Shown here: in pieces, positions 1 to 64,000 of the stretch
Layout: every line of letters begins with the position of its first letter
Numbering within the stretch: the stretch's first letter is position 1
Made by a program: the position numbers and the translations under genes
Assembly (NCBI GenBank): GCA_050952625.1
Contig: JBMNLH010000001.1
Span: 544,001 to 608,000 of the forward strand
Reading direction: 5' to 3'
DNA from: Bacillota bacterium
GTDB lineage: Bacteria > Bacillota > Ch66 > Ch109
Length of the DNA stretch: 64,000 nt
The notes under the pieces: generated by a model
The model's database searches: none
What the model saw: only the letters and a program-made list of their open reading frames with translations
What the model was told of the DNA's origin: nothing

Positions 1-1
1 T

Positions 2-682
2 TGGAGCGATGGGATACATACTTTGCCGCAAATGGCCGATGCGGCTCGGGCGCGGGGCTATGAATATATAGCCATTACTGATCATTCCAAATCGCTGCGG
101 ATAACGCATGGGCTTAGTGAAAAAAGGATCTTAGAGCAGCGAAAATTAATCGATCAGTATAATCGGGAGCACCCTGATTTCCGAGTTCTGGCGGGGATAG
201 AAGTGGATATCTTGAGCAGCTCAGCTTTGGACTACCCAGATGATTTTTTAAAAGATATGGATATCGTTATCGCCTCGGTCCATACCGGTTTTAAACAAGA
301 TCAAAAACGACTTACAGAACGGATCTTAACCGCGATAAAGAATGAACACGTAGATATTATAGCTCATCCGACCGGCCGATTGCTGGGACGTCGAGAGCCT
401 TATCCACTAGATTTGGAGGAAGTGCTTGAGGTAGCGGCAACAACGCAGACGGCTGTAGAGATTAACGCCTCCCCGGACCGACTGGATCTGAACGATGCCA
501 ACAGCCGCTGCCTAATGGAACAGGGCGGTTTACTCGCCATCAATACGGATGCCCATGACTGTCATCGTTTGGCGGATATGGAATTCGGTGTAATGACAGC
601 CCGTCGGGGATGGGTAGAGAAAAAATCTGTAATTAATAGTTGGTCCTTAAAAAACCTCGAGCGATGGTTAGACAAAGGCTAA
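2..682 (+). CDS. polX: DNA polymerase X / PHP domain protein, 3' part (5'-truncated by the window edge)
   Basis: Frame is open from the window start. PHP motifs (W)SDG, YIAITDHS, GIEVDI, AHPTGR, EINASPDRLDL, INTDAH and ARRGW are typical of the PolX C-terminal PHP domain. Confidence 0.85.
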   Translation, partial: WSDGIHTLPQMADAARARGYEYIAITDHSKSLRITHGLSEKRILEQRKLIDQYNREHPDFRVLAGIEVDILSSSALDYPDDFLKDMDIVIASVHTGFKQDQKRLTERILTAIKNEHVDIIAHPTGRLLGRREPYPLDLEEVLEVAATTQTAVEINASPDRLDLNDANSRCLMEQGGLLAINTDAHDCHRLADMEFGVMTARRGWVEKKSVINSWSLKNLERWLDKG

Positions 683-927
683 TACTTTTGAGGTGTTATT
701 TATTCTAATATTCATCAAACAATCTTAAAACAATATTAAGCGGGTAGACTTTATATATAATCATTGATACTCTTTGTGATTAACAGACTTCCGGGGGTGG
801 GAAGCTGTTGACTAACAAGCATGACTCCGGTTGATGGTTAGGGCAGTATTCCATGGGTCGTTTGTTCTTCGTTCAGACCTGGCTTGACTCTAACAGCACT
901 GTAAATTAAATAAAGGAGGAAGATGTT

Positions 928-1878
928 TTGAAATTACGGGCAATTTACGAACGGGCAGTTCAACTGGGTATGGAAGCTGATCCGCGAGGGCCAGAGGAGA
1001 TTCAGCGTCTTTTAGAACAGGTTAGAAATGAATATGCTGACTTAAAAGAAGAAGACAAACCGTTTTTCGATCAGGAGCGGTTATTTAATCCGTACAGTGA
1101 TACCCGCATTTTACATGGGGCTGACGATTTAGAGGTGCATAGAATTATTGCCGGGATTGATATGGAGATAGGCGAAGTGATGCTGGCTGACCGGCTTAGA
1201 GAAAAAGGTGTGGGGATTGATTTGATTTTATCCCACCATCCGGAAGGAAAGGCCCTCGCTGCATTACATGATGTGATGCATTTACAAGAGGATATTATGC
1301 ATCAACTGGGTGTACCGATTAACGTGGCTGAGGGGATAATGGCCAGCCGGATTTCTGAAGTCCACCGAGGGTTTTTACCGGTAAATCATAACCGGGCGGT
1401 CAATGCCGCTCAAATCCTTGATTTGCCTTTTATGTGCGTCCATACCCCAGCCGATAACCTGGTCACGCGTTTCCTTAATCAATTATTTGCCGCGAAGAGT
1501 CCACGGACCGTAGGGGATGTTGTCAAGATTCTGAAAGAGGTGCCCGAATATCGGGAAGCTCGTAAGTCGAAGGCCGGTCCGGAGATTGTCGCCGGCTCAG
1601 AGAAAAAACGAGCAGGTCAGATCTACGTCGATATGACCGGTGGCACCAGCGGCCCCGATACAGCTTACGAGAAGTTAGCCCGGGCTGGTGTCGGGACAAT
1701 TGTCGCGATGCATATCCCAGAAAAACACCGAACCGAGGCAGAAAAACAGCATATTAATGTCATAATTGCCGGACATATGGCCAGTGACTCCCTGGGGCTT
1801 AATCTATTTCTCGACCACCTGGAGCAACAAGGACTTGAGGTGATCCCCTGCTCTGGCTTGATTCGCGTATGCCGCTAA
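928..1878 (+). CDS. NIF3/NGG1p-interacting-factor-like metal-binding protein
   Basis: SHHPEG, CVHTPADN and AGHMASDSLG motifs; RBS AAGGAGGA before TTG. Confidence 0.75.
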   Translation: MKLRAIYERAVQLGMEADPRGPEEIQRLLEQVRNEYADLKEEDKPFFDQERLFNPYSDTRILHGADDLEVHRIIAGIDMEIGEVMLADRLREKGVGIDLILSHHPEGKALAALHDVMHLQEDIMHQLGVPINVAEGIMASRISEVHRGFLPVNHNRAVNAAQILDLPFMCVHTPADNLVTRFLNQLFAAKSPRTVGDVVKILKEVPEYREARKSKAGPEIVAGSEKKRAGQIYVDMTGGTSGPDTAYEKLARAGVGTIVAMHIPEKHRTEAEKQHINVIIAGHMASDSLGLNLFLDHLEQQGLEVIPCSGLIRVCR

Positions 1879-1881
1879 CTA

Positions 1882-2111
1882 ACCAGAGGGACGGTTCTTC
1901 CGGCCGGTTTGACTAAAGCGGTTTTATCTGAATCAAAAGACTCCCACTTCTATAAGCGGGGGTTACCTTGTTTAAACTTCAGGTTTAAACTTCAAGTGGA
2001 GTAGAGTCTCAGTAGAGTCTCCATCTGAAGCCTCGATGTTCAGCAAAGCTTGGCAGCCAGAGGGACGGTTCTTCTGGCTGTTGTAACCAACCGGAGGGGT
2101 TGGTTCTTCCA
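1882..2111 (+). repeat. Three REP-like copies of (C)CAGAGGGACGGTTCTTC flanking a mini-IS element
   Basis: Copies at about 1882-1907, 2056-2080 and a degenerate one at 2090-2111. Confidence 0.55.
1922..2050 (+). mobile_element. Non-autonomous ~130-bp IS200/IS605-like palindromic element, copy 1
   Basis: TTTAT|CTGAATCAAAAGACTCCCACTTCTATAAG...GGAGTAGAGTCTCCATCTGAAGCCTCGATGTTCAGC, shared with five other intergenic copies in the window. Confidence 0.6.
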
Positions 2112-2257
2112 ACTGTTGGACAGTTAATACTCTAAAAATAATTACGCTCGTGTTTTAACCCGGTCAGCAGGTTAAACTGTGAACGAGGATAGAGGCTAAA
2201 TGATGTAAACTACCAATCGGGTCTTGGCAGCGGTTGTCTAAATGGAGGTCGTATATT

Positions 2258-5071
2258 ATGGAGTGGGAGATAAGAAATAGTCACTTTCAGGTCCTAGGTA
2301 ACATTAACTATTCGCCTAATAATCGGCCAAAGCTAAAGCCAGAATTGTTAGCACCAGCCGGCGAGATGGCTGCCTTGAAAGCAGCGGTAGAAAATGGAGC
2401 GGATGCTGTTTATTTAGGCGGCAAGGCTTTTAGTGCCCGGGCTTCGGCTGCTAATTTCTCTCATTCCGAATTAATAGAGGCAGTCAAGTATGCTCATTTG
2501 CGCGGGGTTAAGGTTTATGTCGCGGTCAATACCCTGATTGATAACCAAGAGATGGCTGAGGCCTTGGAGTATGCTTTCTTTTTACACCAGATTGGCGTGG
2601 ATGCTTTGATTATCCAGGATTTAGGTCTTTTGTTTGCCTTGCGTCGGGTGTTGCCGGAACTAAAGCTGCATGCCAGCACGCAAATGACCATTCATAATGC
2701 TGAGGGAGTCCGTTTTTTAGCTAAATGGGGGGTAGACCGGGTTGTCTTAGCCCGGGAGGTTTCCCTGGAGCAAATCGCCCGGATTCACGCACAGACTAGC
2801 TGTGAACTGGAAGTATTTATTCACGGGGCCTTGTGCATCAGCTATTCCGGGCAGTGCCTGCTGAGCAGTTTTATTGGCGGGCGCAGCGGGAATCGAGGCC
2901 GGTGCGCCCAGCCCTGCCGCTTAGCCTACAGTCTGGAACCGGCCGGGACCGAATCCACAAAGCCCCCAGCCAGGGGTGAGACCAGCCATCTATTGAGTAC
3001 GCGTGACTTAAACAGCCTGGAGTTATTACCCCAGTTGGTCAAGGCCGGCGTTAGTTCTCTGAAGATTGAGGGCCGAATGAAACGACCTGAGTATGTCGCC
3101 ACGGTGGTTCGGATCTATCGTCAAGCTCTAGATCGTCTTTTCGATAACCCGGCAGATTTTCAGGTTAACGCCGCAGAGAAACGCGACCTGGAGCAAATAT
3201 TTAATCGAGACTTTACTCCCGGTTATCTACTAGGTAATCCTGGGGGTAACTTAATGAGCCATCAGCGGCCTAATAACCGGGGTGTTTATTTGGGTCGAGT
3301 CATCCACTATGACCGTCAAAATAAGCAGGCCCGCATCAAATTGGAGGATACTTTGCGTTGTGGTGATGGCATTGAGATCTGGGTCACTAAAGGCGGTCGC
3401 CAGGGATTGACCGCGAATAAGCTGCTGGTCAAAGGGACACCACGGGAAGAAGCATATGCTGGAGAAGAAGCAATTATTGCTGGCGAAGCGGCGATGCACC
3501 CGGGTGATCGGGTTTTTAAGACTTATGATGGGCAACTAATGAGCCGGGCTCTAGAATCTTTTCGCCAACCCCAACGCCGGATTCCGTTGCGCGTTAAGGT
3601 TACGGCCGTAGTGGGGGAGCCGCTGGTCCTGGAAGCAGCAGACCCGGATAACAACCGGTGTCGGGTGGCCACTGAATTTATCGGGCAGGTTGCGGAACGC
3701 CGTCCCCTGACCCAGGATTTAGTTTATCAGCAGCTAAACCGGTTGGGTAATACCGTTTTTTGTTTAGACCAGCTCGAATTTGACTTAGCTCCGGATGTGA
3801 TTATCCCAGTTAGTGAGCTTAATCAGGTTCGCCGGAAAATGGTCGCAGAACTAGAGGAAAAAAGGTTAACCCGGGCTCGAGGACCGGAAGTCTCCCAAGC
3901 TGAGTTTCGGGAGCGGCTCCGAAAAGCCCCGGAAATGGATTCGAGACCAGGAAAAACAAAAACTAGGGCAACAATTGAAGCCGCCCAAAAAGAAAGTTCC
4001 CGGAACACAAGAAATAAACCAATGTCTGAAAATACACAAACGACCGAGGTGTCGGCTGCTGTGGTCAGCCAGTTGCCGAGGCTTTCGGTAGCTGTTGGTG
4101 ATCTGGCATCTGCCTGGGCAGCCTTAGTGGCCGGCGCAGATCAGATTTATTTACCGGAGGTTTCCTTCCGCAGTAAAGCCAGGGCAGACCGACACTTACT
4201 AGATAAGCTGATTGAGTCCGGACGGCAAAGAAAGGTTCGGCTGTTGGCGACCCTGCCGCGAATTATGGCGGAAACCGACCGGGAACGGGTCCAGCGTCGG
4301 ATTGAGGAATGGGAAAAGGTAACCCGGGAGGGAGCGTCAAATTTGGGCTGGTTGGTGGGCAACCCCGGGGGGATTGAGCTGCTGTTGAATCAGCCTAAGA
4401 CATTACTTTATGCTGACTATCCATTGAACTGCTTTAACACCGATGCAGTTCAAACCCTCTTACAGCTAGGGTTGACGCAGGTCACCCTTTCGCCGGAGCT
4501 GAACTATGAACAGCTTAAGGCCTTTGCCTTTAAACCAGCGGCGTTAGAGGTGATCGTCCATGGTTCCTGGCCGCTGATGGTTTCCGAACATTGTGTGGTG
4601 GGAGCAGTCCGCGGCCGGCGGGCTACAGACCAGCCTTGTCAGGGGCCGTGTCCGGGACAAAACTTTTCTCTCAAAGACCGGCTGGGGTTTCTTTTCCCGG
4701 TGGAAATGGATGAGAATTGTCGGATGTATCTATATAACCCAAAAGTTTTAGATCTAATTGACAATTTGGATCGTCTGACTTATCTAGGTTTTGGTTCTTT
4801 GCGGCTGGAGGTCCGACGGGAGTCGCCTGAATACGTCCGGGAAACGGTTCAAGTGTACCGCGAGGAATTAAACCGCTTGCCGGAAGTACTGGCTAAACAA
4901 GCCGGACCTGATCGGTTCGGTTGGACTATCGGCCAGTTGACTGACAGACGGTTTACTGAAGCGGGATTGAGCTATACTCCGCTCGCAACCAATCGAGAGA
5001 GGCTCAAACGACTGGCCCCGGCTGGTTTGACCCGAGGGCACTTTTATCGAGGGGTAGTCGCGGTGGAGTAA
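2258..5071 (+). CDS. U32 family protein with DUF3656-type extension (RNA hydroxylation family)
   Basis: ELLAPAG, GADAVYLGG, HGALCISYSGQCLLS, NRGRCAQPCR and SLKIEGRMK motifs. ATG at 2258 follows GGAGG (ORF track starts at 2234). Confidence 0.85.
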   Translation: MEWEIRNSHFQVLGNINYSPNNRPKLKPELLAPAGEMAALKAAVENGADAVYLGGKAFSARASAANFSHSELIEAVKYAHLRGVKVYVAVNTLIDNQEMAEALEYAFFLHQIGVDALIIQDLGLLFALRRVLPELKLHASTQMTIHNAEGVRFLAKWGVDRVVLAREVSLEQIARIHAQTSCELEVFIHGALCISYSGQCLLSSFIGGRSGNRGRCAQPCRLAYSLEPAGTESTKPPARGETSHLLSTRDLNSLELLPQLVKAGVSSLKIEGRMKRPEYVATVVRIYRQALDRLFDNPADFQVNAAEKRDLEQIFNRDFTPGYLLGNPGGNLMSHQRPNNRGVYLGRVIHYDRQNKQARIKLEDTLRCGDGIEIWVTKGGRQGLTANKLLVKGTPREEAYAGEEAIIAGEAAMHPGDRVFKTYDGQLMSRALESFRQPQRRIPLRVKVTAVVGEPLVLEAADPDNNRCRVATEFIGQVAERRPLTQDLVYQQLNRLGNTVFCLDQLEFDLAPDVIIPVSELNQVRRKMVAELEEKRLTRARGPEVSQAEFRERLRKAPEMDSRPGKTKTRATIEAAQKESSRNTRNKPMSENTQTTEVSAAVVSQLPRLSVAVGDLASAWAALVAGADQIYLPEVSFRSKARADRHLLDKLIESGRQRKVRLLATLPRIMAETDRERVQRRIEEWEKVTREGASNLGWLVGNPGGIELLLNQPKTLLYADYPLNCFNTDAVQTLLQLGLTQVTLSPELNYEQLKAFAFKPAALEVIVHGSWPLMVSEHCVVGAVRGRRATDQPCQGPCPGQNFSLKDRLGFLFPVEMDENCRMYLYNPKVLDLIDNLDRLTYLGFGSLRLEVRRESPEYVRETVQVYREELNRLPEVLAKQAGPDRFGWTIGQLTDRRFTEAGLSYTPLATNRERLKRLAPAGLTRGHFYRGVVAVE

Positions 5072-5164
5072 TTCATTCAGCTTCGCTGAACATTGAAACT
5101 TCAGATATAGAGACTTTATTCGACCTGAAGTTACCCCCACTTATAGGTGTGGGAGTCTGTTGAT
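5068..5164 (-). mobile_element. Non-autonomous IS200/IS605-like element, copy 2 (inverted)
   Basis: TTCAGCTTCGCTGAACATTGAAACTTCAGAT...CCCCCACTTATAGGTGTGGGAGTC matches the reverse complement of copy 1. Confidence 0.55.
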
Positions 5165-5242
5165 GCATATATAGTATTATCTAATGATTGAATCTTGCAG
5201 GTCCGAATGCTAGAATGAATGCATTTGGTAGGGGGGATATTG

Positions 5243-7702
5243 ATGCTGGAACGGACACTGCAAAAGCTGGAATTTGATAAGTTGCTGGAAAAATTACAAG
5301 CACACTGTACTTGTAGCCTGGGCCGAGAGAAGGCCGAGGCTTTACTTCCGTCTATTCAATTACCGGTAATCATCAATTGGCAGCAAGAAACTTCGGAAGC
5401 TAAGGAAATCCTGCGGCGCGATCCTTTGCTCCCGCTGGGCGGGATCTGGGATATTCGGGCCGCTTTATGGAAAGCGGAAATGGGGGGCATTTTGGATCCC
5501 TCAGAATTACTCCAGGTTAGCTCGACACTGGCGGTGAGTCGCCGGTTAAAACACTTTTTACTGGGACGAACTGCTCCCGAGACTATAATTGGTCAATTAG
5601 CCGGTCAGTTAGGGATTTTTCATGAGCTGGAAAAAAAGGTTGAGGAATGCATCAGTGATGAAGCTGAGGTCAAGGATTCAGCTTCCCCGACCTTGCTGCG
5701 GCTCCGGCGTCAATTAGCAGTTTTACAAAGTCGGGTCCGGGAGAAGCTGGATAGTATTTTACGTCAGACAGAGCTGCAAAAATATCTGCAAGAAGCTATT
5801 ATTACGATGCGTGGGGATCGGTACGTGGTCCCGGTCAAACAAGAGTATCGTCACCAAGTCCCCGGGATAATTCATGATCAATCCGCCAGTGGGGCTACCG
5901 TTTATATTGAACCGATGGTGGTCGTGCAAATTAATAACGAGATTCGGCGGCAACAGGCAGAAGAACGGGAAGAGGTGCGGCGCATTTTACGCGAGCTAAC
6001 TGGACAAGTAGGGGCACAGACCATTGAAATTCGCGAGACCCTGGATGGATTGGCCCAACTCGATTTTGCCTTTGCCAAGGCGAAGCTCAGTCACGAGCAA
6101 GACGGCCTGGAACCGGTTTTAAACAATGCCGGTTGGCTGGATATTCATTTAGGTCGTCACCCATTGATCTCAGGCCGGGTCGTGCCGCTTTCAGTAAGCC
6201 TGGGGAAAGATTTTAATACCCTGGTGGTAACCGGGCCCAATACTGGGGGAAAAACAGTGGCCTTGAAGACGATTGGTTTACTCACCTTGATGGCTCAAGC
6301 TGGTCTGCACGTCCCGGCGGACCAGGGAACCTGCCTCAGTGTCTTTGAGCAAATCTTTGTGGACATCGGCGATGAGCAAAGTATTGAACAGTCATTAAGT
6401 ACCTTCTCATCCCATATGACCAATATTGTTGAAATCCTGCAACAGGTTAATGAACGCAGCCTGGTTTTACTAGATGAACTGGGGGCCGGTACAGATCCAA
6501 CCGAAGGAGCAGCCCTGGCCATTGCCATTTTAGAGCATCTGCTGGCTCAAGGGGCGCGAACTGTCGCCACTACCCACTACAGTGAGTTAAAAGTTTTCGC
6601 TTACAATCAGGCGCAAGTAGAAAATGCCTCGGTCGAATTCAATGCGGATACCCTGCAACCAACTTATCGGCTGCAATTGGGACTACCGGGTAAGAGCAAT
6701 GCCTTCGAGATTGCTGCCCGACTGGGACTGCAAGCGAGTATTGTTGAGGCGGCCCGGGGATACCTCTCGGCCGAGGAACTCCAGGTCGGAGATTTAATCC
6801 AAGATTTGAAGGAATCACAGCGAAAGAGTGAAGAAAATCAGCGAGAGACAGAAAAATTGCGACAAATGCAAGAGCGCGAGGAAGCAGAACTACGTCGGCG
6901 ACAAAGTGCCTGGCAGGAAAAAGAAACCCGCTTATTACAGCGGGCTCAAGAAGAAGCCATTGAGATCGTGCGGCAAGCGCGGAATGAAGCTGATCAAATT
7001 GTCCGTCAACTGCGGCAAATGCAAAAGGAGGCCGTTGACAAGGAAACACTTCGGCGGGCTCAAGAGGCGCAGGAACGCTTGCGGGATCGGGCTTCTCAAC
7101 TATATGAAGCCTGGACCAAGGTTTCAGACGAGGTTAACGAACGCTTGGGTCTGGTTGAACCTGAAGAACATACAGCTTTAAGTGACAACGGACAGCCAAA
7201 GATAGCATCAGACCAAGCGAAAAAGGCTCGGAAACGTTTGGGGCAGTTTAAACCAGGTGATCCGGTGCTAATTCCCCGGTTAAATCAGCGGGGCTATGTT
7301 TTAACAGCCGATTCCGCCACCGGAGAGGTACAGGTGCAGGCTGGTATCTTAAAAGTCACGGTTAAAGCAGCGGAGCTTCGGCCAGTTCAGGAGAAAACAG
7401 AGTATCGGGATTATTCCGGGTTAGGGAACCTAATGGCTTCAAAATCTCGGGAGATTTCGCCGGAAGTTCATCTGCGCGGGATGTTAGTCGATGAGGCTCT
7501 CATAGAATTGGAGAAATACCTGGACGATGCCTACTTGGCCGGGATGGCCGAGGTGCGGGTGATCCATGGTAAGGGGACCGGGACACTCCGGTCAGCGGTC
7601 AAACAATACCTGGCCAATCACCCGCACGTTAGCTCCTTCCGGTTAGGCGGTTATCAGGAGGGAGGCATTGGAGTCACGGTGGTTCAGTTAAAAAGCGGTT
7701 AG
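5243..7702 (+). CDS. mutS2: Endonuclease MutS2
   Basis: HDQSASGAT, P-loop TGPNTGGKT, DIGDEQSIEQSLSTFS, LDELGAGTDP, and a C-terminal Smr domain (HLRG...IHGKGTG). Confidence 0.95.
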   Translation: MLERTLQKLEFDKLLEKLQAHCTCSLGREKAEALLPSIQLPVIINWQQETSEAKEILRRDPLLPLGGIWDIRAALWKAEMGGILDPSELLQVSSTLAVSRRLKHFLLGRTAPETIIGQLAGQLGIFHELEKKVEECISDEAEVKDSASPTLLRLRRQLAVLQSRVREKLDSILRQTELQKYLQEAIITMRGDRYVVPVKQEYRHQVPGIIHDQSASGATVYIEPMVVVQINNEIRRQQAEEREEVRRILRELTGQVGAQTIEIRETLDGLAQLDFAFAKAKLSHEQDGLEPVLNNAGWLDIHLGRHPLISGRVVPLSVSLGKDFNTLVVTGPNTGGKTVALKTIGLLTLMAQAGLHVPADQGTCLSVFEQIFVDIGDEQSIEQSLSTFSSHMTNIVEILQQVNERSLVLLDELGAGTDPTEGAALAIAILEHLLAQGARTVATTHYSELKVFAYNQAQVENASVEFNADTLQPTYRLQLGLPGKSNAFEIAARLGLQASIVEAARGYLSAEELQVGDLIQDLKESQRKSEENQRETEKLRQMQEREEAELRRRQSAWQEKETRLLQRAQEEAIEIVRQARNEADQIVRQLRQMQKEAVDKETLRRAQEAQERLRDRASQLYEAWTKVSDEVNERLGLVEPEEHTALSDNGQPKIASDQAKKARKRLGQFKPGDPVLIPRLNQRGYVLTADSATGEVQVQAGILKVTVKAAELRPVQEKTEYRDYSGLGNLMASKSREISPEVHLRGMLVDEALIELEKYLDDAYLAGMAEVRVIHGKGTGTLRSAVKQYLANHPHVSSFRLGGYQEGGIGVTVVQLKSG

Positions 7703-10066
7703 CTAATCATCATCATCGTCGTCATCATCATCATTGTGCCTGTTTTTGTTATTGTTGTTTTTACCGTTGGCCTGGTCTTTATTGTCTGAATTGTTTATCT
7801 CAGAGATAGCTCCGTTACCGCCACGATTCGGATTATATGGATCATGATTGTTTGGCCAAGGCCAAACCGCGTTTGGCCCATGCAGGGTACAGGATTCCCA
7901 GGGCAGATCATCCTCTTTAGGTTCACCCGGCGGGGGTCCTGTCTCAGACCGTTTGACAAATACTTCTGTAATTCTGGTTGGGCAGTAAACCGTCGCCAAC
8001 TTTCCTGACTCCGCGCAAATCTCGGCCTGGACATGCATTGAGCAGACTTCTGTCGGCACTTTTCCCTGGGCAAATATTTCTTTAACTAGGTTCTCAGCCG
8101 GGCAGATACCATTCGATAGCTTGCCGGAAACTTTGCACACAGTCGCCTCGGTTAAACCAGCCGGGACCGGGAAAGAGTGAACCGGAATCCCTTCGTGGGC
8201 TTTGGTCATGACTGCTTTCCAGATGGGACCCGGGTAGTTCCCGCCATAGACGCTTTTCATCGACATGTTTTGGTTATCATAACCCATCCAAACCGCTGCA
8301 GCAAAATCCGGTGTGTATCCGACAAACCAGGCATTCGTATCATCATTAGTGGTGCCAGTTTTTCCAGCCGCTGGTCGACCAAAGGCAGCCCTTGCGCCGG
8401 TGCCTGGCGGGACCATGACACTTTGTAAGAGATGGGTCATCAGGTAAGCACTCTGGGGATCCATGACAACCCGCTGTTGTGGGCGATGCTCATAAATTAT
8501 CTGGCCATCTTTATCGGTTATTTTAGAAATGGCAAATGGTTCATTATATACACCCTGATTAGCAAATACCGCATAGGCAGCGGCCATTTCCAAGGGAGTT
8601 ACCCCATGGGTAAGACCGCCTAGGGCTAGGGAAAGATTAACGTCGTTTTTTGCTCCTTTGGATACCAAGGTCGAAATGCCCATACTTTCAGCAAATTTCA
8701 GTCCTTCAGCCGGGCCAAGGATATCTAGCATTTTGACAGCGTAAGTATTGACAGATAGTTGGACCGCCGTTCGCATTGTTATCGGCCCTAAATACTGATT
8801 GTTATAGTTGCGAGGTGTCCAATTGGTTCCGCCCACTGAATAAGTAACCGGGGAATCTTCTAGTACCGTGCCCGGACCAAAACCCTTGATTAGAGCGGGC
8901 GCGTAAACAGCAATTGGTTTAAATGAGGACCCGGGCTGACGTTTGGCATCAGTCGCTCGATTAAAGCTTCGTTTCTGATCAACTTTGCGACCGCCGACTA
9001 GAGCTTTAATTTCTCCATTTTTGGGATTAACGACCGCAATGGCGGACTGAATAATATGCTCATTTTTACTTGGGGGAAAGTACTTATCTTGCGCATAAAT
9101 ATCTTCCGCGGTTTTTTGGATTTTACTATCCATGGTCGTAAAAATGCGTAAACCATCATGGTACATCGCCTGTTCTGGGTTATCTACTCCGCTTTTTTCC
9201 AGAATATCGACGCCTTCTTCAAAAACATAGTCAATAAAACACTGGTAGGCATTTTTATTAGCAGCCTCCCCTTCTTTTTTAACTAACTTGAAGGGTTCAT
9301 CTTTAGCCTGTTTGGCCTGAGCTTCATTAATATAACCACAGGTCACCATCCGATCTAGAACGGTAGCCTGTCTATCTTTCGCTGCTTCTGGGTGGCGGTA
9401 GGGAGAGTACCGTGCCGGTCCTTTAGCTAGCCCGGCCAGCATGGCACTTTCACCTAGTTCCAGATCTTCCACTTTTTTGCCAAAATAGTACTGAGCTGCT
9501 GCCTGTACGCCATAGGCACCACCGTCAAAGTAAATGCGATTTAAGTACATTTCTAGAATTTCGTCTTTGGTGTATTTCCGTTCCATTTGGACCGCTAGGA
9601 CCAGTTCCTGGATTTTTCGTTCTAATTTCTTTTCTTTGCTTTGATCAAAAAACGCATGATTAACTAACTGGATGGTAATCGTGCTGCCGCCCTCTGAACC
9701 CCAGCCCCCAACAATATTGGCGACAACAGCTCGGGCGATGGCATCTATCCGAAAACCGGGGTGATCATAAAACTTGTCATCCTCTGTGGCGAGAAAAGCA
9801 TTCTTCAAGTGATCCGGCATCCGGCTTAACTTAACTTCTTCCCGGTTTTCAACATAATGTAATCGCGAGACCAATTCGCCCTGGCTATCATAGATAAAAG
9901 TAGATTCAGAGGCATTGAGTTTACTAGGATCCCATGCCGGCATATTCTTGATTGCTCCGACTACATAACCAAGACCTACCCCGCCAAACATAAAGACAAC
10001 CAGCATTAGAACAAGCAAAACAATTCGGCTGGGTTTAAGCTTTCGTTTTGGTCTTTTTTCTTCCAC
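7703..10066 (-). CDS. Class A penicillin-binding protein (transglycosylase/transpeptidase)
   Basis: N-terminal TM; GT51 motifs EDDKFYDH, GGSTITIQL, RKIQE; transpeptidase motifs SSFK, SVN, KTG; Asn/Asp-rich tail. Confidence 0.93.
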   Translation of the reverse strand: MEEKRPKRKLKPSRIVLLVLMLVVFMFGGVGLGYVVGAIKNMPAWDPSKLNASESTFIYDSQGELVSRLHYVENREEVKLSRMPDHLKNAFLATEDDKFYDHPGFRIDAIARAVVANIVGGWGSEGGSTITIQLVNHAFFDQSKEKKLERKIQELVLAVQMERKYTKDEILEMYLNRIYFDGGAYGVQAAAQYYFGKKVEDLELGESAMLAGLAKGPARYSPYRHPEAAKDRQATVLDRMVTCGYINEAQAKQAKDEPFKLVKKEGEAANKNAYQCFIDYVFEEGVDILEKSGVDNPEQAMYHDGLRIFTTMDSKIQKTAEDIYAQDKYFPPSKNEHIIQSAIAVVNPKNGEIKALVGGRKVDQKRSFNRATDAKRQPGSSFKPIAVYAPALIKGFGPGTVLEDSPVTYSVGGTNWTPRNYNNQYLGPITMRTAVQLSVNTYAVKMLDILGPAEGLKFAESMGISTLVSKGAKNDVNLSLALGGLTHGVTPLEMAAAYAVFANQGVYNEPFAISKITDKDGQIIYEHRPQQRVVMDPQSAYLMTHLLQSVMVPPGTGARAAFGRPAAGKTGTTNDDTNAWFVGYTPDFAAAVWMGYDNQNMSMKSVYGGNYPGPIWKAVMTKAHEGIPVHSFPVPAGLTEATVCKVSGKLSNGICPAENLVKEIFAQGKVPTEVCSMHVQAEICAESGKLATVYCPTRITEVFVKRSETGPPPGEPKEDDLPWESCTLHGPNAVWPWPNNHDPYNPNRGGNGAISEINNSDNKDQANGKNNNNKNRHNDDDDDDDDD

Positions 10067-10185
10067 CCTTTGTTCCCCCTTGTGGACAATAACTCAAATC
10101 TCCAACGACATCTTGGTTAGGCTTATTATAGCATAAACAACAAAAAGGAACACGGTTTGGAAAGAGAACCAAGTCCCTGATTGAC

Positions 10186-10214
10186 TTGAAAAGCCTGGAA
10201 GGTTATGCTATTAT
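10186..10214 (+). promoter_or_regulatory. Putative sigma-A promoter of tyrS
   Basis: TTGAAA-N17-TATTAT with a TG extension, directly upstream of the RBS GAGGAGG. Confidence 0.55.
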
Positions 10215-10234
10215 GCCCCTGAGGAGGGAGCACT

Positions 10235-11473
10235 GTGGGAGTACAGGTGGATTCAATAGAGCACCAACTAGAGGTGCTGCGCCGAGGCACCGCTGAAATT
10301 ATACCCGAAGACGAATTGATTAATAAACTGGTTAAGTCACGACGGGAAGGAAAACCGTTAAAGGCCAAACTGGGGCTTGACCCAACAGCACCGGATATTC
10401 ATTTGGGACATACCGTGGTTTTAAACAAACTCAGACAGATTCAGGATCTTGGACATCACGTTATCTTGATTATCGGCGATTTTACCGGCCGGATTGGTGA
10501 CCCGAGCGGTCGTTCCGAAACCCGAAAACAGCTGACCGAAGCAGAGGTTTTGGCTAATGCGGAAACCTATAAAGAACAAATCTTTAAGGTATTAGACCCC
10601 AATCGGACCCAGATCGTCTTTAACAGTGAATGGCTGGGGCCGATGACCTTTGCTCAAGTGGTGGAACTGGGAGCTAAGTATACCTTGGCCCGGATGCTAG
10701 AACGGGATGATTTTACCAAACGTTTTAAACAGGGATTGCCGATCAGTATTCATGAGCTTTTTTATCCACTAATGCAGGGATATGATTCAGTCCATTTGCA
10801 GGCAGATATTGAACTTGGCGGAACGGACCAGAAATTTAACCTGTTGGTGGGACGGGCCCTGCAGCGCGAATATGGCCAGGAACCCCAAATTGCCATAACC
10901 ATGCCGATTTTGGAAGGACTGGATGGGGTTCAAAAGATGAGCAAAAGCCTGGGGAATTATGTGGGAGTAAACGAAGCTCCCCGGGAGATGTACGGGAAAA
11001 TTATGTCCCTGCCAGATGAATTAATGCTGCGCTATTTTGAACTGGTTACCCGGGTTCCCCTTAGTGAAATAAACCAGATCGCCCAGGGTTTAGAACAGAG
11101 CACTTTGCACCCCCGGGACGTTAAGATGCGTCTCGCTCGGGAAATTGTCACCATGTATCATGGTTCTGAGGCTGCTCAAGCAGCGGAAGCTGAGTTCCGC
11201 AAGGTTTTTCAACAAGGGGAATTGCCTGATGACCTGCCAGAAGTCTTAGTGCCGGCCAAGGAAATAACAGAAGGTCGGATCTGGATTGGCCGACTGTTGG
11301 TCGTCTTAAATCTGGTACCCAGTACCAGTGAAGCCCGGCGATTGGTGACCCAGGGTGGAGTTCAAATAGATGGACAACGCATTGATGATCCGGCGGCCAA
11401 TGTTTTACTTAAGGACGGAAACGTGGTGCGGGCCGGACGACGGAAATTTGCCCGGGTAAAGCTAGGAAGCTAG
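10235..11473 (+). CDS. tyrS: Tyrosine--tRNA ligase
   Basis: [11 protein letters not shown] (HIGH), KMSKS, and a C-terminal S4 domain. Confidence 0.96.
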
Positions 11474-11531
11474 TGGGACAGGGGGATTTGCTGTTGTTAT
11501 AGCCTGTTATCACTGCTTATTGTTTGCTGAC

Positions 11532-12473
11532 TTATGACCGATGATAAAGGGGAACCTTATCCCACATTGATCTGTTTGCCTCAGTCAGATATAGATTACT
11601 CTGGCGGTTATTGCCAACTAGATTTTCCAGATGCCGTTTAAGTCGGGGCTTTAAATCACTTCTTTGCAGAGCAAAGGTTAGATTGGCCATAATAAACCCC
11701 AATTTATCTCCGACATCAAACCGGGTGCCATAAAATTGATAACCGTAAATTTTTTCCTGGTGAGCTAGGATGCAGAGTGAATCAGTAAGCTGGATCTCTC
11801 CCCCGATACCCGGGGAGGCCTTAACCAGCAAGGGAAAGATAGCCGGGGTCAGGATATAGCGGCCAATGATGGCCAAGTCCGAAGGACTCTGTTCAAAGCT
11901 GGGCTTTTCGACTAAATCCCGGATAAGGCAACACGGATATTCATTGGTTTCTGGGTTGATGATCCCATACCGCTGAACATCTTCTAACGGAATCTTTTGG
12001 ACCGCAATTATCGGCGAGTGCAGTTTATCGTACAGGTCTAGCATTTGTTTAAGACAGGGAGTTGAAGCGATCACAATATCATCTGGCAGGAGGACCGCAA
12101 ACGGCTCGTCCCCTACTAGTTCCCAAGCCGAAGCCACCGCATAACCTAAACCTCGGGGGTGTTTCTCTCGGACGAAATGAATCTTGGCTAGATTACTGAT
12201 ACTTTTTATCGCTTCTAGCAAGTCAGTTTTACCTTGATGGCAGAGCCAGGTTTCTAATTCAATTGAACGCGTAAAATAATCTTCGACTATGCCTCTGTCT
12301 TGACGAGTTATAATGATTATTTCGGTTATCCCGGAGGCAACTGCTTCCTCAACTACGTACTGAATTGCCGGTTTATCAACGATGGGCAGCATTTCTTTGG
12401 GCTGAGACTTGGTTGCCGGTAGGAAGCGCGTTCCCCACCCTCCAGCGGGGATAACCGCTTTATGGATAGTCAC
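11532..12473 (-). CDS. galU: UTP--glucose-1-phosphate uridylyltransferase
   Basis: KAVIPAGGWGTRFLPATK, KEMLPIVDKP, LVEKP, GEIQLTD. Probable GTG start at 12473 after an RBS (ORF track starts at 12500). Confidence 0.92.
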   Translation of the reverse strand: MTIHKAVIPAGGWGTRFLPATKSQPKEMLPIVDKPAIQYVVEEAVASGITEIIIITRQDRGIVEDYFTRSIELETWLCHQGKTDLLEAIKSISNLAKIHFVREKHPRGLGYAVASAWELVGDEPFAVLLPDDIVIASTPCLKQMLDLYDKLHSPIIAVQKIPLEDVQRYGIINPETNEYPCCLIRDLVEKPSFEQSPSDLAIIGRYILTPAIFPLLVKASPGIGGEIQLTDSLCILAHQEKIYGYQFYGTRFDVGDKLGFIMANLTFALQRSDLKPRLKRHLENLVGNNRQSNLYLTEANRSMWDKVPLYHRS

Positions 12474-12860
12474 ACCGTTTAGCCCCCTCTCGATCAACAA
12501 GAGTTAATTAACCATCCTCACACAAAACCTGCCTTGGGAAGTACCCGGGCAGGTTTAAACGTCAGATTAACCGGATCATATAATGGGGCCAATTGTACCA
12601 GGGTATTCTTCTGATTGTGATTATATAAGCATTTGGTAATTAGCAACAAATTTACATTTTTTGGACGGCATGCCATTATTAAACTATATTTAAAGCATTA
12701 TACTTGATTTCCGGGGTTTTATCAATAGTAATTAGCAGGGAATGGAATTAATGTGTAGAATATATTTGGGAAATAATTTTAAAGAAAGGTGGTGCAGGTC
12801 TGGTTTTCTACCATTGTTAAAATCTAATCGCTTTAATAATGTTATAGAAACCAGAAAACT

Positions 12861-13556
12861 ATGATGGCAGATACTAACAAACCAATCCTAAAGTTTCATG
12901 GACATGGCTGTGTTCAATTAACCAGGGGCAATGTATCTCTTATTGTCGATCCATTTCTGAATGATAATCCGCAGTCTAAAATTCAGGCCTCAGATATTAA
13001 ATGTCAATATGTTCTAGTAACTCATGGTCATTTTGATCACTGTGCTGATGCGGCTCAAATAGTAGATAATAACCGGGCCTTGCTCGTTGGTACTCCGGAG
13101 GTGGCGCGGTATGTAGCTGATCAATGCCACAACCCAATGGTTGAAACCCTTGGTTTTGGGGCAAAAAAGACCTACGACTTTGGTTTCATTCGGGTAACCC
13201 CGGCCTGGCACGGCTCTGGAATCGCCGGGGCACTCCCGTGCGGTTTTATCGTTGGTTTTTATGATAAGGTTGTGTATTTTGCGGGTGATACGGGGCTCTT
13301 TGGTGACATGAAGCTTTTGGGTGAATTGGAAAACATCGACTACGCCGTCTTGCCTATTGGCAACTATTTTACAATGGGCCCAGATGATGCTGTCTTGGCG
13401 GCAGAATTTCTGAAAGCAAAAACAGTAATTCCCATCCACTATAATACTTGGCCGCCTATCGAACAAAATCCCAACGAGTTTGAGCGTAAAATGGCCGCAC
13501 ACAACAACATCGCGGTAATTATTCTTGAACCGGGTGCGGAAGTAGAGTTGACTTAG
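12861..13556 (+). CDS. Metallo-beta-lactamase-fold metal-dependent hydrolase (UPF0173-like)
   Basis: THGHFDH, AGDTG, LPIGNYFTMGP, PIHYNTWP. Confidence 0.88.
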   Translation: MMADTNKPILKFHGHGCVQLTRGNVSLIVDPFLNDNPQSKIQASDIKCQYVLVTHGHFDHCADAAQIVDNNRALLVGTPEVARYVADQCHNPMVETLGFGAKKTYDFGFIRVTPAWHGSGIAGALPCGFIVGFYDKVVYFAGDTGLFGDMKLLGELENIDYAVLPIGNYFTMGPDDAVLAAEFLKAKTVIPIHYNTWPPIEQNPNEFERKMAAHNNIAVIILEPGAEVELT

Positions 13557-13717
13557 CCCTGCTCTGGGATGGGATACGGGGATAGGTCAGGACACGGGGA
13601 CAGTCAAGTGTCCCGGGTAGTACTCTGGAATACTAACCCATGTTTTTTACTCGATATTAAGATGTATGAATAAGAGGCACCATCTGTCACTACTCCACAT
13701 ATATTGGGGGTGGAGGG

Positions 13718-14365
13718 GTGACAGCGGTGCCTTGTTTATTGCGTCGAAAAAAACCTAGAACCGGTTATATTTTCATTATCATTCTGAGCTTAGGCTTGAT
13801 TATCGGCAGCCTAATGGTTTTGGAGGGTCTCTTACGGCCGGGGATTAGGATCGCCGCAGAGGTTAAGGCCCGACAAATAGTTGTGTCGGTTATCAACCAA
13901 GCAGTAAAGGAAATAATGGTTGACGAGACGGTTTCCGCTGATTTAGTTGCTATTCATAAAGATAGTCAGGGCCGGGTAGTCCTAATGCAGCCGAATACGG
14001 TAAGGATTAATCGGTTAGTGGCGAATACCACGTTACACGTTCAGGAAGCGTTAAGTGACTTGAGTCAGGAAAGCTTTTCTTTTCCATTAGGGGAAGCAGT
14101 GAATAGTCCCTTGCTTTCCAGTTATGGTCCGGCGATTGATTTGAAACTAAGGCCAACGGGCAGTGCCCGGATTGAGCTTGAAGATCGCTTTGAGGCAGCC
14201 GGGATTAACCAAACCCGGTACTCAATTTATCTTAAGATTGAGAGTGAAGTAGTTCTGTTAACCCCAGTTCTAAGCCAAGATGTTAAAGTGGCGACAACCC
14301 TTCCTTTGACCGAAACAATAATTGTTGGTGAAGTTCCAGCCGCCTACCTTCAGTTCACTAAGTAA
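13718..14365 (+). CDS. yunB: Sporulation protein YunB
   Basis: N-terminal TM; PLG...GP, FEAAGINQTR and ETIIVGEVP motifs. Confidence 0.85.
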   Translation: MTAVPCLLRRKKPRTGYIFIIILSLGLIIGSLMVLEGLLRPGIRIAAEVKARQIVVSVINQAVKEIMVDETVSADLVAIHKDSQGRVVLMQPNTVRINRLVANTTLHVQEALSDLSQESFSFPLGEAVNSPLLSSYGPAIDLKLRPTGSARIELEDRFEAAGINQTRYSIYLKIESEVVLLTPVLSQDVKVATTLPLTETIIVGEVPAAYLQFTK

Positions 14366-14400
14366 ACTCGTCCAGCCTCACCGAACATCGAGGCCTCAGG
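14362..14400 (-). mobile_element. Partial end of the same mini-IS element (copy 3)
   Basis: GTAAACTCGTCCAGCCTCACCGAACATCGAGGCCTCAG resembles the GTGAACTCGTTCAGC...GAACATCGAGGCTTCAG end. Confidence 0.45.
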
Positions 14401-14476
14401 TTCCTGAAAAAAAGTACAGATAGACCTTCCGTACAAAATATCCTGAAGTACGGGGTGCGATTCACATAGTGAGTAA

Positions 14477-15586
14477 TCAAGAGCAGAGACTTTTGAGTAT
14501 AAAATAAGTGGACACTCCAGCCAAAAACCCGATCGCTGGGCTAAGTGCTATGCTAAGAACAACTACTCCGGCAAAGATAAACAACTCTTGATTATCTTCA
14601 GTTTTGATTGGTTTTATCAGATCTAGTCCACTATAAAAAAGCATCCCGCCTAAAACTGCCGAAGGAATAATCTGCAACATCTGCAAACCGGATGAACCTA
14701 AGAATAACCCGATAAACAGGAGTATCAAGCCGATAATAAAAGTGGAATATCCAGTTCTGGCCCCGAAACGATGATGGGCAGCCAATCCCCCACTGCCGTG
14801 ACATACCGGCACCATGCCCAATGGTGCACCTAGCAGGTTGCCAATCCCCAGAGTCAAACACAGGTTTTTATTGCTGACCCGTTCAGAGGTATCAGGGAAT
14901 AGCTGGCTAGCTAAAAAAGTAGTGACCAAGACAGAATTGGTTAAAGTTAGCGGCAATTGAGGCAGGGCAGCTTGAAAGAAGCCTCGGTAAAAATCATTCC
15001 AACCGGGCAACACCGGGTGGGGCAGGTTAAAGGCCCAATGTAAAGAGAGACGGCTGAGTTCCGGATGCAGGATGAATGATAAGGCCGTGCCCAAGACAAG
15101 GGCAACGATAGAGGCCGGAAAACGGCGATTCTTCATCAAGACTAGCATTATTAATAGAATGAGTATGCCTATTAGCCAATCACTGCTCACCATTTTCATA
15201 CCTAACATGGCTAAGCTAATGCCTAATCCGGTCTGAATACCAATAGTGACACTGGTAGGGGTGATCCTGGCCAATTTTTCGATCAGGCCGGTCACGGCAA
15301 TTATTAGCAGTAGCACACCAATTAAAATACCGGACGCCGCAATTTCTGCGGCTGTAAGATGATGGATAATAATAGCCGCCCCAACTACCTTCATGGGTTG
15401 AACCGGGATGGGCACCCGATAAAACCAAGCTGTGGCAAGATACATCAAGCCAAACATGACTAAGACGCTGGTTACATCCAAATTAGCGATGGTAATTGCT
15501 CCGATGACATAAGGAAGAAAAGTACCCAAATCGCCAACGGAACCGGCTAATTCACCACTTATATTATTTACTTTCGGTAATTTCAT
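14477..15586 (-). CDS. MOT1-family molybdate (oxyanion) transporter
   Basis: GSVGDLGTFLP, PIPVQPMK and CHGSGGLAAHHRFGARTG are MOT1 signatures; about 10 TM segments. Confidence 0.8.
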   Translation of the reverse strand: MKLPKVNNISGELAGSVGDLGTFLPYVIGAITIANLDVTSVLVMFGLMYLATAWFYRVPIPVQPMKVVGAAIIIHHLTAAEIAASGILIGVLLLIIAVTGLIEKLARITPTSVTIGIQTGLGISLAMLGMKMVSSDWLIGILILLIMLVLMKNRRFPASIVALVLGTALSFILHPELSRLSLHWAFNLPHPVLPGWNDFYRGFFQAALPQLPLTLTNSVLVTTFLASQLFPDTSERVSNKNLCLTLGIGNLLGAPLGMVPVCHGSGGLAAHHRFGARTGYSTFIIGLILLFIGLFLGSSGLQMLQIIPSAVLGGMLFYSGLDLIKPIKTEDNQELFIFAGVVVLSIALSPAIGFLAGVSTYFILKSLCS

Positions 15587-15701
15587 TTAATCCAAATCCT
15601 TTTGTATACCCGTATTTTCTAGTTGATCTATTATAACCTGGAGACAGCTGCTGGAGATCTAAGACAGATGATTAAATTTCGGGTACGGGCGCACCCTTAT
15701 T

Positions 15702-15736
15702 AATAAATACGGCGATGAAATCGCCGTATTTATTTT
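15702..15736. terminator. Intrinsic terminator-like hairpin
   Basis: AATAAATACGGCGAT-gaa-ATCGCCGTATTTATT perfect inverted repeat, downstream of the 43-aa ORF. Confidence 0.7.
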
Positions 15737-15765
15737 GGTTTGCTTACTAAGTAATGATTACTTAA

Positions 15766-15897
15766 TTATTCTTCTTTTTGTTGGCAGGTGCACGTATTCC
15801 CTTTGCCGTGGCATTCTTCGATTTGTTCCGGACTACATTCGCCCGGCTTTCCTTGAAGTTTTTCCGGGTGTAGACAAATACTATCTTGTTGGCACAT
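15766..15897 (-). CDS. Small Cys/His-rich protein, 43 aa (MCQQDSICLHPEKLQGKPGECSPEQIEECHGKGNTCTCQQKEE); not in the ORF track
   Basis: Near-perfect RBS AGAAAGGAGGTGA a few nt before ATG; 6 Cys and 2 His; last gene before a terminator. Confidence 0.75.
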   Translation of the reverse strand: MCQQDSICLHPEKLQGKPGECSPEQIEECHGKGNTCTCQQKEE

Positions 15898-15992
15898 GAA
15901 TATCACCTCCTTTCTTTAAAAAACTCAGCAATCGGTTTTTGCCGTGACAGCACCACTAATCAGTAGGGAGGTGTATCCGACTAATCTGATTA

Positions 15993-17126
15993 TTATTTAA
16001 CTTGATTAATCACCGCCATGCACCCCTGGTTATAGAGATTCCGGGCAAAGCACTCAATACAGATATCCGCCCCGGTCGTTGTATGCGGAAACATGCTGCG
16101 GCTGCCAACTGCTATTCTTTTAATCCCCATCTGCGCGCCAATCGTATCCGTCGGAATATCCCGAAAATAACCAGAAAACGGGTAGGGTTTGTTTTCATCG
16201 TCATCCTCATAATAAAGGTAACCCTGAGGATAAGCCAAAAAGTGGTGCTTACCCATATACATGGCAAAAAACTGTAATTCGCCTTGCTCGTAGTGATACC
16301 AATCAACACGGTTATTACAGCGGGTAAAGGGTAGCGGAAAATCTTCCTCGCCCACTCCCTCAATCACGATCAAGGCAATCTTTTTCTGGGGAAGATTTTG
16401 TTCAATTAAGCCTCGAATCCCCGTAAGCTCAGCAGCTTGACCCAAATCAGTGGCAATCGGAATGTAAGCGTTGTGGGCCGGGATATTCACGGGTCTGCGC
16501 AGGGTTGTGCCGGGAACCTTATAAGTATAGCCTTCTTGAGCCACCACAAAATACTCCGGTAGCCGGGACGCCTCCGCCACGGTTCCCTCAAAAACTTCTA
16601 AGAGTTCCTTCTTGGTTACGACCCTCTGGATCTGAGGCAGACTGGCAATATACTTTAGATCTCTCTCACTGGCATGATGTAAACCCGCATAGCTGGCGGT
16701 CCAATTACTGGCGGCGGCCAGTCCGTCTAAATGACTAAAATCAATATACCCTCGGAGGGGGACTAAACCGCCTGTGCCAACAATAACCGGGGTAAATCCC
16801 GAACTGTGAACAAACCGGTCAATCTCCTGAAACACCGCCTCTATAATTTGCCGTTTATTTTCAGCCGATGTCTTGTAGAAACGAAACTGAAAGTAGGGTA
16901 AGCCGTAACTGATAAACGCGAATTGCGGATCATACTTGTCGATCAGATTCAGGGTGGTATCGGTTACCCAGGCATTGGTGGCCATTTCCACATCTCCGGG
17001 AAAAGGGTGCTTTGCCAGGATTCCTTTGACCATCTCAACGGTTGGGTCGTTCGTTTCAACCTTTTGGCCGGTCTTCAGGTCGAAAACCCTTTGCCATTCC
17101 CTAGCGTCAATTATGCCGATACTCAT
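15993..17126 (-). CDS. Hypothetical protein, possibly of alkaline-phosphatase/phosphodiesterase-like fold
   Basis: Translationally coupled (TGATG) to the radical SAM gene; weak resemblance to alkaline-phosphatase-superfamily segments. Confidence 0.6.
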   Translation of the reverse strand: MSIGIIDAREWQRVFDLKTGQKVETNDPTVEMVKGILAKHPFPGDVEMATNAWVTDTTLNLIDKYDPQFAFISYGLPYFQFRFYKTSAENKRQIIEAVFQEIDRFVHSSGFTPVIVGTGGLVPLRGYIDFSHLDGLAAASNWTASYAGLHHASERDLKYIASLPQIQRVVTKKELLEVFEGTVAEASRLPEYFVVAQEGYTYKVPGTTLRRPVNIPAHNAYIPIATDLGQAAELTGIRGLIEQNLPQKKIALIVIEGVGEEDFPLPFTRCNNRVDWYHYEQGELQFFAMYMGKHHFLAYPQGYLYYEDDDENKPYPFSGYFRDIPTDTIGAQMGIKRIAVGSRSMFPHTTTGADICIECFARNLYNQGCMAVINQVK

Positions 17127-18130
17127 CAAGACACCTCCCTGGAGTGCCAATTGATTTTTTGGCCATGCAGTTTAATTTCCCGACCACAGGTTGGACATTT
17201 ATTCTCTAAGCACGAAAACTTAGCCAGTCGGTCTCCGCCGCAGCCAAGGCTCAATCGCTCAATCACCTCGGTCCCGCAGTCCGGGCAAATAGTGTTGACC
17301 CAATCGGAACCGACAAAGTTATGAAAATAGACGTATTGAAGTTTTTCTCTGACCAATTGCAAAACATCGTTAATCCGGTCAATGCTCGGATATTCAAATT
17401 CTTTCATCTTATACTCGGGCAGCAGACGGAAAACGTGAAAAGGTATCTCTCGATCAATTCCAGCCAGAAAAGTGGTCATTTCCTCAAGTTCGTGATCATT
17501 AATGGTTTGAATTATCGGCACGGTAACCTCAAGATGGTTGGTCGCGGCTAAACGCCGGATATTTCGCAAGACCGGTTCTCCGTTCTTTATCCCGATATAA
17601 TCGCGGTAAAATTCTGGAGACATCCCTTTAAGGCTAATATTAATGAAAGAAAAAATGCCGGCGATGATCTCCGTGGCCTCTTCCGTCATATAGGCATTAG
17701 TCAAACACCCCATAGGCATTCCAATGTCACGAGCAACTTGACTGACTTCAATCAGTGAAGGCAGTGAGACGGTAGGTTCATTAACGTTGAAGACTATATT
17801 ATGACAGCCTTGTTTTTGGGCCATTTTTACCAATTCTGCCGGGGTAAATTCAAACATGCCTTCCTGCTGTTTAGCCGGGTCTTCTTTGGCGACATAGGCA
17901 TTTGAACAATAGCGGCAAGCAAAATTACAGCTGCTGGTGCCAATGACCATACTGCGGCTGCCCGGATAGGCGTGATAGAAAGGGATAGATTCGATCTTGG
18001 AAATATTACAGGTTGACCATCGATTGGGAAAACGCTCCTTAACAAGTCCATTTTCCCCATAATACATTTTACAAACGCCAAATTTGCCTTCGTTTAATTC
18101 ACACCGCCATTCACAATAATTACATTGCAC
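17126..18130 (-). CDS. Radical SAM protein, AmmeMemoRadiSam/PFL-activase-like
   Basis: N-terminal CxxCxxxC...GxC; SAM cluster motif CNFACRYC; NEP; C-terminal CPDC...CPTC. Confidence 0.85.
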   Translation of the reverse strand: MQCNYCEWRCELNEGKFGVCKMYYGENGLVKERFPNRWSTCNISKIESIPFYHAYPGSRSMVIGTSSCNFACRYCSNAYVAKEDPAKQQEGMFEFTPAELVKMAQKQGCHNIVFNVNEPTVSLPSLIEVSQVARDIGMPMGCLTNAYMTEEATEIIAGIFSFINISLKGMSPEFYRDYIGIKNGEPVLRNIRRLAATNHLEVTVPIIQTINDHELEEMTTFLAGIDREIPFHVFRLLPEYKMKEFEYPSIDRINDVLQLVREKLQYVYFHNFVGSDWVNTICPDCGTEVIERLSLGCGGDRLAKFSCLENKCPTCGREIKLHGQKINWHSREVS

Positions 18131-18965
18131 TCCTTACCATCTCCTTTTCCCGCATCTCTAGTTCATGCGTCAGGCAATCACAAAGATTACGTGGTACTAC
18201 TACCGGCAAACCGGCATTTGTCGCGTCTAGCCGGATATTTTCTCCCAGGGCCTGCCTCAGATGGGTATCTTTCATGATTTTTTCCGTTAATCCTTGAATC
18301 ACGACCCGCCCCTGTTTGAGCATAATGATTTCATCGCAGTAATACAGAGCCAGATTGGGATCATGCAGCGTTATCAAGGCAGTTACCCCGCGTTGCTTCA
18401 CCACTTGCTTCATCAATTCCATCATGCGGTGCTGATTACAAAAATCCAAATGGGAATTGGGTTCGTCCAGGAGCATCAGCGGAGTATCTTGATAAAGGGC
18501 TCTGGCTAATAAAACCATTTGCTGTTGGCCGCCTGACAGTTTATTGTACTGGGCTGAGGCCAGTTCGCTAATACCGACCTCAGCCATTACTTTATACGCT
18601 TTCTGCCTTTCACTTTTCCCGGGAGAGGCCCAGGCTTTCAACCTAGCGGCACTCCCCATCAGAACTATATCCAGGACCGGAAAGGCGAAAACGGAATAGC
18701 TGCTTTGTGGGACAACGCTAATAAGTTGGGCTACTTGAACCCGACTTAACCGGTTAACATCCTTACCCATTACTGTGATCCGGCCACGATCGGGCTTAAT
18801 AATAGCGTTGATACAGTTCATCAACGTTGTTTTTCCCGAGCCGTTATGCCCCAATAATCCACAAATTCGTCCTTGACTCACCCAGGTATTAATCTCTTTC
18901 AGAACTGGTTCCCGGCCATATCCAGCAGTAAGGCCAGTTATTTTAATAGCCACTTTTTGCTGCAC
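18120..18965 (-). CDS. ABC transporter ATPase (FeCT/BtuD type)
   Basis: GHNGSGKT, LSGGQQQ, LLDEP, HDPNLA. Confidence 0.92.
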   Translation of the reverse strand: MQQKVAIKITGLTAGYGREPVLKEINTWVSQGRICGLLGHNGSGKTTLMNCINAIIKPDRGRITVMGKDVNRLSRVQVAQLISVVPQSSYSVFAFPVLDIVLMGSAARLKAWASPGKSERQKAYKVMAEVGISELASAQYNKLSGGQQQMVLLARALYQDTPLMLLDEPNSHLDFCNQHRMMELMKQVVKQRGVTALITLHDPNLALYYCDEIIMLKQGRVVIQGLTEKIMKDTHLRQALGENIRLDATNAGLPVVVPRNLCDCLTHELEMREKEMVRSAM

Positions 18966-19965
18966 CGCCCTTTCTGCTTATTATCAGATAGCCCAAAAAT
19001 GGTGCGCCGAAGAGCGAGGTAATAATACTAATCGGTATTTCCGAGGCTGTAACTGTTCGGGCAAAAGTATCCATCAGTAGCATAAAACTGCCTCCTAAAA
19101 ACGCGGCCGCTGGAATCAGTCTTTTATGTTCAGTACCGACCAAAAAACGGGCGATGTGAGGCATGATCAGGCCGACCCATCTTATCTCGCCGACGGTTGC
19201 CACGGCGGAAGCGACAATCAAGGTGCTTATCCCTAAGTAAAAGAGACGCCATCTCTTAATGTTAACCCCTAAAGATAAAATTTCTTTTTCATCCTGGGTC
19301 ATAATGTTTAAACGCCAACTGAAAATGCAAAGGATAATGGAACCGATGATAATAATCGGCAGGGTGATCTCGACTTTTGGCCAACTGCTGGTTTGAAAGC
19401 TGCCCATGGTCCAGAACATGATTTTCGCTAATTGGGTGTATGGATCTGAAATATACTGAAGAATTGATAACCCTGCCTGGAAAATGGCACTAACCACGAT
19501 TCCCGAGATTACTAAGACTGACGCGGATTTATCCCAACTCCGGGTCCCCAATAGAAAAGTAATGCCGACAGCTAAAACGCCAAAACAGAAGGCGGAAAGC
19601 TGAATCCCCATGGCCATTTCGGTTATTAAAACGATACTCAGGGCTGCGCCAAAAGCTGAACCGGATGATACTCCCAAAATATCAGGGCTGGCTAAGGGAT
19701 TACGGAACAGGGCCTGAAAAATAACCCCGGCAATAGCGATGCCGCATCCTACCGCAAAAGCCATAATTATCCTGGGTAAACGAACATTCCAAAATACAAT
19801 TGCTGAATTCTCGATCGGGGCATCTAATATGCCCTTAATCCCTAACTTAGCGAAAAGGATACTGCCTAACTCAGCAAAGCTAATGGCATAACGCCCTACG
19901 CTCAAGGACACGATTAGAGAGAGGATAAAAACAATAATCAGGATAATCCAGATTTTTCTTTGCAC
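18943..19965 (-). CDS. ABC transporter permease (FecCD/BtuC family)
   Basis: VRLPR, QALFRNPLASPDILGVSSG, WVGLIMPHIAR. Confidence 0.92.
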   Translation of the reverse strand: MQRKIWIILIIVFILSLIVSLSVGRYAISFAELGSILFAKLGIKGILDAPIENSAIVFWNVRLPRIIMAFAVGCGIAIAGVIFQALFRNPLASPDILGVSSGSAFGAALSIVLITEMAMGIQLSAFCFGVLAVGITFLLGTRSWDKSASVLVISGIVVSAIFQAGLSILQYISDPYTQLAKIMFWTMGSFQTSSWPKVEITLPIIIIGSIILCIFSWRLNIMTQDEKEILSLGVNIKRWRLFYLGISTLIVASAVATVGEIRWVGLIMPHIARFLVGTEHKRLIPAAAFLGGSFMLLMDTFARTVTASEIPISIITSLFGAPFLGYLIISRKGGAAKSGY

Positions 19966-20010
19966 AGAAATTCCTCCGGTTGGTTTTTGCCGATTTAACC
20001 CTTGACGTGA

Positions 20011-21045
20011 CTAGAGTTTTCCACCCATTTCTGTGAAAGAATGGCCATAGCATTTCGTATAGAATTCATTGGCTTTCTCTAACATGTCAATGTCCGCAAA
20101 TTTTTCAGGATAGAAAGTTTTGCTCAGCCATAACACACCCAACACACAGTTAGGAGCCGGGAAATCCCACCAGCCAATGTTAGACGGCATGCTGTAAACC
20201 TTTTTCTCCTGAACTGCTTTCACTGTTTGGAAGTGTGGATTTTTATATACCTGTTGGTCGCCATAAGTATCCAGGGAAGAACCCAAAACTATGACCTCAG
20301 GATTCCAGGTAGCCACTTGCTCAGGAGATACCTCGGTCCAATATCCTTTAATATCTTTTGAGACACTCACGGCCCCAGCTAATTCGATTAATTTAGTAGT
20401 CAGCATATCTCCACTGGCCACCGTATAGACACTCTTGGGACCGGCAAACATTATCCGTGGCTTTTCATCTTCCGGGACATTGCCAACTCTCTGGTTAACC
20501 AATTCTAAAATATTTTGGCAGTAGGCAAGATATTCCTCACCTCGGTCCGGACAATTTAATACTTTGGCGATCAATCTTACCGCTTCAAAAGCTTCCTCAA
20601 AAGTCTCACCATTTACTGCAACCACCTTGATCCCCGCACTTTCAAACTGGTCAATCATAGACGCATCGGAAGAAGCATAAACGAAAGCCACCTGGGGTTG
20701 GAGGGCGATTAATTCTTCCATATTAAGGCCCATGCCCTCTGAAAGATAGGGTTTAGCAGCGTAAACTGGATCAACCGAGCCTATTGCCTTACCTAAATTG
20801 CCATAGATTGCCTGATCAACGAGTTTGTCCTGTTGCCCTAGCGCAAAAGCAATGTGGGCGGCAAAATGGTGGGTCCCGGTAATTTTGGTAACATCTTTCG
20901 GCACAGTCACGGTTCTGCCTAACTGATCAGTAACGGTGATTGTGGCTCCTTTCGGTGCCATTGCTTCATGAGCACAGCCACTGAGCATTAAACTCAAGAT
21001 TAAGACCATCACTGTAAATAAAGATAAACGCGATTTTTTCCGCAA
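20011..21045 (-). CDS. ABC transporter substrate-binding lipoprotein (type III, BtuF/MolA-like)
   Basis: Lipobox LSGC; TDQLGRTVTVP; NMEELIALQP; VSPEQVATWNPEVI. Confidence 0.88.
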   Translation of the reverse strand: MRKKSRLSLFTVMVLILSLMLSGCAHEAMAPKGATITVTDQLGRTVTVPKDVTKITGTHHFAAHIAFALGQQDKLVDQAIYGNLGKAIGSVDPVYAAKPYLSEGMGLNMEELIALQPQVAFVYASSDASMIDQFESAGIKVVAVNGETFEEAFEAVRLIAKVLNCPDRGEEYLAYCQNILELVNQRVGNVPEDEKPRIMFAGPKSVYTVASGDMLTTKLIELAGAVSVSKDIKGYWTEVSPEQVATWNPEVIVLGSSLDTYGDQQVYKNPHFQTVKAVQEKKVYSMPSNIGWWDFPAPNCVLGVLWLSKTFYPEKFADIDMLEKANEFYTKCYGHSFTEMGGKL

Positions 21046-21272
21046 AATACTTCAGCTCCTTTTTAAATTCTTAACTACCCGTTTTTTAAGTAACCCATCG
21101 AATCATCCTGGCGGCAAATACACAGGGTTGCTGATTCTTTAGTTTTCGGTTAAAAAACCAACTATCCAGATAAATGCAACTTGAAATCAGAACTGTAATT
21201 AATCTAAAATAATAACCTAAAATAATTCCTCCTTTCTTGTTGCCCTCTTGGCCGTAGGGATTAATTTGTAAG

Positions 21273-21314
21273 AAATAAAAAAGGCCAACTTTGCAAAGAA
21301 AAGCAAAGCTGACC
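21273..21314 (-). terminator. Attenuator terminator downstream of the minus-strand Moco/Tuco riboswitch
   Basis: Minus strand GGTCAGCTTTGC-loop-GCAAAGTTGGCC followed by a T tract. Confidence 0.7.
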
Positions 21315-21337
21315 CACCAGCCTATAAATTTTAACTT

Positions 21338-21450
21338 GCTCTCCTTTCCAAACACGGGAGGCGCAGCCGTTTCCAGCTACACCCTTCGGCTCAGCAGCCT
21401 TGCCAAAAATAGGTTTGTAAATATGGTTTAGGCTAAAGAACTCGGAGATA
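21338..21450 (-). ncRNA. Moco-class riboswitch (P3-less) upstream of the ABC/radical SAM operon
   Basis: Minus strand CTCCGAG...CCTAA...GGC...CCGAAGGGTGTAGCT-GGAAAC-GGCTGCGCCTCCCGTGTTTGGAAAGGAG. Confidence 0.85.
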
Positions 21451-21697
21451 TAAAATTGTCTTATGTTTAATTGGGTTATTTGATTAATTGAACTACTACA
21501 GTAAGGTTATTTATAATTGTTAAGATGATAACTTGTAAAAGCAAAAATAATAATTATGGCTTTTTCTAGATTCCTGATCATCTTTATTCGACACGAAAAC
21601 ATGAATTCCTGCAATTTCCCAATTAAATTTGTTTAAAGCAAAGCAGGATTTTGGCGAATTTAATCGAATTAAGCATCTATTAAAATATATATTATCA

Positions 21698-21792
21698 GCT
21701 CACCGAGCCTGCCGCCTAAGTCTTAAGATATGGCTACCAGGCCAATGGGTACAAGAGGAAACTTTTGTGCCTCCCGTTTTGGAAAGGAGGGC
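21698..21792 (+). ncRNA. Moco-class riboswitch (P3-less) upstream of tsaA-fmdE/modD
   Basis: CACCGAGCCTG...CCTAAG...CAGGCCAATGGGTACAAGA-GGAAAC-TTTTGTGCCTCCCGTTTTGGAAAGGAG. Confidence 0.85.
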
Positions 21793-21813
21793 TTTTTTTG
21801 TCTGAGACATAAC

Positions 21814-21850
21814 AAAGCTATGCCTTTTTTTAGCATAGCTTTAATTGTTT
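21814..21850 (+). terminator. Attenuator terminator after the riboswitch
   Basis: AAAGCTATGC-loop-GCATAGCTTT followed by a T-rich tract. Confidence 0.6.
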
Positions 21851-21922
21851 TACCTGAATCAGACTGGTGGAGTAGAGTCTCCATCTGCAGCCTCAATTTT
21901 CAGCGAAGCTGAACGATTTCAC
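21849..21922 (+). mobile_element. Internally deleted mini-IS element, copy 4
   Basis: TTTAC|CTGAATC...GGTGGAGTAGAGTCTCCATCTG...TTCAGCGAAGCTGAACGATTTCAC. Confidence 0.55.
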
Positions 21923-21973
21923 AATGAGAAAGTAAATTTAGTTAAAACACTGCGTAAATTATTATAAAAAGGA

Positions 21974-22798
21974 ATGATAAAAACAATGACAGAGTCTATC
22001 AAGCTAACTCCAATTGGCCGAGTGCATAATGATTATATTGATCCTGCCCAACCCAGAGTATCGGTCATGCAATCTACGATTGAGGTATTCCCCGAATATG
22101 CAGAGGGCTTACTGCGGTTGGATGAACATTCCCATATCTGGTTACTTGGTTGGTTCCATCTGTCCCAAAGGGATGTGCTTCGGGTTGTTCCCCGAATGAA
22201 TAAAGAGCTTGGGGAATATGGAGTGTTTGGCCTGAGGACCTTTAGCCGGCCAAATCCCATTGGGCTCACCGTTGTCAAATTGGAAAGTATCCAGGGAAAT
22301 ATGCTGACCGTCTCCAATCTTGATTTTATCAACGGCACTTTTATTCTAGATATTAAACCTTATTATGATCAAGATATTATTTTTTCGCCAATTCTCCCCT
22401 ATATCAAACCGACTGATCCTAACACACTGGAAGCCATATTGATGAAGAAGGCTCTGAACCACCACGGAGAAAAATGCGCCCAATTGATGATCGCCGTGAA
22501 AATGGCTGTGCTGGCGGAAAAAGAGTTTGGCCTGCTGACGGCACATGATCTTAAAGTCTCGGTGACCGGTTCCCGATGTTTGGGAGATGCCTTGCAAGGA
22601 ATTACGTTAGCTAAGCTGGCCAATCCCAGTCGTTTTAAATTTGAGGAAAATGATGAACAGGCAATCTCGGTTTGGGAAAAGGGTAACCGGGCAATAATAA
22701 TTACATTTAAGGGCAATAAAGACGATCAAGCTCGTAATCAACTAACAGAATTACCGTCAGACCAGCAGTTTGAAATTCAGTATAAGGAAGGTGTCTAG
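21974..22798 (+). CDS. TsaA/TrmO-like SAM-binding domain fused to an FmdE-like domain
   Basis: LTPIG, GVFGLRTFSRPNPIGLT and LDIKPY (TrmO); HHGEKC and CLGDALQ (FmdE-like). Confidence 0.8.
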   Translation: MIKTMTESIKLTPIGRVHNDYIDPAQPRVSVMQSTIEVFPEYAEGLLRLDEHSHIWLLGWFHLSQRDVLRVVPRMNKELGEYGVFGLRTFSRPNPIGLTVVKLESIQGNMLTVSNLDFINGTFILDIKPYYDQDIIFSPILPYIKPTDPNTLEAILMKKALNHHGEKCAQLMIAVKMAVLAEKEFGLLTAHDLKVSVTGSRCLGDALQGITLAKLANPSRFKFEENDEQAISVWEKGNRAIIITFKGNKDDQARNQLTELPSDQQFEIQYKEGV

Positions 22799-22800
22799 AA

Positions 22801-23646
22801 ATTATCTACTTTACCGAGGAGAGTATTGATAAGTTTATTAAAGAGGACACACCTTATTTAGATCTGACTACTCTAGTTCTGGATATTGCCGGGAAAAAAG
22901 GGAGAATAGAATATATTTGCCGGGAAGAAGCGGTGATTTGCGGGACTGAAGAGGTTGTAAGAATATTTAATAAGCTGAACATCAAGCCTTTACACTATCT
23001 TGCTTCTGGTTCTAAGGTCGGTCCCCGCACCAGTGTAGTCGCAGCAGAAGGTAATGCAGAGGACCTACACATGGCCTGGAAGGTGTCGATGAATATCTTA
23101 GAGTATGCATCAGGTATTGCCACCAGAACGTATCGAATCTTGAACAAAGCCCGACAAGCTAATCCCAAAATCGAACTTCTTGCCACACGTAAGGTTTTTC
23201 CAGGCACCAAGGAGTTGTCAATCAAGGCGGTGGTAGCCGGCGGAGGCCTTCCTCACCGGCTAGGTTTATCAGAAACGGTTCTTATCTTTCAGCAGCACTT
23301 AAATTTCATTGGCGGGGTTGAGGCACTAATCTCCAAGTTGGATGAACTCAAAGCAAGAATCATCGAAAAAAAGGTGTTCGTTGAAGTGGAGACAGTAGAA
23401 GACGCTTTGCGGTTATGCCGGGCCGGAGTGCATGGCCTGCAATTTGATAAAGTAGCTCCTGCGGAATTGACCAAAGCCGTTGAGCAGATCAGAGCTAATT
23501 ATGACAATGTTGTTCTTCTGGCGGCGGGCGGCATCAATGAAAACAATGCGGAAGCTTACGCCCAGACCGGGGTGGATGGGTTGATTACCTCGGCGGTGTA
23601 TTATGGTAAGCCGATTGATTTTGGGACAAGGATAGTCCAGCTTTAA
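22801..23646 (+). CDS. modD: ModD protein (NadC/quinolinate phosphoribosyltransferase-like), probable ATT start
   Basis: The frame extends 44 codons upstream of the ORF-track start with the ModD-type N-terminus IYF..IDKFIKEDTPYLDLTT; TRKVFPG, HRLGLSET, LLAAGGIN. Confidence 0.85.
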   Translation: MIYFTEESIDKFIKEDTPYLDLTTLVLDIAGKKGRIEYICREEAVICGTEEVVRIFNKLNIKPLHYLASGSKVGPRTSVVAAEGNAEDLHMAWKVSMNILEYASGIATRTYRILNKARQANPKIELLATRKVFPGTKELSIKAVVAGGGLPHRLGLSETVLIFQQHLNFIGGVEALISKLDELKARIIEKKVFVEVETVEDALRLCRAGVHGLQFDKVAPAELTKAVEQIRANYDNVVLLAAGGINENNAEAYAQTGVDGLITSAVYYGKPIDFGTRIVQL

Positions 23647-23725
23647 AACCTTAGATGATGATGGAAAACATAAAAGCGAGTGCTACCACGCTGTTCTCGC
23701 CTCTTGGGAGAAAAGCAGGCAAATT

Positions 23726-23762
23726 CAAGACCCCTACTTCTATAAGGAAGTAGGGGTTGATT
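23726..23762. terminator. Hairpin between convergent genes (bidirectional terminator-like)
   Basis: ACCCCTACTTC-tataag-GAAGTAGGGGT; related to the mini-IS hairpin. Confidence 0.6.
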
Positions 23763-23767
23763 CTTGT

Positions 23768-25267
23768 CTAGGGCAACTCAATGGTCTTGAAACTAATACT
23801 ATAGTCGATAGTGGCTGGTGAGATATTTTGCCCACCGGCTTCTGCTTCTGGTTGCTGGAAAATCAGGCTCATGTTTCTTTCTGTCGTTTTTACGGGATAG
23901 AGCGACCCGGGGGCAGTCTGATTAATCAGCAGACGATAGGGATCCAGGTGGCCAAAATAGTATTCCTTGACGCGTTCTTTTTGGGCCTCGCTGAATCCAC
24001 GAGCGAGGCAGATGGTCTTAGCCATGGCCGGATCAACTGGAATCCATCCATAATTAGGTAAATAGAACTCTGCCCAGGTCCAGGGAGCCTCATACCCGGG
24101 GATTAGTCGATAGCCGCTGTTTACCCGAGCCGGAACCCCGGCTGTTCGACAGAGGTTGGTAAAGAGAAAAGCCTGAAGAGTCGAATCGCCGGCTTTTTTA
24201 TCAAGCAGATAATGGCTGGCCGAAGACGCTGACACCAAAGGATAAGAGACATGGCTCATTTTAATATTGTCTTGGATCCAGTTGTATATCCTTTGGGCTT
24301 TTCGATAAGGATTTTCTTCTTCAGCCACGATTTGAGCCGCTAGTTCCTTCATTTGGGAACTTTGTTCCAGATGAGGTTCTGACTTGGTAAATCGTTGATA
24401 CAGTTCGTCTTCAGGGAGATATGTTCCGACCAGGTCCGGGTTTATTTGCGGACTTATTTCATAAGTTTTAAAACTGTAGGATAGGTCCAGGTAAAGGTCT
24501 TGATTATTAGTGTTTTTCATTTCCACATAAGCAGTACCAATCTCTCGATCAAGCTGCGGTGGATACAGTAGACTAGCCTGGGGATTGACTGATACCAAGT
24601 GCACCTCTGTCTGGGAGGGTGCGAGGATCGGATAAGGAATCCAGCAGCTAACAGTCTGATAAGGCGGTAACTTAGTGTAATCAAATTTTACACGACAATT
24701 GGCTTGAAAGGTTCTGGGATTTTGTAAGACCTGGATTCTTGATTGATTTGGGTTGCCTAACACAAAAGGGGTCAGTTGGCCAGCTAGAGCGGTATGGTAT
24801 TCATTCCAGCCGATCAGACGTTGGGCAATCTGCGGATCCTGATAGGCCATGTTCTCGATAAGATTAGTGTGGTATCGTTTCTGACCATCAATAAATCTTG
24901 CTTCTACTAAGCCTTGGAGTTCCCAATTGTTTAAGTCGTTTGACTGGAAGTACCGAATTTTTTGAGACATGAGCTGAAGAACGGCCGGCATGTCCAAACT
25001 GTAATCCTCGGCTAACTGCAAGGTTCGCGCAATCCCTTCGTTGGCTTGGTTTAGTTTGTCTTGATTTCCCTGTCGCTCAAAAAGATCTCGGGCTTGGGTG
25101 TATTTTAAACGCGCTAAAGTGAGCTCCCCGTTGGTCTCCAGATCCCGGGCTTCTTTATAGTGCTGGTCCGCAATACTAAAGGTAGACCCCAGGGTAGACC
25201 CTGAGTCGAGAGCAGGACGCAAAAAAAGATAAGCCCCTAGGCCAAGGCCAGAGCCTATAAGAACCAT
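23768..25267 (-). CDS. Membrane-anchored transglutaminase-like domain protein
   Basis: N-terminal TM; KAQRIYNWI, LCRTAGVPAR, WAEFYLPNYGWIPVDP. The catalytic Cys and His appear replaced (GDST; PWTW). The start may lie further upstream (ATT at 25312). Confidence 0.75.
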   Translation of the reverse strand: MVLIGSGLGLGAYLFLRPALDSGSTLGSTFSIADQHYKEARDLETNGELTLARLKYTQARDLFERQGNQDKLNQANEGIARTLQLAEDYSLDMPAVLQLMSQKIRYFQSNDLNNWELQGLVEARFIDGQKRYHTNLIENMAYQDPQIAQRLIGWNEYHTALAGQLTPFVLGNPNQSRIQVLQNPRTFQANCRVKFDYTKLPPYQTVSCWIPYPILAPSQTEVHLVSVNPQASLLYPPQLDREIGTAYVEMKNTNNQDLYLDLSYSFKTYEISPQINPDLVGTYLPEDELYQRFTKSEPHLEQSSQMKELAAQIVAEEENPYRKAQRIYNWIQDNIKMSHVSYPLVSASSASHYLLDKKAGDSTLQAFLFTNLCRTAGVPARVNSGYRLIPGYEAPWTWAEFYLPNYGWIPVDPAMAKTICLARGFSEAQKERVKEYYFGHLDPYRLLINQTAPGSLYPVKTTERNMSLIFQQPEAEAGGQNISPATIDYSISFKTIELP

Positions 25268-25321
25268 AATTATGCCTATGATTAGATGCTTAACTGTTTT
25301 CGTAGTAATAATTTCTACCCC

Positions 25322-26269
25322 CTAAACCAGGTACGAGAAAACCCGTTGAATATAGTTATTTGTTTCCTTGAATGGAGGGATTCCTCCGTATTTTTGAACA
25401 TTTCCCGGACCGGCATTGTAAGCGGCTAAGGCCAAAGTCAAGTTATTGTCAAACTTATCCAGCATTTGTCGGAGGTAGCGGGTACCGCCTTCGATATTTT
25501 CGGCTGGATCCCAGGCATTTTTTACGCCAAGTGCTCGGGCGGTATCCGGCATTAACTGCATTAAACCACGGGCCCCGGCCCGCGATAATGCCAGAGGATT
25601 AAAGTTAGATTCGGCTTTAATCACTGCTTTGATTAGGTCTGCCGCCACGTTGTATTTTTGACTGGCTGATTCGATAAGCTGGTTCCATGATCCATTATCG
25701 TGTCTAGGTGAAGATTGCTTAGGAACTGAGCGATCCTGCTGCGTAAGGGATTGAGTTTGTTGTTGATTATTCAGGACATTAGTTTTGGGCAACGTCGGTT
25801 TAGTTACACTTGCCTCTGCTGGATTTACCTTTTCTGATGGCAGGTTTTCCGCCAGTTGTTGATATAGTTGGTCCGCTAAGCCTAAGTTCCCATTTTGGGA
25901 CACTATTTTGGCGTATTCTTCGTCTAGCATTGATTCGAAAATATCCAGGCCAACACTTTCCCCAAAAAGATTTGTCTTTGGTATAGAATTCCGCATCGAA
26001 CGAAGCATCTGATATACCATAACGCTTTCGAGCTCCTGACAGGCGGATCGCAACTGCGCGTGTTGACTATTGATGGCTAGCTTTGTGCTTTGGAGTGATG
26101 GTGTTGATTGATTAGGCGAAGAATTTAGTGAGTTTAGCAAGAGATTATCAAAAGTGCTCGAACCCGTATTTGTTTTGGTACTTTCAGGCAAGGCTGACTG
26201 AGTCGGTTTTATCATCCGATACATGGTATCAGTCAAACCAATCAGATTATTAAACATATTGTTAGACAT
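25322..26269 (-). CDS. FlgJ-type rod-binding domain fused to an SLT lytic transglycosylase
   Basis: [16 protein letters not shown] and [10 protein letters not shown] (rod-binding); [17 protein letters not shown] and AAYNAG (SLT). Confidence 0.85.
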
Positions 26270-26360
26270 CCTGCTTCACCCATTTCTATCCACAGAAGAT
26301 TACTGTCTGATATTGCAACTATTTTGATATTGATTTTATAGAGTAACCATAATTTCAAAT

Positions 26361-27149
26361 TTAACGTTTTAGGTTATTCGCCATCCCTAGCATATCGTCA
26401 GAAGTCTGAATTACTTTAGAGTTTATTTCATAAGCCCGCTGGGCTGTAATCATATTAATCATTTCTTCAACTACTTGAACGTTTGAGGCTTCCAGAAAGC
26501 CGGGCTCCAGTCTAATCGTTCCATCGGCGGTCGGGTCCCAAATAATTGGCTCACCGGAGGAGGCGGAACGTCGGTAGAGATTATGACCCATTTTATCAAG
26601 TCCAGCGGGATTAATAAATTTCACTAGTTCCAGTTGTCCACCCGGGGTTGGTTCTTGATTCCCCGGTTCGCTATAAGTAATTGCCCCGGTTTGAGAAATC
26701 GCAATATCTGTGGCCTCGGGCGGAAAGGTGTCGGCTCCGACTACCAAATAGCCGTTGGAGGTTACTAACTGGCCTTCGCTATCAATCTTAAATGAACCGT
26801 CCCGGGTATATAAAGGCTCATCATAACCAGGTACCTCAATCTGAAAAAAGGCCGGACCATTTATCGCTATATCCAATGGATTTTCCGTCGAAATCAGATT
26901 GCCGTCATTAAATAGCGTTTGGATCGCTGTTGGCCGTACTCCTAGTCCTAGTTGCAATCCCAAGGGCTGGGCGATGTCGTTTTGATCGATTGCTGGTTTG
27001 CGAATCGTGGTATAAAGCAGGTCCTGAAACTCGGTCCGCGCTTTTTTGAAGCCGGTGGTATTAACATTGGACAGGTTGTGTGCAATAGTATCAATGTTTA
27101 ATTGCTGAGCCGTCATCCCCTGCCTAGCGGTATGTAACGCATGCATCAT
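26361..27149 (-). CDS. flgG: Flagellar basal-body rod protein FlgG
   Basis: AHNLSNVNTTGFKK, YTRDGSF, LEASNVQVVEEM, AQRAYEINSK. Confidence 0.92.
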   Translation of the reverse strand: MMHALHTARQGMTAQQLNIDTIAHNLSNVNTTGFKKARTEFQDLLYTTIRKPAIDQNDIAQPLGLQLGLGVRPTAIQTLFNDGNLISTENPLDIAINGPAFFQIEVPGYDEPLYTRDGSFKIDSEGQLVTSNGYLVVGADTFPPEATDIAISQTGAITYSEPGNQEPTPGGQLELVKFINPAGLDKMGHNLYRRSASSGEPIIWDPTADGTIRLEPGFLEASNVQVVEEMINMITAQRAYEINSKVIQTSDDMLGMANNLKR

Positions 27150-27403
27150 TTGTTTCTACCCCCACTTAATAATCTTAGTGCTTCAGTCGGTCCGCACTAG
27201 GGAGGCCCCTGTTAAAACAGTCCAGCCTCGTAATACACTATTTTGACATTTTTCTAGAGATTCCTGCTTTTGGATCAAAAAATTTTCCAATAAAGCTAAA
27301 AAATTTCTATCGAAGAAGTCGAATTTCGGACCATTCATTCTAGAAATATTTATGGATTAATGATAAAGTAATCAATAATGGAATGGTCGTGGGAGGTGAA
27401 TAA

Positions 27404-27649
27404 ATGTCAGTATTCGGGTTTTTGCCCAGTGTGGGGCCGTGGGAACTAATTTTAATTTTAGTCATTGCCTTAATTATTTTCGGGCCTGGCAAATTACCGG
27501 AGGTTGGACGTTCTCTGGGCAAGAGTATCAATGAATTTAAACGAGCTTCGGTAGATATTAAAAAACAAATTGAGGACGAGGTTAAAGAAGTAAAACAGGT
27601 TACAGAAGACACCACGATCAGTAATAATGCTGCTAAAGAAAAGGTTTAA
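27404..27649 (+). CDS. tatA: Twin-arginine translocase subunit TatA
   Basis: [30 protein letters not shown]; RBS GGAGGTG. Confidence 0.93.
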
Positions 27650-27699
27650 AGAAAAGGTCTATGCAAAATGTTTAATAATAACAACAATTAGATTACTTG

Positions 27700-27729
27700 T
27701 TGACAGAAAGGCGAAAGATGTGTTATCTT
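27700..27729 (+). promoter_or_regulatory. Putative sigma-A promoter of the met operon
   Basis: TTGACA-N18-TATCTT with a TG extension. Confidence 0.55.
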
Positions 27730-27788
27730 TATCGCCGGTATGTTAAACCGGATATTATTCCGATCATCAACTGAATACCGGATAGGTA

Positions 27789-27920
27789 CTCTTATCCAGA
27801 GAGGTGGAGGGATGGGCCCGATGAAACCCGGCAACCAGACAACTGAAGGGAACACAGCTCCAATCAGTCGTCCGCGGTGCCAATTCCCACAGAATACGTT
27901 TGTATTCTGATAGATGAGAG
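27789..27920 (+). ncRNA. SAM-I (S-box) riboswitch
   Basis: CTCTTATCCAGAGAGGTGGAGGGA..GGCCCGATGAAACCCGGCAACC...GGTGCCAATTCC...GATGAGAG. Confidence 0.95.
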
Positions 27921-27935
27921 AAGGGCCGGCTGACT

Positions 27936-27964
27936 AAACCCCTTCTTAATCGAAGGGGTTTTTA
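27936..27964 (+). terminator. S-box attenuator terminator
   Basis: AAACCCCTTC-loop-GAAGGGGTTTTT. Confidence 0.85.
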
Positions 27965-28068
27965 TATGAGTGCTGTTTATATAGCTGTTCATATGATTTT
28001 GTTTAAGTAGATACAATTAGATTGACATTATTTTAACGGATCTCACCTTTTCATTAAGCTTCAAAGGA

Positions 28069-30531
28069 GTGGGTGCATTGGAGTCAAACAGTAAACTAGG
28101 AAAATGGGTCAAGGAACGGGTTTTAGTTCTGGATGGAGCGATGGGGACCATGCTGCAGGCCCGGGGGCTTAAGCCAGGTGAGTGTCCGGAATTGCTGAAT
28201 TTAACCAAACCAGAGGCGGTCCAGGCGGTTCACCAGGCCTACGTCGAGGCCGGGGCCAGCATTATTCAAACCAATACCTTTGGGGGCAATCGTTATAAAC
28301 TTGGGGAATACGGCTTGGCCGGGCAAGTCAAAGAAATTAATCAGGCAGCGGTTCGTCTGGCTCGGGAAGTGGCCGGAGATAGAGCTCTAGTGGCTGTATC
28401 TATCGGACCGACGGGCTTGCTTAGTGAACCCTATGGCGAGGCCACTTTTGATCATTTTTATGCCGCTTTTGCGGAACAAGCCCGGGCGGTCGAAGAGGCC
28501 GGGGCTGATTTGATTAGCCTTGAGACCATGTCTGACTTACAAGAGATCCGGGCTGCGTTGATTGCGGTCAAAGAAAATACCAGCCGGCCGGTCCTGGCCC
28601 AGATGACTTTTGAACCGAACGGGCGGACCATGATGGGGACCGATCCGACCACCGCAGCCGTCGTATTGGAAGCATTGGGAGCGGATGCAGTAGGGGCTAA
28701 TTGTTCCGGCGGTCCAGCTGAATTGCTGACTGTGCTGCAGGAGATGGCTCAGGTTACCAGTCTACCCCTGGTGGTGCAGCCTAATGCTGGTCTGCCCCGG
28801 TTGGTCGACGGCCGGACGGTCTTTGATCAGACCCCCGAGACCATGGCTGCCTATGCCGTAAAGTTATTAGAAACTGGGGCCTGGATCATCGGCGGGTGCT
28901 GCGGCACCACCCCAGAGCATATTCAGGCGATCAGTCAGGCGTTACAAGGCAAAAGAGTGGTGGTCCGGCCACGTCAGCGGTATTCTACCCTGACCAGCCG
29001 GTCCCAAACGGTGATAATTGCGGCCGACCATCCGCCGGTATTTGTGGGCGAGCGCATTAATCCAACGGCCCGAAAAAAGTTAGCTCAGGATATTCGGGAA
29101 GGCCGGATGCAGATGGTCCTAGATGAAGCCCGAGGCCAGGTGGAGGCTGGGGCCCCGATCCTGGATGTGAATATGGGTGTCCCCGGCATTGACGAGCCGG
29201 CCGCGATGAAACAGGCGGTTATTCAGATTCAGGGAGCCGTGAAAGTTCCGCTATCCCTTGATTCAGCCAATCCAGCGGCAATCGAAGCCGGGCTCAAGGC
29301 CTATGCCGGCAAAGCCCTCATTAATTCGGTTAATGGGGAAGAAAAAAGCTTGCGGGTAGTTCTCCCGCTAGCTCGAAAATATGGGGCAGCGGTATTAGGT
29401 TTAACGTTAGATGAGCGAGGAATTCCGGCGACTGCCGAAGAACGGCTAGCGATCGCCGGTCGGATTGTTCAGGCGGCAGAGGAGTATGGGATTGCCCGGG
29501 AGGATGTCTATATCGACTGTCTGGTTCAAACAGCCAGCGCGCAACAGGTTCAAGTGATGGAGACCTTGAAGGGAGTACAACTAGTTAAGGAAAAACTGGG
29601 GGTTAAGACCATGCTGGGCGTGAGTAATGTGTCGCACGGCCTCCCGGCCCGGGAAATACTCAATTCTACTTTCTTGGCCATGGCCCTTGGATTTGGTCTG
29701 GATCTCCCAATTATTAACCCCTTTGATCAGCGGATGCGGGAGGTTCTGGCGGCTGCGGCGGTTTTGACTAATCGGGATCAGTACTGCGGGCGATATATCG
29801 AACAGTTTAAGGATTATGCAGCCGCAACCAAGCCGGCTCCAACTGCGGTTAAAACGGAGGCAATAGTTGCCGCCAAGCCAGCCACGAGCGAGGCAGTTGA
29901 CATATCGATCAAATCGAGAATTCAACAAGCGATTATTGACGGCGACCGGAACAGTATTCAGGAACTGATTCAGCAGGCCCTAGTGCTAGGATTAAAACCG
30001 CTGGCTTTAGTGAATGAAGCGATGATTCCGGGAATCGACGAAGTAGGCCGACGTTATGAGGATCAGACTTTTTTTCTGCCCCAGCTGATCCTAGGGGCAG
30101 AAACCATGAAGGCCGGCTTTGAGGTATTGCGGCCACTGCTGAGTAGTAATGAGGGCCGGTCCGTCGGGAAAATTGTCCTGGCCACGGTGCAGGGAGACAT
30201 CCACGACATTGGCAAAAACATAGTGGCAGTCATGCTGGAGAATTACGGATTTCAGGTGATTGATTTGGGCAAGGATGTTCCAACGATAGAGATAGTTGAG
30301 CGCGCGGAAAAAGAACAGGCTGAGCTAATCGGACTGAGTGCCTTGATGACCACCACCATGCCGCGAATGGCGGAAGTAGTCAGTGAGGTGCGGAAACGAG
30401 GTCTGGCTGCCCGGGTCATGATTGGGGGAGCCGTGGTGACCGAGGATTATGCCCGGAAGATTGGAGCAGATGCTTACGCGGCGGATGCCCGGGCTGGGGT
30501 GTTGCGGGCGTTGGAACTGGTGGGCGCTTAA
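28069..30531 (+). CDS. metH: B12-dependent methionine synthase lacking the C-terminal SAM-reactivation domain
   Basis: DGAMGT, GANC and GGCCGT (Hcy/Zn); GERINPT pterin-binding domain; DIHDIGKN and SALMTTT B12-binding motifs. Confidence 0.92.
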   Translation: MGALESNSKLGKWVKERVLVLDGAMGTMLQARGLKPGECPELLNLTKPEAVQAVHQAYVEAGASIIQTNTFGGNRYKLGEYGLAGQVKEINQAAVRLAREVAGDRALVAVSIGPTGLLSEPYGEATFDHFYAAFAEQARAVEEAGADLISLETMSDLQEIRAALIAVKENTSRPVLAQMTFEPNGRTMMGTDPTTAAVVLEALGADAVGANCSGGPAELLTVLQEMAQVTSLPLVVQPNAGLPRLVDGRTVFDQTPETMAAYAVKLLETGAWIIGGCCGTTPEHIQAISQALQGKRVVVRPRQRYSTLTSRSQTVIIAADHPPVFVGERINPTARKKLAQDIREGRMQMVLDEARGQVEAGAPILDVNMGVPGIDEPAAMKQAVIQIQGAVKVPLSLDSANPAAIEAGLKAYAGKALINSVNGEEKSLRVVLPLARKYGAAVLGLTLDERGIPATAEERLAIAGRIVQAAEEYGIAREDVYIDCLVQTASAQQVQVMETLKGVQLVKEKLGVKTMLGVSNVSHGLPAREILNSTFLAMALGFGLDLPIINPFDQRMREVLAAAAVLTNRDQYCGRYIEQFKDYAAATKPAPTAVKTEAIVAAKPATSEAVDISIKSRIQQAIIDGDRNSIQELIQQALVLGLKPLALVNEAMIPGIDEVGRRYEDQTFFLPQLILGAETMKAGFEVLRPLLSSNEGRSVGKIVLATVQGDIHDIGKNIVAVMLENYGFQVIDLGKDVPTIEIVERAEKEQAELIGLSALMTTTMPRMAEVVSEVRKRGLAARVMIGGAVVTEDYARKIGADAYAADARAGVLRALELVGA

Positions 30532-30644
30532 ATAAAAGAGAAAAAAGACATGATCTTTTTGACGTTGCCCCAAGGACGCAAGCACCTTTGAAAATAACAC
30601 AAAGGATAAGAAACCGTGTTAGTACCGAATAGGGAGGGAATTGA

Positions 30645-31859
30645 GTGAGTTTTAAACGAACCTATGCCGAAATCAATGAAAAGATCAAAAAAGGTCAAGC
30701 GGTAGTTGTTACCGCGGAAGAGGTTATTGGCCTGGTGGAGCAGAAGGGAGTAGCCGAGGTTGCCCGAGAGGTAGATGTTGTTACCACAGGTACTTTCGGG
30801 CCGATGTGTTCCTCCGGCGTGTTCTTGAACTTTGGCCATCCCAAACCACGGATTCGGATGAAAAAGGTCTGGTTAAATGGGGTTGCTGCTTACGCCGGGA
30901 TCGCGGCGGTCGATGCCTACCTAGGGGCCACTGAACTGCCGGATAATGACCCGGAGAATAAGCACGGTCCCGGCCGGTTCCTCTACGGCGGCGGTCACGT
31001 TATTGAAGACCTGGTGGCTCGGCGTCCGGTTCGGCTGGAGGCGACAGCCTATCCAACCAACTGTTACCCCCGGCGCCGGATAGAGACAACCATTACCCTG
31101 GATGAGATTAACGAGGCAACTTTATTTAACCCGAGAAACGCCTATCAGAACTATAATGTGGCGGTTAACCGGTCCAACAAAACAATCTACACCTATCTGG
31201 GCATGTTAAAACCCAACTTAGGCAATGCCTCCTATTCAAGTGCCGGTCAATTGAGCCCGCTCCTGAATGACCCATATTTCCGAACGATTGGAATCGGGAC
31301 CCGAATCTTTCTCGGAGGAGGCGTTGGTTATGTAGCCTGGCACGGGACCCAGCACAGCCCTTGCGGAACGCGGGGCGAGAATGGGGTTCCCCAAGGGGGA
31401 GCGGGTACTCTGGCGGTGGTTGGCAATTTGAAACAGATGAAACCGGAGTGGCTGCGGGGAACCAGTTTAACTGGTTATGGGGCCTCTCTGACAGTAGGCC
31501 TGGGGATTCCAATTCCGATCTTGGACGAAGAGATGCTGCGCTATACAGCAGTCAGGGACGAGGAGATTTTTGCCCCGCTGATTGATTATAGTGAGGATTT
31601 TCCCCAGTGCCGACCAAGCAACCTTGGTCTGGTTAGCTATGCGGAACTGAAAAGCGGCCAAATTACGATTGAGGGGAAAGAAGTACCAACTAATCCGATG
31701 TCCAGTTACCCGGCAGCGCGCAAGATTGCCCAAACACTTAAAGAGTGGATCCAAAAAGGTGAGTTTTTGTTAACCGAACCAGTTGAGTTGCTGCCTTCCG
31801 CTGACTCCGGGATTAAAATGAACAGCTTGGTGGAGAGAAACGGGGTCAACGGCAAGTAA
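30645..31859 (+). CDS. DUF39 homocysteine biosynthesis protein (aspartate-semialdehyde sulfurtransferase, MA1821-like), without CBS domains
   Basis: INEKIKKG.AVV.TAEE, VDVVTTGTFGPMCSSG, YGGGHVIEDL, RNAYQNY. Confidence 0.88.
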   Translation: MSFKRTYAEINEKIKKGQAVVVTAEEVIGLVEQKGVAEVAREVDVVTTGTFGPMCSSGVFLNFGHPKPRIRMKKVWLNGVAAYAGIAAVDAYLGATELPDNDPENKHGPGRFLYGGGHVIEDLVARRPVRLEATAYPTNCYPRRRIETTITLDEINEATLFNPRNAYQNYNVAVNRSNKTIYTYLGMLKPNLGNASYSSAGQLSPLLNDPYFRTIGIGTRIFLGGGVGYVAWHGTQHSPCGTRGENGVPQGGAGTLAVVGNLKQMKPEWLRGTSLTGYGASLTVGLGIPIPILDEEMLRYTAVRDEEIFAPLIDYSEDFPQCRPSNLGLVSYAELKSGQITIEGKEVPTNPMSSYPAARKIAQTLKEWIQKGEFLLTEPVELLPSADSGIKMNSLVERNGVNGK

Positions 31860-31892
31860 GGTTATTAAACAGGGAAGAGAGGGGTTGCGGGA

Positions 31893-32306
31893 GTGGTTAA
31901 TCAAAAAGTCGTTCTGAAGTTTTCTGCCGCTTTGGTTGAACAACCGATTATTTATCGGCTGATTAAAAATTATGACCTGATGGTTAATATAATAAAGGCG
32001 GAGATTAACCCGCGGCGCGAGGGTTCTTTGATCATGGAATTAAGCGGTCAGCCGGACAATTTTCAATCAGGCATCAGTTTTCTGGAAGGTTTAGGCGTTG
32101 TCGTCGAACCGATCAGCCAGACGGTAGTTCGAGACGAGGAGCGGTGTTCCCATTGCGGAGCCTGTACCGTGGTTTGTCCGGTTGGGGCTTTATACATGAA
32201 TCGACCCTCCATGGAAGTTGGGTTTGACAATGAAAAGTGCCTGGTTTGCGGACTGTGCGTTTCTTATTGCCCGCTTAAAGCAATGGATGTAAAATGGGGC
32301 GATTAG
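31893..32306 (+). CDS. NIL domain + 2x[4Fe-4S] ferredoxin (MA1822-like)
   Basis: N-terminal NIL domain; CSHCGACTVVCP and CLVCGLCVSYCP. Confidence 0.88.
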   Translation: MVNQKVVLKFSAALVEQPIIYRLIKNYDLMVNIIKAEINPRREGSLIMELSGQPDNFQSGISFLEGLGVVVEPISQTVVRDEERCSHCGACTVVCPVGALYMNRPSMEVGFDNEKCLVCGLCVSYCPLKAMDVKWGD

Positions 32307-32309
32307 TCA

Positions 32310-33059
32310 GTGTATGTGCAAAGAACCTACCGTTGCGGTCAGAGCAGTCAAGACCTGTCCTTTTTTCAAGTCAGGTTAAAAGAAACTGACTTGTATATTG
32401 GGGTCGACCAGGAGAGGTATACCCCAGAATTGGTCAAGATAGCCGAGGAACTGGTCTGGCAGTACCGCAATCAACTGGAGTTGTATATCCAGGAAGACCC
32501 GGAGTTTCGGATCACTTTTGAGCCTCATTTTTTGCTACCCACTGCGCCAGCTTTAGCCCGCATAATGGGGCAGGCTGCCTGGCAGGCTGGGGTAGGGCCG
32601 ATGGCTGCGGTTGCCGGAGCTATGGCTGAAGCCGTGGGGCGCGGTCTGCTCACCAAGGTCCGAGAGGTAATGGTGGAAAACGGAGGCGATATTTTTTTGA
32701 AGATTCGTCGTCCACGGCTCGTTGGTATTTTTGCCGGGACCTCGCCTTACAGCCACCGGTTAGCCCTAGAAATCGATCCGCGTTGGGGTGCATTGGGTGT
32801 TTGTACTTCTTCTGGGACCGTCGGCCCTTCTTTTAGTGCTGGTCGAGCAGACGCCGCGGTTATCTTGGCTCCGTCAACCGCCCTGGCGGATGCCGTCGCC
32901 ACGGCTGTGGGCAATGTGGTTCAAACACCGGCTGATGTGGAAAAGGGCCTGGAACTAGCCCGTTCGATTCAAGGCGTCATCGGAGCCGTGGTTATTAAGG
33001 AAGACAAGCTAGCTGCTTGGGGAAAGGTCAAATTGGTGCCGCTTAACGGAGATCGATAG
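32310..33059 (+). CDS. UPF0280/ApbE-like protein (COG2122)
   Basis: VGPMAAVAG, ENGGDIF, CTSSGTVGPSFS, ADAVAT. Confidence 0.88.
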   Translation: MYVQRTYRCGQSSQDLSFFQVRLKETDLYIGVDQERYTPELVKIAEELVWQYRNQLELYIQEDPEFRITFEPHFLLPTAPALARIMGQAAWQAGVGPMAAVAGAMAEAVGRGLLTKVREVMVENGGDIFLKIRRPRLVGIFAGTSPYSHRLALEIDPRWGALGVCTSSGTVGPSFSAGRADAAVILAPSTALADAVATAVGNVVQTPADVEKGLELARSIQGVIGAVVIKEDKLAAWGKVKLVPLNGDR

Positions 33060-33231
33060 GTATAGGGAGACAGCTTTTACGATCTTGGTTCCTTTTCTTC
33101 ATTTTATACTTGCCTGAGTCCTGCGCGGCGATAATTACCGGGATTCGGAAATCGCCTCGTTCAAGCTGTGCCAAGCATCAGTTGTTGATTGGGCCAAAGA
33201 AACGACCAACAAGGGAAGGTTGAGTGCGACG

Positions 33232-33645
33232 ATGAAATTCTTAACCGAGTATTTGTGGTTTAACACTAGACAGAAAAGGGAGTACCTCAACATCACCCCG
33301 GAACTCCAACGAATCTTAAAGAAAAGCGGCATTCAGGAAGGGATCATGCTGGTTGCCGCGATGCACATAACAGCCGGGATCTACATTAATGACGATGAGA
33401 GCGGAATCATTGGCGATATTGACGAAATGCTGGAAAGGCTGGCCCCTTCTGGACGGGATTACCGGCACCACCGGACCGGTGAGGACAATGGGGATGCTCA
33501 TCTGAAGAATATCTTAGTCGGGCACCAGGTAATTGTCCCGATTACCGACGGCAAATTAGACTTCGGCCCCTGGCAGCAGGTGTATTACGCCGAATTCGAT
33601 GGCCAACGCCGGAAAAGAGTCGTGGTCAAAGTGATGGGAGAATGA
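33232..33645 (+). CDS. yjbQ: YjbQ/UPF0047 family protein
   Basis: [30 protein letters not shown]. Confidence 0.88.
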
Positions 33646-34838
33646 GTTGGAAAATTAGGAAGGCAACAATGGATAAAAATTTTCCGCTAGAATTTAAAAT
33701 GTCTCTTGAGCTCGAAGGGGAAAAACGCATTTCCGGCAACGATCTCTTCAACCTGCTGGAAAACATTATGAAGTATGGCTCTATAAGCCGGGCCGCTTCG
33801 GAGTTGGGGGTTTCTTATCGCTATGCCTGGGGCCTGATCAGGGCGGCCGAAAAAGACCTTGGCCTGCAGTTGGTAAACAGGCAGGTGGGCGGTTATGCCG
33901 GTGGAGGAGCATCCCTTAGCCAAGAGGGCCGGGAATTCTTAAACGAGTACAAGACATTTAAACAAGAAATAGATCTCCAGCTAGAACAATTTATCAACCG
34001 GACTGCTTCCAAAAAACAACTTTCTTCTATTAATGAAGCCTTCAATAAGAACTCTTCAGAGCGGCACCTGCTACTGGCTAGCACGATGGAACCAGTCGAA
34101 ACAGGCCTGTTGGATGTCCTCGAAGGGGCCTTTTTCCAGGCGACTGGCGTGTTAGTCAGACATATTGCCCTCGGTAGTGGGCGTGCTCTGGAGATGGCTA
34201 GGACCGGACGGGTGGATATGGTTCTTACCCATGCTCCAGAAATAGAAGAAGAATTTTTGCTCGACGGCTGGGGCAAATCACGAATACCGGTCATGGCGAA
34301 TGACTTTATTTTAGCCGGCCCGTCCTTTGATTCAGCCGGGTTAAAAATGCTCGATCGGGGTGGTGGAGCAAAAGAAGCCTTTCGCCAAATTGCTTATACC
34401 CGCGCCCCTTTTATCAGTCGTGGCGATCGCTCTGGCACCCAATTAAGAGAACTTCAAATCTGGGAATCGGCCGGGATTTACCCCAAGGGAGAGTGGTACA
34501 TCGTCTCTTCCGGAATCGTCGGCAATAGGGGTATTCTGCGGCTTGCCTTGGAGCAGCAGGCTTATGCTCTAGTAGACCGGGCTACTTTTTTACTCTCCAG
34601 CAGCCAAAATAAAATGAACATATTTATTGGGACCGAAGAGGGTAATGCGCTACCTGGGGAACTAGAAAACATCTTTTCTCTGCTCCTTGTTAATCCCGAG
34701 CGGGTACCATTTGTCAATTTTGAAGATGCCTTACTTTTTGCCAAGTGGATTCAGGGAAAAGAAGCTCAGCGAGTTATAGCCGGTTTCGGCGAGGAAAGCT
34801 ACAACCGGCCTTTATTCTCTAGAGTGGTTTCGGAGTAG
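33642..34838 (+). CDS. ModE-type wHTH regulator fused to a TupA-like tungstate/molybdate-binding domain (TaoR-like architecture)
   Basis: [26 protein letters not shown] (ModE HTH); [22 protein letters not shown] and [10 protein letters not shown] (TupA/PBP2). Alternative start at 33669. Confidence 0.8.
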
Positions 34839-34924
34839 ACCCTCCTGTTGCTAAGCAGCTACACAAAAAAGATAAATAATCAATTGCGCAGTTCAACAGA
34901 GGTCAGCGATTGGTGGTTATATTA

Positions 34925-34953
34925 TTGACACAGCTTATTTTATAATTTAACAT
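34925..34953 (+). promoter_or_regulatory. Putative sigma-A promoter
   Basis: TTGACA-N17-TAACAT. Confidence 0.45.
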
Positions 34954-35117
34954 AAGAGCTAAATGGAATCTTTCAGCTAGTTCCTGACTTAGATTAGATT
35001 AAATATTCTAAACGGTTTTTCTCCTGCTTGTGATCCGAAGTATATGAAAATTTATTTTTATCATTTTTACTATAGATCCTCATGCCTGACCTTTAGTTAG
35101 TTTGAAATTTTTTGGCC

Positions 35118-35143
35118 TCGATATGAATTTATGTGCATAACGA
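35118..35143. promoter_or_regulatory. ModE-like palindromic operator 1
   Basis: TCGATATG-N10-CATAACGA; the CATAACG half-site ends 8 nt upstream of a TTGACA. Confidence 0.6.
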
Positions 35144-35187
35144 ATGTGTATTGACACCATAGCCGTTAATTAATGTAAATTTTTTCA

Positions 35188-35217
35188 CCCCGCTATGCAT
35201 TCCGGTGCATAACGGGG
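35188..35217. promoter_or_regulatory. ModE-like palindromic operator 2
   Basis: CCCCGCTATGCA-ttccgg-TGCATAACGGGG; same CG(n)TATG-N10-CATAACG geometry as operator 1. Confidence 0.65.
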
Positions 35218-35338
35218 CATAAAGTATTGATAACTGGCTTGTACGTGGCTCTTCGTATAAGGGGCATATTATATATCCGCAACTAGTGTAATGATCTTGT
35301 TTGCCGGACTAATAAACAGCGTAAAAAAATTTAAATAA

Positions 35339-35446
35339 TTATCTCCGAGCCTAGTTACCCTAAAGGTTTTCAAGCCCATGGGTACAGGCCGATAGGGTGG
35401 CACTGGAAACGGTGTTGCCTCCCCGTTAATTTTGGAAAGGAGATGA
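35339..35446 (+). ncRNA. Moco-class riboswitch (P3-less) heading the surface-protein cluster
   Basis: TCTCCGAGCCT...CCTAAAG...AGGCCGATAGGGTGGCACT-GGAAAC-GGTGTTGCCTCCCCG...TGGAAAGGAGA. Confidence 0.88.
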
Positions 35447-35472
35447 TAGTCCTCTAATAGGTTTATTTTATT

Positions 35473-35507
35473 AAAAGCGTCTCTATTCTAGGTGCTTTTT
35501 TCTTTTT
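35473..35507 (+). terminator. Attenuator terminator after the riboswitch
   Basis: AAAAGCGTCT-loop-AGGTGCTTTT plus a T tract. Confidence 0.55.
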
Positions 35508-35587
35508 ATGGGAATATAGCAAAAAAATTGTCGAAATGTAAAAGTATTTACAGTGCGTATCACTAAGGAAAGGGTGTATGACTGGTC

Positions 35588-38500
35588 ATGCAAGCTACTA
35601 AATGGTATAGGTTTTTACCAGTCCTGCTGGGCGTATTTTTGATTATCGGGACCATCGGCCTGCTGGTGCCCACAGTTGCCTTTGCCGTAGGGGATGACCT
35701 TACCATATCAGGGCCTGGACTGAAAAATCCCGGACCTATAATCATTACCCAGAACCAGCTCCGGGGAACGGAGGCATTACCCGCGGAATTACAAACAGTA
35801 GCAGAAGCGGTTTATTTACCGCAAACTGACGCATGGTACAGTACCATCAACACCTGGCCTACCAAGAGCTGGTACCGGGGGCAGGGCGTCAAATTGACCG
35901 ACCTGCTTAATCTAGCCGGGGGACTCAATGACGAGGCCACCCTGATCAGGTTCACTTCTCGCGACGGCTTTAAAGCCACCTTTACGGTGCAAGAGCTTCT
36001 CGTTGAACCCCGGTATCGTTTCCCTAGTTTCATGGATACCGGCCTCCCCGGGCATCTTCCCGGTGATCCGTCAGAGCCGGTAGAGGTTGAGCCGATCATT
36101 GCCCACAGAAGTTTTACCGCCCATGATATTAGAAATGTTGTGGGAGAAGGCACACTAGAGAATTTCAGCGACGGTGAGGCCAATCATTTGTTATATGGGC
36201 AGCGGGCGGTAACCCAGCAGACCAACGCCAGGTTTGTTAAATATGTAACTGAAATCGAGGTGCTTACCGATCCCGTATCTAAATGGGATAATCCCACGGC
36301 TGATCCGGCACCTGGAGATGCAGAAGTGCCGGTAGGGACCTTGGTGGAACTTCAAAGCCCTTTCAACGATGAGGATAAAGTTCATTACACCCTGGACGGC
36401 AGCGACCCAACCATAAACAGTCCGATGTACAACTGGATTGCCAGTCGGTGGTGGTCATCAAGATCGGATGTTCTGGACGAAATTAATCACCCCATTGAAA
36501 TCACCGATAACACCACCATCAAGGCCTTTGTCACCGGCCCTGGCCGGGCGGACAGCGATATTGTTACTTTTGCGTATCGGGTTCCGCTGACTATCAACCA
36601 GGCTAACCCGGCTAAGGCAATCAAGAACGAGGAATACGCTGGCCATACCTTCACGGCAGTCGGTGGCCAAAAGCCCTACCGCTTTGCTGTCACTGGTGGT
36701 TCCCTGCCGGAAGGCATGAGCCTAAACGAATCATTACTAGAGGGAATACCCGCAGAGAGTGGTACGTTTCCCTTCACCCTAACCGTAACCGACGGTAATA
36801 ACCAGACCGTTAGCCGGGAATTTACCCTGGTGGTTGTGCTCGCCCCTCCAACCCTAAGTACCACCAGTAGCAATGTAGGCCAGAAGATTGAGCTGACCTT
36901 TACCGACGATGCGGTCTGGCGGGAGGCCATCACCGATGTAACCGTTAACGGAAACTCTATTACTGGCCATTATAGTGTTGCCGCCGGAGTAATCACTATT
37001 GACGCTGCTGTGTTTGCGACTGCCGGTGACTATACGATAGCCGTTATCGCTACCGGGTACCTTGAGGCCGTTGTGATACAAAATATTACAGCCGGTACCG
37101 GTCCGAAACTACCGGATGGGGAAATTGTCTTAACTATCAAAGGTGATGGGGTGGCGAATCCCAAGGAGTTTACGCAGTCCCAGTTAGAAGAAATGAATCA
37201 ATGCCAGTATGTTTACAGTTGCATCAACACCTGGCCTAGTAAAAGATGGTATGTGGGTAAAGGAGTTGAATTAAACGACCTGCTCAATCAGGCTGGAGGG
37301 ATCCAACCCGGGGCCACCCTGATTAAATTTACCTCCAAGGATGGCTACTATATGACGTTTACAGTCCAGGAGTTATTAAGAGATAAACGTTATCGTTTCC
37401 CCAACTTCAAGACTGGTGGTGGTGACGGTGACGGGCATATTCCCGGCTCAGCCGCCGGTGCCGTAGAGGTAAAGCCGATTCTTGCCCTGATTAGTGCTGA
37501 GGGTACCGACAATCCCGCTTACATGAACGAGGCGGATGCCCCTCTGTTGATGCTCGGGCAGCGGTCAGTTACGGAGCAAACTGGTCCTTTATTTGCAAAA
37601 TACGTTAAAGAAATCGAAGTACTTACCAATTCTGTGCCTAAATGGGATAGTCCTAAGGCAGAGCCGGGCAGCGGATCAGTACCGGCCGGGACCCTGGTAA
37701 CCCTGAGCAATAACAATATGGACATGGATAAGATTCATTACACTACGGACGGAAGCAACCCGACGCTACACAGTCCGATATATAACTGGATCGCCAAGCG
37801 GTGGTGGGCATCGCGGGGTGAGGACACCGTGGCCCAGATTAATCACCCGATCAAGATCACCAAGGACACAACTATTAAAGCCATTACTATTGGCCCAGGC
37901 CGGGAAAACAGCGACATCGTTACCTTTACTTACAAAGTGACGGGGCCTCTGGTTAGTACCAGTGATCAGATCAGACCCAGCGAAGGTGGCACGGTAAGCC
38001 TTGGGGACGAGGCTGTTCTTGAGATACCGGCCGGGGCACTGACCGGAACCAACCCTATTGAGGTAAAAATAGATCGCGTCACTGAGCCCCCAGCTGCGCC
38101 GACAGGGTTTAAGATTATCGGCAGCGTCTACGAGTTCAACGTGGACGGGAAGACCAGCTACATCTTTAATAAGCCGGTAACTCTCAAGCTTAGCTTTGAT
38201 CCCGAGCGGGTCGGTTCTGACGCAGCTCCTGCTATCCATTACTACGATGAAACCGAGAAAAAATGGGTCAACCTTGGCGGTGAGGTAAACGGTAACACCA
38301 TCAGCGTCCAGGTGGAGCACTTCACCAAATTTGCCGTGCTGGCAGCCTTTCCGGCTAAGGTAACGACGACAATAGAGCCTAGCAAAGGCGGTACCGTAAG
38401 CATCGGGGAAGAGGCGGTTCTGGAAATACCGGCTGGGGCTCTGACCGGGACCAGCCCAGTGGAAGTAACCATTAAGTGCTTGACTGAGCCACCGGTTATC

Positions 38501-39286
38501 CCGGTTGGTTATAAGCTTGTCGGTGGGGTGTACGAGTTCAGCGTGGACGAGAAGACCAGCTACCGCTTTAATAAAGCGGTGACCCTCAAGCTTAGCTACG
38601 ATCCTGAGTTGGTCAGCCCTGAAGAAACTCCAGCCATCCACTACTATGACGAGACCCAGAAAAAGTGGATCAACCTTAGCGGCGAGGCAGCCGGACATAC
38701 CGTAACCGTGGAACTGGATCACTTCACGATCTTTACGGTCATGGTTGCCCCGAAAGCAAAGGAAGTCACCCTAACCGACATTGCCGGCCATTGGGCGGAA
38801 AACCAGATTAAAGAACTGGTTGGGCTTGGGGCTATCAGCGGTTATCCAGACGGCACCTTCAAACCGGACAATAACATCACTCGGGCTGAATTTGCCACGA
38901 TCCTGGTCAAAGCGTTTAAACTGGAACCCCAAAGCGGCCAAGTTTTTGCTGACACCGCCGGTCACTGGGCTAAAGACACCATCGCTACAGCCGCAGCTTA
39001 CGGCATTGTTAACGGCTATGACGGTCATACCTTTGGCCCTAACGATCTGATTACCCGTGAGCAAATGGCCGCCATGATTGTGAATGCGCTCAAACTAACG
39101 CCAGTGTCAGAAGAAAGCTCGTTTATCGACAGTGGCAGCATCTCGGGATGGGCTAGGGTTGCCGTGGCCACTGCGGTGAAAAACGGGTTAATTAACGGTT
39201 ACCCGGATAACACCATCCGTCCCCAGGGCCAGGCCACCCGGGCTGAGGCAGCAGCGATCATGGTGAATGCGTTGCTTAAACTTTAG
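35588..39286 (+). CDS. Secreted SLH-anchored protein: 2x (molybdopterin-binding-like + Fn3/CHB-like), Ig-like, DUF1533-like, 2 beta-repeats, 3x SLH
   Basis: Signal peptide; two YS(T/C)INTWP..WY.G.GV.L.DLL..AG...S.DG domains; HYTxDGSxPT domains; C-terminal DIAGHWAE/GYPDGTFKPD/TRAE SLH repeats. Confidence 0.8.
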   Translation: MQATKWYRFLPVLLGVFLIIGTIGLLVPTVAFAVGDDLTISGPGLKNPGPIIITQNQLRGTEALPAELQTVAEAVYLPQTDAWYSTINTWPTKSWYRGQGVKLTDLLNLAGGLNDEATLIRFTSRDGFKATFTVQELLVEPRYRFPSFMDTGLPGHLPGDPSEPVEVEPIIAHRSFTAHDIRNVVGEGTLENFSDGEANHLLYGQRAVTQQTNARFVKYVTEIEVLTDPVSKWDNPTADPAPGDAEVPVGTLVELQSPFNDEDKVHYTLDGSDPTINSPMYNWIASRWWSSRSDVLDEINHPIEITDNTTIKAFVTGPGRADSDIVTFAYRVPLTINQANPAKAIKNEEYAGHTFTAVGGQKPYRFAVTGGSLPEGMSLNESLLEGIPAESGTFPFTLTVTDGNNQTVSREFTLVVVLAPPTLSTTSSNVGQKIELTFTDDAVWREAITDVTVNGNSITGHYSVAAGVITIDAAVFATAGDYTIAVIATGYLEAVVIQNITAGTGPKLPDGEIVLTIKGDGVANPKEFTQSQLEEMNQCQYVYSCINTWPSKRWYVGKGVELNDLLNQAGGIQPGATLIKFTSKDGYYMTFTVQELLRDKRYRFPNFKTGGGDGDGHIPGSAAGAVEVKPILALISAEGTDNPAYMNEADAPLLMLGQRSVTEQTGPLFAKYVKEIEVLTNSVPKWDSPKAEPGSGSVPAGTLVTLSNNNMDMDKIHYTTDGSNPTLHSPIYNWIAKRWWASRGEDTVAQINHPIKITKDTTIKAITIGPGRENSDIVTFTYKVTGPLVSTSDQIRPSEGGTVSLGDEAVLEIPAGALTGTNPIEVKIDRVTEPPAAPTGFKIIGSVYEFNVDGKTSYIFNKPVTLKLSFDPERVGSDAAPAIHYYDETEKKWVNLGGEVNGNTISVQVEHFTKFAVLAAFPAKVTTTIEPSKGGTVSIGEEAVLEIPAGALTGTSPVEVTIKCLTEPPVIPVGYKLVGGVYEFSVDEKTSYRFNKAVTLKLSYDPELVSPEETPAIHYYDETQKKWINLSGEAAGHTVTVELDHFTIFTVMVAPKAKEVTLTDIAGHWAENQIKELVGLGAISGYPDGTFKPDNNITRAEFATILVKAFKLEPQSGQVFADTAGHWAKDTIATAAAYGIVNGYDGHTFGPNDLITREQMAAMIVNALKLTPVSEESSFIDSGSISGWARVAVATAVKNGLINGYPDNTIRPQGQATRAEAAAIMVNALLKL

Positions 39287-39314
39287 GAAGAAAATCAGGT
39301 GTCAATATCACGAC

Positions 39315-39387
39315 TGTCATTTTGAGCGAAGCGAAGAATCTTTTCCACGCTGAGCGGTAAGATCCTTCGCTAACGTTCAGGATGACA
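39315..39387. repeat. REP-like imperfect palindrome
   Basis: TGTCATTTTGAGCGAAGCGAAGAATCT...AGATCCTTCGCTAACGTTCAGGATGACA; a half-copy lies at about 56751-56769. Confidence 0.65.
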
Positions 39388-39454
39388 TAGGCACCCGCTA
39401 TTTTCATCAATGGTTGTGCCCGGCGGGCATAGGTGGTTAGGGAGAAAAGAGAGC

Positions 39455-41179
39455 ATGATTACGCAATTAATTAATTTTCAATTTAAGAAACCGTTTTATC
39501 AACACCTGATCACTACCTTTATCCTGTTACTGTTCGTAGTTTGGATTAACCTGATGATAGGGCCGGCGTCGGTTTTAGCGGAACCCTCAAAAATGCTGGA
39601 AATAACCGGAGACGCAGTAACAACGCAGGTGGAGTTTACTCTGGCCGAACTGGAAGCGATGGAGCAATACCAACAGGTATACAGTACGGTTAACACCTGG
39701 CCGACCAAAAGATGGTACACGGCCAGAGGGGTTAAAATAAGAGATCTGCTTACTTTAGCCGGGATTAAGGAAGAGGCCAAGCTGATCAGGTTTGTCTCGC
39801 ATGACGGCTACGATGTGACTTTGACGGTTAAGGAATTATTAAAAGACAAGCGTTATTACTACCCGGGTTTAAAGGAGAATCACCCCAGCGACGGGAGCAT
39901 TCCCGGTTCTACTGCGGGGGCACAGGAAGTAGAGCCGATCCTGGCCTTAGTTAGCAGCGAGGGCAGCAATGACCCCAAAAATATGAACGATCGGGATTCC
40001 TTACTGTTGATCTTTGGGCAGCGGGCCATAACCGAACAGACGAATAATCTATTTTTAAAGTACGTCAGTAAAATTGAAGTACTCAGCACCGAGCCGGAAA
40101 AATGGGATGCCCCCAAGGCCAATATACCCAGCGGAACTGTTCTACCTGAGGGAACCCTGCTCACCCTGAGTAATAAAGGGAATAACGAAGATAAGATATA
40201 TTACACCACGGACGGCAGTACGCCAACGGTGAATAGCCCGATGTTTAACTGGAGTGCCAGCCGCTGGTGGCCTTTACGGGACGATTTGGATGGGGTCAAT
40301 TCTCCCATCGAAATCACCAAAGACACGGTGATCAAGGCGATCACCATTGGTCCCGGCAAAGAGGACAGCGAAGTTGTCACCTTTTCCTTTACGGTTGATT
40401 ATACCGGCGAGGCGGTTGATCCAACTAAAGTTTCAGGTGGACCGCCGACCGGGGTAACCCTCGATCGGAATACACTCAACCTCAAGCCTGGCGGTACTTT
40501 CCGACTGGAGGCAACTATCGCCCCGTTCAATGCCGATGACCAGCAGGTGACCTGGCGGTCCAGTGACACCAGGGTGGCCACAGTGGATACCGACGGCCTG
40601 GTGACAGTTGTCGGTCCGGGAACGGCCATCATTACGGTACAAACGGTAGTTGGCAACCATACAGCCACCTGCATTGTCAACGGTCCAAACGCGGAAGACA
40701 GCGGTCAGGATGCGGTTTTTCTTGGCAGCGAGTCTCTGGATAATGCAGCCCGAGAGAAGCCTGTAGAAGCGGTCGAGCCGCTGGAGGAAGAGCCGTTATC
40801 GGTGAATGAGGCTGAACATCACCGGCCAGAAAAAAATGAGGCTGATGCCAACGAAGTGCTGGGAATTGCTCATGAACTGCCGATGAATGAACAAGACGCC
40901 GGTGAGCCGCCAGTGGATGAATTGTCGGTGCCGGAAGGCAAAGGGCAGTACCTGGCAGAAAAAGAAGTTTTAGCCGCCGGCTCCTCGATGACAAATTCGG
41001 TCACAGAGCAGCCGGCTAGCCGGTACTGGCAGGTCTTCGAGGTGTCGCCAGAGGTTGTACTGCCGTTGCCGATGCAGGAGGAACAAAAATGGGCGGATTT
41101 TTACGCGGCAGGAATATTTCTCTTCCTCTTTCTTTCCGGTGTGGGTAAAAGATACGCTGAATATGCAAAGGAGCTATAA
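39455..41179 (+). CDS. Secreted, C-terminally membrane-anchored protein: molybdopterin-binding-like + Fn3-like + Big_2 + acidic linker + TM
   Basis: Signal peptide; [13 protein letters not shown] domain; [10 protein letters not shown]; [11 protein letters not shown]; C-terminal TM with a basic tail. ORF track starts at 39410. Confidence 0.78.
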
Positions 41180-41184
41180 ATCAA

Positions 41185-41847
41185 GTGATCGAAGCTGTTT
41201 TAATACCCTTAAAAGATACCTTGCATGTTATCTCTTCGGGTTTGCTGATCCCGACCATAACTATCCTGCTGCTGTTATTGGCTTTGACAGCAGTCGAGTT
41301 GGGCGGCCTGTTGACCGAAACTCTTACGGAACGACGCAAAATGAAGGTGAATGTGCCAGAGTTGGTTGATTCTTTTCAGGGAAAAAATGTTGGGGAGATC
41401 TTGGCGATGATTGAGCGCAGCAGCCTTTTTCGACGCCAGAAAACAGCCTTGGGTGAGCTAATCATGCGCAACAGTTTACCCACCGCCACCTTACAGGCCC
41501 TGGCCCGCCGTTTGCTGGCTGGCGAGGAACTGCATTATGCCAGGATAACCGATCGGACCGATTTGGTGGCGCGCTTGGCCCCCATGTTCGGGTTAATGGG
41601 CACGCTGATTCCACTTGGGCCGGGCATGATTGCCCTTGGCCAGGGGGACATCAAGATCCTGGCGGATTCACTCCTGATTGCCTTTGACACAACAGTAGCT
41701 GGCTTGGCTGCTGCTGGTGTCGCCTTTGCCATCTCTCGGCTGCGTAAAAGATGGTACGACGATTACCTGAGTACTCTAGAGGCCTTAATGGAAAGCCTAT
41801 TGGAGGTGTTTGAACGTGGACGGGGGACTGAGAAGCCGGCGGCATAG
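41185..41847 (+). CDS. MotA/TolQ/ExbB proton-channel family protein
   Basis: ARLAPMFGLMGTLIPLGPG...AFDTTVAG. Confidence 0.88.
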   Translation: MIEAVLIPLKDTLHVISSGLLIPTITILLLLLALTAVELGGLLTETLTERRKMKVNVPELVDSFQGKNVGEILAMIERSSLFRRQKTALGELIMRNSLPTATLQALARRLLAGEELHYARITDRTDLVARLAPMFGLMGTLIPLGPGMIALGQGDIKILADSLLIAFDTTVAGLAAAGVAFAISRLRKRWYDDYLSTLEALMESLLEVFERGRGTEKPAA

Positions 41848-42148
41848 GCCGCTTAAGGTGACTGAGGAGGTCAACCCGATTGAGGGAGTTCTCAACATTG
41901 GGGATGTCATGCTGGTTTTTGCTTGTGGGCTGATGCTGGCTCTGTCCGTTTACTGGAACATCGATCTGGGCCCCATGGGCAAGCGCGTTGACCTGAATCG
42001 GGGACGGGAGGTGACAGAAGTACCGGGGATACGCAATGATTTGATTGAAACCCAGGGCCAGGGAAAGCTCTATGAGAAAATGGGCACGGTCTATAAAGAC
42101 CCGGCAACGGGGCAACTCTTTATGCTGACTGAAAGTAGCGGTGGATAG
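41810..42148 (+). CDS. DUF2149 family protein (ExbD-like partner)
   Basis: NPIEGVLNIGDVMLVFACGLM TM with an intramembrane Asp; C-terminal GTVYKDP.TG; overlaps the ExbB-like gene. Confidence 0.82.
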   Translation: MNVDGGLRSRRHRPLKVTEEVNPIEGVLNIGDVMLVFACGLMLALSVYWNIDLGPMGKRVDLNRGREVTEVPGIRNDLIETQGQGKLYEKMGTVYKDPATGQLFMLTESSGG

Positions 42149-42243
42149 TTGTCTGCGGGTGCGCAACCTCAAGTGCGGGTTGAGCACTGCTCCCTTGTAA
42201 GCAACCAGTAACTGTCTAATTAACAAGGAGGGAAATAAGTTTA

Positions 42244-42475
42244 ATGCAATCCTATATCAGGGAAAGGGCAACCCCAGCGGTGCTTGTTTTAGACGCTTAC
42301 CCCAAAAAGTCGTGGTTTGGCCAGTTCATGCTGGCCGTCCTGGGTATATTGCTGCTTGCTGCTGCGATTAGCCTGATAGTTCCGACCGCTGCCCTGGCCG
42401 CGTCAGATTCGCTCGAAATCACCGGCGATGGGGTTACGACTCCGATGACGTTAACCCTGGAAGATCTGGAAAAAT
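42244..42475 (+). CDS. N-terminal part (signal peptide and domain start) of a frameshifted surface protein spanning 42244-43689
   Basis: Signal peptide ending ALA; LEITGDGVTTPMTLTLEDLEK continues as MEQHQEVY in another frame if one A is added to the A5 run at 42470-42474. Confidence 0.7.
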
Positions 42476-43280
42476 GGAGCAGCACCAGGAGGTATATAGC
42501 TGTATTAACACCTGGCCTACCAAGAAATGGTATGTAGGCAAAGGGGTTAAGTTATATGACTTGCTCGCCAAGGCCGGGATGACCGATGAAGCCACGTTAA
42601 TCAGATTTAATTCTCTCGACGGTTACACCGTAACCCTTACGGTTAAGGAACTGTTCGAGGATAAACGTTATCGTTTCCCAAATTTCAAGGCCGGTGGTGC
42701 TGACGGTGACGGACATATGCCTGGCGATCCGTCGGGTAAGGTAGAGGTAGAACCAATTGTTGGCCTTATTAGTGTTGAGGGCAGTGATAACCCTAAGTAC
42801 ATGAACGATCTAAATTCCTTGCTGCTGATGCTGGGACAGCGTGCGGTTACCGAGCAAACAGGAAATTTATTCGTTAAATATCTTAATAAAATCGAGGTTC
42901 TAACCACCGAGCCGGAGAAATGGGATGCTCCGCAGGCTAATCCGGCTAGCGGGATAGTCCCCGCGGGGACCATGGTGACCCTGAGAAATACCCACAATGA
43001 TGATGACAAGGTCTATTACACCACGGACGGGAGTACCCCGACCCTGAACAGCCCGATGTATAACTGGATTGCCAGCCGGTGGTGGGCAGCCAGGGCCGAT
43101 GTTTTAGGAAACATAAATCACCCCATTGGCCCTATTAATGAGAACACCACGATTAAGGCGGTTACCATTGGCCCCGGCAAGTTGGACAGTGAGGTCGTTA
43201 CCTTTAGCTACCAGGTGGCTGAGGCCGGGTCTGACGATGGTGACCGTACTCTTGATGGCGACCCGAAGTCCAACGGATAA
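42474..43280 (+). CDS. Central part: molybdopterin-binding-like (Cys-type) + Fn3-like domains
   Basis: YSCINTWPTKKWY...; closely parallels the second repeat of the 35588 protein. Confidence 0.78.
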   Translation: MEQHQEVYSCINTWPTKKWYVGKGVKLYDLLAKAGMTDEATLIRFNSLDGYTVTLTVKELFEDKRYRFPNFKAGGADGDGHMPGDPSGKVEVEPIVGLISVEGSDNPKYMNDLNSLLLMLGQRAVTEQTGNLFVKYLNKIEVLTTEPEKWDAPQANPASGIVPAGTMVTLRNTHNDDDKVYYTTDGSTPTLNSPMYNWIASRWWAARADVLGNINHPIGPINENTTIKAVTIGPGKLDSEVVTFSYQVAEAGSDDGDRTLDGDPKSNG

Positions 43281-43689
43281 GGATGATACAGTGCCGGACC
43301 AAACATCTCTAAAATTAATCCAACTCACCATTGGACAGCTGGAGGCCCGTGTTGACGGCACACCCTATAGCCTGAACGCAGCACCGTACATCAACGCCGA
43401 AGTCGGACGCACCCTGGTACCGTTGCGGTTTGTCAGCGAGGCCTTGGAAGCCGGGGTTGCTTGGAACCCGGAAACTAGACAAGTAACCATTACTGATGAG
43501 GAGAAGGAGATTATTCTGACCGTGGGCACTTGCGAGGTTCAGGTCAATGGCGTGCCACAGACCATCGACTGTGCCCCAGTGATCCAGCCGCCTGGTCACA
43601 CCTTTGTCCCCCTCCGCTTTGTGAGCGCGGCCCTGGGGGCCGGGGTGGATTATGATTCCGGCCGCGGTCAGGTGATAATCACCCGATAA
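43270..43689 (+). CDS. C-terminal part: copper-amine-oxidase N-terminal-like (surface-targeting) domain, frameshifted; 5' boundary approximate
   Basis: APYI..GRTLVPLRFVSEAL..V.W and TFVPLRFVSAALGA.V in ORF 43126..43689; no RBS or start of its own is evident. Confidence 0.7.
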   Translation, partial: PTDKDDTVPDQTSLKLIQLTIGQLEARVDGTPYSLNAAPYINAEVGRTLVPLRFVSEALEAGVAWNPETRQVTITDEEKEIILTVGTCEVQVNGVPQTIDCAPVIQPPGHTFVPLRFVSAALGAGVDYDSGRGQVIITR

Positions 43690-43709
43690 ATACCCGATAA
43701 AATCATATT

Positions 43710-43805
43710 GCTCCGAGCCCCGTGACCTAAAGGAAACTCCCCAAGGTCACTGCGCCGATAGGGTTCGCCTGGAAACGGGCGAGCCTCCCGTTGTGGAAAG
43801 GAGGC
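43710..43805 (+). ncRNA. Moco-class riboswitch (P3-less), internal to the cluster
   Basis: CTCCGAGC..GTGACCTAAAG...GGTCAC..GCCGATAGGGTTCGCCT-GGAAAC-GGGCGAGCCTCCCGTTGTGGAAAGGAG. Confidence 0.88.
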
Positions 43806-43823
43806 TTTTTATCCGGATAACTG

Positions 43824-43862
43824 AGATCCGGCTGGCTTCCTTTTGACCAGCCGGATCTTTTT
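43824..43862 (+). terminator. Attenuator terminator after the internal riboswitch
   Basis: AGATCCGGCTGG-loop-CCAGCCGGATCT followed by TTTT. Confidence 0.85.
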
Positions 43863-43944
43863 GTTGAGCTGATAGGAGGTGGGAACGATTATTTTTTTGC
43901 AGGGTTGACTAATTAAGGAGAAATAAGGGGAGGGAGAAAACAGA

Positions 43945-45372
43945 GTGAAAGGGAAAAAAACGGTCCGAAGTTGGTATCACCTTTTGCCATTTGTCCTGAG
44001 TGTGTTTCTATTGGCCGGTATGTTCGGTCTGTTGGCACCCGCAGATGCTTATGCTGCAGGACAAGGTATTACCATATCGGGACCCGGATTAAATGAACCC
44101 GAGGGGGTAGCATTTACCCAGGACCAACTTGAGAACGATTTACCACAAACTATCGAATACTACAGCACCATCAATACCTGGCCCACCAAGAGCTGGTATG
44201 GAGGGGTGGGCGTTAAGCTAACTGACCTGCTTGAAGCAGCTGGAGGGCTTAATGAGCAAGCGACGCAGATTAGAATTATCTCCGCAGACGGTTTTAAAGC
44301 GACATTTACCTTGCAGGAACTTCTCGGCGAAACCAGGTATCGTTTTCCTAATTTTATGGATACCGGTCTCCCTGGCCATCTTATTGGGGATGCATCTGGT
44401 GCGGAGCCGGTAGAACCCATAATTGCTTACAAAAGTGGTTCTGGTCATACAATAGCTGATGTCATGAACGAAAGTAACTTGAAAGATGGCGATGCTAATC
44501 ATCTACTGTACGGGCAGCGGGCGGTAACCCAGCAGACCAACGCCAGGTTCTCCAAGTATGTAACAGCAATTGAAGTACTTACTGAACCCGCCCCTCAATG
44601 GGACGTACCTACAGCATCAGTAGTGCCTGGAGAGGTGCCGGTAGGTACCCTGGTGGAACTGAAGAGTAAATTTAATGATGAGGACAAGATTCATTATACC
44701 CTGGACGGCAGTGACCCGACCATAGAAAGTCCCATGTATAACTGGATTGCCAGCCGTTGGTGGTCTTCAAGACAGGATGATTTAGATGATATAAATCGCC
44801 CCATTGAAATTACAGAAGATACTACAATCAAGGCCATTGTAATCGGCCCTGGCCGGGCGGACAGCGAAATTGTTGAATTCACCTATACAGTAGATAAATC
44901 CGCAACTGTGGCGGTTTCAGGTGTAAGTATTAGCGAAAGTGACCAGGAATTAGAGAAAGGCCAGACAGTCAAACTCAATGCTTTAGTGACCCCCGCAGAT
45001 GCCACCAATAAGAATGTAGGCTGGTCCAGCAGTAACGATGCTGTGGCTACGGTGAGCGCAACTGGCCTGGTAACCGCAGTGGCAGAAGGCACCGCGACTA
45101 TTACGGTTACTACTGAAGATGGCGAATTTACTGATTCGATTACCGTCACTGTAACCGCTGTGCCGGCATCGGATTTTGTAGTAGAAAACGGCGTTTTGAA
45201 AGAATACAAGGGCGCCGGAGGTGATGTGGTCATCCCAGGTAATCTGGGCATAACCAGTATTGGGTATCCTGCGATTCAGTATGCGAACAGCAGCCTTACC
45301 TCCGTAGTCATTCCCGAGGGTGTAACTACTATTGACGGTCTTCGGCATTTGATAGGTTGTGGACTAGCTTAA
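43945..45372 (+). CDS. 5' part of a giant surface protein: signal peptide, molybdopterin-binding-like, Fn3-like, Big_2, start of LRR_5 repeats
   Basis: YSTINTWPTKSWY domain nearly identical to the first domain of the 35588 protein; the LRR pattern continues through frameshifts to 45549. Confidence 0.75.
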   Translation: MKGKKTVRSWYHLLPFVLSVFLLAGMFGLLAPADAYAAGQGITISGPGLNEPEGVAFTQDQLENDLPQTIEYYSTINTWPTKSWYGGVGVKLTDLLEAAGGLNEQATQIRIISADGFKATFTLQELLGETRYRFPNFMDTGLPGHLIGDASGAEPVEPIIAYKSGSGHTIADVMNESNLKDGDANHLLYGQRAVTQQTNARFSKYVTAIEVLTEPAPQWDVPTASVVPGEVPVGTLVELKSKFNDEDKIHYTLDGSDPTIESPMYNWIASRWWSSRQDDLDDINRPIEITEDTTIKAIVIGPGRADSEIVEFTYTVDKSATVAVSGVSISESDQELEKGQTVKLNALVTPADATNKNVGWSSSNDAVATVSATGLVTAVAEGTATITVTTEDGEFTDSITVTVTAVPASDFVVENGVLKEYKGAGGDVVIPGNLGITSIGYPAIQYANSSLTSVVIPEGVTTIDGLRHLIGCGLA

Positions 45373-45548
45373 CATCCGTAGTCTTGCCCCAGAGCTGTAA
45401 CCGGAATTGGGGCAAGGGCCTTTTGCAGAATGCACTAGTCCTTCGTGAAATAAACATTCCTCAAGGTGTTACCAAAATCGGAGACGAGAGACGTTTTGGC
45501 GTTGCTATGCCCTTGAAAATATAATTCTTCCCAACAGTCTCACCAGCA

Positions 45549-48500
45549 TTGGCGAAGCGAGCATTTCGGCAATGTACCGCTCTATCTGAGATAAACATAC
45601 CCGAAAGCGTTACCGATATTGGGCCAAAAGCATTTCAGAGTTGTAGCAAATTAACAGAGATAGTCATTCCCAATAGTGTTGCCAGCATTGGAGACAGAGC
45701 CTTTTATAGATGCAGCGCTCTTACATCTGCAACTATTCTAGGTACTGATACTGCCTTGGGAGCTGAGTTGTTTGACCAATATCCCGCAGGGACCCCCAGG
45801 GTGGTAACTATACATGGTTATCGCGGCTCTACTGCCGAAGCGTACGCAACTGAGAATAGTATTCCTTTTGAAGCCATAGACGCAACTGTAGCGGTTACTG
45901 GCGTAAGTATTACTGAAAGCGACCAGGAGTTGAAGGTCGACGAGACCGTTCAGCTTAATGCCGTCGTTGAGCCAGCGAATGCCACCAACAAGAACGTCAC
46001 CTGGTCCAGCAGTGATGAAAGTATTGCCACGGTAGACGAAAACGGTCTGGTAACCGCAGTGGCACAGGGCACTGTCACCATTACGGTGACCACCGAAGAT
46101 GGGAACTTTACCGACAGCATCACCGTCAATTCGGTCCCAGTTGGCCCACAGATACTGCTGCGCTGCAACTCCGGAATCCCGGAGGCGAACGTATTCATCA
46201 CCGGCAGCGGTTTTGATGTCGGCGCGGTGGGAACAATCTGGTTCGACACCAACAATAATGGAGTCCTGGACGATGGTGAGCCGTCAGTTGATGTGAAGAC
46301 TGATGCGGATGGGGCTATCCCCTTGCTCACGAGTCTAACTGTTCCTTCAGTAAGTACGGGCAACTACACTGTGCAGGCTGATGTCCCGAGCGGGGATGGC
46401 ATCGAAGCTGCCGCCGTCTTCACTGTAACCGACGTCGGCATAATCGTTGGCCCAATCAGTGGAAACAGTCAAGGACAGGGTGATGTCAGATATATCACAG
46501 TTACCGGCAGCGGTTTTGCCCCCAGCACCGGCTATAGACTTTTCTGTGACCGAAATGGGAATGGGATCTTCGATGATGGTGCTTACAAGTCTGGTACTAC
46601 AACAGCTGACGGTACAGTGTCAGTGAATAATATGTCTTGGCCGGCATCGCCGACAGGTATCTACAATATCCTCTTAGACATTAATAAAGATGACACCATA
46701 GAGGCTTCAGCCAGCATCGCGATTACTCCGGGTATTAAAATTAGCACTCCCAGAGGTGTCCCCGGAGCAAATATCGGTATGACTCTTGTAGGTTTTTCGG
46801 CGAATGAGACCGGGTATGTCTGGTTTGATACAAATGGTAACGAAGTCTGGGATGAGGGCGAGAACCAGTTACCTGTAACAACCAGTGGTGGCGGGTCAGT
46901 TAATACCTCCGGCTTGATCGTACCTTCCGTATCGCCAGGAAACTATCAGGTTTGTACCGCAATACCGGCCTGTGGTCTCAAAGCTTCAGCCACCTATACT
47001 GTCACTGGCTTGACACTGAATCCCAATTCAGGGACAGCCGGCACGAGCATAGACATTCTGGGTTATGGATATGTGGCTAACCAGACATCCGGCAAGTATA
47101 TTTGGTTTGACACTAACGGCAACGGCTCTTGGGATGCTGATGAAAGCAAGGTAGACGTAACCACCGATGCCAGCGGTACCCTGTCTCCTGTTTCTCTTAC
47201 TGTCCCGGCAGTGCCCGCTGGTACCTATAATGTATGTGCTTCCGTTTTTCCCAGTGGAACCTTCGCGGTTTTCACTGTTAAAGATCCGCCGGCAATTGAC
47301 ATTCTCTACGACGGGACAGTCACTTTAAATGCAGGTGAGACCTTTACGGTGACCGTCGATGCTAATGAATATATAATTAATGAGAACACACCACTGGGTG
47401 CGCTTCATAAAGCCTCAATTGCCAGTGGCTTCAGCTATGCTGTTACGGATAAGAAATACCAAAATTCAGGTATTCTTCTTTTAGATGATATAGGAAGTTA
47501 TCCTTATGTAAAGAGTGGCAGTGAATGGTACGCCTATGTGAATGATGTTTATAAAGATGGCTATGAAAATTCTAATAATGCCCTAAATCTTGTTGAACTT
47601 GTGGATGGGGATAAGGTTGAGTTCTACTACGCCGACATTGACTCGACCGACCTCAATGCGGTAAAGACAGCGGCTACTGCGGCAGTGTTAATCGTTGTTG
47701 ATTCCGATGCAACCACACCATCTGACTGGACGCTTCAACTCTCAGGTGCCAAAGAGGAAACTGTAACTAAAGCCTATTTTGAGCAAGGCCTGGCCTGCGC
47801 ATCATCTAGTCATCAGGTGTCCTGGACTGATGGAGACGGTAATACCTGGGGAGGTGTACCCTTATGGCTGCTGGTAGCCATGGTTGATGATGACCCGGAT
47901 GCTGGTGATAAGCACATCAATTTTAACGACGAGCTTGCTGTCCAGGACTATGAAATTAAAGTAATAGCCGGCGATGGCTGGTCGACTACCCTGAGTAGTG
48001 CAGCTATCGCCCGCAGTGATGCTTATATTGTCGCTAATACCCTGAACGGAGAACCGTTGCCGCTTAAGACCGAATCAGGCAAAGACTGCTGGCCGCTCTA
48101 TCTTAAAGGTTCAGCTATCTCTGGCGGACAGCAGGTAGGCAATATTGTTCGTATCGAACTGTCTGGTCTGCCTGAACCAACTGCTGGATGGACACTGGAG
48201 ATGATCGGAGAAGTAGGGGACACCATAACACAAGAGGAATTTGAAGACGGATTGGCCTGTACTGGCTCCGGCCATTACCAGGAATGGAAAGATAAAGACG
48301 GAAACCTTTGGTCCGGTGTGCCACTGTGGGTACTTCTAGGAGCAGTGGACGACATTGAGACCGGAGCCCACTGGACTTTCAATAATGAACTTGCCTCAAG
48401 TTATAGCGTTAAAGTAATTGCTGGTGACGGAAATTATTTCAAGACCTTTGCTGGTTCCGATGTGGCCGAAAGCAACGACTATATTGTAGCGAATAAATGC

Positions 48501-50480
48501 AATGGTGAAGCACTTACCGGTTCATCCGCACCACTGCGCCTAGTCGGGGATGGTGTTACCAAAGATGATGGCTCACTCGGAGGCCTAGCTGTTGGTAACA
48601 TCGCCCGGATAGAAATACCTGAACTGCAGACGCCGGCCGCTGAACCTGGCAGCTGGAATCTGGCCTTGAATGGTAAGATCAGTGATGTGATTTCCCAGAC
48701 TGAGTTTGAAGCTGGCCTGGTCTGTCCAAATTCGGGACACTTAAAGCAATGGAAGGATGCTGACGGTAATGTCTGGTCAGGGATACCCCTTTGGTTACTG
48801 GCTGGCTGGGTAGATGACCGAAAGCCCCACAGTTACGATTATAATCAGGCTGTGATTGGTTACAAAGTCCTGGTGAAAGCTGGAGACGGCTACAGCGTCG
48901 ATTTTGCGAGTGCAGAAATCAATAAGAGCAGCGACTATATTATTGCGAATAAATTCAACGGTGTGCCACTTACTGATTCGGGACCACTGCGTCTGGTTGG
49001 CACTGGTGTTGCCAAAGACGATGGCTCCCTGAGCGGAAAAAGCGTCGGGAATATCGTGGAGATCGAGCTGACCTCCTTCGCGACCGGCGGTGGTGGAATC
49101 ATCCCCGAACTCCGTATTGTCAAGTATGCTGAAGACGGCACTACCATCCTGGCCGAAGAGACCCTCAATTACATCGACATGAAGGATCGGTTCAAAGTGA
49201 TTGGGGACGGGACTACGGTATATAAATTCCAGGGAATTACCAATGACCCGGAAAATATATGGGACCCAGAGGAAACCAATCTCGGCGGTTTTAAGATAGC
49301 CAATGCTGTAATGGGCACCCGCCTCAAAGACCTTTGTGAACTGGTTGGTGGTATGGGAGCAGGAACCGAAATCGTCTTAGCTGCCAATGACGGTTATGAA
49401 ACCAAGCTTCCCTATTCCTCCATCTATACTGACCCATCAGTACAGGCCCGCCAGGGGGATGCCATTCTGGCCTGGTATGCTGACGGTAAGTATGTTCCTG
49501 AGTATCGCGATGGTATGCGCTTATTCTTTACGCCGGAGGATACGGTTTATAGTCAGTGGGATATGCACGAGACTCTGCCGGAACCATACTGGCATTACTA
49601 TGGTGCTGAGGGGGTTATGTATCCTTCTTGTGCTGGTTTGTCAGCCAAGTACATTACCGAAATCAAGGTATACTCCGTGCCCCAGGGTGATTGGACACTG
49701 GAACTCGATGGTCAGGATATTGGTGGTCTGAAGACTGATATAAGCAAGACCTATTTTGAATCAGCCCTTACCTGCCAGTTTGGTGCTAACCACAAGGCAA
49801 CCTACACCGATTCTAAAGAACGAACCTGGGAAGGTATGCCGCTGTGGTTCCTGGTTGGCTTCGTCGATGACGCTGACCAGCATTCCAATAACGCCTATAA
49901 TGATGCTCTGGCCGAGTCAGGGTATCAGGTGGTAATCACTGCAGAGGACGGCTATTCGGTAACAATTGATAGCACAGATCTTGGCCGGAACAATAACTAC
50001 ATTATCGCCAACTCGCTGAATGGAGCGACTATTCCTGAAACTGATGAAAACTGGCCGCTCCGTCTAGTTGGACCAGCTGTTACCGGAACTAACTCAATTT
50101 CGCAGATTGTAAGTATTAAGTTGGTGAGCTCAGAACAGGTTGATCCGGTTTACACAGTATCACCTGTGGCTGATGCCGCTTATACTGCGGGGACTAATCC
50201 GGACGGCATCAATACCATGACCGTTAATACGGGTGTATCCGGGTTCAAATACTTCACGGTTGATATCGAACCGGTGGCCTCCCACAGCGGTGATGAAACC
50301 GTGGTCTTCACTCATTTACGAAACGGTATTCAGCTGCAGATCAACTCTACTAGAGCCGACTTTGATGAGGTTGATATTGCTCAGGCTGGTTTTAATGTTC
50401 AATCCGGGGATGTTATCAAAGTTTACATCGTGGATGAGCTGACCAATGCCACTGACCACAACCCGGTGATTCTGCAGTAA
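45549..50480 (+). CDS. 3' part of the giant surface protein: LRR_5, Big_2, 4 DxNxNG-type repeats, DUF4430-like, 5 molybdopterin-binding-like domains, conserved C-terminal domain
   Basis: AF..C..L..I.IP.SV LRRs; four W.G.PLW.L...VDD...DG..PL.L.G domains plus one divergent copy; no signal peptide or RBS of its own. Confidence 0.75.
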   Translation: MAKRAFRQCTALSEINIPESVTDIGPKAFQSCSKLTEIVIPNSVASIGDRAFYRCSALTSATILGTDTALGAELFDQYPAGTPRVVTIHGYRGSTAEAYATENSIPFEAIDATVAVTGVSITESDQELKVDETVQLNAVVEPANATNKNVTWSSSDESIATVDENGLVTAVAQGTVTITVTTEDGNFTDSITVNSVPVGPQILLRCNSGIPEANVFITGSGFDVGAVGTIWFDTNNNGVLDDGEPSVDVKTDADGAIPLLTSLTVPSVSTGNYTVQADVPSGDGIEAAAVFTVTDVGIIVGPISGNSQGQGDVRYITVTGSGFAPSTGYRLFCDRNGNGIFDDGAYKSGTTTADGTVSVNNMSWPASPTGIYNILLDINKDDTIEASASIAITPGIKISTPRGVPGANIGMTLVGFSANETGYVWFDTNGNEVWDEGENQLPVTTSGGGSVNTSGLIVPSVSPGNYQVCTAIPACGLKASATYTVTGLTLNPNSGTAGTSIDILGYGYVANQTSGKYIWFDTNGNGSWDADESKVDVTTDASGTLSPVSLTVPAVPAGTYNVCASVFPSGTFAVFTVKDPPAIDILYDGTVTLNAGETFTVTVDANEYIINENTPLGALHKASIASGFSYAVTDKKYQNSGILLLDDIGSYPYVKSGSEWYAYVNDVYKDGYENSNNALNLVELVDGDKVEFYYADIDSTDLNAVKTAATAAVLIVVDSDATTPSDWTLQLSGAKEETVTKAYFEQGLACASSSHQVSWTDGDGNTWGGVPLWLLVAMVDDDPDAGDKHINFNDELAVQDYEIKVIAGDGWSTTLSSAAIARSDAYIVANTLNGEPLPLKTESGKDCWPLYLKGSAISGGQQVGNIVRIELSGLPEPTAGWTLEMIGEVGDTITQEEFEDGLACTGSGHYQEWKDKDGNLWSGVPLWVLLGAVDDIETGAHWTFNNELASSYSVKVIAGDGNYFKTFAGSDVAESNDYIVANKCNGEALTGSSAPLRLVGDGVTKDDGSLGGLAVGNIARIEIPELQTPAAEPGSWNLALNGKISDVISQTEFEAGLVCPNSGHLKQWKDADGNVWSGIPLWLLAGWVDDRKPHSYDYNQAVIGYKVLVKAGDGYSVDFASAEINKSSDYIIANKFNGVPLTDSGPLRLVGTGVAKDDGSLSGKSVGNIVEIELTSFATGGGGIIPELRIVKYAEDGTTILAEETLNYIDMKDRFKVIGDGTTVYKFQGITNDPENIWDPEETNLGGFKIANAVMGTRLKDLCELVGGMGAGTEIVLAANDGYETKLPYSSIYTDPSVQARQGDAILAWYADGKYVPEYRDGMRLFFTPEDTVYSQWDMHETLPEPYWHYYGAEGVMYPSCAGLSAKYITEIKVYSVPQGDWTLELDGQDIGGLKTDISKTYFESALTCQFGANHKATYTDSKERTWEGMPLWFLVGFVDDADQHSNNAYNDALAESGYQVVITAEDGYSVTIDSTDLGRNNNYIIANSLNGATIPETDENWPLRLVGPAVTGTNSISQIVSIKLVSSEQVDPVYTVSPVADAAYTAGTNPDGINTMTVNTGVSGFKYFTVDIEPVASHSGDETVVFTHLRNGIQLQINSTRADFDEVDIAQAGFNVQSGDVIKVYIVDELTNATDHNPVILQ

Positions 50481-50606
50481 TGATTCAAACCGTAAGTATT
50501 TGAAGGATTGAGAAGCGAAATGGGCAAAACCTGAAAAAGCCGTTGGCTCGAAGGGTTTTGCCCAACGCTCCCCATCGAAGATTTATAACTAAAGGAGCAG
50601 GGTGAT

Positions 50607-52175
50607 ATGATACCTGAATTGGAATACAAAAAAAGGAAGCATCCGGGGGCTAGCCGGATAAGCTGCCTGCTTATAGTCCTCTTCGCCCTTTTTTGCTCCT
50701 GCTGTTTCCCTGCGGCTGCTTGGGCTGAGGAAGTCACCCGACCCGGGCAGATTATTTTAACCTGGACCCAGGACCCGGCTACATCCCAGACGATTACCTG
50801 GTTAACACCGGATGCTGAGGCGAATAAGCTCCAGTACGCCGAGTCATCAGGCTTTGACGGTGATTTTTCCGACGCCGGACTAATTACCGCAACTAGTGAG
50901 CAATTTGCCGGCGGCGATAATTACCGGTATACAGTCACGATTACCGAATTGAATCCCGGTACGCAATATGTCTACCGGGTGGGCAGGGACGGAGCCTGGA
51001 GCGAGATATTGTCTTTCTCGACTTCCGCTGATCCAGATGACTTCACATTCTTATACCTGGGTGACGTTCAGGAAGGGTATGCTCAGTGGGGCAGTATGGT
51101 GGAGCAGATTTACGAAGAGAATCCAGAGATTAAGTTTGCCTTATTGGGGGGAGATTTAACCAATGGTGACAGCGAATCCGAATGGGAACAATTCCTTGGT
51201 ACTGCAACAGGTGTATTTTCCCGGATACCGATGATGCCGGCCAAGGGTAACCACGATGGAGATTTATTTTTGGAGTTCTTTTCCCTGCCAGATAATGGTC
51301 CTCCGGGGGCAAACGGTAATTTTTATTCCTTTGATTATGGTGATGCTCATTTTGTAGTATTAGATACCAGCAACATTATTACTGATAGTGTCAAACAATG
51401 GCTGCAAGAGGACCTGCAAAATACGGATAAGAAGTGGAAGTTTGCCGTCTTTCATCACCCTCCTTATCAAAATTTTGATGATAATAAAACTATCGATGAT
51501 GCTCTTCGTGAAAACTGGGTACCAACATTAGAGCAAAACCAGGTTGATATGGTCTTTGTTGGGCACCAACATGTCTATATGCGAACCCATCCTATCTTCC
51601 AGGAAGAAGTACAAAGCGATTCGTATGGAATTGTCTATGTGATGGGGAATTCCGGTTCTAAACATTATAGTCTCGGGGAAGGTTTTCCCTATATTGCCCG
51701 AGAGGAGTCGGGCAGCAACTATCAGGTGATTGAAATTCAAGGGAATTTTTTAACTCTGACGGCCAGGAAAGCGGATGGTGAACTGATTGAAACCTACACC
51801 ATCGGAAAAGGAGATACACCGGTTGAGGAGGAAGAGCCACGTTATACGGTCATTCCTGATGAAACCGACCCAACCTATACCCCGGGCAGCACTGAAGATG
51901 GCATTTGTACCTTGACTGTGAACCCTGGTATATCGGGATTTAATTATTTAAGGGTCGGTATTACTCCGCGCGTCTCTCATAGCGGCGAGGAAACCGTGGT
52001 CTTTATTCATTTAAGAGACAACGATCAACTAGGGCTTAACGCCACTAGAACTGATTTTGATCAGGTAGGTACTGCCCAGGCTGGTTTCAACGTAAAAGCC
52101 GGTGACGTGATCAAGGTTTACATCGTCGATGCGTTGACCAATGCCGAAGACCACAATCCAGTAATCCTGCAGTAA
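50607..52175 (+). CDS. Secreted purple-acid-phosphatase-like metallophosphoesterase with the shared C-terminal domain
   Basis: Signal peptide; Fn3-type N-domain; GDVQ, GGDL, GNHD, HHP and GHQH motifs. Confidence 0.85.
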   Translation: MIPELEYKKRKHPGASRISCLLIVLFALFCSCCFPAAAWAEEVTRPGQIILTWTQDPATSQTITWLTPDAEANKLQYAESSGFDGDFSDAGLITATSEQFAGGDNYRYTVTITELNPGTQYVYRVGRDGAWSEILSFSTSADPDDFTFLYLGDVQEGYAQWGSMVEQIYEENPEIKFALLGGDLTNGDSESEWEQFLGTATGVFSRIPMMPAKGNHDGDLFLEFFSLPDNGPPGANGNFYSFDYGDAHFVVLDTSNIITDSVKQWLQEDLQNTDKKWKFAVFHHPPYQNFDDNKTIDDALRENWVPTLEQNQVDMVFVGHQHVYMRTHPIFQEEVQSDSYGIVYVMGNSGSKHYSLGEGFPYIAREESGSNYQVIEIQGNFLTLTARKADGELIETYTIGKGDTPVEEEEPRYTVIPDETDPTYTPGSTEDGICTLTVNPGISGFNYLRVGITPRVSHSGEETVVFIHLRDNDQLGLNATRTDFDQVGTAQAGFNVKAGDVIKVYIVDALTNAEDHNPVILQ

Positions 52176-52452
52176 GGTCTCTAAGCGGAAGCTGCTACTT
52201 TTAGACCATCAAAGAGAGAACTATAAGCTTGCAGGTGGTGCTAAAGGCAGTATGGATCTTAAGCCGTAGGTGGAAGGAAAGCGGAGCAAGAAAGCGTTGT
52301 CCAATGGCGACCATACTTGCTCAATCCCGACCTATCACTAAAGTGAAAATTTTTGGGATCTTGACGTTTTTTGAGGATAAAGGGATTTCCACGGCTGACT
52401 TGATTGGCTTTGCTGCCAAGCAAGATCTTAGATAAAGGAGTGAGCGATCCAA

Positions 52453-54684
52453 ATGATGCACAGGATAATTAAGCGCAGGATAATTGTGTTTCTCCAAATC
52501 GCCTTACTGCTGATGATGTGTTTTCCGGCTGTTGTAATGGCAGATAGTTCACCTCAAATAAGTGTGTCGTTGAGTAAAACTACGGCACCAGTTGGCGATA
52601 GCGTGACCGTTTCCGGTACAACGGCATCAGGCGCATGGGTCCCCCTTAAAGTGATTGACGAGGCAGGAAATATAGTAGTATTCGATGCCGGAAAGGCAGA
52701 TCCGAGCGGTAATTACAGTATTGGTTTCATTGTGCCAGCCAGTGCTTCCGGTACATTAACGGTTGTTGTCGGGGAAGGCAGTGGAGTGGCGACCAGTCCC
52801 CTGACTGTGGGAACCGCAGCACCGAAAGCTTCACCAACAAGCGGGTCAGTAGGTACCGGCACTAAAGTGACCTTAATGTCTACAACCGTTGGGGCGAAGA
52901 TTTTCTACACCCTAGATGGCAGTATCCCAACTCAAAACAGCGTAGAATATACCGGTCCAATTACTATTAATGAGTCTGTTACCATCAAGGCCATCGCCAT
53001 TAAGGCTGGTATGAGTGCCAGTACCGTGCTGACCGAGTCGTATACAGTTATTGAATCGATAGTAGATGAAGAAGTAGAGGTTACCGATTCTAATAAGGAA
53101 CTGGCTATAACCGAGGAAACAAAAAGCCTGGGTACCCTCGTCCAAATCAGCGTGCTTGATAACGTGAATGATGCAAAGATCAGTGTCAGTGCGCTTATGA
53201 ATCCCCCTGAATCTGGCATGGTGACCACCAGTGAATTGCCTGCCCTGAACATAGCAGCCACTGACACTTCTTTCAGTTCTGCTCCCATTCAGGTAGCAAT
53301 ACCGGCCGGAGCAAAAATAAGTGCGCCGGAAGGCTGGAACGGCACCATTAACGTTCCTACTGTTCAGCCGGCTAATACGGTAACAATCGATCCGGATCCT
53401 GGCCAAAAGGTCACCGTCAATAGCGTAATCGAGGTTGGCTATGGTGACATACCACTGACTTTTGACAAAGCCGTGCGCCTTGCCATCCCCGGCCAGGCCG
53501 GCAAGGATGCGGGCTACTACCGAAACGGTGAGTTTACTAAAATCCCCAGTTTACCGTCAAATGCTCAGGATGACCAAGACTGGGCGGATGCTAACATAGC
53601 TCCCGGTAAGGATGGCAAGATGGATGTCGGTTCGGACCTAGTCATTTGGACCAAGCACTTCACCAAGTTTGTCAGCTATACGCAGACTGCCACCGGTAGC
53701 CCAGGTGGCGGCGGTGGTGGCACTCCACCATCAAAGGCGGTTACCTCCACTACCGGGTCGGCCAAAGTTACCCCCAGTGCTGGTGGCACCATCAGCCTCG
53801 GAGATGAGGCTACTATTAAAATACCGGCCAATGCCTTAGCCGGAACCAATGCTGTGGAAGTGAAAGTTACAAAAGTGACTGCCCCTCCCGCCGTACCGGC
53901 CGGCTTTAGGCTAGCGGGCAGCGTTTACGAGTTCAGTGTGGGCGGTAAAGATAGCTATAGCTTTGATAAGGAAGTGACTATCACTCTTAGTTTCGATCCC
54001 AATGCTCTCAAACCGGGTGAGACTCCGGCCATTTACTATTACGATCAAAATGCAAAGAAGTGGGTCAAACTTGGCGGTGAGGCAACTGACAACGCCGTAA
54101 CTGTAAAAGTGGATCACTTTACCCAGTTTGCCGTAATGGCGGAGCCGGCCTCGCTAGATCAAACCTTAACCGACATTACCGGCCATTGGGCGGAAAACCG
54201 GATTAAAGAACTGGTTGACCTCGGGGCTATCAGCGGTTACCCAGACGGCACCTTCAGGCCGGACAATAACATCACCCGGGCTGAATTTGCCACGATTCTG
54301 GTCAAAGCGTTTAAACTCGAACCGCAAAGCGGCAAGGTCTTTGCCGATACTACCAGCCACTGGGCTAAAGACACCATCGCTACAGCCGCAGCTTACGGCA
54401 TCGTTAACGGTTATGACGGTAATACCTTTGGCCCTAATGATCTGATTACTCGTGAGCAAATGGCCGCCATGATGGTGAATGCGCTCAAACTAACGCCGGT
54501 GACAGAAGAAATCTCGTTTATAGACAGCGGCAGCATCTCGGGCTGGGCTAGGGCAGCTGTGACCACAGCAGTGAATAACGGGTTAATCAACGGCTACCCT
54601 GATAACACCATCCGTCCCCAGGGCCAGGCTACCCGGGCTGAAGCGGCAACAATCATGGTGAATGCGTTACAAGTAAGAGGGTAA
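52453..54684 (+). CDS. Secreted SLH-anchored scaffold-like protein (Ig-like/Fn3-like domains, no catalytic domain seen)
   Basis: Signal peptide; IFYTLDGSIPT; WTKHFTKF; Gly linker; beta-repeat and 3x SLH nearly identical to those of the 35588 protein. Confidence 0.8.
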   Translation: MMHRIIKRRIIVFLQIALLLMMCFPAVVMADSSPQISVSLSKTTAPVGDSVTVSGTTASGAWVPLKVIDEAGNIVVFDAGKADPSGNYSIGFIVPASASGTLTVVVGEGSGVATSPLTVGTAAPKASPTSGSVGTGTKVTLMSTTVGAKIFYTLDGSIPTQNSVEYTGPITINESVTIKAIAIKAGMSASTVLTESYTVIESIVDEEVEVTDSNKELAITEETKSLGTLVQISVLDNVNDAKISVSALMNPPESGMVTTSELPALNIAATDTSFSSAPIQVAIPAGAKISAPEGWNGTINVPTVQPANTVTIDPDPGQKVTVNSVIEVGYGDIPLTFDKAVRLAIPGQAGKDAGYYRNGEFTKIPSLPSNAQDDQDWADANIAPGKDGKMDVGSDLVIWTKHFTKFVSYTQTATGSPGGGGGGTPPSKAVTSTTGSAKVTPSAGGTISLGDEATIKIPANALAGTNAVEVKVTKVTAPPAVPAGFRLAGSVYEFSVGGKDSYSFDKEVTITLSFDPNALKPGETPAIYYYDQNAKKWVKLGGEATDNAVTVKVDHFTQFAVMAEPASLDQTLTDITGHWAENRIKELVDLGAISGYPDGTFRPDNNITRAEFATILVKAFKLEPQSGKVFADTTSHWAKDTIATAAAYGIVNGYDGNTFGPNDLITREQMAAMMVNALKLTPVTEEISFIDSGSISGWARAAVTTAVNNGLINGYPDNTIRPQGQATRAEAATIMVNALQVRG

Positions 54685-54906
54685 GCAGGTTCAGAAGCTA
54701 GATAAATACTGAAGCGAAATCAAATCAAAATATCCGAGGGACCTTTCTCGACGGCGGAGAAAAAAGAAATTTTTTCTCCGCCCAACTTCTGTCTGATCCT
54801 ATTAACGTTTTCTTAACAGATTTTATTACATTAGTAGCCACTTTTGTCTGATCCCTATAAACCTTATAGGATAAATTAGGATAATATAGTTAGGGAGGCA
54901 TCCTGG

Positions 54907-55467
54907 ATGCAGCGTTTTTATTTATGGAAAGAAAAAGCAGCCGTTGTTGCTTTGTTGTTGTTTTTGGCCGTTTGCGGCTTAGGATGTGGCGGTACTCCGG
55001 CCGAGAAAGCTGTTCCCGGCGTATTGTTTATTGAGGGTAATGGTGTTGAGGGTAAAGTTTCCATCACCCTGGAGGAGTTAAAATCTATGCCGGATGGTCT
55101 GGTAGAAGCTGATTATTTCTCGATTAATTCATATGGGACCAAAAAATATTTTCATTTTAAAGGTATTTGGGTGTGGCATGTTTTAAGGGAAAAGGTTACT
55201 TTGAAGGATTCTGCTGCCAAGGTTGCCTTTATCGCAGAGGATGGCTATAAGGTGGAATATACCCTGGAAGAGGTAAAGCGGGAAGATTATATCGACGAAC
55301 AAAACCCCGAGACAAAATACAAGATGATCCTGGCCTGGGAAGAAAACGGACGGGAATATGACCTGGATAATGGCAATCCCTTTCAACTGGTCGTTGGGCA
55401 GCGAGAGCCCGGGGATGTAAACAAACCCTACTGGGTCCGGAATATAAAGACCATCCGCATTGATTGA
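54907..55467 (+). CDS. Lipoprotein with a single molybdopterin-binding-like domain
   Basis: Lipobox LGC; ITLEELKSM, FKGIWV, AEDGY, ILAWEENG, PFQLVV, WVRNIKTI. Confidence 0.75.
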   Translation: MQRFYLWKEKAAVVALLLFLAVCGLGCGGTPAEKAVPGVLFIEGNGVEGKVSITLEELKSMPDGLVEADYFSINSYGTKKYFHFKGIWVWHVLREKVTLKDSAAKVAFIAEDGYKVEYTLEEVKREDYIDEQNPETKYKMILAWEENGREYDLDNGNPFQLVVGQREPGDVNKPYWVRNIKTIRID

Positions 55468-55547
55468 GCCGAGCCTGACCGGCCGGGTAGGAGGTTATCT
55501 GAAGCGAAAGACTCCAACGACGTTCACACAGGGAGGGTCTAAACCAT

Positions 55548-56345
55548 ATGGAAGAAAAAATAAATGGCCAAAGGAAATACTACCTGAGCAACCGGGACCT
55601 GTTGATTATCGCGGTATTGAGCGGTATCGGAGGGGTGATGAGCACCTATATCGGCTATTTGGGCAATTTGTTAAACCGCGTTTTCGGCGTTCCCTTCGGT
55701 GCCGGGCAGTTTGTGTCCGGTCTGCACGTTTTTTGGTTCATCCTGGTAGCGGGGCTGGTCAGGAGGCCCGGTGCCGCTACGGCCGCTGGCTTGCTCAAAG
55801 GAGTAATCGAACTGCTCACCGGTAGCACCCATGGGGTTGTGATAGTCCTGATTTCTCTGATCCAGGGGTTGCTGGTCGATGTTGTCCTGCTGCTTACCCG
55901 GCGGCACAATTTACTAAGTTACATGTTGGCTGGCGGAGTGGCGGCTGCATCGAATGTATTTGCCTTTCAACTCCTCTATTTTTCCGGTGCTCCCATGACC
56001 TACCTTCTCCTAATTGGCCTTATGGCCCTTGTTTCAGGTGCTCTTCTGGCGGGCAGCTTCGGACACAGCGTCCTGGAGGTTGTGCACCAGGCCAGACCCT
56101 TTCGTTTTGCGGGTGGATCAGAGGAAGAGCTGGCCGCCGGAGTCACACCAAATGGTGCTAAGAAAAGACTCACCCCCCGTTGCCGGCTGGCAGTCACTAC
56201 CCTGCTGCTGGTGGTGTTCGCGAGTGGGGCGGTTTATTACTTTGTCGCGGTCTTTGAACCTCCCTGGGTAGGGGCCTCGTTGTCAAGTAGCAGGGGCAGT
56301 GCAAAAACCTCTATCTTTTCAGCTCTCCGACTTCGACCAGTATGA
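55548..56345 (+). CDS. ECF transporter S-component (YkoE-like), frameshifted from its C-terminal domain
   Basis: About 6 TMs with LVRRPGAA and LIQG motifs plus an extra TM; removing one G from GGGG near 56271-56274 joins it to 56299..56631. Confidence 0.75.
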   Translation: MEEKINGQRKYYLSNRDLLIIAVLSGIGGVMSTYIGYLGNLLNRVFGVPFGAGQFVSGLHVFWFILVAGLVRRPGAATAAGLLKGVIELLTGSTHGVVIVLISLIQGLLVDVVLLLTRRHNLLSYMLAGGVAAASNVFAFQLLYFSGAPMTYLLLIGLMALVSGALLAGSFGHSVLEVVHQARPFRFAGGSEEELAAGVTPNGAKKRLTPRCRLAVTTLLLVVFASGAVYYFVAVFEPPWVGASLSSSRGSAKTSIFSALRLRPV

Positions 56346-56631
56346 AACGACCATAACCGCTGAATTAAAGGGACAGGTTAGTTACGTTCCGCCCCAGGAG
56401 TATACTGGTATACCCTTAAGGATAATTCTTCAGGAGGCCTCGCCTTTGGATGAAGCGAAAAAGCTTAGGGTCATGGCCACCGACGGCTATGAGGTGGAGT
56501 TTGAACTGGAAAAAGTATTTAATGACGATCAGATGCTGCTGATCCGAGAAGGGGATATGCTGCGCCTGATTGCTGGCAATTACGATGGCGGATACTGGGT
56601 GAAGCTGGTTAACCGGATAATCGTGGAGTGA
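56299..56631 (+). CDS. Molybdopterin-binding-like domain; probable C-terminus of the S-component
   Basis: YTGIPLRIILQEA, ATDGYEVEF, LRLIAG, WVKLVNRI; no RBS; upstream in-frame PRCQVAGAV completes the domain. Confidence 0.7.
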   Translation: MQKPLSFQLSDFDQYETTITAELKGQVSYVPPQEYTGIPLRIILQEASPLDEAKKLRVMATDGYEVEFELEKVFNDDQMLLIREGDMLRLIAGNYDGGYWVKLVNRIIVE

Positions 56632-56820
56632 ACTCGTTTCGGCTTCGTTGAACATCTAGCTCGGGGCTTCAGATGAACTCCTCCTGAAGTTTACACATTG
56701 CAACTACTCATGCATCAAGGATACAACCACCTATGATAATAGTGGCCATATGTCATCCTGAGCGTTAGCACTATTTATCAATAACCACTTATAGAAATGA
56801 AAGTCTTTTGATTCAGATAA
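56628..56820 (-). mobile_element. Mini-IS element, copy 5 (inverted, with an insertion)
   Basis: GTGAACTCGTTTCGGCTTCGTTGAACATC...CTTCAGATG...CCACTTATAGAA...GTCTTTTGATTCAGATAA. Confidence 0.55.
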
Positions 56821-56848
56821 GCTCTTCTGTTAGCTGGAAGGAGTTTTT

Positions 56849-58405
56849 ATGGTAGAACCGGTTGTTGACATTCAGGAACTCTCTTTTATTTATCTTGGTT
56901 CGAATTCTCCGGCCCTGGAAAAGATTAACCTGCAGGTCTACCCGGGCCAGTTTCTGACAATAACGGGTCCCAGCGGGTGCGGCAAATCCACGTTGGCTCT
57001 GTGCTTGGCTGGCTTTATCCCCCATGCTTATAGCGGGAAAATGGAGGGGACCGTCCGGATAAAGGGCAGAAACACCCGGGACTATCCCAGTGGCGGGCTC
57101 TCCGGCATAGTGGGTTTGGTGCAGCAGGATCCGGAGGCCCAGCTTTGTACCCTGACAGTGAGCGATGAGGTGGCCTTTGGGCCGGAAAACCTGTGTATCC
57201 CGCCAGAAGAGATCCAAGCGCGATGCTATTTTGCCTTGCAAGCGGTAGGTGCCCTGGATTTAAAGGATAGAAAAGTGTACACACTTTCCGGAGGCGAAAA
57301 ACAACGGGTGGCGATTGCCTCTGTGCTGGCGATGAATCCGTCGCTGCTTATCCTGGATGAACCGACAGCCAACCTGGATCCTTCTTGTACCAGGGAGGTG
57401 CTCCAAACTCTAAAAAAATTGAGAGAGGAACAGAAAATCTCGATTATTGTGATTGAGCATCGCCTGGAAAGACTTATCCCTATATCTGACCGCTTGTTGC
57501 TGATGGAAAAAGGAAAAATTATAGGGGAAAGCACGGCTAAAGAGTTCCCTAATAAATATTTCCCGGCCCTTAGCTCGACAGACACCAGCACTGTTTGGCC
57601 GCTGGAGAAACCATCAGCCCTTGAGAAGCAGGCCGAGAAAACGCCCCTTCTGACAATAAAGAATCTTAGAGCTGGGTATGAGGGAAGAAATGTTCTCTCG
57701 GGAATCAGTTTTTGCGCTTATCCCGGCGAAACCATTGCCCTCATGGGGAATAATGGGAGCGGTAAAACTACCCTTTTAATGGCCTTGCTGGGAGTGCTTA
57801 AACCTGAAGCAGGGACAATAATCAACCTTGAAGGACAAGATATAACCGGCGTCAAGGTTACCCGTCGTGCTCAGGACATGGGGCTTACCTTTCAAAATCC
57901 GAACCACCAGATTTTTGAACATACCGTGACTAAAGAAGCAACCCAGGCAGCCCGTTTTTTGAGTAAGAATGCCCAACCAGAAATTGAAGACAGAGTCAAT
58001 CGACTATTAGAAAGGTTCGAGTTGCGGCAATATCGAGATAAGAATCCCTTTACTTTGAGCTTGGGAGAAAAAAAGAGGCTGACTTTGGTTTCCCTTCTGG
58101 CGTATTCTCCCAGGATCTTAATCCTGGATGAGCCCCTCGTTGGTCAGGATAGGGACCGGCTTGACCTTCTTATCGCCGCGCTGCAGGAGCACCGGGCGCG
58201 AGGAGGAGTAACTTTGATGGTCTGCCATGAACCAAATGTGATTGCCTCCTGCTGTCAAAGGGTTCTTTTCCTGGCCAATGGAAAGCTGATCATTGATGCC
58301 CCGGTGAATATAGCCCTGGCAGAATTGGCCCAATTAGGGATGGAAGAGTATTTGCCTTCTGGGTATGAATTTTCTTCATCAGGTGAAAGAAGGTCAGACA
58401 GATGA
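56849..58405 (+). CDS. ECF transporter ATPase with duplicated ABC domains (A-A')
   Basis: GPSGCGKST, QDPEAQ, LSGGEKQR; second domain GNNGSGKTT, QNPNHQ, LSLGEKKR. Confidence 0.92.
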   Translation: MVEPVVDIQELSFIYLGSNSPALEKINLQVYPGQFLTITGPSGCGKSTLALCLAGFIPHAYSGKMEGTVRIKGRNTRDYPSGGLSGIVGLVQQDPEAQLCTLTVSDEVAFGPENLCIPPEEIQARCYFALQAVGALDLKDRKVYTLSGGEKQRVAIASVLAMNPSLLILDEPTANLDPSCTREVLQTLKKLREEQKISIIVIEHRLERLIPISDRLLLMEKGKIIGESTAKEFPNKYFPALSSTDTSTVWPLEKPSALEKQAEKTPLLTIKNLRAGYEGRNVLSGISFCAYPGETIALMGNNGSGKTTLLMALLGVLKPEAGTIINLEGQDITGVKVTRRAQDMGLTFQNPNHQIFEHTVTKEATQAARFLSKNAQPEIEDRVNRLLERFELRQYRDKNPFTLSLGEKKRLTLVSLLAYSPRILILDEPLVGQDRDRLDLLIAALQEHRARGGVTLMVCHEPNVIASCCQRVLFLANGKLIIDAPVNIALAELAQLGMEEYLPSGYEFSSSGERRSDR

Positions 58406-59241
58406 GTTTTTATCGTAATACTGTCCAGAACCGGATGGCCTCTGTTGTAAAGGGATTTTTCCCCGGCCTGACCTATGTGGATCAATGTTCCCGGTTGCAC
58501 CGGGTTCATCCTTTGGTCAAATTGGTTTTGCTTCTTAGCTTCAGCTTAACTGTTTTTGCTGTACCTTCTTGCCTCGGGGGAATTATTCTTTTCGGCCTGC
58601 TGCTTATCGGTTATGGTTTGGCCGGATTAGGCCTGGGCTTTTTTACGCGCAAGCTTCGCTTTATTCTTGTTTTTGGCCTGTTTATTTTCCTGATCCAGCT
58701 TATTGCGGTCAAAGAAGGCGTTTTGCTCTGGCAATTGTTCCTGGGGCCGATATACTTTTCAGTTTGGTCAGAAGGCCTTTTCGGCGGCTTAAGGATGATG
58801 CTGCGCTTGGTTAATATTATTGGTTCCAGTTATCTATTTGTCGCTACGACCGATCCGAACCGGCTCGCTTATGCCCTGATGCAGGCCGGGCTACCGTACC
58901 GGTTTGGCTTTATGCTCATTACCGCCCTGCGTTTTATTCCTATTTTTCAACTGGAACTGGAGCAGGTGAGGAATGCGCAAATGGCTAAAGGAATTGAAAT
59001 GGAGGGGCTTTCGCCGCGGAAACTCTTAAGGGCGGTCCGGTATCTGCTGGTACCGTTGGTGATATCTACGTTAAGCAAGGTTGATTATCTGACCATTTCG
59101 ATGGAGAGCCGGGCTTTTGGCCTCTATCCGGCAAGAAGTTACCAGCATTCCCAGGCCTTATCGAGGAATGATAAAATAGCCCTCTTTGTAGTTCCTCTTT
59201 TTTTTGGCCTTTTTACTTTCTTTCTAAACTACCTAAAGTGA
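58402..59241 (+). CDS. ECF transporter T-component (CbiQ/EcfT)
   Basis: LHRVHPLVKL, TTDP, ALRFIP, AQMAKG, SMESRAF. Confidence 0.92.
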   Translation: MSFYRNTVQNRMASVVKGFFPGLTYVDQCSRLHRVHPLVKLVLLLSFSLTVFAVPSCLGGIILFGLLLIGYGLAGLGLGFFTRKLRFILVFGLFIFLIQLIAVKEGVLLWQLFLGPIYFSVWSEGLFGGLRMMLRLVNIIGSSYLFVATTDPNRLAYALMQAGLPYRFGFMLITALRFIPIFQLELEQVRNAQMAKGIEMEGLSPRKLLRAVRYLLVPLVISTLSKVDYLTISMESRAFGLYPARSYQHSQALSRNDKIALFVVPLFFGLFTFFLNYLK

Positions 59242-59542
59242 AACCGATATTCGCCATATAAAAAAATGAACGCCAGGGAAAAGCGACTCCCAGTGTTTTG
59301 ACATTTTTGTACGATTCCTGAAAGCTTTGATCAAGCGGTTTTACTGGTTTTATTAATCAAAAAAGTTATTGGGAAGGAAATCCAAGCCAGATATGGAATA
59401 ATAAAGAGAGAGCATAGAAATTTATTGCTTAAGACAAACTAATATAATAGTTGATTAGAGAGGTTTTTTTATTTCTGGTGGCCTTATGCTGTCTAATATG
59501 TTATCTGGCACTGAAGGGAACGATCAGCAGGGGGTGTGAAAA

Positions 59543-61447
59543 ATGGAAAAGTTACTGGTCGCGGCAATTCAATACGAGCCCGCTATGTTTGCCTATGAAG
59601 TCAACCGGGAAGAGCTTTATCACCTGACGGAAAAGGCAGCCGCCAGCGGAGCCAAGATTATTGTCCTGCCCGAAATGGCGACAACTGGTTATGGCTGGTC
59701 CAATCGGTGGGAACTAGCACCGTATGTGGAAACGATTCCCGGACCAACCACTGAGCTTTTCTCGAAAATTACCCGAGAGTATGGCTGTTATGTAGTAATT
59801 GGTCTGGCAGAAGTTGACCCAGTAACTGGTATTTACTATAATGCCGCCGCCTTAGTTGGCCCGAACGGACTAGTGGGACGTTACCGCAAGACACATCTCT
59901 TTGTGGCTGATCCGCGATGGGCCGCTGTCGGGGATTTAGGGTTTCCGGTCTGGGAAACGGAGTTTGGCCGGCTGGGAATCGCTATTTGTCTGGATCTGGA
60001 GTTTCCGGAAGTCGCTCGAGTGCTAGCTTTGAAAGGAGCTCAGATCATAGCTTTCCCCTGTAACTGGTTGGGCGAAGTCTGTCCCTCCGGTATCTGGATG
60101 ACCCGAGCCTTGGAAAACGAGGTTTGTCTGGTGGCGGCTAATCGCTGGGGACGAGAGAGGGGGGTTAAATTTAGCGGCGGCAGTTGCGTTATTGGGCCGC
60201 AGGGGAATATCCTGGCTTTTCGGGGCAACGGCAATGGAGTTGTGGCTGCGGAGCTGTCTATACGTCTGACGAAGAGTGCTCCTGAACCGGCTTCCTCGGT
60301 GACAGAAAGTAATCAGGAACCGGAACGGCAGCTGGATCAGCAGACTGATGAGCAGAAGGAACTCCAGTTAAGGGAAGAATCTGCTTCTAGCACCCGGTTG
60401 GAACACAAACAGTTAGAGCCACTCGACGGTAGTTTTCGCCTGCCGGGAGATTATCTAATGAGACGAAGGCCGGACCTCTACCATCAGTTAATGTGCGCCG
60501 GCCATCTCTGGCGGCCAGAGACATTTTTTGGCCTTGACCGACACAGCCCACTCCCCGAAGGCCGTGAATCGCTCGTTGGATTAATTCAGTTTGAAGCCGT
60601 CCCAGGTAATCGAGATGCCAATCTAACGCGAATACAACAGTGGGTAACCCGGGCTAAGCAGGAGCAACCTGGGTTGCAGTTGTTAGTTTTCCCAGAACTG
60701 GCTAATACCGGTTTGGTAACGAATAAAATGTCAGAATTAGCTGAGTCAATTCCCGGCGCCACTTCCACCTTCTTAAGTCAAGTAGCAGTTGAACATGCCA
60801 TTTATCTGGCTTGGGGCATGGCTGAACGGGGAGAAGACGGATCGGTGTATATTACAGCCGTCTTAGCCGGTCCGGATGGTCGGATTTATACCTATCGAAA
60901 AGTTCATCTATTAGCCCGGGATGAGGTCTGGGCCCAACGGGGATCGGCTCTGCCTATGCCAATTGATACCTCACTTGGTCGAATTGGTCTGCTTCTGGGG
61001 ACCGACCTTCTTTTCCCCGAGGCAGCCCGCTGTCTGGCCAACCAGGGAGTGGATTTAATCGTAGTGCCGGCTGCTTTAGCCGGACCAGGGCCAGTCGGTC
61101 TTAGTCCAGAACAAAATTTAGAAATCTGTTCAGCTAAGATTAATGATCCCTACCACTGGTCAGTCTGGCGAGTCCGCGCCTGGGAAAACAGTGTATATTT
61201 AATAGTCGCCAATAAAGCCGGCAAAGGTGAAGTGCGGCGAGGTTTGAACCTGAGTGGGATCTTTGGCCCGATTGCCTACGAACGATCGGAGGCGGCTCAG
61301 GAAATCCTGACGGATTCGATGGAAGGTATGCTAGTTAAGACAATCAGTACTAGTCGTACTACGCGAGAGGGACGCCGGGTCCGGGCGAAGGATAATCTCC
61401 GACGCCGACAGATCGGTTTGTACCGGGAATTAGTGTTGCAGGGGTAG
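59543..61447 (+). CDS. Tandem nitrilase / carbon-nitrogen hydrolase (two domains)
   Basis: Domain 1: LPE, YRKTHL, ICLD. Domain 2: FPE, YRKVHL, LGTD. Confidence 0.88.
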   Translation: MEKLLVAAIQYEPAMFAYEVNREELYHLTEKAAASGAKIIVLPEMATTGYGWSNRWELAPYVETIPGPTTELFSKITREYGCYVVIGLAEVDPVTGIYYNAAALVGPNGLVGRYRKTHLFVADPRWAAVGDLGFPVWETEFGRLGIAICLDLEFPEVARVLALKGAQIIAFPCNWLGEVCPSGIWMTRALENEVCLVAANRWGRERGVKFSGGSCVIGPQGNILAFRGNGNGVVAAELSIRLTKSAPEPASSVTESNQEPERQLDQQTDEQKELQLREESASSTRLEHKQLEPLDGSFRLPGDYLMRRRPDLYHQLMCAGHLWRPETFFGLDRHSPLPEGRESLVGLIQFEAVPGNRDANLTRIQQWVTRAKQEQPGLQLLVFPELANTGLVTNKMSELAESIPGATSTFLSQVAVEHAIYLAWGMAERGEDGSVYITAVLAGPDGRIYTYRKVHLLARDEVWAQRGSALPMPIDTSLGRIGLLLGTDLLFPEAARCLANQGVDLIVVPAALAGPGPVGLSPEQNLEICSAKINDPYHWSVWRVRAWENSVYLIVANKAGKGEVRRGLNLSGIFGPIAYERSEAAQEILTDSMEGMLVKTISTSRTTREGRRVRAKDNLRRRQIGLYRELVLQG

Positions 61448-61664
61448 CCAGAAGGTGCTCGCGATTAGATATTCGGGGCACCTTAAATGGTACCCCAACC
61501 TGGAGCTGCTATCTGGTTTACCGCAGCTATACTCAATATTCAGGTCACCTTAAACGGTGTCATAACTCAATGCTGGCATTTTAATGTCCGCACCCTGCTG
61601 GCCAGTTGGCTCAGGACAACTGGCACCGCGATGCTCTTGATGGGAAAAGGCTTAAATTACTAAT

Positions 61665-62135
61665 TTAAAAGTTAAATAATAAAGTAGCACTGAGCCCAGA
61701 GATTAATAAACCCGCTATTATGACCCCGAAAAATATAGCAATTAGTGAGTTCCAAAATTTTAACCCCAGAAATACAGCCGCGAAGGCTCCAGTCCAAGCC
61801 CCAGTGCCAGGGAGGGGGATGCCAACGAAAACCATTAGGCCTAACCATCCCCAGTGCTGTATTTTCTCGTGGAGTTTTTTACTCTTTTTATTTCCCAATC
61901 GAACGAGCCACTGATGAATACGCGGCAGGCTTTTAAGCCAATTCAGCAAATAGTTCATGCCGATCAGGATGAAAGGCACCGGCAGCATATTTCCGATAAG
62001 GGATAGAATCAACACTTTGCCAAGCGGCAGATTCATGGCTACGCCTAGGGGGATGGCCCCCCTTAGTTCTAGAATAGGGGTTGCCGCGGTGATTATTACC
62101 AGCCATTCCTCTTTCATTCGAGAACTCCTGAACAA
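61665..62135 (-). CDS. Small multi-drug export family membrane protein (COG2426-like)
   Basis: PILELRGAIP, GNMLPVP, FVGIPLPGTGAWTG. Confidence 0.85.
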   Translation of the reverse strand: MFRSSRMKEEWLVIITAATPILELRGAIPLGVAMNLPLGKVLILSLIGNMLPVPFILIGMNYLLNWLKSLPRIHQWLVRLGNKKSKKLHEKIQHWGWLGLMVFVGIPLPGTGAWTGAFAAVFLGLKFWNSLIAIFFGVIIAGLLISGLSATLLFNF

Positions 62136-62327
62136 TCATTTTCAATACTGTATCGTATGAAAAATATTATTCTACGAATAGTTGTCTTTTCCTTCATTCA
62201 TTACTTCACTTGCACCGGATTAAGAGACAGCGGAGAATATAATGAAAGAAATAAGAACACAAAAATAGCATCGTTTCAGGTTATTCACAAATCAATGAGA
62301 ACCAGGGATAATAACTATTAGGGATAA

Positions 62328-62451
62328 TTGAACTCGTTCGGCTTTGCTGAACATCATGACTTCAGACAGAGACTCTGCGCTACTGAAGTTTAAACAAGAT
62401 AACCCTCATTTATAATTTATAGAAGTAGGAGTCTTTTGATTCAGATAAAGT
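62328..62451 (-). mobile_element. Mini-IS element, copy 6 (inverted, near complete)
   Basis: TTGAACTCGTTCGGCTTTGCTGAACATC...CTGAAGTTTAAACAAG...TATAGAAGTAGGAGTCTTTTGATTCAGATAAA is the reverse complement of copy 1. Confidence 0.6.
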
Positions 62452-62506
62452 TTCTATATGAATATGCGGTTAAGTAACATTAACCCTATATCCACAGAGG
62501 TGCAGC

Positions 62507-63583
62507 ATGCAGATTGATCCTGAAAATAGTGACGTCGCTCAACCAAGTAGGCTGATTACAAGGAGTAATGAACTAAGAAAGATAGGGGAATTCGGTTTAA
62601 TTGCTCAACTGAACCGTTTGTTAGGACATACTGAAGATGAGCTAAAATCCCTAGGAGTGGAATGTGGGATTGGGGACGATGCTGCGGTTTTAAATCTGCC
62701 ATTTGGCGAGCAGATGCTGATCACTAATGACATAATGATTGAAGGCACTCACTTTATCTGGGAAAAGATTCCCCCGGCATCGCTCGGTTATAAGCTGATG
62801 GCCATCAACCTTAGTGACATTGCGGCAATGGGCGGTACTCCTCGATTTGCGGTCGTTTCCCTGGGGATCAATGACCAGCTAACATTAATGGATGCTGAAG
62901 CTATCTATCAAGGCATGCGGGATCTGACTCAATGCTTCCATGTCCTGATTGTTGGTGGGGATACGGTTCGTTCCCCACTTTTGACTCTGGGGCTTACGTT
63001 GATTGGTACGGTACCGGCTGGTAAGGCCGTACTTCGTTCTGGTGCCCAACCGGATGATATTCTCTTGGTTACCGGTTCCCTGGGGAAGTCAGCTGCCGGT
63101 TTGGAACTGATAATCGGAGAGGCGTCCATATCCGGCATAGCCAGGGATCAAGTGTTAAAAGCCCATTACTGTCCCTATCCCCGAGTAATAGAGGGAAAGC
63201 TTCTGGCTGATTTAGGTTGGGTTCATGCGATGATCGATATCAGTGACGGACTGGCCAGCGAGGTTACCCACATCTGTCAGCAAAGTGGAGTTGGGGCTGA
63301 GGTTTGGGAGGAGGCCCTGCCTATTGATGGTGATACCCAAGAAATAGCGGAAAAACTAAGCCGTGATCCTCGCCAATGGGCCCTTTGCGGGGGAGAGGAC
63401 TACGAACTCTTGTTGACTGTGGCGGCGGACCGGGTTGAGGATACTCAAAAAGTCCTAGCCCAGGTGGGGTGCAGTTTAACTCCAATCGGTCGCATTCTTC
63501 CAGCGTCAGCCGGTCTGAGGCTAAAGCGTTCCGGAGGAATGGTGCCGTTGAGTATGGGAGGCTATAATCACTTTTCTCCCTAG
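62507..63583 (+). CDS. thiL: Thiamine-monophosphate kinase
   Basis: GEFGLI, GIGDDAA, NLSDIAAMGG, GGDT, DISDGL, GGEDYEL. Confidence 0.93.
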   Translation: MQIDPENSDVAQPSRLITRSNELRKIGEFGLIAQLNRLLGHTEDELKSLGVECGIGDDAAVLNLPFGEQMLITNDIMIEGTHFIWEKIPPASLGYKLMAINLSDIAAMGGTPRFAVVSLGINDQLTLMDAEAIYQGMRDLTQCFHVLIVGGDTVRSPLLTLGLTLIGTVPAGKAVLRSGAQPDDILLVTGSLGKSAAGLELIIGEASISGIARDQVLKAHYCPYPRVIEGKLLADLGWVHAMIDISDGLASEVTHICQQSGVGAEVWEEALPIDGDTQEIAEKLSRDPRQWALCGGEDYELLLTVAADRVEDTQKVLAQVGCSLTPIGRILPASAGLRLKRSGGMVPLSMGGYNHFSP

Positions 63584-63637
63584 GTGCTCTACACCATACA
63601 CCAATAAAAGGCCTTTTATTTACCCATGACTATCTTA

Positions 63638-63690
63638 CGTCTAACCCCGAACACCTGACGTCTAACACCTGACGTCTAACGCCTAACGCC
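63638..63690 (+). repeat. Short heptamer tandem repeats
   Basis: ...GAACACC TGACGTC TAACACC TGACGTC TAACGCC TAACGCC. Confidence 0.55.
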
Positions 63691-63748
63691 TTATTTTTCA
63701 CATCTTAGGCTCCATTAACAAAATAGCACTGGAGGTTAGCTAGTTATT

Positions 63749-64000
63749 ATGTATCCTGTTGCCTTAACTATTGCCGGCTCTGATCCCTCGGGGGGAGCAG
63801 GAATCCAGGCTGATCTTAAAACCTTTATGGCTTTTGGTGTGTATGGAGCCAGTGTGATTACGGCCGTAACTGCCCAGAACACCCAAGGAGTCTCGGCGGT
63901 GAACCCGGTTCCCGGAGAATGGGTGCAGGGACAACTGGAGTCAGTTTTGAGCGATCTCTGTCCGAAATCTATTAAACTCGGACTGCTTCCGACCAGAGAG
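63749..64000 (+). CDS. thiD: HMP/HMP-P kinase, 5' part (truncated by the window end)
   Basis: [26 protein letters not shown]...[11 protein letters not shown]; RBS GGAGG. Confidence 0.92.

Follow-up and report, generated by a model that had tools for sequence, protein, structure and literature searches.

We asked what is carried by an ECF transporter whose S-component is fused to a second domain of the sulfite-oxidase fold, predicted to face outward, as encoded on the + strand of the window (the whole 64,000-nucleotide stretch of DNA analysed here). The Mo/W cofactor is usually regarded as made by every cell that uses it. The answer that we favour, at a probability of roughly 60%, is that the fusion captures substrate for a dedicated ECF importer (group I, YkoEDC-like) which salvages the W/Mo pyranopterin cofactor, or a close metal-pterin form, from outside the cell; there are no binding, transport or structure data for it.

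The fusion gene is interrupted by a single surplus base

The fusion gene (55548-56631, + strand) encodes 360 aa if one extra G is left out. In the window it is divided between two open reading frames. The first, 55548-56345, encodes 265 aa and matches PF09819 (ABC_cobalt, the YkoE family) over residues 16-133 at 77.1 bits (cut-off 25.2). The second, 56299-56631, lies in the +1 frame, encodes 110 aa, and matches PF00174 at 28.8 bits (cut-off 24), with a match that spans only profile positions 62-160 of 169. A TAG at 56269-56271 closes the +1 frame on one side and a stop at 56345 closes frame 0 on the other, so the site of the frameshift is confined to 56272-56345. The GGGG run at 56271-56274 (+ strand) has one base too many, as judged from the frames, from an intact homologue, P0001, and from contigs of two public runs, X7 and X12. 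P0001 is a near-identical protein that reads ...PPWVGPRCQVAG..., which is the window product minus one G. The first-pass annotation had ascribed the split between the two halves to one extra G in this run and had put the corrected product at about 360 aa; the frames and P0001 agree with the former, and P0001, intact at 360 aa, with the latter.

It remained possible that the window gene is a true pseudogene or a switched-off G-run variant, and that the locus is inactive in the window's genome. The extra G is indeed present in the window sequence, and contigs of a third run, X10, end exactly at 56272/56273, which could reflect a mixture of G3 and G4 reads. However, the contigs of X7, which may be the source sample, and of X12 match the window over 1.1-1.7 kb with a base missing at 56271 as the sole difference, P0001 is intact, and no further damage is visible in either half of the gene. 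We therefore regard an inactive locus as doubtful. Since the X7 and X12 contigs lack the base and the X10 contigs end there, the frameshift probably reflects misassembly or a minor variant rather than a dead gene; for the extra G itself, an error of sequencing or assembly is the most likely source. The earlier premise of a real frameshift thus probably rests on an artefact. Positions 56270-56275, which had been singled out for inspection, do show the missing base in X7 and X12, although in contigs only and with X10 broken at this point.

An earlier in-frame GGGG occurs within the fusion gene at residue 29. Contigs from an RNA run, X19, cover parts of the gene; they derive from a relative at 95-99% and hold no evidence for expression of the window copy.

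A YkoE-like core with a seventh helix and a domain predicted to face outward

Residues about 1-189 of the corrected product (55548-56114, + strand) constitute a YkoE-like six-helix S core, an assignment that rests on PF09819, on six hydrophobic segments and on the YkoE structure PDB 5edl. A profile of the homologue alignment, A1, matched 5edl_A with E=2.6e-15, aligning query residues 17-189 to chain residues 4-177. Beyond the core is an additional seventh transmembrane helix, TM7, at residues about 213-236 (56184-56255, + strand), identified by a hydropathy peak of 2.07 and by asymmetry in the flanking charges, so that the earlier description of a YkoE-like S-component with an extra membrane segment holds. 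The linker ahead of TM7 is net positive (K+R 5.4 vs D+E 2.7) and the 12 residues past it are net negative (K+R 1.2 vs D+E 2.3). By the positive-inside pattern, the C-terminal domain is predicted to face outward, in line with the extracytoplasmic location previously proposed for it. With its seventh helix and a domain of ~118 aa, the fusion departs from the stand-alone S-component pattern of six helices in ~200 aa.

The residues that line up with the YkoE pocket are in part retained and in part replaced. Glu77 and Gln95 of YkoE correspond to Glu88 and Gln106, which are invariant in the fusion family. The stacking Trp49 is replaced by an invariant His60, Tyr46 by Ser57 (Ser or Ala in the family) and Asp131 by an invariant Gln141. 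This mapping was made by hand from a HMMER alignment and a residue list. Pterin contains an aminopyrimidine ring, the type of ring that is hydrogen-bonded by the Glu/Gln pair of YkoE.

We denote the C-terminal domain D. It comprises about 118 aa (56275-56631, + strand) and is a compact version of the sulfite-oxidase fold: besides the partial PF00174 match, it matched SoxC (PDB 2xts) with E=4.8e-6, and its structural neighbours in the Atlas are PF00174 proteins. These results bear out the earlier label of a compact molybdopterin-binding-like domain. No dimerisation domain is present, no invariant Cys was found in D when we searched alignment A1, and 5 of the 29 homologues have no Cys at all past TM7. 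From these sequence features we infer that D may be a reduced Moco-binding fold without a conserved Cys.

Directly upstream, 54907-55467 (+ strand) encodes an exported D-domain protein of 186 aa (PF00174, 29.6 bits), a paralogue of the fused D with which it shares 28% identity over 104 aa (BLASTP E=2e-7). Read by eye, its N-terminus resembles an anchor or signal peptide and contains two Cys, neither of them in a canonical lipobox, and the absence of RR from this N-terminus leaves no sign of a twin-arginine leader. It had been described as a lipoprotein of the same fold. The shared fold is supported; on the N-terminal sequence, the protein is probably a lipoprotein or otherwise anchored, with the former only likely in the absence of a canonical lipobox. 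Single-sequence PDB searches with this protein, and with the PF00174 domain of a 1643-aa surface protein described below, returned only sub-significant sulfite-oxidase matches, which we treat as leads. In a sub-significant alignment, the SorT Cys falls opposite an Asn of the upstream D protein.

A conserved fusion within a string of genes

The fusion lies in a string of + strand genes and features that extends from 43699 to 59241. At its head is a Moco-motif riboswitch (43699-43819). Next are genes for a 475-aa surface-type protein with Big_2 and Fn3_assoc domains by Pfam (43945-45372), in which residues 76-129 weakly match a D-domain HMM (E=1.5e-4); a 1643-aa surface protein (45549-50480) with a PF00174 domain near its C-terminus (residues 1423-1530, 66.4 bits); a secreted purple-acid-phosphatase-like metallophosphoesterase with Pur_ac_phosph_N and Metallophos domains (50607-52175); and a 743-aa cell-surface protein with three S-layer-homology (SLH) repeats (52453-54684). 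The upstream D protein and the fusion are followed by a fused A-A' ECF ATPase of 518 aa (56849-58405), with two ABC_tran domains and ECF_ATPase models at about 329 bits, and by an ECF T component of 279 aa (58402-59241; CbiQ PF02361, 99.6 bits). The domain matches thus confirm the A-A' and T genes noted at first pass. One surface protein encoded here has a Shr-like HID domain, and the island also encodes ModD, a MOT1-type transporter and a TupA-like regulator.

We found 260 genomic relatives of the fusion, in Bacillota, Thermoplasmata-type archaea and Asgard archaea, with about 35 full-length cluster representatives. Among the homologues listed, 115 of 120 are full length (330-369 aa), and S is joined to D in all 80 loci examined (80/80), so that the homologues are fusions and not pairs of genes. 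Cluster representatives consisting of S only (about 190 aa) or of TM7 and D (about 170-190 aa) also exist, and they cannot be distinguished from fragments or frameshifted calls. A D-domain gene lies directly upstream of S in 49/58 bacterial and 17/18 archaeal loci, and A-A' is found within three genes downstream in 75/80 loci. In many loci the fusion is preceded by a homologue of the 1643-aa surface protein, and in two (L041 and L046) TupA-like genes are directly upstream of it. A Metallophos gene, often fused to D, is present in the upstream same-strand run in 29/44 bacterial and 8/14 archaeal loci. This count took only the catalytic segment as query and only loci for which 3 kb or more of upstream sequence was available. 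Some cases still escape it, L006 among them, because the run as defined is interrupted there by spurious short ORFs on the minus strand. A first Metallophos count, made with jackhmmer, was discarded because its 246 hits were contaminated by shared D domains. Some source annotations name fusion homologues thiamin/HMP permease. Altogether, this is a compact and conserved family, and its carriers include cultured organisms (Thermovorax subterraneus, Anoxynatronum, Desulfuribacillus alkaliarsenatis and Syntrophomonas).

Riboswitch control points to cofactor or metal

The window riboswitch matches RF01055 at 74.4 bits (gathering score 36) and has no P3 hairpin: model positions about 60-75 are deleted, leaving a P2-P4 junction of 5 nt. 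A run of T follows its 3' GGAGGC. It is likely the leader of the gene string that ends in the ECF genes, 11.7 kb ahead of the fusion. When 43500-59600 was scanned for terminators and promoters, the counts did not exceed those in shuffled sequence, with 14 terminator-like sites between the riboswitch and 59241 where 16.3 were expected. The scan thus speaks neither for a single long operon nor against it. The distance is 13.4 and 11.6 kb in two relatives with long operons, and in three loci (L031, L046 and L048) RF01055 lies immediately ahead of the S gene. In 27/62 bacterial loci, or 26/44 of those with at least 3 kb upstream, it precedes the fusion on the same strand with no opposing gene in between; the count is limited to the flank examined for each locus, in which the remaining 35/62 have none. 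Rfam confirms the riboswitch in nine loci. P3 is missing in 40/40 RF01055 matches, with a junction of 4-5 nt, and the search model was itself built from copies that lack P3. The single match in one genome, G007, sits at contig coordinates outside the range of the locus.

The class of Moco motif without P3, behind which the operon lies in Bacillota, has been tied to the tungsten cofactor, by correlation only, by Regulski et al. 2008. According to the literature, transporters for molybdate or tungstate are commonly found behind Moco-motif riboswitches. For this reason regulation alone cannot tell cofactor from metal, and this association is a point in favour of metal import, to which we return below.

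The fusion is concentrated where cofactor synthesis is missing

MoaA-C, MoaC, MoeA_N and MoaE are all absent from the same 9 of 30 genomes that carry the fusion. We give no weight to MoaE, because PF02391 was detected in just 11/30 carriers and was missed in the window's own genome despite the presence of MoaA, MoaC and MoeA. Eight of the nine genomes without MoaA-C, MoaC and MoeA_N encode AOR, and the ninth has three PF00384 enzymes. Complete archaeal chromosomes account for two of the nine, and both also lack PF00994, PF13531 and PF12849; in these two, no tested cofactor-synthesis family and no tested family of tungstate/molybdate-binding proteins was found.

The same relationship holds in wider samples. 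In the archaeal class of one carrier (G017; 151 genomes), the fusion is present in 24/85 AOR+ vs 0/66 AOR- genomes, and in 20/38 that are AOR+MoaC- vs 4/47 that are AOR+MoaC+ (p=8e-6). In the Asgard phylum of another (G019; 151 genomes), the corresponding figures are 37/77 AOR+MoaC- vs 0/71 AOR+MoaC+ (p=6e-14). The genomes in these tests are MAGs of unknown completeness, and they are related to each other rather than independent. Apparent auxotrophs without the fusion number 18/38 in the first group and 40/77 in the second. Most Bacillota carriers, including the window's genome, have MoaA, MoaC and MoeA, and salvage is therefore not obligatory there. AOR was sought in the window's genome and none was shown.

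Cofactor salvage and competing explanations

The first-pass annotation had inferred that metal-pterin is a new substrate class for ECF transporters. Of the outcomes that it named as refuting, none is borne out by the sequence evidence: the homologues are not split, the domain is predicted to lie outside, and no sign of thiamine or HMP as the substrate emerged. We favour this reading because of three independent lines, the riboswitch control, the anti-correlation with cofactor biosynthesis and the co-occurrence with AOR, while it remains a computational inference without ligand data. It is favoured further because D appears to be a reduced Moco-binding fold and the pocket keeps Glu88 and Gln106, and because the window's genome already has metal routes, namely a TupA-like gene behind a riboswitch and the MOT1-type transporter, with which a cofactor importer would not be redundant.

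The main rival is that the system imports metal. D would then serve as an antenna that binds oxyanions (tungstate, molybdate or their thio-forms) and reuses the anion pocket of the sulfite-oxidase fold, and the ECF system would be one more W/Mo transporter. In addition to the riboswitch association, Atlas clusters in Chloroflexota have a D-like domain fused to TupA/ModA-type oxyanion-binding proteins (PBP_like_2/SBP_bac_11), and the TupA-like genes immediately 5' of the fusion in L041 and L046, together with ModD, the MOT1-type transporter and the TupA-like regulator of the window's island, would suit such a role. CbiMNQO, a cobalt ECF system under B12-riboswitch control, offers a parallel. 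Yet a tungstate importer is useless without MoaA, MoaC and MoeA, and it is in genomes without them that the fusion is concentrated; moreover, carriers often have TupA-like systems already, the S pocket retains the residues that recognise a heterocycle in YkoE, and a phosphoesterase is a frequent member of the operon. To our knowledge there is no ECF S-component for an oxyanion. We consider metal import possible but unlikely.

Alternatively, D could be a genuine enzyme domain, extracytoplasmic and dependent on Mo or W (sulfite-oxidase or MsrP-like), that is tethered to the transporter and controlled by the riboswitch as a user of the cofactor. Its PF00174 similarity would allow this, and earlier authors took such proteins for enzymes: Regulski et al. 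2008 assumed that the 'sulphite oxidase' genes of S. wolfei are cofactor users under the riboswitch, and Burroughs et al. 2007 likewise assumed an enzymatic role for the extracellular SLBB fusions. Against it are the want of an invariant or, in 5/29 homologues, of any Cys in D, the truncated match to PF00174, the missing dimerisation domain, and the lack of a twin-arginine leader on the upstream D protein. Because D sits past a membrane helix, its cofactor would have to be loaded outside the cell. An enzyme would also leave both the fusion to an S-component and the link to loss of biosynthesis unexplained, and we judge it improbable.

The weakest candidate, an ordinary YkoE-type thiamine/HMP transporter with an accessory domain irrelevant to specificity, can appeal to membership of PF09819, to the likeness to YkoE, whose ligand is thiamine, and to the permease labels, but it is very hard to sustain, as nothing else points there: no TPP riboswitch (RF00059) was found in the window and nine loci, where Moco-motif riboswitches were found, Trp49, Tyr46 and Asp131 of YkoE are replaced, and the distribution of the fusion tracks pterin enzymes.

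Returning to cofactor salvage, an ECF importer with an outward cofactor-fold domain is probably the first cofactor-salvage transporter of its kind; a literature search, confined to one paper collection, found no transporter for the Mo or W cofactor. The broader proposal, that these genes are the core of an unrecognised prokaryotic uptake pathway for the intact W/Mo pyranopterin cofactor, running from surface D proteins and phosphoesterase through the tethered D to the ECF motor, we put at about an even chance. In the favoured salvage reading, exported D-domain proteins, some of them at the cell surface, would bind cofactor, whether free or released, and hand it to the tethered D of the fusion. 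The phosphoesterase may first trim nucleotide or phosphate groups. From the tethered D the cofactor would move into the membrane pocket of the S core, with its Glu/Gln pair, and hydrolysis of ATP by A-A' would, via T, bring it into the cell. At a high level of cofactor, the riboswitch would turn the operon off. Moco is chemically labile, and the form carried is undetermined.

If true, this adds to ECF transporters a substrate class and an architecture that are both new, the latter being an S-component that bears a capture domain on the outside, and the riboswitch class without P3 gains a regulon member with a directly testable ligand. Roughly half of the sampled Asgard genomes (77/151 AOR+MoaC-) and many Thermoplasmata-type ones would be cofactor auxotrophs with an identified supply route. 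In some Bacillota, and in many archaea of the Asgard and Thermoplasmata-type groups, this would explain how AOR and formate-dehydrogenase-type enzymes are run without cofactor synthesis genes. Moco/Tuco would then be a shared 'vitamin' of anoxic communities, with consequences for growing these archaea in culture and for modelling the metabolism of syntrophic communities without oxygen.

Comparison with known systems

Among the closest known systems is the thiamine transporter YkoEDC of Bacillus subtilis, a group I ECF system whose S-component is YkoE (5edl). Both have a PF09819 S-component (E=2.6e-15 to 5edl) and a dedicated layout of S, fused double ATPase and T, and the equivalents of Glu77 and Gln95 are kept in the fusion. 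Unlike YkoE, the fusion has an extra transmembrane helix and an outward sulfite-oxidase-fold domain, replaces Trp49, Tyr46 and Asp131, lies in an operon with a Moco-motif instead of a TPP riboswitch, and follows pterin enzymes in its distribution. CbiMNQO and NikMNQO are likewise dedicated ECF transporters within a metallocofactor economy, and those for cobalt lie behind a riboswitch for the finished cofactor; however, CbiM and NikM belong to another S family and bind a bare ion, whereas the fusion has a YkoE-like S and a cofactor-binding fold.

A precedent for extracellular ligand modules that adjoin ECF genes in pathway-lacking organisms is provided by the SLBB surface B12 scavengers beside CbiO/CbiQ genes. 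The accessible portion of Burroughs et al. 2007 (PMC1796856) already noted an SLBB domain fused to a sulfite-oxidase-like domain in Syntrophomonas. Its subject is B12, however, and the sulfite-oxidase-like proteins (extracellular SLBB fusions) are taken as enzymes; neither a fusion to an S-component nor a role in cofactor uptake is proposed in that portion. The Isd/NEAT heme relay of Gram-positive bacteria is similar by analogy only, in that several wall-anchored proteins sharing a small cofactor-binding domain act upstream of a membrane importer; the Shr-like HID domain of one surface protein here adds to the likeness. There is no sequence relation, the importer here is an ECF transporter rather than a binding-protein-dependent ABC importer, and a relay has not been shown for the fusion system.

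SorA, SorT, SoxC and YedY/MsrP have the fold of D, but D is only about 115-118 aa and has no conserved Cys, no dimerisation domain and no Tat-type leader. Lastly, TupABC, ModABC and WtpABC belong to the same regulon, as the riboswitch-led TupA-like gene of the window's genome illustrates, and are sometimes adjacent or fused to D-like domains. They are nevertheless transporters of another class and useless without cofactor synthesis, whereas the fusion system is enriched where that synthesis is missing.

The S-D gene and its neighbors

The first-pass annotation proposed that one extra G within a GGGG run separates a YkoE-like ECF S-component from a compact molybdopterin-binding-like domain. The reading frames bear this out. 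Two overlapping plus-strand ORFs encode a 265-aa protein (55548-56345) matching PF09819, the YkoE-type ECF S-component family (77.1 bits, cut-off 25.2), and, in the +1 frame, a 110-aa protein (56299-56631) matching PF00174 (28.8 bits, cut-off 24; profile positions 62-160 of 169 only), which is the molybdopterin-binding domain of sulfite-oxidase-type enzymes. We refer to the two halves as S and D. A TAG (56269-56271) interrupts the +1 frame and frame 0 runs only to 56345, so the halves must join just after the GGGG run at 56271-56274. A near-identical database protein, P0001 (360 aa, two substitutions), is uninterrupted and corresponds to our sequence minus one G. We aligned contigs from four public sequencing runs to positions 54800-57000. 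One base missing at 56271 is the sole difference over 1.7 kb in X7, possibly the source sample, and over 1.1 kb in X12, an independent run; in X10, one contig ends and another begins at the break (56273 and 56272). Since the X7 and X12 contigs lack this base, the extra G most likely reflects misassembly at a short homopolymer, with a minor variant not excluded, and we treat the S-D gene as intact.

The neighbors expected from the annotation were also present. Upstream, a plus-strand gene at 54907-55467 encodes a second D domain (PF00174, 29.6 bits; 28% identity to the fused D, E=2e-7), and downstream lie genes for a fused double ATPase (A-A'; 56849-58405, plus) and an ECF T component (58402-59241, plus). 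The whole 2.9-Mb genome has five PF00174-like matches, all within G000:C1:581127-600631 (window 37127-56631), and no canonical sulfite-oxidase-type enzyme elsewhere. In an RNA-library contig from a 95-99% identical relative (run X19), 143 nt of the spacer between S-D and A-A' (56653-56797) are swapped for 13 other letters; the spacer thus varies among strains.

The fusion is conserved

Full-length homologs, which the annotation suggested seeking, are abundant: 115 of the 120 best listed are 330-369 aa long, and the other five are 184-297 aa, two being flagged partial by their source. An alignment of 29 homologs had a mean column identity of 70%, with many invariant positions in both halves. 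Scanning one genome per species yielded 260 relatives, the best 80 of which come from Bacillota (Syntrophomonadaceae, Desulfotomaculaceae, Dethiobacteria, Thermovorax and Anoxynatronum) and archaea (Thermoplasmata-type and Asgard). By our own ORF calls S is joined to D in all of these best 80 loci, and in 75 an A-A' gene lies at most three genes downstream; three of the other five are cut by a contig end, and L019 and L047 lack it. Among loci whose upstream sequence extends 700 nt or more, a D-domain gene is immediately upstream in 49/58 bacterial and 17/18 archaeal cases. Where 3 kb or more of upstream sequence is available, the upstream same-strand run includes a metallophosphoesterase gene in 29/44 bacterial and 8/14 archaeal loci, which is an undercount; the enzyme is frequently a D fusion itself. 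The S-D fusion is a conserved family and not an accident.

A profile search of 1.84 billion cluster representatives gave 917 matches at E<=1e-3, with 74 reaching E<=1e-30. About 35 are full-length fusions; some S-only or TM7+D pieces (TM7 being the extra helix described below) could be split genes or fragments. About ten representatives of 450-459 aa have two matched stretches each and may carry a second D domain (among such relatives are P0141, P0145, P0147, P0151-P0154, P0158 and P0159). At L019, from a Dethiobacter MAG, what follows the S-D gene (10001-11080) is not A-A' and T but an opposite-strand modD; genes for an ATPase, a radical-SAM protein and an unknown 390-aa protein lie upstream. 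This S unit might draw on an ECF module that is shared or lies at a distance.

D is predicted to be extracellular

Hydropathy analysis placed six hydrophobic segments between residues 18 and 176, followed by another, the seventh, at about 213-236. We assume that the six-helix S core has its C-terminus in the cytoplasm. Across the 29 homologs, the linker ahead of the seventh segment averages 5.4 K+R to 2.7 D+E, and the 12 residues past it average 1.2 K+R to 2.3 D+E. According to the part of the YkoE paper available to us, the intracellular side is positively charged in all S-components examined. Given this charge rule and the cytoplasmic C-terminus of the core, the extra helix is predicted to place D outside the cell; hydropathy and charge asymmetry agree with the extracytoplasmic location first proposed, which remains a prediction without a computed structure.

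Riboswitches upstream of the fusion

An Rfam scan of the window found four RF01055 Moco-motif riboswitches and no TPP riboswitch. One (43699-43819, plus) heads an unbroken plus-strand string of genes (43945-45372, 45549-50480, 50607-52175 and 52453-54684 among them) that ends in the fusion, A-A' and T. Terminator-like sites along this stretch show no excess over shuffled sequences, so a single long operon is possible, though not shown. With a search model built from the four window copies, a same-strand riboswitch was found upstream of the fusion in 27/62 bacterial and 0/18 archaeal loci within the flank examined. For bacterial loci with at least 3 kb upstream the count was 26/44, and with at least 9 kb, 17/29. 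The riboswitch lies 56-380 nt ahead of the S gene in L031, L046 and L048, and at many other loci only D-protein and phosphoesterase genes intervene. Re-scanning nine loci with Rfam models confirmed the riboswitch in all nine and found no TPP element. Several negative loci belong to close relatives whose operons exceed the 10-kb flank, two of which have a same-strand riboswitch 13.4 and 11.6 kb upstream. Counting against universality, the single genomic match in G007 has contig coordinates that fall outside the range of the locus.

The copy at 43699-43819 lacks the P3 hairpin, and all 40 riboswitch matches have only 4-5 nt at the P3 site (the search model is itself P3-less). In the portion accessible to us, Regulski et al. 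2008 tie P3-lacking RNAs to tungsten-cofactor metabolism and leave as unexplained exceptions two such Syntrophomonas wolfei RNAs preceding "putative sulphite oxidase" genes. Very likely, these genes belong to the D/ECF system. Extracellular SLBB plus sulfite-oxidase-like proteins in Syntrophomonas were taken as enzymes by Burroughs et al. 2007 (PMC1796856).

Other genes of the island

A second P3-lacking riboswitch (21325-21459, minus) heads minus-strand genes for a BtuF/IsdE-like binding protein (20011-21045), a FecCD permease (18943-19965), an ATPase (18120-18965), a radical-SAM protein (17126-18130) and an unknown 384-aa protein (15993-17150), with a MOT1-type molybdate transporter (14477-15586) farther along the same strand. 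A further way into the cell may thus exist, through a type II ABC importer that would take up a large chelate under the control of a cofactor riboswitch. Homologs occur near the fusion in L019, L041, L055 and L073. The third riboswitch (21689-21805, plus) heads plus-strand genes for a TrmO_N-FmdE fusion protein (21974-22798), homologs of which occur near the S-D gene in L039, L041, L046 and L048, and ModD (22933-23646; TIGR01334 above its cut-off).

The fourth (35331-35458, plus) heads a plus-strand string reaching 43689. Its products are a 1232-aa SLH protein, which contains a D-like stretch along with a Shr-like heme-binding-protein HID domain, then a 589-aa D protein, a MotA/ExbB-like protein (41185-41847), DUF2149 (41810-42148), a 268-aa D protein and a Cu_amine_oxidN1 protein. 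Four of these genes, for the 589-aa protein, MotA, the small protein and the D protein, form a module that is conserved in L002, L014, L015, L018, L019, L021 and L068; we have no explanation for an ExbB-like motor next to surface binding proteins in these Bacillota. Just upstream of the fourth riboswitch, a 398-aa protein (33642-34838, plus) combining a LysR-type HTH with a TupA-like PBP_like_2 domain looks like a tungstate/molybdate-sensing regulator. A SAM riboswitch (27789-27920, plus) heads plus-strand genes for a MetH-like methyltransferase (28069-30531), a homocysteine-biosynthesis HcyBio protein (30645-31859) and a NIL-ferredoxin protein (31893-32306); this group (27789-32306) is ordinary methionine metabolism inside the island.

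Genomes that carry the fusion

We searched 30 whole fusion-carrying genomes for cofactor genes. Of these, 20 have MoaC, and the MoaA C-domain and MoeA_N were each detected in 21; the same nine genomes (five archaea, four Bacillota) lack all three and MoaE. AOR-type tungsten-pterin enzymes are encoded in 28 of the 30, including eight of these nine, and three PF00384 enzymes are encoded in the ninth. Complete archaeal chromosomes account for two of the nine; these two also lack PF00994 (MogA/MoaB), PF13531 (ModA/WtpA type), PF12849 and NF041772 (TupA type) and encode 1 and 4 AOR and 2 and 3 PF00384 enzymes.

We sampled 151 genomes, one of them unpublished (G127), from the class of one biosynthesis-lacking archaeon, G017 (fusion in 24, MoaC in 81, AOR in 85). 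The fusion was present in 24/85 AOR-positive and 0/66 AOR-negative genomes, and among the former in 20/38 without MoaC versus 4/47 with it (Fisher p=8e-6). In a replicate of 151 genomes from the Asgard phylum of G019, counting full-length fusions (fusion in 37, MoaC in 74, AOR in 148), no genome had the fusion together with MoaC: among AOR-positive genomes, it occurred in 37/77 without MoaC versus 0/71 with it (p=6e-14). Both samples consist largely of MAGs and include related genomes, which do not count as independent, and about half of the apparent auxotrophs had no detected fusion.

Cofactor salvage or metal uptake

The phyletic pattern, the D fold, the S pocket and the phosphoesterase together lead us to propose, with a probability of roughly 0.6, that this system salvages a W/Mo-pterin cofactor. 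To our knowledge, the parent fold of D is the only protein fold that binds simple, nucleotide-free metal-pterin. We infer that exported D-domain proteins would capture the cofactor and hand it to the tethered D, from which it would pass into the S pocket. A secreted phosphoesterase, whose role in uptake is likewise inferred, makes sense if the cofactor is phosphorylated or a dinucleotide, whereas an oxyanion importer would have no obvious use for one.

The main alternative, that the substrate is tungstate or molybdate, seems to us unlikely. It stays alive for several reasons. In Chloroflexota clusters of the ESM Atlas, D-like domains are joined to binding proteins of the TupA/ModA type, and in L041 and L046 the fusion is directly preceded by a TupA-like gene, two such genes in all. 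Metal transporters are often under Moco riboswitch control. Most of the Bacillota with the fusion are able to synthesize the cofactor, and the window genome lacks AOR (it has three PF00384 enzymes, two with an in-frame TGA). However, an oxyanion importer would be useless without pterin synthesis and metal insertion, and the fusion concentrates in cells that lack synthesis but retain pterin-dependent enzymes. The window genome also has other oxyanion routes, namely a riboswitch-led TupA-like gene elsewhere and the MOT1-type transporter. The Chloroflexota clusters, with proteins of 427 and 445 aa, are relevant to whether D binds metal or cofactor. That D is an enzyme domain is a weak alternative, as D lacks any conserved Cys in the homolog alignment, a loss that would fit a ligand-releasing carrier rather than an enzyme; thiamine transport is weak as well.

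Comparison with known ECF transporters

In databases the fusion family goes under generic names ("ECF transporter S component", "thiamin/HMP permease", "molybdopterin-dependent oxidoreductase"), and NCBIfam has no specific model for it. We found no literature linking an ECF transporter to a Mo or W cofactor in full-text searches of one paper library without supplements, which is not proof of absence. The novelty lies in the predicted external capture domain of an ECF transporter and, probably, in a new substrate class for these transporters. In YkoE, a Glu and a Gln hydrogen-bond the aminopyrimidine of thiamine and a Trp stacks. The S pocket of the fusion retains the Glu and Gln, whereas the stacking Trp is replaced by an invariant His; a pterin, we infer, likewise holds an aminopyrimidine ring.
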